From contig OZ316893.1 of the NCBI GenBank assembly GCA_973895155.1, positions 12,106,359-12,170,358 of the forward strand: 64,000 nt of DNA, given 5' to 3'. Shown here piece by piece: positions 1-64,000 of this stretch. The stretch is from Marsupella aquatica (Eukaryota; Plantae; Marchantiophyta). The notes under the pieces are model-generated. The model had not been told where the DNA came from. It made no database searches and saw nothing but the letters and a program-made list of their open reading frames with translations. The position numbers and the translations under genes are program-made. Every line of letters starts with the position of its first letter. The first letter of the stretch is position 1.

Positions 1-1216
1 ACAAGAAGACGCAGCAGAAGAAGAAGCGAGATCTCAAACAAAGAGAGAGAGGAGTCCCGAGAGAGTAGAGCGCGAGAGTGAAGGCCGATTTATTAACGAC
101 GGCGCAAGTCTATAGTTGCGCAGGGTACGGTCCCCAGGAACCCCTCCCCCAGAAGTCCCCTCCTGGGGGTCGCCCCTCCAGTCCCCGAAACACGGCAGTC
201 AGCGTACCCATCACCGGTCATCATTGTGGGTCCCGATCGACGGCCCTTATCGCCACCTCCTCCCCAGTTCAGACCCTCTCACCGTCGATCTCGAAACCCA
301 CTAACTACAGTTAAGTGGAAGGCAGGCCAGTAACTCCAGAACGAAACCAGTGAAATGTGAAGTACCTTTGGGACACGCCCTGCCCTGCCCGTACTGGACT
401 GGTCTGGAGGCCTTGTCAGCCTGTCCGGTCAGTGGGTCGGGTCGGGTCAGCTCGCTCGAGCGGTCAAACTTGGGAAATACGACCTCCACCAGTCATCAAC
501 CTAGTGGCTCCACCGGCCCTGCCCTGCCCTGCCCGGCCCAGCCCAGCCCGCTCCCGACTTCCTTCACTCGACGCACGCTACCCGGACCGTACTGTACAGA
601 GCGAAAGGTATGGTGGTGCCTATCCGTATTTCCGTACCCCACTCATATACTCCGACGTCTACAGGACAAGTACCTACGGTATCCCGTAACTGTATTCCGG
701 GATTATCGTTTGCCGTCGCCCTTTAAGCTTTATTGTAATTTATTATTCTCGAAATGGCAGTTTTTCTGTAGCGAGAGACCGGCAATTTGAACCTCGGGTG
801 GATCTTGTCTCTTTTACAATCGGGCGGACAGGAAAAAGACATCATAATGAATGGCCAATGATTCGAGGACGTGTTGACACCCTTCTTAACTTTTGACTAG
901 TGATTGGAATGAATTGAATTTGGTTTGTTGGAAAGCTCACTTGATGCTCTTTGTTAGGTGCTAAAGCAGGTTTGAGACTTTGAATGGCTGTGAAGAAATG
1001 AAAGGTGGTCATCCATAAGATCAGTGAGATGTTGGGTTGACGTGTTCTTTTTAAAATCTTAGGTTTAAATCACTATACGAGAAAATTGTATTTGGACACA
1101 GTGTGTCCCATTTGTAAGAGCGATGCAAGCATATCAGCACACCTTGAGGTTTATCAAAGCTAAAGCCCCAACAAAGAGGAAGAAACTCAAAAGCCAAACA
1201 TGTCACCAGGACCAAA

Positions 1217-1577
1217 TGTCATGCCGAGGGACAGTGCCGCTTGTGCACATCGGCATGTCCCTCGCATGCCCGCTAGGTATGGTTAGGGCTAGTGTACTAC
1301 TTGAGTTAGTGTCATGTTCTTGTAACGAGTCTGGGCTGTTCTTGAAGCAAAAGGGGTTTGTTAGTGTGACGCCTGGACCCGGTCCTACTTAGGGCATGTT
1401 TTTCTTTGCCGTTCTTCAGTTCTTCTTGAATCGCTGTGAGACAGTTTTTCAGAGGCTGCTCGTCGGTTCCGTACACGGAATTCACACAGTGATTCGTTAG
1501 ATGTTCCCGGCCGATCTTGGCATCTCGCCGGTTTTCGATTCGATTTCAGTACGTTTGTTTCTATCACGCCTTTTATT
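1217..1577 (+). repeat. Terminal repeat A1 (361 bp)
   Basis: Matches 10762-11124 apart from about 3 substitutions and a 2-bp indel seen by eye. Starts TGTCA but ends TTTTATT, not CA. Confidence 0.95.
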
Positions 1578-1590
1578 CAAGAAGAACTGA
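1575..1590 (+). promoter_or_regulatory. Candidate self-priming primer-binding site
   Basis: ATTCAAGAAGAACTGA is the exact reverse complement of TCAGTTCTTCTTGAAT at 1416-1431 inside A1. No TGG-type tRNA PBS follows A1. Confidence 0.65.
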
Positions 1591-2204
1591 CGAGTGAAGG
1601 GAAGAAGATCAGAAACGCTGTGTTTCTCAATTGCTCGCGACGGTCAACACTTTCCGTCGACAGCAGCGCAATTTCTTTGAAGAAAAATCTAGTGATGGAG
1701 TTAGAGTTAGATTTTTCTTTGTATACACATCACTTATGTGTATACACTTAAATTTGCGGACCAGCGGAGTACACACAGGAGGAGACGAGGGGAGCGCTTC
1801 TCACTTTCCGGGAGGTTTTGCATTTTCAGGGGGGCCTTTTCGCCCCTTCTCTTGATCCTTCTTTTCTTGCTGCCTGGCAGCTGGAGGCCGCACCTTTGTG
1901 TATGCACACGGCCAAGGGGGCGACCACGCACATAGGGCCGCACGCCCATGTTACCCACTCCGGACGTTTTTCTTTCTCTCCTACCGGCCTCCCCGTCCTG
2001 CCTGTGTATACACATGCGGGGCTCGTCATTGCCCCTGGGTCGCGCATAGGGCCGCGCGCCCTCCCTTCGGCGTTTTTTTCTTCCTCCCTTGCTTTTGCCA
2101 GCATCTCGGCCAGCATTTAATTCAGCGCGAGGGGGAGCCGAGCAGGAGCACAAGCGCGAGGAGAGGAGGGGGAGCCGAACACAAGCCACAGAGAGGAAGG
2201 GGGC

Positions 2205-2545
2205 GAGTGCCAGGAGAGGGCACGAGGCCCTATGACACATTAAAGAGGGGAGGGGGAAGCGAGTGCCAAGAGAGGGCACGCAGCCCCATGTTGCATTAAC
2301 AGGAGGGGGAAGGGGAGTACATATGACTCCTTCCCACAGGAGTCCTTCTGCCAGGCACGAAGGCCTATGAGGCATTAATTAGAGCAGGAGAGGAGCGAGA
2401 CTGCCAGGAGAGGGCACGAAGCCCAATACAGCATTAGAGGGGGAGTACATTCGACTCCCTCCTCTCGGGAGTCACAGTCCTGCCAGGCACGAGGCCCTAG
2501 GCAGCATTAGAGGAGGGGGAGGGTGCGCAAAGCCCTATGCAGGGC
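2205..2545 (+). repeat. Degenerate ~55-80-bp repeats in the element leader
   Basis: About 5-6 copies of TGCCAGG(AGAGG)GCACGA-GCCC...GCATTA...GAGGGG. Two copies contain GACTCC(C)-N7/8-(G)GGAGTC dyads. Confidence 0.7.
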
Positions 2546-3176
2546 TCGAGCACTTAAAGGCCCGTTTTCTTTTTCCTCGCCTCGCCTTGGGTCTCGTCTT
2601 TTCCTTTCGCCCTTGCCAAAGCCGTTTTTCTTCTGTTTCTTTTTCCCCATGGTTGCTCGTCCGCTGCGCGACGATTGCAGAGTCTTTCGACTCACATGAG
2701 GGCATGTGCATAGGGCACCGCGGCCGGTCCCCACTACGACCATTTTTCTGCCGACACCCTGCCCCCATGTGTATACACTTAATTGGGGTCCTTTTCTTTT
2801 AGTTTTTGGTCTTTTTGCTCCTGCGCCGTGCGACGACCGTCCCACCTACTTTTGCATACCTTTGCTGTCAGTTTCCGGGTCCACAAGGGGCCCGAGGTAT
2901 ACACGTAAAGGGGGCCCTCCTTTCACGTTCTAGGGGCCCGTTTTCCCTTATTCTTTGCTTTGCTTATGTATACACATAGGTAAGTGCGACAAGGGAAAAT
3001 TTGGTGGTTTTAAGGGTCCTTTTTCTCCGGTGACGGTTTCTCCGTGCTTACACATTCTACCCATTTCTGCCTCGCATTGTTTGTTTCCTTTGTGGGTTTC
3101 ATTTCCTAGCCTTGGGGTTGCCATTTCTTTTTCTTGTCAGTTTCTTTCCCATTGGCACCCCAGGTGAGCATGCAGC

Positions 3177-5016
3177 ATGTCAGCAGAGGAGCCGACTCGT
3201 AGCAGCTCATCGCCATCGACACCCAGGTACCACTTGCGGAGTGATCCACGACCGTTGGTGCCAATTTCATTGGAGTCTCGACAATTTTGTCGGCATCAGC
3301 AGACAGTAGACAGCAGCAGCACCCACACCACGCAACCCTTCTGCTACATTTGGCGGTCGCTTCACCACTACCCTGAAGCCTGCTATTACATCTTTGCCCT
3401 TTACTCCTTCTGCATCCGTGGTTGTTTCTGCTTCACCGACATACAGCATGGACGTCAACCACTCATCTGGCCGCATTGAACGCTTCAGCGGGCGGCCAGG
3501 CACTGTTTCTTTGCGTGAGTTCAAATCCACTTTCTACACTGTCGTTTACGAATTGGAGTTGAAGTATGGCAGCAATTTCACAAATGCTTTTGCATTTAAG
3601 CAGCTAGCCAAGTATGTGCACCACGAGGCTTTGGATGTGTATGAGCAGCATTCTCAACGGCTGCTTGCTGTCACACAAATGCCTAACCCTGCCTATGCCA
3701 CTGCAATTGCGGCTGCCTCACAACTGGCATTACAGAATGCCATTGCAGCCCATGCTGCTGCTCCTGCCACTTCCCCTCCTACTCCAGTTCCCACCACTAC
3801 ACCAGTTACTCCCACTGTCTTGGCACAGGCTACATTAGGCATTTCTCCCACCATTGATTCCCCTGCCTTTGCTGATCCCGTGGCTGAGTTTTTCCAGGTT
3901 CTTGAATTGGAATTCCCAATCAAGAGTGCTGACAAAATCATGCAGTTGGCCACCTTTGTGAGGCAGCGCGATGAAACATTGAAGATGCTGTATCGCCGGC
4001 TTCTCAAGCTGAAGGAAGACACTAAGAGCATCACTGACCTGGAAGCTGCTCATCGCTATCTTCGCGCATTGGAGGGCACACCAGCTCTCCATTCGCAAGT
4101 GTTGCAGCAAGTATTCTCAGAGTTTGGAGATAGCTACACCCTGCTCAATGTCTATGACACTGCTGAGAAACTTGAGTTGGCCCATGCACATTATGAGGCC
4201 AGTATTGCGCGTCCACCGCGATCCAGGTACCAGGCTGCTGCCCCTACACTGGCCACTCCTTCCCGTGTGCCATAGTATGGTTCCAAGACCAAGCCAGCCC
4301 ATGCTGCTTTCATGCTGCCATCTTGCAACTACTGTGGTAACCCCAATCACAAGGCTAATGAATGTGATATTGTTGCTGAGGACCTATCTTGTGATTTTTG
4401 CGGGAAAGTGGGCCACTTGGAGGCAGTTTGTTTTGCCAAATTCCCCAAGAGGAAGCAGCTACGACAGCAGGCCACCCATCCTGCTCCTGTTTCCACTCCC
4501 CCACCAGCTAGGAGGGCTCCTACTGCATCAGTTGCTCCTCCTTCCAGTGGCAAAGCATCTAGTGCTCACAAATTGCCCAAGCAACAACAGAAGCAACCAG
4601 CTCAGAAGGAGGCTCACAACGCACAGGCAACTCAACTCCAGTCTCTGACTCATGAGGTTGAGTCATTACGTGCCCAACTTGCCAACATCAAAGGCAAGTC
4701 CACTGCCTCTGCTGGTCCTTCTCAACCGGCTGGTCACGTGCAACCCATCCCTGGCCCAGGCACCACTGACAGTTCAGCACCCATACCCCGCTCTTTCTAT
4801 GGCTTGCCATTTGATGCTCATATGGGTGAGTGTGTGCTCTCCTCTGCTACACAGCCTGGCCTTACAGCAGAATTTTCAGATTCATTTTGCCCTTCCTATT
4901 TTGCTTACCAGCAGGCCAGTGCTGCCTCCCATATTGCTCCCACACGCCGCATTGTATAGGCTGATGGTCTTGCTGCTGGTCCTATGACTAGAGCCAGGGG
5001 AGCTCGGGTTTGCTGA
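3177..5016 (+). pseudogene. gag: Gag-like protein with two CCHC zinc knuckles (interrupted)
   Basis: ORFs 3394-4275 and 4312-4959 share a frame and are separated by TAG. Knuckles are CNYCGNPNHKANEC and CDFCGKVGHLEAVC. The likely N-terminus MSAEEP...RYHLRS at 3177 needs a frameshift near 3301. The frame ends at TGA 5014-5016. Confidence 0.75.
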
Positions 5017-6268
5017 AGAGCGCACCTTGTTGGCGAGGGGGGAGGGAGCTGCAGCTACATCCATTCCACCACCAGGTGCTGCTGACATTTCACAGGGAGT
5101 TGTCTTTCCTGAGCTGCTTGAGCATTTCACCTCCGGTATGGCACAAAGGATTCTTACCACTCCACTTTTCAGTTGCCAGGATTTACAGTTGGATGCTAGA
5201 GCTGTCCTTAGAGCGCTAGAGGGCTCACTGCATTCTTCATCAGCCCCTGTGACACCGGTTTTGGAGGTCCAATCTCATGTACATACTGGACCTTCTTCTT
5301 CTCCACTGCATGCTTCCACTGGTTTGGCTATCCCAATACCGATTTCCAGTGGTAGAGATGACAATATTGCTGCAGATTGTGTGACCAGAGCTACACTTGA
5401 TTCTGGTCATGCTGCTCCATCTTTCCTAGCTATGCTGTTGAGTGGGAAGACCGTGGACACTAACTCCCTTCACAAGGTACCTCATCATTTGCCAAAAGTG
5501 GTGCCTAGTGACAGGACTTTAGTTTCCACCACCATTGCCATTGTTGACAACAGGAATTCAGCAGTCAAGTTGGAGGGTCACACTTCTCAAGTGGTCATGC
5601 TAGACACAGGCGCTCAACCAATGATCTTGGGCATTCAGTTTGCCAAGAAGATGGGACTGCTGACTGATCATTTACAACAATCCAGGTGGCACATTCGGAC
5701 TGCTAGTGGCACTATGGAGGATGTGCTGGGTGAGAGTTCTACTTTACTCACTCTCACTTTTAATGGAGGTACAGATCAGGAACTGCATTTCCCAGTCAGA
5801 TGTTTGGTTACCAATGCCACTACGTATGATGTGCTCATTGGCCAGGAGGCTTTGTTCCCACCAGGTTTTACCATTGACAACTGGCATGAGCATGCATACT
5901 ACAGAGTTGATTGGCATACGGATGGCTCACACTTGGGCTACATTCCACTTGATTTGCATGGTGCCCATACCCCTATGGCTCACCACTGTGTGTTGAAAGC
6001 AGTGCACACAGCTACCTATGTCAACCACCCATTGCAGGATTGGATTGAGGAGGATGATGATGAGGTGGCTATTGCACATGCTGCTGCACGTATAGCAGCA
6101 CTTTCCAGCAACATGGATCATCAACCAGAGGTGGTACAACGGCTCCAAGCAGCCCATGGACCTTTGGTGGCTGCATTGCACAAATTTGAGGACCTTGGGC
6201 AGCATAATGGACAACCAATAGCCCCAATCTTGAGCGCACCAATTACCTGGACTCCTCCTTCAGATGGC

Positions 6269-7205
6269 CTTACATTGCTTGAGCTTTTTGGTGGCATTTC
6301 TACAGGCCTGGAAGCTCTCCTAAAGTCTGGCATGGTGGTGAAGCAGTACATCTATGTGGATATTGATCCAAGTGCAAGGCAAGTGGCTGAATTCCGTCTG
6401 CTGGAATTTTCAGAGCGATTTCCTCAGCAGTTTTCACACAGTGCATGGAAGTCTGCATTTTCTTTCTTTCCTCCAGATATCCAGCTTGTCCAGCACCGGC
6501 ACTTAACCCTTCTTGGCTCCCTTGATTTGATCATAGCTGGTTGGGAATGCCAAGGGTTTTCAGCTGCTGGTCATGGTGCTGGACTGCATGATTCTCGTTC
6601 TGGCCTTTTTACAGCATTGGTTCAGATTCTCACCTGGGCTCAATCCCTTTATCCTGCTGTTGGTTATATCATTGAGAATACTCCATCTCAGTTTGACCAG
6701 CGTCCACAGGTCAAAGAGGATTTCAGTGTGGTCTAGCACTACTTGGGACCACCCCTTCTCATTGATGCAGTGCACTGTGGTTCTTATGCACATCGTCTTC
6801 GTAACTTTTGGACTAACCTTGCACCACCTTCCTTGCTGGAGATGGCTCTTCACCACACATCCAGGGACACTAACCTTACAGTGGACCAGATTTTGGATCC
6901 TGACAGTTCTTGCCAACCAGTTACACGGCAAGAGCCAGCACCTTGGTATCCAGCTAATACCATTGGACAACCCCGTGCTGCTTGGCCTACATTTGTGTCC
7001 TTTCCAGGTGCACATGCTTTTCAGGGTGATGGTCCTGGGCTGGTTTATCGACATTCTACCGGTACATGGGATGAACCTAGTCCTGAGGAGAGAGAACGGG
7101 CTATGGGCTTCCAACCCGGTACTACAGGTCACACCAAAATCACCAGGCTGGCCAGGACTGCTTTACTTGGCAGGGTAATGGATCTCAATGCTCTCACTTG
7201 GCTTC
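6269..7205 (+). other. C5 cytosine DNA methyltransferase domain inside pol
   Basis: Motifs in order: I LLELFGGISTG; II YVDID; IV DLIIAGWECQGFS (catalytic Cys at 6548-6550); VI IIENT; VIII HRLRNFWTN; IX ERERAMGF; X LLGRVMD. Confidence 0.9.
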
Positions 7206-10200
7206 TGGTCACTTGCATCCTTTTTCAGATGTACATTCCTCCAGCATTAGGAGCTCCAGCCCTACCCCTCCACAGTGCTGCTACATGGCATCCAGACCAG
7301 GTGCACTTAACTCTATTCAACACTCACCGCTTCAGTCCAAGTGTTGGGGGGGAGGAGGTCCCTTGTAATGTGGCTGACATTATTTATGAGTTTCATGGTG
7401 TGGATCAGACCAGAGCAACAGATACAGCAGGCCTTGGAGAGGCCTCATTACCTTATCAACAGCATGCTAGCAGCTTGGACAGTGGAGAGGCTGGCACTTC
7501 TGGCTCTTCAAGCACGAGTACATCAGGTCCTATTCCTAGTGTTGCCAACTACACATTTATCATGGGCAACCACCTGAGTAAAAGACAGAAGGACCAGCTG
7601 CTGAATTTGCTCCCCAAGCATGAGAATGTGTTTGCTTTCTCTATGAAGGACTTGGGTAAGTGCAAGACTATGCAGTTCTCCATTGAGTTGGTTGATGAAA
7701 CACCTATCTTTAGGCGGAGACACCGTTTGAGTAAGCATGAGTGGCAGCTGGTGGATGAGAGGTGCCAAGAGCTTTATGAAGCTGGTCTTATTCAGCCATC
7801 TACATCAGATTTTGCGGCAACTACAGTGATGCCAGCAAAGAAGGATTCCAGTGGATTGTGGATAGAGAAGCGCATGTGTGGGGACTATAGGCCATTGAAC
7901 CTGGTCACACCCCAGGACAGGTACCCCATGCCGCGGCCAGAGGAGCTATTTGACAGCATTGGAGACTCAGACATCTTCACTCTTGTGGATTTAAGGCAAG
8001 GCTTCAACCAGATTTTGCTGCTTGCAAAGGATCGCAAGAAAACAACTTTCCATGGTAGTAACCAACTATGGGAGTGGTTGGTGATGCCATTTGGCTTGAA
8101 GAATGCGCCCATATTCTTTCAAAGAGTCATGGACCAGGTTCTACAAGGTGCTGAGTTTCTGAAATGCTACATTGATGATGTGTTGGTCCACAGCAAAGGA
8201 TTTGACCAGCATCTACTTGACCTTGAGGAGCTATTCATGAGGCTTAAGAAGGTGAACCTAAAGATACACCCCAAGAAGTGTGAATTTGCTGTCAGATCAG
8301 TAGTATATCTTGGGCATCGTATTCTTCCAAATGGAACCATGGCTCACTGGGCCAAGGTGGTATCCATCTTGGAAATGCCCACTCCTACCGATGTTCACAC
8401 TTTGAGGAGTTTTATTGGGTTGTGTAATTACTACCGGATCTACATCAAAGATTTCAGTACCATTGCACACCCATTGTATGCTTTGTTGAAAAAGAATGTG
8501 ACTTGGACATGGAGTATAGATGTTGAGGCAGCATTTGCCACTTTGAAGGAGAAGCTCTCAGAATACCCGGTGCTGAGAAGACCTGATTTCAACAAGGTCT
8601 TTGTGCTACACACAGATTGGAGTGCCCTTGGGATTGGTGCCATTCTGGGCCAGCATGATGAGGAAGGTAAAGAGTACGTCATTGCCTATGCATCCAGGAG
8701 CAACAATCAGGCAGAGAGTCATTATTCTTCTTATGAGGGTGAATGCCTTGCTGTTGTGTGGGCTGTCATACATTACAGGCCCTACCTCTATGGGACCAGG
8801 TTTGTTCTCTACACCGACCACCAGCCCTTGAAGTGGTTGATGACCAACGACAAGCTTACTGGCAAGCTTGCTCGTTGGGCACTCATACTTCAGGAGTATG
8901 ATTTTGAGGTAATTCATAGGCCTGGTGTGACACATCAAAATGCTGACACTATGTCCCGCAGCCCTTTGATTGCCTCTGATGATCCCTCAGATGCACGGCA
9001 GGATTTTGACCAGGTTTCCATCCTGCCTACATTTCATGCATCTACCTATCTTGCTTTGCTGCCATGCTACATTGTTGACCAACCTGTGGTGGACATATGG
9101 GAGGACAGCGACACTCTGAGATTTCTGCAGGATGGGGAGTACCCCACCCATGTTACTGCTGCCCAGAGAGACCAAATTCAGCAAAGGTCCAAGCGCTACT
9201 TGTGGAAGGGAGATCATCTTGTGCGCTACTTGCCAGACAGGGAAGTGGTGGTTCCACCCATTCATGAGAGGGTTGGCCTTATCCGTAAGGTACATTCTGA
9301 GCTTGGTCATTTTGGTGTTAAGAGGACTTATAGCCACTTGGTCCCCCATTATCATTGGAGAGGCATGCATGGCCAGGTTCGAGATGTTATTGCCCGGTGT
9401 GAGCAGTGTGATAGGGTAAGGACTTCTTTCACATCTCGGCAACCCACACTTCATCCACTCCCTATTCAGGGCATGTTTTATCGTTGGTCATGTGATTTGG
9501 CTGGAGAATTACCCCTCACATCTCGGGGTAATCTCTACATCATGATCATGATAGAGCATTTCTCCAAGTGGATAGAACTTGTGGCATTGCCGGATAAGAC
9601 CTCCCGTAGCACCAGCCAGGCATTCTTGCAACAAGTTCTCAGCCGCTTTGGAGCTTGTGCAAAATGTCTCATTGACCAGGGCTCAGAGTTTAGAGGAGAG
9701 TTCCAGGAGCTGCTTGATCAGGCTCTCATTGATCATCGCCGGACATCACGAGATCACCCACAGGCAGATGGCTTGGCAGAGCGCATGGTTCAGACATGCA
9801 AGAAGGGCCTTCGGAAGATCTGCCTCACCAAAAACAAGGAGGATTGGGACCTGGCCTTACCCTACATTGCCATGGGGTATAGGATGTCTAGACATGCATT
9901 ACTGTCTAACTTTTCTCCCTACTTCTTGTTGTTTGGTCGTCACCCAGTTCCACCTTCTGCTATTGCTTCTCACATGCTTCAGGTGGTGGACTTGGATTCA
10001 GCTGTGACTTGGTCTGATGTGATCTCTGAGAGGGTTGCCCTATTCAGGAGGGTTATGCCCATGGCCATGGAGAATTTGGCCATTGCACAGCATAGGGACA
10101 CACTGCGTTATGCACACACACACGAGGGGGCACTTTTCAGCCCAAGGTCAGGAAGTTTGAAGTGGGAGATTTTGTGTACTTGCAGCAGCAAGCTAACGAC

Positions 10201-10389
10201 ACCCTGGACACCTCTACCAGTCGCACTATTCTCAGGGTCAAAGCTATTCGACCGTCTGGAGTGCTAGAGTTACAAGGGGCAGATGGGTGCACAATTGCTG
10301 ACAATGCCAAGAATTGCGCCCCTTGTCATCTGCCTAACCTGGATCCCACCATTGTGACTTCTACTTGGATTCCACCTGTGGACTACCCT

Positions 10390-10525
10390 TGCAAAGTGTG
10401 TTTGCGAATTGATGATGCTGACCAGATGCTGCTGTGTGACAATTGCAATGGAGGGTACCATCTTTTCTGCCTTCGGCCTGAACTTACCCAGGTGCCAGAA
10501 GGGTTATGGTTTTGCCCTTCCTGTG
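10390..10525 (+). other. PHD finger (C4HC3) at the integrase C-terminus
   Basis: CKVC...LLCDNC...YHLFC...WFCPSC in ORF 10162-10542. It joins the integrase frame once the extra CA at ~10120 is removed. Confidence 0.92.
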
Positions 10526-10673
10526 CTCCACGTGCTACCTGAATTTTCTTCAGCCCTCCTTTTGACTATGGTCTGGGGGGGGATACAGAGGTTTACACCT
10601 CCACTACGTACATACCATCTCAGTTGCTTTTTCTTGGCACTTGTGAATGTGATTGGACTTTTTTCTCAGGATG

Positions 10674-11209
10674 TTGGTTGCTAGCAGCTTGCACATATGC
10701 ATTGCCAGTGACTTGTATGTTTTCGATACACTATGGCTACGATACTATATGTCACGACAGCTGTCATGCCGAGGGACAGTGCCGCTTGTGCACATCGGCA
10801 TGTCCCTCGCATGCCCGCTAGGTATGGTTAGGGCTAGTGTACTACTTGAGTTAGTGTCATGTTCTTGTAGCGAGTCTGGGCTGTTCTTGAAGCAAAAGGG
10901 GTTTGTTAGTGTGACGCCTGGACCCGGTCCTACTTAGGGCATGTTTTTCTTTGCCGTTCTTCAGTTCTTCTTGAATCGCTGTGAGACAGAGTTTTTCAGA
11001 GGCTACTCGTCGGTTCCGTACACGGAATTCACACAGTGATTCGTTAGATGCTCCCGGCCGATCTTGGCATCTCGCCGGTTTTCGATTCGATTTCAGTACG
11101 TTTGTTTCTATCACGCCTTTTATTTGGTTGCTAGCAGCTTGCACATATGCATTGCCAGTGACTTGTATGTTTTCGATACACTATGGCTACGATACTATAT
11201 GTCACGACA
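10674..11209 (+). repeat. 3' terminal block B1-gc-A2-B2
   Basis: B1 (10674-10759) and B2 (11124-11209) are identical 86-bp copies at offset 450. A2 (10762-11124) lies between them. The B1|A2 junction reads GACA-GC-TGTC. Confidence 0.95.
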
Positions 11210-13713
11210 CAAAAACAGTCAAGTCACTGGGATGGAGAGAGTATTTACAATGGAAAAGTAATGAAGTTCCTTTGGTAGAATAATCTAAGTGTATCAACAA
11301 AACAATTAACTGCATTTGACACAACAATGCACACATCATATCAGGGAGAGCTGTCATTGTGCAAAATCAGAAGAGCAATTATATTCGGTTTTTCTTGGTA
11401 TTAAATATTCGGCTGATGGCCTTTTCCAAAATAAATAAATAAATCAGAAAAGCAAGAGTGAACATTGTTTCCCTAAAGAACCTCCCACAAGATACTATTA
11501 AGGTGTCTCAAAAGTCAGGTTTGGCAGTCACAGTCGTCTCCTTCCATAGGAAAATGTTAAGATATCAATAACACTTATCCACTGCCATTTTAGGTAGTTC
11601 CAAAAGTTTCTGTGGACTAATAGCTTTTCCGTAGAGGGATACTTATGAACTAGTTATGAAACGCCCTATTAGAAAGTGGATCTGACTACTCTGATGCCAG
11701 AATGAGATTTTCAATTTTAGAGCGGGGCTGACAACTCTTCAATATATAGAATTTCCCAGATCCATTTTGGGAGAAAATTCAATAAAGTATGTTCTACGTA
11801 TGTTCGACATTAAATTGGTGGTGTTTTGGCATGATTGATAAAAGTATCATGGGACTCTGTGAGTGCCTTGAATTTGATGAGAGAATGATCTTTGTCGCTC
11901 CATATAGGCCCCAAATGAACAACGTCAGACGCACCGTCAGTCTGGTCAAACCATCATCCAAATCGAAAAATGATGTATACAGGAGAAGTTATTCAATCTT
12001 GTGGAATTGTACCCTCCCCCGAATGATGATGGTTGATCTTTCAGAAAGTTGGACAATATTTCGAATTGAACTTTATATAGAATAATATATACTCGGGACA
12101 CTTTTGTTTAGTCTAATTATCACTATGTTACCTTTTTCAGTCACAGTTAAGCAATCTAACCAGGCTCATGACAAAGCGTCCATCAACACAAAGGCTACCA
12201 TGGTGCACAATCTAATGGCTCCAACTCGCTTTGGGTCAAAGCTACCCACACCTTGACCTAGGGGCAAGGTTCCCCTAACCAAGGTGTCCCCTCACCTGAC
12301 TCCAACCTGGGTCCATGCGAGATTTGATGTTGTGGGGGAGGCAGGAAGGGAGGTTCATGTGCTCAGAATGGAGCAAGGTTGTGAAGGGGGAGCAAGGCTA
12401 CAGGAGATGGAGGCCATGAGGGCGAGCATGAGGGCGCATGTGGAGCCCGAGGTGGAACCCCAAGGGCCAGCGCAGCCCTGCTCCTAGACAAAGGGTAATG
12501 GGGTGCTTAGCTTCGACTCAACATTTGTAGCTGTTGGATTGTGTAACATGACAGGCTCTGCGTCATTGGATCAACTGCCATGAAGCCTGATTAGATTGCT
12601 TCACCCACGATGGAAACATTTGGCATCCTAGTAATTAGACTACAAAAGGCGGCAAGTGGTGCTAGTCAACAACAAAGGTAGCAATAAAGTAAACTCACTT
12701 TTTAAGATTTAATTTTGGGTGTGAATGTTTCCAGCAAAAGGCATACTGCATCCTTATTTAGATCCCAAGTTATTTTTGGATGATGCTTCCTGGCTAAGTT
12801 ACCTAAAAATTCCAGTAGTTAATGTGTCTAATTTTATGAAATCTCTCACATTTTCTCTGTGAGGTACTGCAAGTTGAGGATGACGGACAGGGAATGAAGT
12901 CTATAATTGGTTTCTGGGTGTAAAAGTAATCCAAAAATGCAACCAAAGTTTCTTATGCCAACTATTTCACATGGGATTGGAATCACCCACCCACCACCGC
13001 CAAAGACAAAGACTGTGATCCAAGCCTGTTTATTGAGTTACTGACTTCTAAGAAAACCAAAGGACTGAAGAAGAGAAGGCATGAATGGGCAAAAATTAAA
13101 CCATGCACTTCTTGAACAGGAAGGAAGATGAGATTCTATGAACATGGAAACGCCTGTGCATGGAAGGACATCATAGAACCAACTTCTTCAAACAGGTAGA
13201 AGTTCAAGTCCTCCAATTACATTTTTCTTTTTTTAAGACATTGCCTTAAACCCTCGTAGAAAATTTTGATCAAGATACTATGGACTTTTATGATGAGAAG
13301 TGGTGAAGTTGTAGGCAGATATAACTTTTAAAGCTTGAAGGTTAATGACATAAATTTAACAGAAAACAACCACCCTTGGGACTTAGCCCTGACCATACGT
13401 GCTGTAACTTGATGCTAGGATACGAGGTTCTTAGATATGGTTGCCAAACGTTATTTCACCTCATTGCTCCAATGCATGTATTTACATAGTACTAGTGGAT
13501 TCCACTCTTTTTGTGATTTTCCTTTGAGTCTAATATCACTATTTGGCTCAAACATTTAGTGGCCACAGATATTGAATCAAACTAAATGTCTAGGGCTGAC
13601 AAAGTGAATGTTTATCAATGGATGAGTCCATTGCCAAGGATGAGATGTGGGTGGGCTTGTAGCTTGTTTTGGCACCTTGGCATTTATTTTTGTGTGATAA
13701 CATTCAGATTCCC

Positions 13714-14069
13714 TGTTACTACTTAACTCGAGCACCTGGTTGGCTTAACTAGAGCATAACTTAGCCATAGTTAAAGGTTACTGAGGTTAGACTAGTGGAG
13801 AGGGGTAAACCCTTGTGAAAACATTTTATTGTGCTCATACTGAGATATCACTTTGAGGAGCAAGAGACTGAGAGAAGAGAACTTGTCATAGAGCAGCTTG
13901 TGAACTTGACTTATGGCGTATGCATGTATTGGGATTTCACATAGTGATTCTAGCTTCTCTCCGCCATGGACATAGCCCAGACAGGGTGAACCTTGGATCT
14001 CTGTGTTGTTGTCAAATTTTTAAATCACTGGTTCCATGCAACACTGTGCTATGGAAAATTTTCTTAACA
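13714..14069 (+). mobile_element. Probable solo LTR, Copia-like, diverged
   Basis: TGTTA...TAACA ends. Internal GGACATAGCC...GGTGAACC and TAGTTA...TGAGGTTAG motifs resemble the reverse complement of the Copia LTR at 50220-50551. Flanks TTCCC / TTTCC are only a near-TSD. Confidence 0.5.
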
Positions 14070-17000
14070 TTTCCCTCACCCAAGTATCAGCTCCAGCTGA
14101 GTAGCCTTGTCACTTGGGGTTGGTTTTCCTTTTCTTCAAAAAGAAGAGAAAAATAAATGGATGAGATGTGGGTGATATGTTCTATGAGTAAGTGAAATGT
14201 GCTTTGGGGTTGGTTTGAGTATATCAATTTGCTTTGAGGGGACTGCTCAAGATCATGGTTACTCCACTTTTTTTGAGAGTGAGAATTACCTGCGTACAGC
14301 ATGTACACTAGTGTCCTGTTTTTTTATGTTTTATAGTAACATCCTTTTACAGGGTGTGGGCTTAAAAGTCAAGAGAATAAGTACTTTTATCCAAGTTTGA
14401 GCGGCCAATATTGGTTTTTGTAGCAGTGGTGACAGAGTATTGATATACTTAGAGAGATTGTTCAGTCTTACCATTTTTATACTCTTATTTCTTGCTTCAC
14501 ACTTGGCACCCCTGGAAATTGATGTTGTATAAGGGCTACCAAGAGACAACTAGAAGACTTTTTACTAGTACGTACTCGTATCATATACTCCAAACTAAGC
14601 AAGTAAATCGTAGCATCTTACGTTATATGGTCTGAGACCAATGTTGGAGTGCGTTGATTCTCAAACTAATACTCAAAGTAAACTGAAAATTCTCTAACCT
14701 CAAAATATGAGAAATCGGATAAGGCATTCTTTTTTGAAAAACAAGATTGAAGATATCTCCCAGCCCAAACTGTCATAATCTTGTGGCATGGGGGCAGAAT
14801 CTCTCATAGCTACAGTTCTAACAACCCAATATGTCGATGCAAGGATAAGCTTGCAAGGATGCAGTAAGATCTCAGCCTACTTCTTGGAGGCCTAAAAGTA
14901 TCTCAAAGTTTATCTTGAGTAACATTGCATCTCTTTGAATGCAAAGTAGGGCCTCTAGACAAATTCTTCTTTGTGACCCTCTTATGCAATTTATTTTCCG
15001 AGCTTTAACAGGCTTCTCAGTTTACTACTCAGGAGGCCTGTAGTTATTTTGTTGTAATGGGGGACTCAATCAAGGGCTTTTGGGTTCTTTGGTCTTCTTG
15101 GGGGTTTTCACTAGTTTTCTCCCCTTTCTTAGGTGCTCTGCCTTTGTGATTCTTTCTTCCCCTTTGACACCTTTTGTTCTTTGGCAGTTTGATATACTAA
15201 TCTCAATGCCTATTCTTTGAACCTAAATAAAGGTGAGGATATTCATGCCATTTTCAGAGACTTGCCCTTTCCCCAATCCTTATTCCCACCTTCCCACACC
15301 CCTGAGTCACTGTCTACCTCTAGACGGGAGGCCCTCAAGAGTAGCTTTGGATGGCAATAATTGTATGCTTAATAGCAAATAGTACCTTAAGGATGTTGTA
15401 AGAGGAGGAACATGATTTATGTTGGTCGTCCACAATAGCACCAAAAAAAGACCCCCAAGGTCTTCCCTGCCCTTACTTTCCCCCTTCGACATGGCCAAAA
15501 TTCATGCTCTTGTAACACAATTTGTTTGTGAGTGTCAGGTATCGAATCCAAGTCTTACAACATGACCTAGTCCACTACATGAAATTTCTGGGAAGATGAC
15601 GAGAACACACGAATTACTCAACAAGCAAACATAAGCAAATCCATCTCTGCACATGCTGTACGAATATAGAGGAGAATTCTGGGAAGGTGACCAGATCAGA
15701 CATTAAATTCTGGACATGCTGTACAAAACTAGACAGCTTATTTGCCAGAAACCCTTTGACACGTTTATCACTTGCTTCTTCTTTTCATACTTTGGCATGC
15801 ATCACTTCTCGAGTCGGAAGGTTAGTAATGACACCCAATCTGTGGTACAAAACAAAAGCTGCACGAGAGATAAAAAGTCTCATCCAAAAGACATTGATCT
15901 GTACATGAGTTTCTAGGAAAGTGTTTGCACTTAGTTTGTCGTGATTGATTTTCACCTCTCCTTTTCTGCTTAGTAAAAGCTTTGTCCTTACTTCTAATTC
16001 TCTTCCAAATTGTTGCTCTTCCCCAACCTCGTGTTGAGGGTTCGAGAAACTTAATCAAAATGTGTCAATTGTAGCATCAAGGTCTAATTATGACAACTAA
16101 GCCATTCTCTTACTAAAACATGTTTAGTAAATATATGATTTCCAAGGCAAAAACAGACATTCGTAAAGCCTGTTGGACTGTGGTATTTGTTGCGGCTAGT
16201 TAATACTCTCCAATGGATGAGGTACCAAGAAAATTATACCCAAAAAAAATACAAAGATGTAAAACAGGGGTTGAAGGAAACCCATCGACAGAAAACCGGG
16301 ACACTTGCCTCCTTTTCAAATTACATGTCTCCATTTAGAAAACACTTATTGTGAATACAATTAAATTTCAACAAGTTGACTTTGTTTGATGCTTTAGTCT
16401 AAATTAGGACTAAAGTGGACATTTACTCTATCATGCACAGTTGAACCTTATTTTATTTCCTTCTATAAGTCAAGGGAATCGAATTGAATGTTGTCCGTTG
16501 TGCAAGCAGTCGTTGCCGGTAGCCGGTCGGTGCAAGTTAGCTGCGCGTAGAATGCAGTTAAATAAATCAAACGCGCCACTGGTAACATCCAGCAGTCCAT
16601 GTCCTGGTGGGAGATGGGTGAGAGTGTGGCAAGAGAGGGTGTGTGTTTGAATCTTGCCTGCTCCGTTTTCCCTTTTAACACAGATCCCCCCAAAAGTGGG
16701 GTTCACTAGCACCTAGTGACACTTAAAAAAAAAAATTCATTCAAAAGAGGAACCGATTGTAGCAGTTTCTGGTCAATGTTCACTTTACTACAAGATAACA
16801 TTAATTGTAAAACACGTGACTAGTAGAAGTGAGTCTTATTTTTCTGATGTCATCTTTATTTCTATTGTGGGAGAAGACAAGCATACAATGAAAAAAAGGA
16901 GCATGTAAATTGGCGCTACAGTGAAACATTTAAATTGGGACCGGGGGAGGGAGTATGCTTCCAGCATTTTGACCAGAATGACAGTTATGTTTGATTTCTT

Positions 17001-18526
17001 TTTGCATAGACGGCATCGCCATCTTAACATAGTCTCACAGAAAGTATACCCATTGGGAGTTGGACCTCCAAATTCCCTAGAATGTTGTTCCCAAAATATC
17101 CCATTGCATTCAACGTTGTCCTACATGTTTGAATGGACTTTCGCAATCCACATGGAATCTCAGTTGGTCCCCTCGTTTACTACTGTTTTAGAGTTGAATC
17201 TCCAAACTTTCTTTCAGGAAGGAAGGGAAAAAATCCATTAAAAAAATTAAGAAAAGTGGAATCTCCATTTTCGTTTGTTTTTCTGAGTATTTTCCTACAT
17301 TTATCCAGTACAGTCTGAGTGATCTCATCTAGGTGAAGTTGGAAAGTTTTAGATGCTATGGGATCATCTTTTTCCGGCAGTGGTTCTTTGGAAATGCACT
17401 ATATTTAGGACTCACCCTAATGCCCATGCTTTTGCAGAAGAAAGGTTCCTTCTCGTGCCCGTCCCTAATCACAAGCACGATCTAAATATAAAAGAGGTCC
17501 AGAGAACACAAACACCAAACTCAAAAGAAATGTGCAAAAGGAAACCCCAAAAACCTAGGAAACAAAAAGGGGAAAAAAACAGTAAAAATGCGTGCCCTAT
17601 GGTGATGAGCTAACATACTCATAGATGCTATAGTGGGATGAGATAATGATCTACATTTAGTGTGATAAAAATCTGCAAGTGGGACGTAGACAGCCCAAAC
17701 TCACAACCAAAACATGGACTCAAGACTCCGGCTCAGACCATGTTTCCCTCCAGCAAGGTTGATTGTCTGGCTTAAGTCCGGAGAACATCTATACTGTAAA
17801 TTGTGGCTCAAAATATACCCTTCAAGACTTCATAGAGTAATGTCATGGACATAATTTATCCCTTATTAACATATCAAAATGTGGTAATTATGGTGTGCAC
17901 TCATTGATTTTAAAAAAATAACAAGATTTGTCATGGTATGGAGTGATGTCATACACTGAAACATGTCATATTTTGATGTGCAACCGGGACCCATAATTTA
18001 TCCGGGAACAAGTTTTTCTATTATTCACACTATACTTGTGAGTAAAGTTGGGCATGGGGATTCTAGGTAGAGGGAGCTCTTCTTGGGCATGCTCACAGGC
18101 TAGTAATCTAGTAATCTAGTAATACATATACATATAGATAATGGTCGAGAATTGCGAGGAAGAGGGTCTGACCCATCAGACTGTAGGATCAGCACCTAGT
18201 GATGGACTAAATCAAACTTCTGAAGACACGAATGTCCTATATTCTGTTTCTGTCCACGCGGAGCTACTTTTCAGGAGTGTTTCAGCTACAGTAAGTGCGT
18301 GTTTCCTTCTGTTCGATCCACACGCGCAGCTGGACTTCATACTGGAATGGACCAGTCACTCGTCAATCTACGGGTTGGGGATGCTTTCTGTCTCGGGTGA
18401 ACAGTCTCACAGAGAATCCTTCTCCATATTTTGTTACATAATTCTCCGAGGAAGGTAGGAAACAACTATTACTTTACTGTTACATGGGACAAAGGCCCGG
18501 GAAATGATGCTGTCAAGGTTTTGGGC

Positions 18527-18878
18527 TGAACATTTTGAATATGCCACTTCATGATTCATGATCCATCCTTGTGTGAATAACCAGACAAGCCCGTTGGCAG
18601 ACCATAAAATCTTAAGACAAGTAGACGCTAGCATATCTACCAATTTTGAGAACTTTAGGCATGCGTGTAAGGTTTACCTTATGGTGACTAGAACATTGAA
18701 CATTTTGAATGTGCCACTTCATGATTCGTGGCAGGATCCATCCTTGTGTAAATAACCAGACAAGCCGGTTGGCAGACGATAAAATCTTCAGATAGTAGAC
18801 GCCAGCATATCTACAGTACCAATTTTGAGAAGTTTAGCCATGCGTACAACGTTTACCTTATGGTGACTAGAACATTGC
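18527..18878. repeat. Tandem duplication of ~170-180 bp
   Basis: TGAACATTTTGAAT...CCTTATGGTGACTAGAACAT occurs twice head-to-tail with small indels. Confidence 0.85.
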
Positions 18879-19603
18879 AGCAGGAACCATTCCACCACAA
18901 TGACCCAGTATGAAATGAACATGCTCGTCAAACACATTCGTTGCACCGAAATGGCAAAGATAGATAGATTCTTATTGTTACAAGATATATTCCCTCGCTA
19001 AAAAAGCGAGAGCATACATTTCGTGTACAAACAAACAAAACGCCACCAACCCCAGCGACCTTGTAAAATATTCATTTCGAATGGAGAGTTCCCTCGAGAA
19101 AAATAGTGGCCTTGTGTCAGATACACTGACAACTTTAGTGACCGCGTGACGCGGTAAATTGCCTTATACAAATAGAACAATACACAATTTTACGGTTTCC
19201 TGATCTACCCATGAGTGATACGTATTTCTAATAGATTGCTGATAGATACCCCGTCTTGGCAGAGAACAAACTGCTTCCATTTCTTCAAACTCGAATTTTC
19301 GTTGGGCAAATTACAACGCAGAGGAACCTGAGACATGCCCATTTTGCCTTGATCTGTCCGGCCGAGGGTCTGGAACTCCAGCAAGATATGTTGGAGGTTT
19401 GCATTCGATTCATAAAAATTATTTGGGGATCAACTAGATTTTAACGAGGGTGCCAACCAGCTAAGCAAAAGGTGTCTCGTTTGGTAAACCCTGCTAATCT
19501 AATTTAGTGATGCGAATATTGTTTGTAGATCCCCAAATGGGTAGAAGCTCATTACTAAAGAATTTCATTATAACAATACTACACCGTTGAGAACTGTTTT
19601 AAA

Positions 19604-22147
19604 TCAAAGCTCCCCAGTTCCAACTGGTTTTCTCGACGTATCTCCAGATGCCCAGGCATTATAATCCTTCTCAAGCTGCATATAACGAGACCACCAGAAA
19701 TGAGATAATGCAAAGCCCACTCATTGAGGAAATATCATCTGTTATCTGACTGTTCAGACATCCTCATTGTGAAATAAGCATAGCTGCTATTCTTAGCGAT
19801 TTTAAGCGTTTTTTTCTTGTAGTTCCGCTCATCAGAGAGTCTGCGAAATTAGTACTGACAACCTGGTTCGTCATGCATAGAAATCAATAGCTACGCAGAG
19901 CAATGGCCGCGACAGGTAACTTGGACACCTATATCAAGATTGCTGTTACAAAACTAATAAGAGGACGCCTTATCTCATCCACCTTGTTATGTCATCTAGT
20001 TTCAATGGAATGCGAGGGGCGATGTCAGTTATACGAACGTATGGACTGTCTGACGAGACCAACACCAGCGAAGTCAGGCAATACCAAGCACATATTTAAA
20101 TACCTGGGATAGGAATCGGGGCACCATAACTCTCAAGACTTGGCCGAGCACCTGACTTCCAGTTCCCTCAATCATACTTTGCGAAAAAATCCTCATTGCT
20201 GCAGGGACGTCCAGCGTAACCTGCCACAGTGATTTTCTGGCCTGTGAGTTCTACTTTGCTGAATAGTCCATGAGACTGCAAATCTGAAAATGTGAAATAA
20301 AAATAATGCATTTTAAGCAAATATAAATGAAACAATCCTCTCCATACTTCTCCCAAAATGTGAGATTGGAAAGTGCCGCCAAAGGATGAAGCTTTCCCAT
20401 CAACCCGTTGTATCTCGTGACAGGGAATAAGTACACACACCTCAATTGTCGTGTCTGAAATGAGCTGCTTTTCGGCCTCTGATTCCTCACTATCTTGCCA
20501 AGAAACATTGTTCACCATAGACGCTGCAATCCAATACCAAGCATCGGCTCAGCGGGACAACCTCAGAGGAAGGTAGCAGTGAAGCGAATAGGAGGGGCAA
20601 TTGTAAGTGCTTGCTTCCTACTGTTTGAAGGATTTCACTCAAGACCACGCGATGAAAACAAAGCACGCAAGCAAGGAGGAGGGTGGAGACAGGCCGATTT
20701 CAGATGGTGACACTACCACACCACCTCCCTCCCTCCCACAAATACGGATATGAACAAATGACAAACTAATCCGCAGTCATCATGTGAATCATACCTGTGA
20801 ACTTTTCATTCTGAGCGACCACAAGCGGTGAACCGTCCAGCTACATTTCCCAACCGAACACCGTCCACGGAGAATTCAGCATCACAACAAAAACCTCAGG
20901 TCTATGAATTCAAACACACTTAGTGCAAGAGTTATTGATTATTTGGACATGAACCAATAGGTACATGGGAAGAAAGAGAAGTGTGATAATTCGGAACCCT
21001 ATTCTCGGATGAAAGCCGCAGCAGGTAAAGATTCCCATACACTAGTGCAGCTGCCAATTTCATGCATGTGGAAGAATTTAAGAAAATAAAAAATAACTCG
21101 GAACCCCATTCTCGGATGAAAGCCGCAGCAGGTAAAGATTCCCATACACTAGTGCAGCTGCCAATTTCATGCATGTGGAAGAATTTAAGAAAATTAAAAA
21201 CGGAAGAATCCCTGACTCACCGTACAGGAAAGAAGCCTAATGCAGCATCCATTCTTCTGCTCTTCCACCCGCACCAACAGCACAGGCCCAACTTCGAAAG
21301 AGAAGAATTTCAGACGAGGAGCGTAACACCGAAATGTATTTTCATCTACACGCTCAATACGCTCTGCATCCAATACAGAGTATTGGCTGGCAGGCAGGCT
21401 CATATACTCGCCTGTACAAAAGACTATATCAGCATAACATTCATCACCAGATGCCCTCACGTCCAAAAAATGTCCTCAAACGAATAAATTCGATCAACAT
21501 TTAGTACAAGCTTTTGTATTACAGAGCCGACAGATAAGATCCTTCAAATGCGACCTAACGTCCAAGACTTGAACGATTGGGAGCGAAACAGCAGCCAAAA
21601 ATAAACAACAGCAGCTTCCTTTCCTTGTTCTTCTCTTCGAACCCTTTATGTTTATCCACGTGATATTGTCAAGTGGAAATCGAAACCTAACTCTCTGAAT
21701 TTCAACCAAGAGGAGGACAACGTAAGAACATCCTTTTTCCAAAGAAGGTGCTGCTATAGCATAGTGGAAGGGAAGAAAATGTGCAGCTAACGAACCCAGA
21801 GGCCGCTCTGCTTCCTTAATTAAATGCTTTTCGACCTTCGAAGCAAGCAGCTTTGCACGTTGTTTTTGACCTTGTCTCTGACTGTTGTCGACCACAGCTC
21901 GAACCAACCCACGACGACCACCAGTGCTGCCACCGCCGCCACTACTAGCAGAGGTGCTACAGCCACCTGTTGACGAGGACGATCCCAATTGCAACTCTGG
22001 CCAAGCACCTTCCCCTCTTGTCGACAATCCCCCCCGTTGTTGTCTAAAACACGCTGATCTCGACGGTGATCCTCGTCCTGCAGATAATCCTTGCCCTCCT
22101 GCCAAACCCGACGCTACTGCCGCTGTTGCATGAAGTGGCAGCGCCAT
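19604..22147 (-). CDS. DUF1997 (SRPBCC-like) family protein, probably plastid-targeted; 6 exons
   Basis: Exons 22147-21796, 21411-21221, 20840-20795, 20523-20441, 20220-20104 and 19675-19604, all GT-AG with consistent phase. The protein includes EYMSLPASQYSVLDAERIERVDENTFRCY and LEKDYNAWASGDTSR, with an Ala/Ser/Gly/Arg-rich N-terminus. Confidence 0.88.
20991..21195. repeat. Intronic 107-bp tandem duplication
   Basis: TCGGAACCC...GAAGAATTTAAGAAAAT at 20991 and 21098, nearly identical. Confidence 0.9.
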
Positions 22148-24492
22148 CGCTGCAGACCCACAGCAGCTGCCTGCTCGGGATGGGGAGAAGAAGAGACGCA
22201 ACGAGAGGAGAGACAGAGGAGTTGCGTTATCGTCCAATGGCAGGAGGAACGAGAGCGGAATCGCAGTGCAAAACAGAAGAACGCGATGAAATGGAATGAG
22301 ACATGGATCAAACGGAATTACATCTGCGAGGAGAGGCAATTCAACGAAAAATCCTGGTGCTCAGATTACTCTCTCGACCTCGATAGGGAAAGGACAAGAC
22401 AACGAGTACAAATCAGAATTCGCATTTGCTGGTCATCGATCGAGCTGGGCTAGATGTTCTTCGCCACTCCTTCACCTTCGCTTTCGCCTTCGCCCAAGAG
22501 CAAGAGCAAGAGCTTGAGCAGGCAGAAGGACGATGAGTCGATGATGAGAGCGTTTGCAAGCGAGAGGTTCGTGAACCTCGGAGATACGCTACAGCAATAA
22601 AGCAGTGCAAAAGGCACGTCAAATAGATAGCGTAGGGACGATCGCAAAAACCAATACTGTGATTTACTACAGTAGTAGATTGCCACTCCTTTGGGGCATT
22701 TCATGTAGGGCTTTGGCGTAACATTAGGGGTCTCAAACCTTAAATTGCCACTGTTTTGGGGGGATTTCAATAGGGTTTTGGCGTAACATTAGGGGTCCCA
22801 ATCATTAGGGGTCTCAAATGAGAGGTCCCAAAACAATCTACGTTTGGCATAACAATAGGGGTCCCAATCCTCAAAATTGATTGATGGGCGTTATCTTAGT
22901 AGTTCCTAATAACTTAATAGCTACTAGGTTAATGTTAGGACAGAAAAAGTTCTGGAATGCCAAATTCATGATATTTTATTTTTTGCTGAAAAGATTAGTC
23001 TTATCACGGCCATAGTCACTGTAGAGGCGAGTGATGAAACAGTTACAAAATCCTGTGAAAACTCTGTGGTCCTTTGTTTATAACAAAAAGCCATCATCTG
23101 TAACTATGAAACTTTGAGATTCCTAATACATAGTTTGCTAGTGATTTTATTTATTTATCATAATGCCACTGTCTTAGTTTGTAAGTGGGTAAAAACAATT
23201 AACCTAGGTTAGCTCATTTGCATCCAATGGCTGTCATCACACCCAGTCCTGCAAGCTGAAAGCTTGTCTCCCTCATGTTGACTTTGACAGCCCTAGTAAT
23301 GGTTAGAACATTAGCTTGGGAGGGCTGAATGGTGACTCTTGTGAAACCTGGAAAAGAATGTCTAAACAAGTTTTCTGATATTCACATTGATTTATCAATG
23401 AACCTATCTGCAAGGGAAAAGATTCTGCTAGAAGCTACTTGGAACTATCTGTACCTTTAGTTAATTTTGATGAAAAATGGAGACATTAATGAATCTCTAA
23501 ACATTACTCTATCATGCTCTGTCCACACTTTGCACTTCCAAAAGTTTTGGAACAACTAACTTTGGCACTCACTACCTCCCTCAAAATCTAATAGAATCTG
23601 GTTTTTGGGGGTTCTCTAGAACTACTTGAAAAGATCTCTCGAATGAGCATAATATAGTCACATTTCATTGAGAATTGAGGTACCTACAAATTTTCATAGA
23701 TGACTGTCTTGTTTCTTGCTGCAGTTCAGTCATTTGTGTGATATATAGTGTATAAGAAGAAAATAGGGTTTGGTTGCCGTCCATTCTGCTTGCAAAAATC
23801 ACAGCTTCAACTCCCACCCCTTTTGGCTGAATTTGTGTTACCTAAAAAAGCTCTATGTGCATTGTAAACAATTTCTTTTCACCCAATCAATGAAGGTGGG
23901 TTCCCAAGATTCTGCGTGAAAATAGTTGGCCCTATCATCCAAGAATTAGTGCAAATGAGTCGGGTCAGGGCAATATGGGACAGCGAGAAACACATATGTG
24001 CCAGGGGTGCATATTTCGTACATCAATGGTCAGGGTAAACAGCTAATCAAATCCGATGGCTCTGGATCTTTCCCGCCCAAGAGTTTTTTTGTATTGGGAC
24101 TAAGTACAAAAAAAGACAGGGTCCTTATTACAGTTGTAGATGGGCAATAATAACCCCTCAAAAATCGAGCTGAAACTCACGGGTTTCTGAGCATTATGTC
24201 CCCCATAATGCACTCTAAACAAAACATTACCCTCTAACACATTAGAGTTTACGTAGTCAACTGAGGGATCGAACGGTTGAGCGAACCACGCAATCGACTG
24301 TAGTCAGCTTTTGCTCGGGCTTCGACTTTCCAGGAGGGGAGAGCGAGAAGATCCCACAGAGAAGCAAAACGAAAGTAGAGGAGGAAACGATAGGACGAGA
24401 AGCTCCGTTTCAGTTCTGTGGTTCTTTCTTTCGGAATTCGGAATTGCAATTCTCGATCACGTCCCGGTAACGTTTCCAACTCCGCCGCCAAC

Positions 24493-25794
24493 ATGCAGCA
24501 CCAAGCTCTCGTCGTCGGTGTTTTTGGCTCGGCCTCCGAGATGGCGATGCTGCGGCCCCAAAGGGGCGCTGCTACTGCCGCCTTCTCTTCGACTCGCCTT
24601 CCCGGTCGCTTCGTGTCGCTCAGGACCCCGCAATCGCTGCGGTTCAAGAGCTTCCATGTCCGGGCGTTCGATTCAGGCATGTCTCCCCATCTCTGTCGTT
24701 CACACTTTCTTGTCACCCTTGAGGTTTGAATCTCTTCCCGAACTTGGGGTAAACGAACCCCTAAGGTACATTGAACAATTTCTTTTGCTTAACCTTTCCC
24801 GAATCTTCATCGGAGAAATTCACCACTACGTATGGGTGGTTGTTTTCAAAGAGAAGGGGTGGATTATGAAAGTGGGAATTTGTTAGAGCCAAATTACCCG
24901 AGATACTGTGGGTTTTTAGGGTATTCTACGCTGTTCAATTGTTATCAAGGAAGGAAGATTGAGGACGTCCACGTTGTGTGAACTTTTTTGCTACAGCGAT
25001 TGCTTCTCCGGAGAAGATGGCACCCGCAATTACGCTTTCAGAAAAAGCTACGACGCATTTGAGGAAGCTCAAGGCAGAGAATGATGCCCTCTGCTTACGA
25101 ATTGGAGTCAGGCAAGGTGGCTGCTCTGGCATGTCTTATATCATGGACTTTGAAGATCAGTCCAAAGTCCGTGCTGACGATTCGATAATTGAGGCCGACG
25201 GTATCAAATTGGGTATGTCTCGATCTATCTTCACTGTATTTTGTGTCATCTGTCAGTTTGCTTGAGGCAGAAAGTGGATTCTTGCAACACGCCACGTCAA
25301 TTATGGAGTGACAATTTTTTGTTTCCTCCCTGTTTTGGGGGTTTCTTTTGCTGTGAACAATCTAGTCACTACCTGATACACGACTTGTGGCCCAGTCGTT
25401 TGGTTCTGCTATGTTTGAAGGTATTGTCAGGCCACATGACCACTAGCTATAATTGTGCTCCTCCATGGGCATCAGTAGCTGTTCCCCATTTGCAAGCTAT
25501 GCGACTTCATGTCAATTTGCTTGAACAGGATGTGATTGATCCCTCTATCTTTCTTTTAGGTCTAGCTGACAGTACGATATTAGGAGCTGAAAGTATTTGG
25601 GATATGGATTGTGTTTTCATCGAAAAACTAACTCTTGAGGCTCTTGTGGGTTTTCAGTTTGTGATCCGAAAAGTTTGCTCTTCCTTTTTGGAATGCAACT
25701 GGACTACAGTGACGCCTTGATTGGAGGGGGATTTTCGTTCAACAACCCAAACGCAACCTCATCTTGTGGATGTGGGAAGTCATTCGCAGCCTGA
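24493..25794 (+). CDS. ISCA: Plastid A-type iron-sulfur cluster assembly protein (cpIscA/SufA); 3 exons
   Basis: Exons 24493-24676, 24997-25212 and 25658-25794. Motifs [15 protein letters not shown] and [16 protein letters not shown]; transit-peptide-like first exon. The first intron needs a GC donor. Confidence 0.9.
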
Positions 25795-27170
25795 AGTAGA
25801 AATTAAGACTCAATGACTTGTATCTATATATACTGTTTATCTGTACAATTGTGATGTTATTGACTTTTGATTGATAGTTCAGCCAAACGGCAAGTTTAAC
25901 AAAAGAGCTTACCATCCTGATCTATATCTGTAGAAGTTAAAGATTGTGTCCTATCCGGATGATTGGTTTTTTAAGAAGGTTTCATTTGAACTTTGCAAGC
26001 TTTCCAAGGTAGCAAAGATGTGATTATGGCAGCCGTGTCCCAGATGGAAATTTAATCGGAATTGAAGTGAGGGTATGAGACAGGTTCATGATTGCGATAT
26101 GTTCCCCAAAGTTACCATTAAATTCTCTTTAAATTGGGCAAGGAAAACGAACGAAGGGCATAGTGCCGATCAAAAGAGGACTTTACTGACGAGGGGTTTC
26201 CACTGAGGTACAACGATTCTTTACTGACCTGTGGCTGTACAGTTTGGCAGTCAAATAGTGAAATTCGTTCCATGTTTACTGTGCCTCATCGTCAAAGAGA
26301 CTAGGCAGTCCAGAAGTATGTTATCCCAATACATTTCCCAAAAATTGAACGTCAATGTCTGAACCTCTGCGCCGGACTCGGAGGTGATTGGCTGATGGGA
26401 GGCAAGAGTGTCAAATGTTCGCTGTGTTTTTCTCTTGTATTCTTTCAAAGCAAGCAGTTGGGTCAGAGAAATACAACTTCCCTTGAGTGCGAGCTCTTTT
26501 CTTTCCCGAAGGATGGTCGCCTTCCCCCCCAAAAAAGTTGGTAGAGAACCTCATGTGAATATCATTCTGTGTACAAATTTTTACAAAGCCATTAACCTTT
26601 GTTAAGAGGGATGGTAACCTCCCCCGTAAAATCGAGTGGTCCAGACTGATATACATATGAGAAGTTCAATCTAGACAGATCGGTTCTGTCACGCAAAAAA
26701 GTGGGCCCAGACGTGTCGGTCATGGTCACGTGTAGGCTATCTCCTTTCCAAATTTCAGCTTATATTCTTTTCTAGATCACTTCAGGTTCGTCAACTGACT
26801 TACAGTTCTTACTTTTCAGCGTAATCAGGGACAAATGCTTTGAAGAAATTCTGAGATGTCAAATTCATAACTCCTCATTCCTAAACCCTTCCACCACTCT
26901 AATATGATCTGTACTCCCGAACCTGCATCATTAGGGGACTGGTTACTCGTCTGCGATACACTATGTAGGGAGTTTCCTTTCTTAATTGCATGTGAGTGGA
27001 TGTCTTAATACACAGTTGTGAACACAAATCTTGGAAAGGGGTTCCAATGTACGTGCGGAGCCTCTGAATTTGAGAAGGAGCTCTTACAATCTGTTCAACA
27101 TGGTGCAATAATTTCAAGCTTCCGCGATTACTGAAATCAGTTCACATTTGAGTTGCAAAGGGGAAAGCTC

Positions 27171-27296
27171 TCGTAGTCAGACGCAGAGAGAAGGTTTCAC
27201 AGAAAATGGGTAATACTGGTAAGGGCCTATTGAAAAGCAGGTCTCTGTCAGCAGAAAGAATTAATCATAGATATCATCCAGTACGAATAAATGTAG
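27171..27296 (-). ncRNA. Candidate box C/D snoRNA (target unassigned)
   Basis: TCGTA/TACGA terminal stem, degenerate C box TGGATGA, an internal CTGA and a terminal CTGA. Lies in the same cluster as U14. Confidence 0.4.
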
Positions 27297-27663
27297 ACAT
27301 CATCCAGAGACTGCATGCTCACTCTATACAGGATAGATAGAGTCCGATCGATCCACAACAGTAGGTGGATTTGGTGGTGACAGCCTAAAGGTTATCTAGA
27401 GGTGATATTCGCCAGCCCGCCACACAATGAAGATGAAGGGGGAGAATGGCAGTTTTTGAGTGCAGCTCACATAACCGGGGAGTACAAATTATACACTCGT
27501 TTGTAGGTTCCAATGTAATGCTTTATTAAGGATATAAAACCGCAGGGAAACGACTGAATATCCAAGGGGGCTCCTCAGAAATATATTATCATTGGTCACA
27601 TCACTTGATCAGATGGAGCTCATGATGTCTTTCCTCCTCGGAGATGGATAACTAACGGTTACT

Positions 27664-27753
27664 GCGCTCAGTGGAAGAAGAAGTCGTTTTTGTATTCTCG
27701 CATGGTACAAGCACCAATAGAGACAAGCCTCACGGCATTCATCATCATTGCGC
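27664..27753 (-). ncRNA. Box C/D snoRNA guiding 2'-O-methylation near the 18S rRNA 3' end (snoR23-like)
   Basis: GCGC-a-ATGATGA ... ACGACTTCTTCTTCC-a-CTGA-GCGC. The 15-nt guide pairs with 18S GGAAGGAGAAGUCGU with one G:U. Confidence 0.8.
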
Positions 27754-27951
27754 GGGGTTGAAGAGGGAAGGACCTTGAAACAGACCACCTATCAAGACGA
27801 TACTTTCAAACGAGAAAAGCGTACAATGACCTAGATGGAGGAAATTTCCGACATCCACCAGCCCAACGGAGAATTTAAATCTAATGTAAATGCCTTGCTG
27901 GGCGTCCCTGGAACACAAACATGTCGAGCTCTCGGAACTAATTCACGTGGA

Positions 27952-28121
27952 AAATGTTGTCACTATCTGACACAGGCCGGCATAAAAGTAGGACGAGTCC
28001 AGGAGGCCTGTCTGGAATAGCGACTTACTCCTGCAAAAGAGACTTTTACAGTAGCTGCTGGATGTTTGAAGGATAACTAAAGAGTGAAAAGATTAAAACT
28101 TGTCCTCTACTCAGTCCTTCA
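27952..28121 (-). ncRNA. Candidate H/ACA snoRNA hairpin(s)
   Basis: Hairpin TGAAGGA...TCCTTCA-aACA has pocket strands GAGT and TAGTTA matching 25S helix 69 UAACUA-U-G-ACUC. A second hairpin GTCGCTAT...ATAGTGAC is followed by aACATTT. Confidence 0.5.
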
Positions 28122-28225
28122 GCGGGAGATCTCAGAATCGTGACATACTGATACGAGTTAAACGGTGGGAAAATCAGAGGAACCAGAGTGGACACACAAA
28201 ATAAAGACCAGAGCTGGTAGCCAGA

Positions 28226-28343
28226 CGTCTCAGATATCCAAGGAAGTTAAAACCGCATCAGTTCTCAAGCCTTGCGAGCGAAAACTCTAGGGCGGCCACT
28301 GCGAATGTTTGAGAAACAAGCCTAAAGTTTATCATCACTGACG
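28226..28343 (-). ncRNA. U14: U14 box C/D snoRNA
   Basis: C box GTGATGA; domain A CATTCGCAGT (complementary to 18S ACUGCGAAUG); domain B TTCCTTGGAT before D box CTGA; CGTC/GACG terminal stem. Confidence 0.92.
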
Positions 28344-28810
28344 CTGGCAGACATATCGAATACCCACAAATTTACAACTAATAGTATAGAGGATGCGACC
28401 AAGGTTTCAGCATAAAATGCACTACCCGAGCCCACCTGCACCATTCAAAGTTTCCCGTGCTCCAGATTCCCAAACGCAGAAATCCACAGGGCAAATCGTA
28501 AGCTAGAATCCTAACAGGAGAACAGAACGACTACTTAGACGGGATAGAAGGGACCAGACTAGACGGGATCAAAGACCGCGAGCAGACGCAAAATGACAAC
28601 CCCATGCACAAACGGTCTGGCCTCACAGAGGAACCTGCTAGTAACACATTTAAACCGAAAAAGGAAAAAACATCAACGCAAAACAACGCATGGAAAAAGC
28701 CCTATTCCACTATACGCAGGCGAGGAGCACATGGGGCAAGGAAGCCATATGTAGGATGCAACCGAGGATGAGCGAAGGAGCTAATCCCCGCCCAGATGCA
28801 TCCAACATAA

Positions 28811-28930
28811 GAACACCAGGCTCCAGATTGGAATTCCATAACTCTCCGACATACGAACACCAGGCTCCAGATTGGAATTCCATAACTCTCCGACATACGA
28901 ACACCAGGCTCCAGATTGGAATTCCGTAAC
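28811..28930. repeat. 44-bp tandem repeat, ~2.7 copies
   Basis: GAACACCAGGCTCCAGATTGGAATTCCATAACTCTCCGACATAC at 28811, 28855 and 28899 (partial). Confidence 0.92.
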
Positions 28931-29349
28931 TACTACACGACCCTACCATGGAATCAGTAACAAGATACACAGCCGCGGAAAAGCAGAAGAGCCCAAATCC
29001 AGCATAGAGAGCACCGCACAAAACCAGAAGAGACCTGAACAGAAACGGAATTGCAAGAACTCAAGCGGCGGGACATGCACAGATCCATAGAAACGCTTCA
29101 CGCTTCCAGGGGTGGAAGGACGACGCGAGTAGACTGAGAAGGGTGCGCACAGGAAATTTTACATGCTCGTATCAGAGCTCTGGCTGAACACTACGGGAAC
29201 AGATTCACACCACAACAATGCGCCGCACTGCGGAATCTTTAATAAGGCCTCGCAACAGCAATCCAGAGGATTCCAACTGGTACACCAAACCCTAAAATAC
29301 TTCTAAATCGTAGCATGCCTCTGCTCTTCGTCCTCGTGCTGTCCGGCCG

Positions 29350-29955
29350 AGGATTACCAATGCTCGTCGACTTTTCTTTCAGCGAGGTGGGTGCCACTGT
29401 GCCACGGGAAAAACCCTAACGGGGTTTTACTAGGGGGTCTCAACCTTAACCACAGTTCTACTGTAGGTTCAGTATTAACAACGCTCATCGACTTTTCTTT
29501 TAGCGAGGTGGGTGCCACTGTGCCACGGGAAAAACCCTAAAGGGGGTTTTACTAGGGGGTCTCAAACCTAAACCACAGTTCTAAGTTCAGGATTACCAAT
29601 GCTGGTCGACTTTTCTTTTAGCGAGGTGGCTGCCACTTTGCCACGGGAAAAACCCTAAACTGGGTTTTACTAGGGGTCTCAAACCTTAAATACAGTTCTA
29701 AGTTCAGGATTACCGACGCCCATTGACTTTTCTTTTAGCGAGGTGGGTGCCACTTTGCCTCAAGAAAAACCCTAAAGTGGGTTTTACTAGGAGGTCTCAA
29801 ACCTTAAATACAGTTCTAGGTTCAGGATTACCAATGCCCATCAACTTTTCTTTTAGCAAGGTGGGTGCCACTTTGCCACGGGAAAAACCCTAAACGGGAA
29901 AAACCCTAAACGGGGTTTTACTAGGGGTCTTAAACATTAACCACAGTTCTAGGTT
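29350..29955. repeat. ~118-120-bp tandem array, 5 copies, most units carrying a telo-box-like AAACCCTAA
   Basis: GGATTACC...GACTTTTCTTTTAGCGAGGTGGGTGCCACT...AAAAACCCTAA...GGGGTCTCAAACCTT...CAGTTCTA repeated. Confidence 0.92.
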
Positions 29956-30689
29956 AATGTAGAAGACACTAAAGTATTAGAGCAATGTAGGATATAACTC
30001 CCAAAAAAGAGGGCACTAGCCCAAGTTTTGATGGGCTATTATCAAAAAGTTATAATACAAAGTTGCTCTCTTTTATAGAGTTTTCCTCATTTAAATTTAA
30101 GGTGCCCCAAAAAGAAAAAATCTAGTTAAAGAGAAAAAATAATAAAACAAGAGGTGAATCTCGTATAGTGTTACTGAAATAGAAATGCACAATTCCAAAA
30201 CAAAAAAGGATCCAATAGAACAAAGAAAAAGTGGAGGCCTATAAAAATGTAGGAGTATCAAGGAGACCTCCCTCTACATAGTTCACTATGTTTTGGTCCC
30301 CTTTAGCATGCCCTCACCCGCCTGAGATCAAAACTTAATTAAAAAATATTTTAGATTTAAAAATTTGTTCAAAAAGCTTTGAAATCTTTAAGAACTTTTG
30401 CATATAATATTTATTTCTCTAAAATTTAAAACTTTTTTTTAAAATCCTATCACTTGGTTGTGCTTGAATTCTATGATGCAATCGTTGCTATCTTGCGTCT
30501 CCAATTTCTAACGCAGCGCACGGGTTATTGAACACGACCACAACAACTGTATGGTCAGGATCACACATAACACTCCTCAAAGACTACATCGCAAATCTTA
30601 TATGTTTTATCTCCCCTTTACTTCTTTTCTCCCCTTCATAATTTTTCCTAATCATTACATATTTGTCTCTCTTTAACTTCTTTACCTTG

Positions 30690-31270
30690 CCTTGACATCA
30701 TCATCTCACCACATATATTTTTCTCAGACTTGACATCTTTCCTTTCCTTGACATATTTTTTTCTCCTCAAAATCTTTTCTCACCTAACTTGACATCTTTT
30801 CTCGCCATCTTTTTCTCATCTTGCCATCTTTTTTTCACCTTGACATCTTTCCTCACCCTCAACATCTTTTCTCTTCTAAACATCTTTTCCTCATCATTAC
30901 ATTTTTTCTCACCTCACCATATTTTCTCTCCTCGACATCTTTTACCCTACACATTGACTTCTTTTCCTCACCCTGACATCTTTTTCTCTCCTCAAGATCT
31001 TTTGTCACCTGGCTTGACATTTTTTCTTCATCTCGATATCTTTTCTCACCTTGACATCTTATTTTTTCTGATCTCGCCATCTTTTTCTCACCTTGACATA
31101 GACTTTATCTCACCACGACATCTTTTCTTCACCCTTAGCATCTTTTCTCTCCCCGACATCTTTTCCTCATTTTTACATCTTTTCCTCATCTTGGCATCTT
31201 TAAGCTCCTCAAAATCGTTTCCTCGCATCAACATCTATTCTCACCCTCAATCTATTCTCACCCTCTATTT
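30690..31270. repeat. Degenerate ~18-20-bp pyrimidine-rich minisatellite
   Basis: Many variants of CCTTGACATCTTTTTCTCA. Confidence 0.8.
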
Positions 31271-34200
31271 CTGATCATGAGAAAAATCATGAAGGGCATT
31301 AAGCATAAACTAAAGTCTTGCTTAGAGTATGTTCCCATATGCTCTGAAACATCCAAAGGGATAAAAGCATGAAAAGCATTAAGGTACCCTAAATTGGGTT
31401 CTATAGGGGACTTCAAAACTCAAATTTGATGTACATTAAATAGTTAGTAGGTTGTAATTACAGACAAAAAAAGCTATGGACTACTCAATTTATGACTGGT
31501 GATTTTTTGCTACAAAGAATGATTACAGGAGTGCCATAATTGAGGGTCTCAAACTGTAAACTTGATGTACCTTATGTAGTAGGTTAAGCTTGAGAGCATA
31601 AAAAGTTATGGAGTACCAAATTCATCATAATCCATATTTTTGATGCAAAAAAACTATCATCTGCCATGACCGTAGCCACTGTAAATACTAGAAAAAAACC
31701 TTAAAAAATCTCTAACAAAAACCCTGTGAACCAATTTGTGGTCAGTTCTTTGTAGGCGATAGCTAGCATTTGTAACAATGAATCTTTGAGTCGCCCTATT
31801 GTGGCATCTCAACCTTATGTTTCACAAAGGTTTTACACAACCAGAATATTTGTGGTCCGGGTCACAGATTGGAAATGTGCATTTCCTATAAAAGGGCTAC
31901 TACCTCTAACAGGGTGGTTAGTGCACCAGTGTCTGCACCCAAAAATTTGCTCTATGCAAAGCCTTTGGTGCGTCAGATATTAAATGGCCAAATTCAAAAA
32001 TTTGATGCTTAGTTAACCCACTGGGCACTTGTTGTGCCCATCTCAAACAAAGTACCCCTGGATTAAGTTTCCCCAAAGTTGAGTTTCAATCAGGGTTCGG
32101 GTGAGGGTCGCCAACAGAAATTTCCTATAGCGCTGACTAGAAGAAAATGCAGAGCAGAAAATGCGAGATGCCCTACTAGATTGCTACCTGGTTGGAATTA
32201 ATTATAACAATACCGCTCTTTCTCATGGGTAAAATCATTGAACCATAGTAAGCCATATCTTATGAGAGAGTACATGTGAAGAAGGGTTTAGGGTTCCGTC
32301 CAACCAATACCCCCAAAGGGGCCTTGGGGGCCTCAAGATAGTCAGGTTCTTCTAGCCACCTTAAAGCCATGTTGGCAATTAGCTGCTCCACCAAGAAATC
32401 AAGACAACCTAGTTCATAGTATCAAGTAACTTGACCTCACCTTGATACCATGGGCCATCATGTTAGACGTTCCTAGCACCATGAATAATACTTAACCTAT
32501 GACGGTCACCCTTCTCAAGCACAACAATGGCTACTACCCTTCTCAACACAAGACTAATCGGTGCTATTGAACATTGACAAACAGAGAAACAACCTCTATT
32601 TTTTTAGGCACGTGGAGGGACACTTATTCCAGTTCATTTACCTAGTCAACCAGCAAGATTGTTGTGAACATACCAAGAGTAGACATAGATTTAGAGGCTA
32701 TGAGCCATACCACTTCCTCTCTCTGGGCAAAATTGCCAAATAGGGTAAAGAGAGTAGCTATATTGGTAATAGAAACATTATCTTAGTGATCCTTATCCTT
32801 AATGGGAGCATGAGCCATAGGCTATCCATTAGTCCCACTAGTGCCTTTGGCCGGATTGAGTCTAGGGTGTTGATTGTTGGTCTCAGTTGGGTGGTTTTTG
32901 CCCCCTGCCTGCTATAAAGCCTTTATTAAATAAACCAAGGGGTGACTAAGATGTGTGGGCCTAAGTAAAATGCATCCTATCCTAATCTAATCGTGGTGTA
33001 ACTAACCCTAGTGAGGCCCAAACTAACTATAGCTGGGAACTTGAGTCAATTCCTAACAATTAGACCCCTGGGATGAACATATCATTCCAAGAAGCTCAAA
33101 CGGGATGCTTACTCTAAATCCATGTCATCCTACTTAAAATGCATGTTTGCATAGATCCCAGGAAATCTATCTAAGTAAAAAGTTTGGACCAAGATTCCAT
33201 CCAAGCAAATAGCTCAGCAGTATTGAAGCAACCATACCAAAAATGAATTTTCATTGGAAGTCCAAGGTGGGGGGACTATGTACAGTTGTTTCAATCTAGT
33301 TGAATGCAATCTTGCATGAGCAAAAAGCTAAGATCAAACTATCGCCCAGAGAGGCATGGTTGTGTGATAGCTCACTTGTGTTGAGACTCAAAGGTCTTGC
33401 TGGGTTCAAATGTTGCGTCTGACTATTCCCTTTCTGTGGGGTTTCACAAATTTCCCTTAAAAAAGGGGAAAAAAGAGTTGAACTATTAGTTTACTGTTCA
33501 TGATCCACCTCATAACAATGAGTTGGAAGAGAAGGACCAAGAGAAGGACTAGTTTATTAATGAATAGTATGGTCACAAATGGCTAAAATGGATATGCTCT
33601 CTTTCCCCTCCATTATGCCTGGTACCATGCTCTACCCTCCTTCCATGCCACATGGTACCTAGGGCCCAATGGACCTTTTTTCTACCCGTTGTATCATATG
33701 TCAATCCCAAATAAGGGGAGGGGCGCATTGCCCAATAAATCTTTCATATTAGCCAATGATTGACCCAATTGAATGATAAATTTGTTTGTATAAAAATCAG
33801 TATCTGTGACCAAAGAGTATTGGGTCAGACTGAATAAACTTATACAATCATTAGGTAAGTTCTCTCCTTGCAAGTTGTCCTTGGCCCTTCCTCCTTCTAT
33901 GATGTATTTTCTACTCCTCTTGGCAACCTCATGTGGGATCTATTCTCTAGGTTTGTCATAATATTCCTGCCTACCCCACCTACAAGATTTTGGGGTCCCA
34001 CCCTCAATTTCCCTTTGTTCAGTCAATACAAACAACTAACAGACTTGGAGGATTGAATGTAGAGAGGAATGCATAGTAATCAACAATTGTTTATCACCGT
34101 AAGGTGATGTCCTTTCATAAAAGGTTCCCCAGATCAATACATATCATCAAACAAACTTAGCTGACCAATTAAGTAACTCAATATCCGAACTTGTTAAGGT

Positions 34201-35127
34201 ATTTGTACCTGTTGTGCAAAAGCAGCCAACCCATGCTCAAGGACCCATGCTTAGGTAATTTTAGTGGCAAACCAAGGCTCAACTAATGTTAGCAGCACAA
34301 CAATGTTTGGCGACCTGTACGCAGCTAATTTCGTAGGTGAGCTAATTTTAGAATTTGACCCATACATGACTAATCTTAGTAGTTTATTTGCACTCAACTC
34401 GTGTGAGGCCATATGGTCTAAACATATGCCGAAGGCAATCGTCATAGGCACGGAGTTACAAGCTACAATAGCTGATCACTAAGTAAGCATACATATATAT
34501 ATACACAAGAGTCGTCCATTCAGGAGACACCATTCAAGAGGCAAAAGATCCAATAAAGGGGAGGCAACCAAAGGGCCAAAAAGCACAAGAGTGTTAAACT
34601 ATGACGTCTTCATTCATGACGATCCAATCATTACTCAATCCATGCACACGTAGTCGACACAATCTCTACGTGGTTCACCTCTTCTCCAAGGCTACGTCCA
34701 CACGAACACTCAAGCTTTACTTCAAGAGTAGACGAACACACATGCTCTCCCTCTTCCTCAAGTTGCTCCGTTACAATGAGTAAGCACCACTCACCAGCGG
34801 CTTACACTAGCCCTGGTATATACAAGGTCACACATGACTAACCTAACCTCAGCTAAGATCCTAACTGTGGTTAGCCTAAGTGTCGTAACCTATGAGTCAC
34901 AAGACTAAGAGCAATCCTTAACAAACTCCCCCTTGACTCTAGTCTTGGGGACTGCAATTTCTGCTATCCATATGAGATACTCAGCGGGAAATTCTAGACA
35001 ATCACCTAAAACCATAGGTGTCCCCCTAAAAACCATTTAAGGTTAACTAAGGGTTAACTAGAATTAAGCCGTAGCCATAACAGGATTGAGTAACCCATAT
35101 ACAGAAATTACATATTGTTAAGTTACT

Positions 35128-37564
35128 CTACTTGTGCTGCAAATGCAAAACTTGCAAAGTAGCACTGTGTCTTGAGTAACTCTCCAAAGGAATCACTTTG
35201 GTAAAAACATCAACCGGGTTGAGCTTTCCATCAATCTTGACTAGCTCAAACATTTTATCAGACACTGCTTGCCTAATAAAATGGTACCTAATGTCAATGT
35301 GTTTCACCCTGCTATCCATAACCTGGTTAATAGCTAGGTGAAACGCACTTTGGCTGTCACAATGAAGAGTCATTTTTCTATGCTCCAATCCCATCTCAGT
35401 GACCAGCTTATCCAACCAAATTGTTTCCTTTGCTGCTTTTGCTGCTGCAACATATTTTGCTTCTGTAGTAGAGTGAGATACACACTTCTGCAAGGTAGAT
35501 CTCCAACTTATGCATCCTCCTCCAAGAGTAAACACATACCCAGTCGTTGACCTCCTTGTTTCCAGACAGCCTCCGTAGTCAGAATCTACATAGCCAACCA
35601 AAGATTTGGTTTTGTTTGATCGACTATCAAACAACAGACCATAGTCTATTGTGCCCTTAAGATACCTGAGAATCCATTTCACAGCCTCCCAATGTACCTT
35701 CCCTAGATTTGACATGAATCTACTCACTTTGCCCATTGCTAGGGCTAGATCAAGTCTGGTACATGTCATCAAATACATTAGACTGCCCACTGCCTTCTCA
35801 TAAGGAACCTTAGTCATCAAGCCTCTCTCCACTGGATCCGTGGGGCAGATGATAACTTGAAATGTGAAGCCAAAGGAATACTTACTGGCTTACAATTTTC
35901 CATGTTGAATCTTGCAAGTACCTTTTCAGCATACTTGCCTTGATTCAGCCACAACTGTCCAGTTTCAAAGTTCCTCGTAATCTCCATACCTAAGATTCTT
36001 TTGGCTTTCCCAAGATCCTTCATTCGGAATTCAGAACTCAATTTTGCTTTGAGTTTGTCAACCTCAGTTTGATCCTTAGCCGCAATCAACATGTCATCCA
36101 CATAGAGCACCAGAATGAGCAAACCAAACACACCATTCTTGACTGATTTTGTATACACACAAGGGTCATACACCATCCTAGTGAATCCTTGTGCAAGCAT
36201 GAAATCATCAAACCGCTTGTTCCACTGCCGAGGAGCTTGCTTCAATCCATACAAAGACTTAAGTAACTTGCAAACTAAACTCTCTTGGCCCTTCTTCACA
36301 AAGCCCAGTGGTTGCCTCATGAAAATTTGTTCCTCCAAGGTGCCATAGAGAAAAGCAGTAACAACATCCATTTGATCTAACACCAGATCAAAAAACACAA
36401 CAAGTTGACACAAAATTTGTATCGTGAAATACTTGGCAACTGGAGAGAAGACTTCATTGTAATCCATTCCCTTCTCTTGAGTGAATCCCTTGGCAACAAG
36501 CCTTGCCTTGTATATCTTGTCTCCTCCATCTGAAGAGTTGTCCTTCAACTTGTAAATCCACTTGCTATCCACCACTTGTTGATCACTTGGCAGCTGCACC
36601 AGCTCCCATGTTCTGTTGTCACTTAAAGATTGCAACTCCCTCTACATCGCTGCATTCCATTCATCTTTCTCATCTGAAATGCACGCCTCATGATAAGAAG
36701 AAGGTTCTCCTTCTTCCAAGATCAGTGCTCTGTCATCATCATCAGGTGCAATGTTAACATCATCTAACCTTGATGAATCTGTCCATTGTCCATACCTTGT
36801 AGGAGCTCGAGTAGTACGTCTCGATTTTCTAGCTGATGATTCTGACTGATCTTGTTCTGTTGGTTGAATTTGAGGTATTCCAACAACAGCCTGCTCCTCT
36901 TGTTCCATTATCGGAATTAGCTCCATTCTCTGAGCACCTCCTTCATTTATGTCATGAAAACTCTCATGACCAATCTCCCCCACAACATGGTCCAGGATAG
37001 GAGATTTACCTTTGTCAGTACGGAAAGCCTGAGCATTCTCCTCCTCCTTTGATGATCTGGATTCATTAAAGGATACATCTCTACTGACAAGCAACGTACA
37101 AGCTTCTGGATCCCATAGCCTGTAACCTTTCACACTTGGTTGATAACCAAGAAAAAGACACTTCTTGGAAGTAGAATCTAGTTTAGATCGATGCTGCTTA
37201 GGTGTGAGAGCATATGCGTCACTTCCAAAGACTCTCAAAACCTGATAGTCTGCGTGCCGTCCATACCTCATTTCAAATGATGTCTTGAAATTGATTGCAC
37301 TTGAAAGAGAAAGATTTACCAAATAAGTTGCCGTATTTATAGCTTTAGCCCAAAATTCATGTGGTAAACCCGATTGGCTCAACATACTCCTCGATCGCTC
37401 CAATAGTGTTCGGTTCAGCCGCTCACAAACACCATTCTATTGAGGAGTATAAACTATCGTGAGATGACGAGTAATCCCTTGCTCTACACAATACAGTTCA
37501 AATTCACTTGAACTGTACTCCCCGCCGTTATTTGATCGCAGATATCTCACCTTGGATCCAGTTT
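35128..37564 (-). pseudogene. pol: Copia pol 3' part (integrase C-half, RT, RNase H)
   Basis: RS(N)NGGEY, YKARLVAKGFTQ, LYGLKQAPRQW, LYVDDMLI, YVDSDYGG, KHIDIRYHFIR; in-frame stops and a frameshift. Confidence 0.93.
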
Positions 37565-37569
37565 GATTC

Positions 37570-40500
37570 AGTCGCGAATACAACTTTCACCTACTCGTAA
37601 TTGCTCCGGCGTTGCCTAACTCCAGCGTTGCCTAACTCCAGCGTTGAGCCCCTCTTAGATTTGCTACCATCATGGCCAATAGGGATGCGACTAACAAAGA
37701 GGAGGCTAATAAGAGCAAGGACAAGACTTGAGAAAAGCGCGCTCCAATTTAACTCTATTGGGCCCGTTGCCGGTCACGGAAAAATGAACTATTTTTTCAA
37801 TGGATCACCATAGGGGCCCGAGAAGCCCCACATGAGTCCAATCATGGGGCTACATATTTCTCGGCCAACGGACCTAGGGACCAAAAGTTATGACCGATTC
37901 AAGTTGCATGCTTGTAGTTTGGGCCCGCTGCAGATCACGGAAATATGAACTATTTTTGTGATGATCACCATAGGGGCCCGAGAAGCCTCACATGAGCCCA
38001 ATCATGGGGCCAAATATTTCTCAGCCAACGAACCCAGGGGCCAAAAGTTATGGCCGACTCAAGCCGCATATTTGTAGTTTGGGCCCATTGCCGATCACGG
38101 AAAAATAAATTATTTTTCCGACGGATCACCATAGGGGCCCGAGAAGCCCCACATGAGCCCGATCACGGAGCCGCATATTTTTCGGCCAACGGACATAGGG
38201 GCCAAAAGTTATGGCCAATTTAGACTCGATTAGAGTCGCCGCGCATCGATGGACCAAGAAGGGGTTGCCTGGACCAGAGCGGGTTTAGGGCTGCAACTTT
38301 TAGCCCCCTATGCCACAATTTGTGCTTGAGGCCAAGTTACGGAAGGTTTTCGATTATCTTTGTTTCGAGCTAAGTGGCGGGGACCACGGACCCTCGGGTA
38401 GGGGGCCAAAGATAGGGGACCAAAGCTGGTCCGGGGGTGGCAGGTCCCCAGTAGCATATATGAGGGGAGTGGTCCTCTCAAGTTTGAGCTCGAGCTGACC
38501 GCGATCGACGAAGATACGTCATTTCGAGTTTTGAAGCGAAAATAAGCATAACTCGACTACCGGATCTCCGTTGGGGGAGTTCTTGGGCTCATTGGAAAGC
38601 TAATGAAGAAAGCTACCTCATGGTGCTATCTGATTTTGCATTGGATGGTTTTGGTTTTGAGGTTTGCAATGGGGGGAGTCCCTCTTGCCGATCCAAAGTT
38701 GAACAGTGACCAAACCGCATTTGATTCCCACGGGGATCTGATGTTGGAGAGGTAGAACCAAGTAGACTCTGGGGCCCGCCGTTGAGATCTGGTCCTGATG
38801 CATGGTGAGAGGTTGAGCGGAACCCGGTTTCGCAGAGAGGTAACTAAGATCTAGAAACTGAATGGTCCCGGCGTGTTACTACTAGTTTGGGAGAAACTGA
38901 GTTTGGGCCATGGGCATGTCCTGGAGGCAGGGCGGTCAGCCATTGACGGGTAGAAAGTAGGGAAGCTTGGGCGACATCCGATAGATAGACTGTTCCGGAT
39001 GAACAGTGATATCGACCTTAGTTTCAGCTTATGGCAAGGCCATGCGGGCCTGGAAGGCTCTATCCACTGACCTACTTACTAACGACTGTTGAGCTTGATG
39101 CAAGACAATGGTCTTGGGAGTTCCGAGATCAAGATGAGTTCTTATCGGTTGGTTGGTTGCTTGTGCAGATAGTAAGGACTGTTGAGCAACGGTTGTGCTG
39201 ACGAGGGCAAGTGCGACTTCGTATGGGAGGGGTCGCTAACGACAAGGAGTATAGTTAGAGAGAACTTGCCCCAACATTCCGTGTTAGTGCAAGGTTTGAC
39301 TTGTTTCAAGGCTGAGATATGAGTTTGGACGGGCACGTGGTGGGAGGGTCACCACTTGTGGTATCAGAGCATACGCTTTCATAGACGCCAGGGCCAAACG
39401 TCAAGTTAAGTCAGAATCCAAAAGAAAATAAGCATTTTTTTTGCGGGGCTTTATCTTAACGGCTTGGGCTTGGTGGTGCGACTGAAAGCATTTGCAATCG
39501 ATCTTGGGATGGCCAAGGGGGAAGGGCAAAAGCGACATATCAAGCCAAAATCAATGGCTGAAGTGGCTCAGGCCCCTCCATTCACTCCAATGAGTGGGAC
39601 GTCAGTAGGGGGGATTCATTCCAACCCTCTTACTTTGCCAGAAATCTCTGGACAACGACGTAAGAGTAAGGCAATTGACACGGCCCCCGCTAGCGTCGCA
39701 AGCTTTGGCGATCCATGGGCTGACTACTTTGAAAAAGAGAAAGTTAGCCCTGCCGCTCACGAGCTTGACTTTTCAGATTATGAGCATGATATGAATTTGA
39801 TTATGGACAATCTGGGGCTTGATGGTGAGGACATTGCGGGTGATTCTGAGCCCCCACCAGTCAAGGAAGCCTTTTTAGAGGAGGAACCGGGGACTCAAGA
39901 AAGGAGACCAAAGGAGAGACATTCATCAGGCACAACCATGTTACCAAGTAGGTCCATGACCTTCTTGGACCAGCTGACCGCCAAGTAGCGCCAAATTTAT
40001 TTGGCGCTTGACGTTGACAAAAATGCCCAGTTAATTTACATTTTAAACTTGGGCAAAGAACTTGCCAAAAGCGACGAGGGTGACTGGCCTAATAGAAGGG
40101 GTATGGTGCAAGTCAATCAGTTGCCCACACCCCCGACTTATGATGGAGCCTATGAACAAAGTGGACAAAGTTTTTGGCAATGGCTCACTACTATGGAGAT
40201 CCATCTCCAAGCATGTGTTGCCCCATCCACTTGGGCCTCCGCTGCCGCCCCGTATCTGCGAGAGTATGCCTTAACTTGGTACAAGTCTTGGGCAAAGACT
40301 CTTGAGGCTAGTGGTCAACCGCTCGTTTGGAAAGACATGGTTGAAGGTCTCCAGCTCAATGTCACCACCAAGTATCCGGAGCGACATGCAAAGAAGTGTG
40401 TCTCTGAAATGACTTATAGAGGCGATATACAAAAGTATATTGCCTACTATCAGATGCAATTGGCGTGTATTTCGGAAGGGGATGAAACCCTTTCAACGCA

Positions 40501-43500
40501 ATTGCATAATTTCATTGTCAAGCTTCCACCGTTGCTTCGCGAGAAATTGCAAGATCGGCAGCATGAGTTTAAACAACTCACTAATGCATTTGACCGAGCC
40601 ACGACATTGGTGAACAATCGTCCTGGTTTGGCTAAGGTTGGTGGCAAAGAGCAATCCGAGCTAGTGGAGAGTAAGAAACTCAAAGTTTTTGGTGCTAAGC
40701 ATAAGCAACCAGAGCGAGCGAGTTCAGGTGCAAACTCTCATGGACCTTCCGTCCACCCCAAACGTGGATGGAAGTTTTTGCCCAGGCCAGGTCAATCATC
40801 ATCTAAAAAAGCAAAATGTGAAGCAATCAAGGAAAAGTGCAAATTGGAAGGGCTTTGCTTCGAATGCGGTGAGCCTGGTCATCTAAGTAAAGAGTGTCCA
40901 CGGAAGGGCGCCAAACCTAATCTGGATGCGGGGGCTAAAAGCGTTAAGGTGAGTATCGCTCTAACCAATCCTCTGTTAGATGCTAGAGCTCCTAATGGGA
41001 ATTCCATCACTGATATAGACGAAGTGTTGCTAGAGAAGATTATTGATGCAAAGGACAACAATCCTGCCAAACTTATCCTAATTGAAACGTTAGCTAACAA
41101 TTGTTGGGGTGTTGCTTTGATTGATTCAGGTGCGACTGCCAACTTCATAAGCAAGGCGGCAGTTGAACGCAGCGGAGCAACTATGCACAAGTTGTTAGAT
41201 CCCTTGGTGTGTAAGTTTGCCAATGACACCCAAGGACTCGTTTCAAAAGTAGTCAGACATCTCAAAGTAGAAGTTGTTGGCGAAGATAGAAATTTTGTAA
41301 GTCAGGAAAGGTTCTTTGTTTTAGATGGCTTGGAGGTAGACTTTATATTGTCTATAGGCTACCTCCGTAAGCATAATATTACTCTTCAACCTAGCAAGGA
41401 ATTGCTGATTTTCCCGAGTACGGGAGGTAATCCGATCATTGTACATGAAATTTCTGAGAATAAAGAAAAGTTTCTCCAAGTAAGCACAGTGTCATGGTTG
41501 ACCCCTTGTATTTCGGCCAAGCAATGGTGGAAGAACTTCAAGGGTGGACATGAATGTTTCTTTTTTCATCTCCATCCAACTAAGAGCTCTATGAATAAGT
41601 CTAAGACAACAACGATTGGCCCCGATTGCGGAAAAATTCTTGAAATTTTGTAGGAATTCAATGATGTCTTGTCGCAAAAGTTACCTAAAGGATTACCTCC
41701 ACGGAGAGAAGTTGATCACCAAGTTGAGCTGGAACCGGGTTCGGCTCCTCAAGTGAAGGCCCCTTACCGTTTGAACTTGAACGAACGTGGAATGCTCAAG
41801 GAAGCATTGGAGGAATTGATTAATCAAGGGTTTATCAGGCCTAGTAAAAGTCCTTATGGTGCACCCGCGCTATTTGTGGCCAAGAAAGACGGGACCTTAC
41901 GACTTTGTGCTGATTATCGAGCCCTCAACAAACAAACGGTGAAGAATCGCTATCCGCTACCTCATATGGATGATTTATTTGACTCGCTCTCAGGTGCTCG
42001 GAAGTTTTCTAAGGTAGACTTACGATCCGGTTATTATCAGATTTGTATGGCAAAAGGCGATGAATATAAAACCGCCATGTGTACCAAGTTTGGATCCTTT
42101 GAGTATTTGGTAATGCCATTTGGATTATGCAATGCCACAGCCACGTTCATGAAAATGATGAACACAATTTTTCATGATTTGTTGGATCAAGGCGTCGTTG
42201 TCTTCATTGACGACATCTTGATTTATTCAAAAACCGTGGAGGAGCATGAGCAATAACTAAAGGAAGTGCTTCGGCGCTTGCGCAAAACTCATCTCTTTGC
42301 TAAACCAAGCAAATGTGAGTTTGCCATGAATGAAATCCAATTTTTAGGGCACATCTTTACCGAGGATAGCATCATGCAAACCAAGCCATGACAAGCTCGT
42401 TGATATTCATGATTGGGAACGACCCGCAAGTGCCAAACAGGTCCGGTCCTTTTTGGGATTTGTGGGTTTTTATTGACGTTACATCCAAGGTTTTGCACGC
42501 CTTTCTAGACCGTTAACAATGTTAACAATGAAAAATAAAGTGTTTGTTTGGATCCAAGATTGCAAAATCGCATTTCTTGAACTTAAGCGCCGGATGGTGA
42601 CTCCTTTGATTCTCAAATTACCGGAAGTAGGAAAACCATTTGAGATATGGACCGATGCCTCTGATTTTGCTATTGGCGCTTGCCTTCATCAAGACGGGCG
42701 CCCAGTAGCTTTTGAGTCTTGTAAGCTAGAAAATCATTGGATCACCCCAGAGCGTGAATTATATGCCGTCATCCATGCAATTAAAAAATGGGAGTTCTAT
42801 CTACGTAACGGCCCTAAGTTTGTGGTCCATTCAGATAGCTTGCCAGCGGGGTACTTCAATTCTAAGCCTCGATTGAGTCCCAAAGAAATGCGCTGGCAGA
42901 TGTTCCTTGCAGACTTTGACTTTGAAGTACACCATGTCCTAGGGAATATTAATAAGGCTGCTGATGCACTTTCCATGCAAGAGCATCATTGTGCCAATGG
43001 CATTTTAATGCTTGAAACCGAGTGGCCCATGCTATTGGCTGCCCAATACGCGGATGACCGACTTGCGCAAGAGTGGCAACAAAAGGGGGTGTCCAAGGAA
43101 AGATACGGCACGTGTCTTGGGTGTTGGACAAGAAATATAATGTCAATTTATGGCGATACAAACAGAGTCGCGTCTACATTCTTGAGTCACTCAGATTAGA
43201 GGTTCTGAGAAAGTACCATGACTCGCCTTGGGGTGGGCATGGGGACAACGTTCTACTTATTCAAGTATGTCCCGCGACATGTATTGGCCATACATGAAAA
43301 ATTCAGTACTCCAACATGTGCAAAGTTGTTACTCATGCCAGAAAAACCGAACGATTTACAAGAGAAAAGGAGGACTCTTGCAACCCTTACTTGTGGCCTC
43401 TGGACCTTGGGAGTCCATCTCCATGGATTTTATCCAAGGTCTTCCATCATCCCATAGCTACGATGCCATCTTAACAATCGTCGATCATTTTTCTAAGATG

Positions 43501-46500
43501 GCATTTTTCCTTCCTACGCGCAAGACAGTTTTGGCACGGGAAGTAGCATCAATGGTGTTTAATCACATATTCAGACTTTGGGGATTGCCTTTGCACATCT
43601 TGTCTGATCGTGACTCCAAATTTACGGGTCATTTCTGGAAAACTTTATTCCGGTTATCAGGCACAGACCTTACCAGAGGGTCCGCTTACCATCATGAAAC
43701 TGATGGGCAGACTGAACGCCTGAATTTGGTCCTTGAGGAGTATTTACGCCATTTTGTGAGTGCTGACAAAAAAGATTGGTCAACGCACTTAACTATGGCC
43801 GAGTTTTGGTATAACTCGACCATGCATACGGTGACAGGATTTTCACTATTCTTTTTGGCCATAGGCCGGAAACCTAGAGCTCCGGCCTGGTTCATAAATC
43901 CTGATATTTGGCAAACGGAAAGCAAGGTTCCTGCAGCAGACGAATTCATTCGAGAGCGACATCTAGTGCTGGAAGCAGCCACCAAGGGGATGACCCTTGC
44001 CCAAAGTTGATACAAGGAGCAAGGGGACAAGCATCGACGCCAGGTGAGCTTTGAAATTGGGCAGAGCGTCTGGTTATAATTGAGACCCGAACAATACAAC
44101 GATAAGATAAGTTGGAAGTTGGCACCCCGGTACGTAGGACCCTATCGCATCTTGCGATGGGCTCACAAGGATAATCCAGTCTCTGTAGTTTTGGACATGC
44201 CCAGTTCAAGAGGAACAGGCAAAAGTTACCATGTGAGTCGACTCAAGAAATTTGTAAAGGATTTGGACCCAAATCGGCAACAAGTCCTCCAGCCTGATGC
44301 CTTGCTTGTTGATAATGTGGAGGAGTACGTCATGGAGACTATTCTTGATCACCGATACAAGCGTCGACTCGAAAAGCAAATGCTTGAATATTTGGTTAAG
44401 TGGTCTGGATACGACCAAATGGAAAGCACATGGGAGCCCAAAGATAATCTAAAACACAGTCCCAATCTCCTTGCAAGCTATCGTAAGCGGAGCGGCTTGC
44501 CCCCCTTATTGAAGTAGGGCGATTGCAATTACCTAAGCAAGTTGTATCCTGGTTTCACCACACTTAGCCTCTTGAGAGTGTTCTCAAACCTGCACGAATT
44601 AGTGGTTGTCGGGCAACCACTTTGCTATCCTTATGTTTAAGCTATTTGGTACTTGCATTACATTATAAACAAGTTCGATCAAACCTGTGGGAGTTATCTC
44701 CGGGAGAGATTGATGGGTTTATTGGACAAGGAGTCGGCTTGCCCAAGCATACTGATATCTAACTTGTTTGTTAGATAAGTTGAATTTCTCTAAGACTTGA
44801 GATGCGCACTTCAACTAGGTCCCTATCTACCTTATAGGACGGACCACTTGTTACCTTACATCATCTTCTAGACGCCAATTGGTCTAGGCGTGTGGTATGG
44901 TACCCATTTGGTTGACGCGTACGTCAATCATTAAAAAATGGGGGGTACAAGTTGCGAATACAACTTTCACCTACTCGTAATTGCTCCGGCGTTGCCTAAC
45001 TCCAGCGTTGAGTCCCTCTTAGATTTGCTACCATTATGGCCAGTAGGGATGCAACTAACAAAGAGGAGGCTAATAAGAGCAAGGACAAGACTTGAGAAAA
45101 GTGCACTCCAATTTAACTCTATTGGGCCCATTGCCGGTCACGGAAAAATGAACTATTTTTCTGACGGATCACCATAGGGGCCCGAGAAGCCCCACATGAG
45201 CCCAATCATGGGGCTGCATATTTCTTGGCCAACGGACCCAGGGGCCAAAAGTTATGGCCGACTCAAACCGTATACTTGTAGTTTGGGCCCGTTGCCGATC
45301 ACGGAAAAATGAACTATTTTTCCGATGGATCACCATAGGGGCCCAAGAAGCCTCACATGAGCCCAATCATGGGGCTGCATATTTCTCGGCCAATGGACCT
45401 AGGGGCCAAAAGTTATGGCCGATTTAGACTCGATTGGAGTATTCGCGCATCGATGGACCAAGAAGGGGTTGCCTGGACCAGGGGGGTTACCTGGACCAGA
45501 GCGGGTTTAGGGCTGCAACTTTTAGCCCCCTATGCCATAATTTGTGCTCGAGGCCAAGTTACGGAAGGTTTTCGATTATCTTTGTTTCGAGCTAAGTGGC
45601 GGGGCCACGGTCCCTCGGGTAGGGGGCCAAAGATAGGGGACCAAAGCTGGTCCGGGGTGGCAGGTCCCCAGAAGCATATATGAGGGGAGTGGTCCTCTCA
45701 AGTTTGAGCTCGAGCTGATCGTGATCGACGAAGATATGCCGTTTCGAGTTTTGAAGTGGAAATAAACATAACTCGACGACCGCATCTCCATTGGGGGAGT
45801 TCTTGGGCTCTTTGGAAAGCTAATAAAGAAAGCTACCTCATGGTGCTCTCTTATTGTGCATTTGATGGTTTTGGTTTTAAGGCTTGCAATGGGGGGAGTC
45901 CCTCTTGCCAATCCAAAGTCAAACAGTGACCAAACCGCATTTGATTCCCACGGGGATCTGATGTTGGAGAGGTAGAACCAAGTAAACTCTGGGGGCTGCC
46001 ATTGAGATCTGGTCCCGATGCATGGTGAAAGGTTAAGCGGAACCCGATTTCGCAGAGAGGTGGCTAAGATCTAGAAACTGAATGGTCCCAGCGTGTTACT
46101 ACTAGTTTGGGACAAACTGAGTTTGGGCCATGGGCATGTCCTGGAGGCAGGGCGGTCAGCCATTAACGGATAGAAAATGGGGAAGCTTGGGCGACATCCG
46201 GTAGATAGACTGTTCCGGAAAAACAATGATGTCGACCTTAGTTTCAACTTATGGCAAGGCCATGCGGGCCTGGGAGGCTCTATCAGCTGACCTACTTACT
46301 AACGACTGTTGAGCTTGATGCAAGACAATGGTCTTGGGAGTTCCGAGATCAAGACGGGTTCTTATCTGTTGGTTGGTTGCTTGTGCAGATAGTAAGGACC
46401 GTTAAGCGACGGTTGTGCTGACGAGGGCAAGTGCGGTTTTGTATGGGAGGGGTCGCTAACAATAAGGAGTATAGTCAGAGAGAACCGCCCCAACATTCCG

Positions 46501-46575
46501 TGTTAGTGCAAGGTTCGACTTGTTTCAAGGTTGAGAAACGAGTTTGGATGGGCATGTGGTGGGAGCGCCACCACT
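37570..46575 (+). mobile_element. Ty3/gypsy chromovirus nested in the Copia integrase
   Basis: LTRs 37570-39356 and 44950-46575 with AGT...ACT ends. TSD GATTC at 37565-37569 and 46576-46580. PBS TGGTATCAGAGC 39359-39370; purine tract AAAAAATGGGGGG before 44950. Confidence 0.95.
39509..44517 (+). pseudogene. gag-pol: Chromovirus gag-pol with a C-terminal chromodomain (stops and frameshifts)
   Basis: [44 protein letters not shown]...SDRD...TERLN, and chromodomain EEYVMETILDHR...YLVKWSGY...STWEP. Confidence 0.93.
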
Positions 46576-46580
46576 GATTC

Positions 46581-48256
46581 TCAATTTGGGCTTTCTACTT
46601 CTTAAAAGTGCCAAAAACTTCAGACTTGGCATGTAGAAATGTGATCCACACATACCGTGAGTAATCATCAATGAACGTGACATAGTACAATTTTCCAGAA
46701 AGTGAGGGAGTTGGGGCTGGACCCCACACATCACTATGTACATACTCAAGTATAGCTTTGGTATTGTGAGTTCCAACACCAAAGGTTCTCTTGTGCTGCT
46801 TCCCAAGCACACAGTGTTTGCAAAAATCTAACTTAGTAGATTCCAAATTAGAAAGAAGTTCTTTCCTGCGAAGTACCGCCAAACCTTTTTCACTCATGTA
46901 TCCCAATCTGCAGTGCCACAACTGAGTCATCTCGGCTTGAGATCTAGTTACATTGGCTTCTTCCAAATCACGTTGCCCTCCAACAAGTATAGATTTCTGT
47001 GCCGCTTACCCTTCATGACAACCTTGCCTCTGGTTGACACTTGAAGAATACCATCAGCAGAACTTCACCGACATCCATTTGCTTCCAGCATTCCAAGAGA
47101 AATCAAGTTCTTTTTTATGTCAGGTATGTGTCTGACATTACTCACTGTTCGCACAACTCCATCAAACATCCAAATTTTCACGGATCCAATTCCAACAATT
47201 TGACAAGAATGATCATTTCCCATCAACACGGAACCGGTTGATACTGAGTAAGAACTAAAAAACTCTTTCATACAATAAATATGATAGGTATAGGCACAAT
47301 CTAAAATCCATTCATCACCTTTGTTACTGGATGAAATGCAAAGGGCAACATCTTGACTTCACAAGATTTCATCATCAAGCAAGTCAATCATATCAACATC
47401 AGTGGCTGCGTTTGCTGATGGTTGATGAGTCTGCTTGAGTTGACAGTCTCTTTTCATGTGGCCGGGCTTATTACATTTCCAACATATAAATGGTTTCTTT
47501 TCTAGAGATTTCTCTCTAGACTTGGATCTAGACTTAGACCGAGCCTTCTCCTTGCCTCTATTCCGTGATGGGTATGATTGTGAAAAGGACCTGTTTTCAC
47601 TAGTCATCCGCTATTGAGTCCTCCCGCAGTTGACATTCAACACACTACCAGATGAAGATGGTGTCTGGATATGACCCAGTTTCTTCTGTGCATCATCTGA
47701 CAGCAAAGAGCTTACCACCTCATCATATGAAATGGTTTTGAGGTCTCTATACAAGAGAACCTACTTCAAACCTTGATACGATGGGGGTAAGGAGCTGAGA
47801 AGAAGCAATGCCTTATCTTCATCTTCCACTCCCTTGCCAAGATTTGACAAATCTACAACTGTCAAATTCATCCAAGTGATCTCGAAGCTTGCCTCTTTCT
47901 TTTAGCCTCAAGCTCATCAAGAGAGACTTCTTGTACAACCAATCTGAGGCATCCTCACGGTAGTACTTTTCTCTGAGGGTCTTGAATAATGATACGCAAT
48001 CCTCATAATCGTCCAGCTTCTTAATGATATGCGGCTTCAGATACAGCATAACAGCATTCACAGCAATCACTTGCTCCTGTCTCCATTTCCTCAACGGGAT
48101 TTCCTCCTCACTGCTAGACTCCTCCCAAGTCGATAGCAGATGATCTAGGCCCATAGCACGAAGAATTCCCTTAACTTGCTTATCCCATAGCAAATAATCC
48201 GTGCGCCCATCATACTTTTCTACCTCGAACTTGACACCTCCAAACTTGGATGCCAT
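46581..48256 (-). pseudogene. gag-pol: Copia gag, protease, GAG-pre-integrase and integrase N-half
   Basis: MASKFGGVKFEVEKYDG, CWKCNKPGHMKRDC, WILDCA, LWHCRLGYMS, YVHSDVWGP, FIDDYSR; stops and frameshifts. Confidence 0.92.
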
Positions 48257-51200
48257 CTCTGTCCTGTCGCCATTCTCCACGTGCAATTTCTTCGCTGCTC
48301 CCTTATCCTTTTGTCGCTTTTTTCTTCCTTCCGCCCCGTTGACTCAAATCCAAATCATGAAAAAATGTCATTTTTTGCAACTTTCCAAAAAACTTGAAAC
48401 TTATCATCGCCACGTAGCCCAGAAGCCTAGCAAGCCAACGCTGAAATCTGAAATCGAAACCGAGTTTCAACAAAAAACTTTTTTATGTTTCGGTCGGGGT
48501 GGGTAAAATTCGAAAAGTCTCCCCCGTTTTTACCACCCTGGGGAATAATGAAAATGCCAAGTACCACCCGTCATCGAAATTGCAAATCGAGTGGTGCACC
48601 GCGTTGCTAGCTTCAATGGCTACGTCCTCGCCAAAAAAGATCTAAAAAAGTTACCGTTCGGACCTTGGAATCTTTGACTAAAGGTAAAAAAACAGCTCTC
48701 TATTTTTTCAGAATATTCCCCAGACTGTGCGACAGGTCTCACAGGGGGCCGTTCCCCCTGTCGAAGCGGTTAATTAGGAGGGCGGCAGGTCACCGGATCC
48801 GGGAGGCGGCACAACCAATGAGGAGCTGGGAAAGAAATTATAAAACAGGCATAAGGGGGTTTAAGCCCCTTAACACAAAAAATACTATCTTAAAAAAGGT
48901 GACGGGCCAGGCAGTGTATAGGAGGAGCTACGTACGCGGAGAGGGGGCCGGGGAGGAAAAAACCGAGTCGAAATGGGCAGGGACGGAGCTGCGACGGCCT
49001 GGACGTTCGGGACGGTCACGCCGGCCGCAACATTTGGGACGTCCAGGACGTCCAGACGGCCGGGACGTCCAAGACAGCTGCGCCGGCCACGACTTGTTAT
49101 CGCGGGAGTAATGACGGGGGTGCAAGGTTCGGGAGGGTGTGTATACACACCACAAAAAGGCCCTATTCTAAGGCAAAATGTGCACAAAAAATAAATTTGT
49201 CGGGTTACTCACAATGCCGCTATCACTTTACACTAGAAAATGACTAGTTATCGACGGGAAATGTTACCGAATTGCACCGGCACCGTCTGCAACTCCAACA
49301 TTGTAAATATTTCTGTTGCGCCTCGATTCCTTCACTTCAAGTGCCCATCCTTGACTTAGAACGACCACCTCGTCGTGACCTCTCCGTTAAGCCATAGTAC
49401 TTCGCGATTCATCCCCCGAGCCGAGCGTGACTTTGAGAAACCCGCTTTAGCCAAGGGCTATGTCTCCATAGCCATGGAAAAACCAGAAATGACTCTGTCA
49501 CTCGTTGTGTCGCACTCGGTTCACCCTCGACAACAAACCAGCTATTGAAATGATCAGCTTTGCCCGATCTATAATTTGAGCTATAGATTGTGACGCCTTG
49601 CGTACTGCAAAGCTCACACCGTCGAGAAAACGATCTCAGGTCCCCCCAGAAAGAACCGCTCGGGGGGTTGACTATCAAAAATCTTAGGAACCACGTGCGA
49701 TCCAAAATATGTATTTTTGGCATATTTTAACTAAATTTTTAAAAAGCGTAGGAGGCAAAAGAAGGTATTATAAACTCATGTTTATAGAATATTCTTTAAT
49801 ATATACCTTTTATAAAGTAAAATAGGTTATTAATATTGAAAATAGAGAATATTCATGGAATATTTTCTTTATAAAATAGGTCTATTTATATTAGGCTAGG
49901 ATCGCACGTGGTACCCCAAAATATACACTTAGTTAACCCCCCGAGAAGAACCGTCGAAGAAAACCGTCAAACACAAATCACAAAAAATCCAGAACGAGAG
50001 AAACGTGAATTCCTCCGCACCACGAACTCCGTTCAGAGATTTCTTTGCACCGTCGGAAAGCCTTGCCCCAATCTATCCGTTGAGCCCAACACCTCCAAGT
50101 TCCATGCGACAAAACTCCCTAAAATCCACCGACTCTAACCGCTGGAAAAACCGTCACCAACACGTCACAAAAATTTTGATCACCTCAACGTCACCTCCCA
50201 GGCTTGCTCTGATACCAATTGTTAAACTACGACGTCTTCCTTCATGATGATCCAATCATTACTCATTCCATGCACACGTAGTCGACACAATCTCTACGTG
50301 GTTCACCTCTTCTCCAAGGCTACGTCCACACGAACACTCAAACTTTACTTCAAGAGTAGACGAACACACATGCTCTCCCTCTTCCTCAAGTTGCTCCGTT
50401 ACAATGAGTAAGCACCACACACCAGCGGCTTACACTAGCCCTGGTATATACAAGGTCACACACGACTAACCTAACCTCAACTAAGATCCTAACTGTGGTT
50501 AGCCTAAGTATCGTAACCTATGAGTCACAAGACTAAGAGCAATCCTTAACAAAGAGAACCCCCCAGGAGACGTCCCCCACTACACTTTAAACCCCTTGTA
50601 TACTTTTACCTTTGTACTATTCAAAGGCAAAACACCATCACGAGATATTGTCCATGATCCATGGGTCTCCAATCCGGAAACATCGAGGCGAAAGCTAGCA
50701 TTAGTGCGCTGCTCTACTCCATGGACTTTCACAACTTAGTGAAGTGAAACATCTTAGTCATTAAAGGACAGGAAATCAACCAAGACTCCATCAGTAGCAG
50801 TAGCGGCGAGCCAAAGCAAATTAGGCTTCTGTCTTGATTCAAATTGTTGAGAAATTATGGATGGTTATGAGCCATTACCCCTTGCCAGCCTGGCATGAGG
50901 GTTATGAGATTTTGCCCCCCTTGGCTAGCCTGCCTAGAGAGATATCCAATTTCAAGTGCAAATCTCAGGTCATAAATAGAAATACACTCAGGGCTTGCAG
51001 TGGTTAATCCATGGCCAATCGAGGGCCATCGCTGTAGCCTCCTTGGGCTCATTGCTATATTGGGGATTATGCATAGGATAACAAAAGTCTGGGAAAGGGT
51101 TACTGGGCTATAACCCTATGTCTATAATGTGAGAATAAGCTTACTAGCGGCAGCTAGGAAGCTTCTTCAAACATCCAGGTAGCAGGCTTACAGTCTAGAA

Positions 51201-51729
51201 CCCTGCCCCGACCTCAGTTATGTAGGTAAATCTTGTTTGGAAAAATCTTACCCAGTTGTATATTTGCGAGCACTATGAAAATAGGAGCGGACTAGAAATG
51301 ATTACCCATTAGTAACCTTTACTCCATACACAGTTTACATCCCGTTCTGACTATGGCTGACTAGTCAGGCATTTGTGCCAATCAGGATCTGCCACATCAC
51401 TAGATTACATCTCATATTGCTTAGTATACGGTCTGAGATATAGCATATATGACCTGAGACCGTCATACACTCAGAAATTTCTGGGATGTGCAAGAACATG
51501 CAAGTTAGATTGTTTGTAATACTTTGGATTGGATTTCCTGTTTCTCGTTTGTGCCAGACGATTTGTGGCTTGTTTGTGGCAAGAATGCCCTTAACAAATA
51601 CCAATGGTCCAGTGATGGGACATTATGCACATACAGTCTCCCATATGCCTCCCTGCATATGCAGGTTGACATATGGTCAACCTTTACATGCAGTACTGGT
51701 ACATCTCGGGCCCATTACCATATACATAA

Positions 51730-51885
51730 CCTCCTTGGGGCCATGGGTTACCCATTTACAACAACCTGGAACAAATGCCAGCATTTGGATATTTGGAGTT
51801 TGGGGGGCTATGAGTTACCATTCACAACAACCTGGAAGAAAAGCCAGCATTTGGATATAGCATATGGATATTTGGAGTTTGGTAA
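51730..51885. repeat. ~68-bp degenerate tandem duplication
   Basis: ...TTACCATT(T/C)ACAACAACCTGGAA...GCCAGCATTTGGATAT...TTGGAGTTTGG repeated. Confidence 0.65.
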
Positions 51886-52512
51886 CTTATAATATGGATA
51901 TGGATAGAATAGATAGATAGAAGATAGATGTGAGTTCCGAGTGCGCCTGCACGGTACCACAATGCGGTACCACTCTGATGAAGTCATGATTGTCTCACGA
52001 GCTTTTTACACTTCAGAAGTGTAGAGTAGACCCAACTGAAGTGGACTGCGGTGGCATCGCAATCCTGCACTGCTGTTTTTGCCATCCACCGTTCCGTTCT
52101 GTCCTGTGGCAAAAGCAGAGTACAGTACCGTACCCGCCCAATTCAACAGATGAGGTGAGGACGTGGGGTCTCGCTGCCAGCGATATCGCCGGTTTCTCAT
52201 TCCATTGAATCCATTCCATGGTGTGGAAGGGTTTTGTGTTGTTGTTTTCTTTTTGTTCGGGCTGAAGCGTTTTTGTTGAGGAGGGCTGATTGTGTGGGAT
52301 CTCTGGTGAATCATGTGGTCGCTTTGACAAATAAGCTCATTTAGGTGAACTGTGTAAGCAATGAATCAACTAATCCATCAATGATTTCCTTGAATCACAC
52401 AATCAAACAGTCACCCAATCCATCAATCATCCAGGCAAGGCAAGGGTAGGGAGAGTGAGAGAGAGAGGGTGGTGGCAAGGAGGAAGGAATCTGCTGGGAC
52501 AGGGAGAGAGCG

Positions 52513-55500
52513 ATGATGAATGGGAAGAAGGATGCGTCGGAGTCAGAGTCTCGTCCTCTGAAGCGGTCGCGAGAAGAGTTGGAGACAGAGAAGGCAGAGG
52601 AAGAGGAAGGGCTCGTGGCTCTAGTGAAGAAGCGTCGATCGGATGTCAAGCAGCTCGAGGATCGTATTTCTACGCTCAGAAATGAGGTATGTTTGTGTGG
52701 GTCACTCACCTCCAACAGTAGTCATAGATGCGTCCTCTTAATCAAGATGCATTTTTATGGAGCTTGGCGCCTTTCTGCTCCTTTTTATGAAACTCATCCG
52801 TTTGCCGTCCCAGCCCTTTTCTTGATAAATTCAGCTCTCTTACATCTGCCAAGTGTTACAGAATTGCATGTTGGACCTACCCAATTCCTTCCATTACCGG
52901 TTACAATAAGATTCTACGATTCTCTCTATCTCTCTCGCTCTTCATTATGTTCTATCATCCACAAATCTCTTTCGATTCCATGACCCAATTTGTTCTGGTG
53001 GAATTCGTTCGTTCATTCGTCCATCCATCCATTTATGTGCAACCGAAGAGAAGTCGTTTGATTGATCCTTTCTTCCTCGTTCTATACCATCCAAAATTGC
53101 CTTCATGCTCCCTTGTTTCCAAACTTCTGAAAAACGTTCAAGCATCAATAAGCAACATCACACTAAGAGATTTCTGTCCTCTCTGCAGTTGGATGCTGCC
53201 AAAACCAAACTTGGGGCAGCGCAGTCCCTCCTGCAGGCTATGCAGGGGGGTTCTGCCAGGAGCGAGGATAGGATGAAGAGAGATCTTCCCGAATCTGCGC
53301 TGAGACACGACAATGGTCATGGCAAAGGAGACGCCAAGGCTGGCACTCCGAATGGGTCGAGACTGCAACGTCCACCTTCCCTACACGGCAGGAGTAGCGA
53401 CAAAGCACAAGTTCAGGATACGTCTGATGCGAACAAATCCCCTGAGAAGTCGAGATTGGATAATTCAGGGGGAAGAGCAGCTAGTGAGGTAGATAGGAGA
53501 GACAGAAGAAGGTCTGATGAAAATGAAAACCAGGCTGGGCCAAGGTTTAGTAAGCCAGGGAGAGACAAGGTCCCATCAGAAGCGGATAGAAGAGATAGAA
53601 AGCTCCAGGAAAGAATTTCAGGTATGATTTTTCGACTATGCTTGCCTGGCGTATCTGCATCTCCTACCTCAATGTCTAACAGTAGTATGTCCTGAGATGG
53701 TTTTGCGGCGAAGGGGTTGTAGAGCCTCCAGTAATTCTGACACCCATACAAGTAAGTAGCTTTGCTCTTGAATTGGTTGACTAGATTCTCATGTTATGGA
53801 AACTCTTACTATACTTCTCGGGGTACCATTTGAAGGGAGTGAGACAGAGCAGAAAGTGCCCAAATCTTCATCGCAGCCTCGACAACCCGAACACACAGAT
53901 TTGATTATGACCATCAAAAGTAAATCAAAGGCCCAGCGAGTGGCTTTCTTCACTCCGGTATTTACAGGCAGCCAGCACAGGCGAAAAATGAGGAATCTTG
54001 TGCTGAATCCAGCAAGTGAGAATCAATGCGCTACAAGGTATGTGAATTTAACGTTTTCCATCAATGTAAAAAAAAAGCACCTCGTATGCTTTACCGATCA
54101 TTTCAACACATTATGTGCTTTTGGATCTGAAAAACTGTAATATTTGCATCTGCAGTGCATTGGACGGTGTCATTAATTTCTGGCAAATTCATTCCAAGGG
54201 GTAAGAATATTTTCCTACCAGAGGAACAAGGGGATGTCCTCAAAATCCCAAATTGAATGTTGATTTTGGTAGTGTATCTTTAATAAAATCGCACGAGTAG
54301 ATTCGGCTGCGTTTTTTAATTTCTTAACGGCGTGATGTAGTAGATTTTGGCTACGTTTACTTATCATTGAGCGCTAGTGATGCTGGGTTCTTTATATACT
54401 TATGCGGTCATGTTATTGATATCACTCAGTACTTCAACGTATCTGACTGCTTCGAAAATTTGTGGGTCCTACTTGCACTGTGGTGGTGAATTTCAGACTT
54501 GATGTTAATTTTCGATACACAGTGGACTGTCTTTCCCCGGGACAGAGACATTGGCCGGAGGACCTGACATGGCACCCCGATGGGCACAGTTTGTTTGCTT
54601 GCTACACTGCTGATAATGCAGATTCTCAAGTAGCGATAATTAAAAATGATAATAAACAGGTCAGTTCCCTCTGTTGTTGACATCCGCTGCGTTCCTCACA
54701 TTTTGTCAAGATAGATGATGAATTACTTCCTGATTGCTTCTCTACAATAATGGATTATGTTCCTTGGGCTAAGTGATAAAGTGAAGAATTACACGTGTGA
54801 GTTTAAAAGATAGTTTTGGTTCAGACTTTGTCTTCCGTTTGAAGGTTTCTCCCCGAGCTTTGTAAATAGTTTCTCACATAAGAAGAACGTGATATTACAG
54901 AAGAAGGTGCACTTTTTGCCAGCCAAGCCCCATGTCAAGGGTATTTTGAATGGAATAACATTCATGCCTTGGAGCAGCTCTCTGTTTGTGACTGGCGGCA
55001 GTGACCATATGGTTCACTTGTGGCGCGAACAAGAGGAAGAGGATGCGTGGAAACCCAAGTTACTGCATGCGAGCCTTCACACATCAGCTGTGCATGGCGT
55101 TGCAGGTATCCGGCACAAGCAGCTTGTACTCTCAGCTGGTGCTGATAAGCGAGTGATTGGTTTCGACCCTGTTGCTAACAGAGGAGCCTTGAGACATGAT
55201 TTGGAGAGCAAAGCTATGACTGTGCTCCCAAACACTGTGGATTTCAACCTTTTCATGGTACAAACAGGGTAATTACTGATTGGCCTCCTCTATTAATATC
55301 AACTGCCCGCGAACCGCTTTCCCTGCGTTGTGGTATTTTGCCCAAGGCACTAGAGGTTGCATCATTGATATACTATGTGGCAAATCCTCCATCTTTCTGG
55401 ATCTGAGTGCAATTGTAATTGTTAAACCCCCTCCCCTCCCCTCCCCTCCCCACCTCGTTCTCCTTCCCTAATCAAGTGTTCTATTTAGGTTAGATTTCAA

Positions 55501-55865
55501 AAGTTTGTTCTAGGTACTGACAGTTGGAACGATCTTCCTGCAGACAACCAAACAAGCAGTTGCACTTGTTTGACATTCGATCCAGGACAGAGCTGCACAC
55601 ATTCGGGTGGCAACAAGAGAGCAGTGATACACAATCAACCCTGATAACGCAGTCATGGTCCCCTGATGGGTTTTACACAGCATCTGGGTCAGCTGACCCT
55701 AAAATTGTCATATTTGATATCCGGTACAATGGACGGGAGCCTGCCCAAACCATCTATGCTCATACAAAGCGCGTTTTCATGGCTGTTTGGCACCAGACCC
55801 TCCCATTAATGCTCTCTATTTCATCGGATTTAAATATTGGCGTGCACAGAATATCTGGGAAATAA
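52513..55865 (+). CDS. WD40-repeat protein with N-terminal coiled coil and low-complexity linker; 7 exons
   Basis: Exons 52513-52686, 53189-53621, 53836-54037, 54156-54200, 54497-54659, 54901-55268 and 55544-55865, all GT-AG with consistent phase. WD motifs TSALDGVINFW, TGGSDHMVHLW, SAGADKRVIGFD, SGSADPKIVIFD. Confidence 0.9.
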
Positions 55866-58424
55866 GATGGGCCCTGAACATGGTGGCACCGACTTCCAAC
55901 TTCTGGCTTCTCCTTTAGCTAATCTCTGTATCCGTAACAAGGTCTTGGTTGAGGTAAGCTACAGATTTACTTTGTTTTTGGTTGAGCCTTAACTTCTTTA
56001 ACACTGAGTTGAGTCGCTGATCAAGGCGAGTCAATGGACAGCAGTAATAGTAGAAGTCTTTCCTCTTGCCTTCGGGTTTTTGCGAACAAAGAACTCAATC
56101 TGTGAAGCTTGTACACATGGTGCAGGTACTGGCACCATGTCACGTTGAAGCGCTCCCTGTTTTCCTTGTCAACTCATGGCAGGTTTGAGCATCTGCGACA
56201 TTATACATCCCGAGGATGGGTGTATCAGTCTTTCTCAAATGGAGAAATAGAATTTGGATACAATGTTGGGTCTTGTGAAGGCTTAAGTTAAGAAGCAGAG
56301 AGAAGGATCTCGAGGAGGGCTTCTCAATTTGAATCGAGCGTTATTTACTTCTCCGCGTTTTGAGTTCCAACGTCTTGTACAGACATCATCATATTCCAAT
56401 GTTTTGATGACTAATAGTTGCAGTCACCAATGTCGTACTTATGCCCAGTATGACGATGTCTGTGCACTGGATATTGTTATGCTTTATGGGGGTCAAGTCC
56501 CTCTCGGTTTGTGGTGGACATTGTTAAGCCATCAGTTACAACTAGGGGTCTTGAGGGGTTGACCATTGGACAGATAAATCTGCAGATGCATCAAGTACTC
56601 CCAGTTGTTGAAAACCAAGCAGTGTGGGGAATCTCTTCCGTAAGCACTTTAACATCGCTGTCCACAAAGGTGAAAGTTGTCACCTCATGGTCGAACCAGG
56701 TGTCAGTGCTCATGAAGTTGTCAAATTTTGAATGTTCTAAATCGGTGGGAATTGTGGTAGATTTGTAATATTTGGTCAAAAGACATCTTGAAGCTGGTTT
56801 TATTAAGTGGAATTTTTGCAACTTCAGAGTCAGCTAAGATGATGGACAACGCTGTACTTGAGGCTGATTGTGGTGGAAAGCTTTCTGAAGTAACGAAATA
56901 GGAAGTCTAGTTCATCCAAAAACGCGCTCTGTTGTTTGAGGACAAGTGAGTCGATAGGGGCTTTAGCAAGTTGACTACATTTTCGGACTTGGGAAGTATA
57001 TGGAATGTAAGAAACCCACAATTTTATAGACCAGGAAGTGCATGAGTTTGAAGCAATTTTGGGAGCCAATTCAGATTTCTCAACTCGTTAAAGGAACTTG
57101 CGTAAGGTGCTTAAAGTCTATATTGTACCAAAACGAATTTCAACCTTCACAACCTAAACTTGAGTAAACAAGGTAAGAACGAATAGACGTGCGATTGCGT
57201 GTCAATTGACAATGTACAAGATCTGGCGTGATTTGACACGGTGGTCACCCATGGGGAAAAACAATGAGATGTACCTACAATCAGGCCCCCTTGGCTGGAT
57301 ATGATACGGCGAACCCGTGGCGAAAAAGACGATGAGATACATTTACAGACAGGTCCCCTTGGATCAGAGCTTATTCACCAAACAGTATCCATTTCAGACC
57401 CAAGATTGTCTCTGTTACTCTTTTGTTGACGGATTGTATCGTCCTACTGAGTTGACTAGTGTTCCTGGGTGGTGCTGTGGCTCCCATGCGGGTGGCCCAA
57501 GTTTGGTCAGGTTTTGGTATCGCTGATGTTGAGTGCTGCCTTTTGCCACTCCCTGGATTTGAAGAAAGTGCCTGGTGCTGCCTTCGGAAACCACTTTACT
57601 AAACAATTAAAGAAGGGATCGGAAGAGAACCCTCTTTACCAAACAATTAAACAAGAAAATAAAAAATGTATACAACTAACCAGAGGCAACACACAGCAGT
57701 ACAAAAATTCGAGGAGGATGTGCCTAGTGAGATTGAAGTTCTTGCTCAACGCCCCCCTCCCAGATAAAAAGTATTCCGAACCTGTGCATCCTGAATTTCA
57801 GTGCTCACTGGTCGAACTTTCAGCTTGACAACAATCGTGGTTGAGCGTGAACAAATCAAATCGTTTTGTGTTGCGTCGAAAATTATATTGTGGACGATGA
57901 TAAATTTGAACTAGCAGACAGCGAAAATGTGATTGTGGACAATGATAAATTTGAAGTGACAGTGAAGGGTAATCTGTGTGTGGGATATTCGTATGCCAAT
58001 TGGGTAGGTGCAACGAGTGTTCAGAAAGGTTGCAATGATTGTCGGTTCAGTGAAAAGAATGTACATTACGAATGGCATGTCCTAGGGAAATGACTAGTGT
58101 TTGCAGAAGCCCAAAAGTACGCGCACTGGAGGGGAGAAGTCGGACGGGGCTCGATAGGAGAAAGTCTTATATAAGTAGTTACCAAGGTAACAAGCGGGAG
58201 TTCGGGGCAGGTTCGCTTTTGGTTTGCGGACAACTTAATGAATCAGTGATTGAATGACTGAATGGTTGCGAAGGTCAAGCCTTTGGGAGCAGCATCCTGT
58301 CGAGTATTAGGCGTTCCATCCCCATGCCGCTATTTGAGGGGTTCCAGTTGTGGCAGTAGAGACTTCTTTTTGCAAGGGATGAGGGACATTACGGGAATTA
58401 TCTCTAGCTAGACCCAACAGCACT

Positions 58425-61400
58425 ATGGCGGAGAAGAGGAGTATCTTGGATGTCACGATGAAGAATGCCAGAGCTAAGAGAACCACTGTTGCTGTGAAAA
58501 GGCCTGCAAGCGTCTTCGGAACCCTCTTACGAAAAAGCTAAGGTCGTGGACGAGGTGGAGGTCAATGGTGATACTACCATATCTGTTTCTGCAACTGGGA
58601 AGAAGAAGGAGAAGAAGAAGCAACGGGCGTGGATAAAGTGGACGCAGAGTTGTTGAAAAAACTAGCAGACTTTGATCCAAAGAAGGCTGCATTCTGGAAG
58701 GACGGAGAGCAAGTTCTTTTTATCTGTTTTGCCAAGGCTCTGGGCTGTAGGCATCTTCCTCTCAAACTTTTCTTTTCGTCGGAGGGCTCTGTAATTTGAT
58801 TTTAGCTCTGGAGCTTCAAAAGAGTCAATAATTTTCTAATGATGTGACACTCGCTTGTGTTGTTTTGATCCGAATTTCTTCCAACTTAGATGGCCTGTCA
58901 CTCCTCTCCAGTCAAGGAGGACATTCTTTCTTTCCAAATTGCAGTCGTAAAGAAGGACCAGTTCAGTTCGAGTAGGTTGTTGTTGTTCAATATTCCAAAA
59001 GCAATTATAAATAAAGGTTTATTTCACAGCAATTAGAACCTCTTCGACACGAAAGCATATGCCACGAAGTGCCGCCTCAGAGCTTGATTTCTAGGTTTGT
59101 AGACCATTTGCAAAAACAATCATGTGCACCTTTGTATGTAGACTTTTGGCTCGGAGAAAATACCGCAATTGCATTCACTACAACCTTGAAGATGTTGGGT
59201 TATCTCTTGTTGTATTAGTAGCAGGTATTTGAACAAAGTGTCCTAGCCAGACTAAGTTGCTTCTTGAATGCATTTGTTTCCCTCGAAGAGTTTCAGTTGT
59301 CGGAGACGCTCATTGTTTGTTGATGGGGTGGCAGTAATAGCAAATGAATCCAAGCGACTGGTAATCACCAAAATTCTCTGCAATATGTTTCGTACTGTTA
59401 TCGCAACCACCCCCGGAGACCACCTATCAGTGGTTTACCTTTCTGCCAACAAGGTTGCTCCGGCACATGAGGGAATTGAGCTGGGTACAGGAGACGCTGC
59501 AATTATCAAAACCCTTGCTGAAGCTTGTGGAACCAACGAAGATAAGATCAAAAGGTCATTTGTTTTTCTCTCATCACTGTGCAAAGAATAGACCTCACGT
59601 ATATGTGTGATGTATATTCTTAAAGTCTCATATTGCAATTTAGACCTGATCTTAAAGAACCCAAATCTCAATGTATCTGTAGCAAGTTTAGAAGTTATCT
59701 TGCATTATACTGGCTGTGCTGAAATTAAACACACAAGCATGAGAATTAATCTTTACAAATTGATCATATTGGAATCGGTGGATCAAAGATTCATTTTCTG
59801 CTGTTTATTCCCGAGTCCAAAGCCAGTCGGTCAACACAGCGATTAATGTTTAAGACCCAGCCTTTGACCTGCGTCAAGGAATTAGAAGCATTTCGTTTCA
59901 TTGCGAAGGTGTAGCCCTCCCATTAAATCCTTTGCTCATGCTATGTTTAGATCATCGTTTGGGTAAGTTCATTTGGTTGGAATGAGATTCATCTGACATC
60001 TGTCAATAATAGACCGCTGGACAGTTGGTGTACACTATCAAAGTTCTTGTTTGACGTTATGGGTGGGTATTGCTCCGAGGACACCAAGAATCAGGGAATC
60101 AAAAGCCAGGAGAAGAAACGGGGACGGATGAGAGCTTTGCTAGTTGCTCGAATCAATTGTGAACCTCAATATCTTGTTCGTCTTCTTCAGGTAAGTTTTC
60201 CTGCTTGTGGTATTTCTCAAGGTTGGACGTTGATGCTCGTGAGAGCCTTACCATAAGCAAGCCAGGAAGGCCACTGACAGTTACTGCAGATGATTATAAG
60301 GGTGCATAGCTCAAACTGGCCGCTATTAGTCAATTTCAGGCAGAGGAGGGCTACATCTAGCCATTTGAAAGGTGGATAGCTATTTTCTCCATGAATCATT
60401 ACACGACGTTCCAAATTTAGTTCATGATGCTCTAAAATGTACACCTTTTAAATACAGTTCTGGAGCAAGATGAACAATGCCTCAGTGTTAATACTTGTCC
60501 AATCTCTCTCTGGAGGGCTTAACTCTGTTTTATCTACACACGAAAGAAAACTTCAGTCGGTGAAATGTTATTTGTATAGGCGCAACAAAGAGGTCCCATA
60601 ACTTGCTTAAACTGAAGAAGGACTATATGGACAGGTAACTTATGCACCGACTTGTGTCCTCTGAGTTCACCTTTCCAAGTTCACAAGCAACAAGATTTTC
60701 AAAGTCTAGGTTCCCTCGCTCATTTTTGTCACTAAAGTGTAAATCCAGATATGGGTTCCACTTCGTGGCATTTATAAATCAACTATCTGCACCAATTGGT
60801 TCATGGGGAGTCGACAATGTGTTTCTCTCATGGGTATTGCATCTTGTTGCAGCAGACGTATTTGATTTCCTTGTAGATTCACCTTGAACCAAAACATGAA
60901 CGAATGATTGAAAAGAATCTTATTAATAGTTACTTATGGGCTTGAGATGGCGTATATTCCCTACTACTTCTGGATGAATGTGGATCTTGCTGAATCCATG
61001 ATGCAATTGGTCTTTGTGAGAATGTTGTGTGAAAGATTCTTAAGCATTTTCCTTCGTCTTTAACTAGTGGGTTACTGTCCCATTTCAGTGTCGGAGATTC
61101 TCTAGATCTTGTTCCAATCGGCGGATTTCTTGGCGAAGGAAAGCGAACCGGTAAGATCCTTGTGCTAGTCATGAAAGATGATTGTTCTTTGTCTATCTAG
61201 CTTGGCTTGTAATTCCTTTATCAAGGATTGTCTGGATCCCTTAAATGAAACTTCAGTGTCTCAGATGTTCGGCATATAGTAGAATACGGGCGTCTATAGC
61301 TAGCTCAAAATCTGCCATCCTACCTTTATGTGTTAGTCTGATTCTGGTGTCTACTTCTCAGATAGCACGGTTTTCCAACTCGCTTGTTGCAGGTGTTTAT

Positions 61401-61465
61401 GGACCTATTCTGTTGGCTTGCTATGATGACGATTCAGAAGAGTATCAGAGCATTTGTAATTACGG
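58425..61465 (+). pseudogene. LIG1: DNA ligase 1 pseudogene/partial copy (intron-containing)
   Basis: LIG1-like exon remnants FDPKKAAFWKDGEQV, VYLSANKVAPAHEGIELG, CEPQYLVRLLQ, LKLKKDYMD, GDSLDLVPIG...GKRTG, YGPILLACYDDDSEEYQSIC. There is an early stop or frameshift in exon 1, and I see no KxDG adenylation exon. Confidence 0.8.
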
Positions 61466-62606
61466 TAAATGGTGCTTGCCTTTGAAAACGTTTCTGTTCA
61501 TAGCTTGTGCAGATATTTGCGCATGGATGGTTTTAGAACCCACCTTAGTTCGCTCGCAGAGCACATTGTGGAAAGCTTCATCTGGGACAGAGTAATTTGC
61601 TCCCATTTTGGGTTGGCATGTAGACACTGTCAAGAGAGCATCCGCTCCTACGATAAGAATAGGATGCGAGCGGTAGTACTGGACTTTCTAGCTAGACCAT
61701 CGAATTTGGAAATTAGATCAATGAATTAAGTTGACTCACTTGGCTGGAGTCTTAGACATGTTTCCAGCACAAATCAATCATGGCAAACTTTGTGCAGACC
61801 TGGTTTCTTTTAGCAGGTGTTCGATGTAATACTCTACAATTCCATGTTCCTTACACTCATTCCCTCCTGCCCGCAGGTTGCAATAATGTATCGATCAAAA
61901 AAGATCAATCATCATCAGGGAGGGAATGGAGACGATGACGAAGATTAAGAACCATAAGTTTCTTGGGAAACGGAGATGTGTATTTGGAGACCTTCACGAG
62001 GTCCGTCCCCAGCAATATCATTGCGAAACCTGCAGCGTTTCGGATTCAAGTACCAATTATGCTTCACTCGGTACACTTCTTGGGGACTTTGTCAAGATCT
62101 GTCAACATTTGCGACAAGTTTTCAAGAGGCTAGAAATTGAAAGCAACTTGTAAACAGCAGAATTATCCCCACAATTTGTCAAAGTAATGGTTTTGCTACA
62201 TCTCACTGAGTTGTACTCCATTGACATAGGAGATGTTCGAGTAACATCAATTTGAAAGGGGAGACTGAATTTGTCAGCCCTCACCGAAAATTCCTCGCCA
62301 CTTCAGGATTTTGTACAAATTGAGAGTGTAGATGTCGAGGGTGTTGACTCTGCTGGCAGCATAGCAGGCATTCAAGCCTACAGAATCTAGAATCAGCTGA
62401 CCGTTTAGGAGGAATGATTGACACTCGGGAGCTATGACTCACTTCGATGCCTATTTTCTAAAATAACAAGAAAAACACTCGAGATTTAGGGGGCTCATAC
62501 CTCAAAGGATGAATTCTGGGAGAACAACACAACTTCCAGGTGGAGTGCGTCATGGTATTTGGCATTAGATGTCTGAACAGGAGAACTTGGGAGAAAGAGC
62601 ACAGAA

Positions 62607-62750
62607 GACTGAAAGACTAGGATTCCTTATAGAGCTCAGACTAGAAGACTAGGATTCCTTATAGAGCTCAGACTGAAAGACTAGGATTCTTGATTGAGCT
62701 TCCTTATCGAGCTCACAATGAAAGACTAGGATTCTTGATTGAGCTCAGCT
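62607..62750. repeat. ~32-bp tandem repeat, ~4 copies
   Basis: GACTGAAAGACTAGGATTC(C)TT...GAGCTCA repeated. Confidence 0.85.
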
Positions 62751-63890
62751 CCTTTATTCCAATTCCAGAATGGGACATCAATTTAGTCCATGTCTATGCT
62801 GCACTGCTGTCTTGCTTCTCTCAAGTACATTCATAAAGCATTGTCTCAATAAAATCTCCTAATGGATCAAATAGTATGAGGAGTACATGTGAATAATGAC
62901 AAAGAGAATGCACTTTCTCTAACTTACACCCCCAAAAGGGAACGAAGATGTGTGGCCCTAAGTACATCTTATCTCTAACTAATCAAGCTTTAAAACCTAA
63001 CCCAAGTAAGGCCAAAATAACAATTGAAAACTAGAGTCAATACTTTGTCACACTGGGTATTTAATGCCTAGTAACCAAACCCACTTGCCCGGTTTGGACT
63101 TGCCGGAAAGTGAGGGGTCTGGACCCCGTCATCCATCACACCTGGTTGTCACAACCGCCCGGTCACCCAGGGTCAGGGTTGCGGCCAGGTGGTGGGGTCG
63201 GGCCTGGTGGCAGGATGATCAGGCCAGGCTGGGCGGCGGGAAGGGGTTTGGGAGTCTAGGGGAGTCGGGGACCGGGCCGGAAGGGAAGGGAAGGGAAGGG
63301 AAGGGAAGGGAAGGGAAGGGTGGGAACAACAGGTCAGGGAAGGGGAGTCCGGGGGAGCCCCAGGCTGGGCCGGGAGAGTTCGGGACCGGTTGGGGAATAC
63401 AGGCAAATATGCGTCATTAGGCCCCTTTTTGGAACTGTAATGTGAGGAGTTTATGGGTTGGGCAACTCATAAACCAAGTTGGGTTGGAGATGCTCGCAGC
63501 ACTGGGAGTGAGAGATTTAGTAGTATTCTTGTCTTGTCTTGTCTTGCCTTGCTATAAAACAGAGCACGTGGAGGTGCACTGCAGGAATTTTGGGCCCCTC
63601 TAATAAGCATAGATATGATAGAATGGTGCAAGGCTGCAACCTGTTTCGAGCTTTTCTGAGAAAGATTCCTGCTGATTCTCAAGGACAGCATGAGTGCTAC
63701 TGAGTGCTGACCAATGACTGAATTGAAAGTCTCACTTCCTGGAAAGAAGAAAGAATTTTCTGGAGTCTGGACACCCACAAGACAATGGAGGTAGTGATTG
63801 CTCTGAGCCAGTGGCCTTCGCTGTTCGGCAGTGAAATCAGCTGACTCTATTCGTTGGTCTGAATGAGATACTTTTCTTTCAATGCAATAG

Positions 63891-63893
<3 letters not shown>

Positions 63894-63931
<38 letters not shown>
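63894..63931. repeat. (AG)n microsatellite
   Basis: Pure AG run. Confidence 0.97.
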
Positions 63932-63934
<3 letters not shown>

Positions 63935-64000
63935 TTTCTTGGGGTTTTTGGAAAGGAGGGGAGAAGTGAGATGGTGGGACTCTACTCGTCGGTCTGAAGT

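Follow-up and report, generated by a model that had tools for sequence, protein, structure and literature searches.

The closest described counterpart of the element reported here is KnitGypsy-Dnmt3 of the alga Klebsormidium nitens, a Gypsy retrotransposon whose Pol contains a DNMT3 domain and whose repeats resemble those of DIRS elements (de Mendoza et al. 2018, PMC5890265). The consulted parts of that paper say nothing on its order of domains, on a PHD finger, on the sequence of motif IV or on how it primes and integrates. The stretch of DNA that we analysed (64,000 nucleotides from the liverwort Marsupella aquatica, hereafter the window) contains an element of the same kind, hosted by a land plant rather than an alga: as in KnitGypsy-Dnmt3, an intronless DNMT3-related domain lies in the Gypsy Pol frame, and the repeats follow the DIRS arrangement, A-coding-B-A-B (PMC5890265). 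The kinship with Klebsormidium DNMT elements that had been proposed by the first-pass annotation of this DNA therefore stands as a likeness in kind, which extends to purifying selection on the domain. No Klebsormidium-named sequence was among the matches of our sequence searches, and the likeness is one of features.

Other known systems share part of this anatomy. SymbioDIRS-Dnmt3 is likewise a retrotransposon with a C5 methyltransferase and A-B-A-B repeats, and its domain was active on CG in yeast, but it encodes a tyrosine recombinase, whereas the window element has a DDE integrase and 4-bp target duplications (PMC5890265). EpiLTRs also carry a C5 methyltransferase, but theirs is related to DNMT4 and is accompanied by an adenine methylase and a chromodomain (bioRxiv 10.64898/2026.05.21.726589). 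Animal DNMT3A/3B and plant host DNMT3 resemble the window domain in fold, motif order and a short target-recognition region (Yaari et al. 2019, PMC6453930), whereas the window domain is intronless, sits inside Pol, is about 22% identical to them and has EC for PC; DUF3444, the mark of plant host DNMT3 (PMC6453930), gave no match in Pfam scans. As for earlier reports, a 2026 preprint uses the term 'streptophytes (Gypsy-DNMT3)' with land plants unnamed and, in the text consulted, no mention of moss or bryophyte; the consulted text of the REXdb survey mentions neither PHD nor methyltransferase; and that of the Marchantia methylation preprint lacks Mp8g, its DNMT3b being Mp5g09290. The consulted parts of PMC11982613, PMC10952607, PMC11244446, PMC6453930 and PMC7022712 likewise contain no land-plant report of DNMT3-Gypsy elements. 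Neither a land-plant description of such elements nor an account of an integration route through a circle or an internal palindrome was found in the literature searched, which covered few subscription journals, in line with the earlier remark that a DNMT is not known as a standard feature of land-plant LTR lineages.

The window element is a whole Ty3/Gypsy retrotransposon of 9,993 bp (1217..11209; forward strand, as are all its genes and repeats), starting with TG and ending with CA. Gag, with a CCHC knuckle, spans 3448..4959, and a single frame (4988-10267) encodes, in this order, an aspartic protease (5564..5854, DTG motif near 5603), the DNMT (6269..7205), a reverse transcriptase (RT) core (7871..8323, YIDD at 8168), RNase H (8510..8899) and an integrase with an H2C2 finger and core (9257..10100). 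A PHD finger (10390..10524; E 1e-12) follows in the integrase tail, 3' of the integrase and in another frame in this copy. The order of protease, RT, RNase H and integrase, the DDE integrase, the Gag knuckle, the short target duplication and the TG...CA ends are Ty3/Gypsy features. Assignment to the DIRS retrotransposons was rejected, as the element shows no tyrosine recombinase and has rve and H2C2 integrase domains together with a 4-bp duplication. Short imperfect tandem repeats occupy 2190-2510 in the long 5' leader, a region that varies among copies. Elsewhere in the window, 29350-29955 holds five copies of a 118-bp unit containing AAACCCTAA motifs, which we take to resemble plant telomere repeats, and 52459-55272 has fragments of what is probably a host gene with introns, encoding WD40 repeats.

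The window element is a dead copy, unable to make its own protein. It has stops at 4273 and 4957 in Gag and one TAG in the Pol frame, inside the DNMT at 6734-6736, as well as frame breaks near 5008 and 10113. Among contigs of public runs matching the element, another letter stands in 99-100% of depth at 4273 and 4957 and in 100% at 6734, in four of four runs each, so that these three stops are private to the window copy. At 5008, some contigs of three public runs have extra letters, and at 10113 two letters are missing in contigs of four public runs. The single TAG in the DNMT had been recognized in the first-pass annotation, which was silent on the two Gag stops, both frame breaks, the PHD finger and the split end repeats.

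The DNMT motifs run in order, in frame with protease and RT and with one TAG between them, as had been described: motif I at 6269-6295, II at 6353-6367, IV (GWECQGFS) at 6539-6562, VI (IIENT) at 6668-6682, VIII (HRLRNFW) at 6791-6811, IX at 7085-7111 and X at 7163-7186. This order from I to X lacks the circular permutation of DRM, and DRM identity was rejected. The catalytic Cys, the Glu-Asn of motif VI, the Arg-x-Arg of motif VIII and the Phe-x-Gly of motif I are all present; the Pro-Cys dipeptide of motif IV is absent, with Glu-Cys instead. The PF00145 profile, proposed earlier as a check, matched above its curated cut-off (E 4.5e-07, 30 bits vs 22) over a short stretch around motif IV. In a sequence search of the PDB (43 matches, E up to 1), the top 19 were DNMT3A, 3B and 3C with a best E of 3e-07, and M.HhaI followed at E 0.02. 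An AlphaFold model of the domain from a 27-row alignment reached a pLDDT of 93.1; in Foldseek, DNMT3A/B ranked first (TM 0.72/0.82), and a comparison with 48,161 structure chains placed DNMT3B (Z 28.9) and DNMT3A (27.7) ahead of M.MpeI (25.2) and M.HhaI (22.8), with DNMT1 (18.8), maize ZMET2, a CMT (18.0), and MET1 (17.8) lower. The domain is nearer to DNMT3 than to DNMT1, MET1, CMT, DNMT2 or bacterial enzymes in both sequence and fold, and the DNMT3-like rather than MET1/CMT-like character suspected from the motifs is confirmed.

The element belongs to a family of many copies: a single public run has as many as 10,177 contigs that match it, with the DNMT covered like the RT, although contig depth is not copy number. 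A metagenome scan for relatives of the DNMT gave at least 600 pattern matches, at least 438 of them confirmed, and the best 80 (61-76% identity) were used. Among these 80 loci, protease lies 5' of the DNMT in 74 and RT 3' of it in 68, with 11 of the 12 misses being contig ends. No stop between DNMT and RT is shared, the commonest stop column comprising 13 of 74 sequences, and one relative of 2,358 residues has protease, DNMT, RT, RNase H, integrase and PHD finger in a single frame; the linker from DNMT to RT is a single reading frame in most relatives.

Selection was estimated between the window copy and 65 others, the distinct set of 66 that was left after 81 sequences had been collapsed at 98.5%. 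The median omega of the DNMT was 0.099 (54 unsaturated pairs; pS 0.73, pN 0.21), a deep comparison in which synonymous sites are near saturation and for which choosing loci by DNMT similarity favours conserved ones. The other enzymes gave medians of 0.095 (protease), 0.058 (RT, 7 pairs), 0.084 (RNase H) and 0.075 (integrase), and the linkers on either side of the DNMT gave 0.38 and 0.30. The dN/dS check suggested by the first-pass annotation thus yields purifying selection at a level similar to that of the protease, comparable to the Ka/Ks below 0.2 of KnitGypsy-Dnmt3 (PMC5890265). Closer pairs had an omega of 0.30-0.46 for the DNMT and 0.35-0.41 for RT, the higher values being as expected of copies that decay after insertion.

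Such a domain could conceivably be a relic left over from an algal element and decaying neutrally, given that stops occur in the window copy and in 65 of the 66 DNMT frames; a single frame of 66 is open, and most of the copies sampled are therefore dead. The stop density of the DNMT (1.18 per 100 codons), however, is close to that of the protease (1.01), of RNase H (1.15) and of the integrase (1.17), the other enzymes ranging from 0.79 to 1.17. The low deep omega, the Glu-Cys codons kept in 65 of 66 sequences and the many copies also stand against a relic, a reading that is largely refuted and that we regard as very improbable. Absence or neutral decay of the domain in other copies, which had been named as the refuting case, was not what the family showed, and we are highly confident that the element carries a DNMT3-type domain maintained by selection.

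The Glu-Cys dipeptide in motif IV is a consistent property of this family. Cys is present in all 66 distinct sequences and the preceding Glu in 65, which answers positively whether EC, noted at the outset beside the retained catalytic Cys, is conserved across copies. A wider set, of 175 homologues that each span 80% or more of the domain, has Glu ahead of the Cys in 104, Pro in 58, another residue in 11 and a gap in 2, with at least 15 switches between Glu and Pro on a FastTree tree. From this distribution, Glu-Cys is best described as a family trait, an old and recurring state and not decay. No test of a Pro-to-Glu change in motif IV was found in the literature consulted, including the consulted parts of PMC11982613, PMC10952607, PMC11244446, PMC6453930 and PMC7022712.

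This variability of the proline is one reason to consider that the domain might be kept for DNA binding or base flipping while transferring few or no methyl groups, for instance to hold cDNA ends or the internal palindrome for the integrase; a CG adjoining the terminal CA of the end motif fits such a role, and the Klebsormidium domain gave no methylation in yeast, a result its authors called inconclusive (PMC5890265). Against this, the residues that catalysis would demand are nearly invariant across the 175 homologues: the nucleophilic Cys (173, with 2 gaps), the motif VI Glu (174), with its Asn, and the motif VIII Arg pair (170 and 166), as well as the SAM-binding residues of motifs I and II. 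That every catalytic residue is under selection speaks for catalysis, and we consider a binding-only function unlikely.

The family has relatives in mosses, liverworts and green algae. The close named relatives are in Calypogeia fissa (66-68%) and in Sphagnum compactum and S. magellanicum (58-60%), and farther ones, in which a protease precedes the DNMT or RT follows it, occur in Marchantia polymorpha (Mp_8g17980) and four Closterium strains. These matches by themselves point to a bryophyte-type land plant as the host. Algal contamination was rejected as unlikely, the named relatives sitting on bryophyte contigs of 13-67 Mb. The earlier suggestion of a relic from a streptophyte-algal lineage is not supported in either part: the copies are many, with relatives in two Sphagnum species, Calypogeia, Marchantia and Closterium, and the domain is not confined to streptophytes, as chlorophyte elements carry a DNMT too. 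In the latter, the DNMT lies between RNase H and integrase, and this order (RT-RH-DNMT-INT, with or without PHD) was found in Hariotina, Tetradesmus, Scenedesmus, Chlamydomonas eustigma and Cymbomonas. A sister group consists of proteins predicted to comprise Gag, protease and DNMT, most of which have the PC motif (P0319, which is Marchantia Mp_8g17980 and is annotated as a host protein, together with P0316, P0318 and P0320-P0332); the predicted proteins of this PC-type group end 80-170 residues past the DNMT.

The DNMT tree separates the two domain orders with 2 changes among labelled rows (support 98 and 92 in two trees), so that the domain likely moved once within Pol; these trees are FastTree or quick trees, unrooted and built without host DNMT3, DRM or CMT sequences. 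In the RT tree, the elements with protease-DNMT-RT order group together (97) along with a DNMT-free element on a long branch, and since this element is drawn into the group, the RT tree cannot root the history. One protein, P0003, has its DNMT before RT and by this DNMT falls among the chlorophyte-type sequences, which may reflect a second move of the domain.

The position of the DNMT directly 5' of the integrase in the chlorophyte-type elements, together with the PHD finger at the integrase tail of the window element and most full-length relatives, raises another explanation, namely that an active DNMT acts on host chromatin or on the inserted copy through integrase and PHD finger, for example by silencing the copy and lowering its cost to the host. 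Host-benefit and insertion-site models were raised in the 2018 paper (PMC5890265). In the lineage of the window element, however, RT and RNase H lie between DNMT and integrase, and protease cleavage would likely part the two; we think it quite unlikely that this is the main target. Methylation of the element's own new DNA, discussed together with the ends below, is the reading that we prefer.

The ends of the element depart from two complete direct LTRs, which are not present. Instead, the layout is A...B-GC-A-B, in which repeat A1 (1217..1577) is 98.6% identical to A2 (10762..11124), and B1 (10583..10759) recurs as B2 (11124..11209) over its part 10674-10759, this common part being 100% identical and the start of B2 being shortened. 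Between B1 and A2, the palindrome GACA-GC-TGTC (10756..10765) brings the two end motifs of the element back to back, and the insertion is bounded by an exact 4-bp target-site duplication, CAAA (1213..1216 and 11210..11213). A G-run polypurine tract (10575..10582) directly precedes B1; in 20 loci of relatives the tract likewise lies directly 5' of B, with the palindrome about 150-180 bp further on. Among the 36 loci with the PHD end, 18 have B-A-B, 13 B alone and 3 B-A, and 2 reach the contig edge. The A2-B2 joint is a clean head-to-tail junction in most loci, and the start of B is lost there in the window copy and in one relative (L019), a loss that end-joining could cause.

Priming appears to come from within the transcript itself. 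The putative primer-binding site, located where A1 ends (1575..1590), pairs at 16 of 16 positions with a stretch of A1 near the presumed transcript start (1416..1431), the predicted self-primer, vs a best of 14 among 300 shuffles, and the match exceeds chance in 26 of 28 loci with sequences that differ from that of the window. There are no tRNA genes within the 64-kb window. Pairing of the A1 end within A1 is the hallmark of the self-priming known from Tf1 and Tj1, in which the primer-binding site is also complementary to a 5' repeat stretch with no tRNA-type site (PMC4600332; Tcn1 clade, PMC6317226). The ends of Tf1/Tj1-type elements are LTR ends, whereas the insertion ends of the window element lie in the middle of a unit delimited by priming site and polypurine tract (PMC4600332; PMC6317226). 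From the positions of these two sites it follows that the copied repeat is B-GC-A and that the insertion ends fall mid-repeat.

This anatomy suggests the following course. Intact copies would produce one polyprotein, Gag-PR-DNMT-RT-RH-INT-PHD, and the DNMT would be packaged with RT and integrase. Reverse transcription would be self-primed after A, with the second strand starting from the G-run before B, and would yield linear DNA terminated on either side by B-GC-A. The linear ends could then join into a circle, and the integrase could open the internal CA-GC-TG palindrome, giving A...B-GC-A-B and a 4-bp duplication; the HIV integrase is able to cut a palindromic 2-LTR junction (PMC1905944). 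Among long-form loci with both ends, the 4-bp duplication is exact in five of eight, has one mismatch in two and is missing in one. On the strength of the end anatomy, we consider insertion through a two-repeat circle cut at its internal palindrome to be probable.

The 13 of 36 loci that end after B1 allow a different view, in which the short form A-internal-B would itself be a primary product, formed when both palindromes of the linear DNA or the palindrome of a one-repeat circle are cut, and the long form would be one of two equal routes. Among 12 short-form loci examined, exact 4-bp duplications were seen in all five with both ends found, representing four distinct insertions. Two loci point the other way: L021 (3283-12952, long) and L036 (536-9666, short) occupy the same insertion site, with flanks 96% and interiors just 89% alike, and since they share the site, the short form there is secondary, through B-B recombination, or reflects an assembly collapse. 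We hold a primary origin of the short form to be doubtful, and cutting of the two-repeat circle remains our preferred route.

According to this course, the DNMT would methylate the newly made DNA of its own element at CG sites before insertion, so that the copy would arrive marked like host chromatin, and the PHD finger would help to pick the insertion site. Related DNMT3 domains carried by DIRS elements methylated CG when tested in yeast (PMC5890265). The coding region of the window element has a CG observed/expected ratio of 0.25 vs 0.72 in the DNMT-free chromodomain Ty3 element of the window, and its CWG is not depleted (1.59), a pattern that fits CG methylation. CG depletion was rejected as proof of self-methylation, as it is non-specific: Copia stretches of the window are low too (0.31 and 0.47), the end repeat of the element shows no depletion (0.90), and host enzymes would explain the loss equally. 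That chromodomain element (37570-46575, repeats 89-91% alike) is nested in a Copia element (34592-50553, repeats 97% alike) and, by repeat identity, looks older than the element enclosing it. We put at roughly 0.55 the probability that the DNMT of intact copies actively methylates the element's own new DNA. Our results tentatively raise the possibility of an old branch of Ty3 elements in the green lineage, from chlorophytes to mosses and liverworts, that would replicate in a way not known to have been described for LTR elements: it would form a self-primed circle, methylate it with its own Glu-Cys DNMT3-type enzyme and have the integrase open a CG-flanked palindrome, methylation possibly choosing the palindrome.

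The Gypsy-DNMT3 kind is already known from KnitGypsy-Dnmt3 (2018); what is new is the host range, the Glu-Cys active site and the inferred insertion route. Such elements inflate the DNMT counts of bryophytes in annotations, for example through Marchantia Mp_8g17980, and LTR finders that expect two whole LTRs would likely miss them. Their end anatomy suggests insertion through circles, which are usually regarded as dead ends, and the repeated switch between Pro and Glu beside the catalytic Cys probes how essential the textbook PC motif is. If the domain is active, the purpose of retrotransposon DNMTs, left open in 2018, becomes testable in Marchantia and Sphagnum, and land plants would host a many-copy transposon that writes the host's own silencing mark, beside a predicted histone reader.
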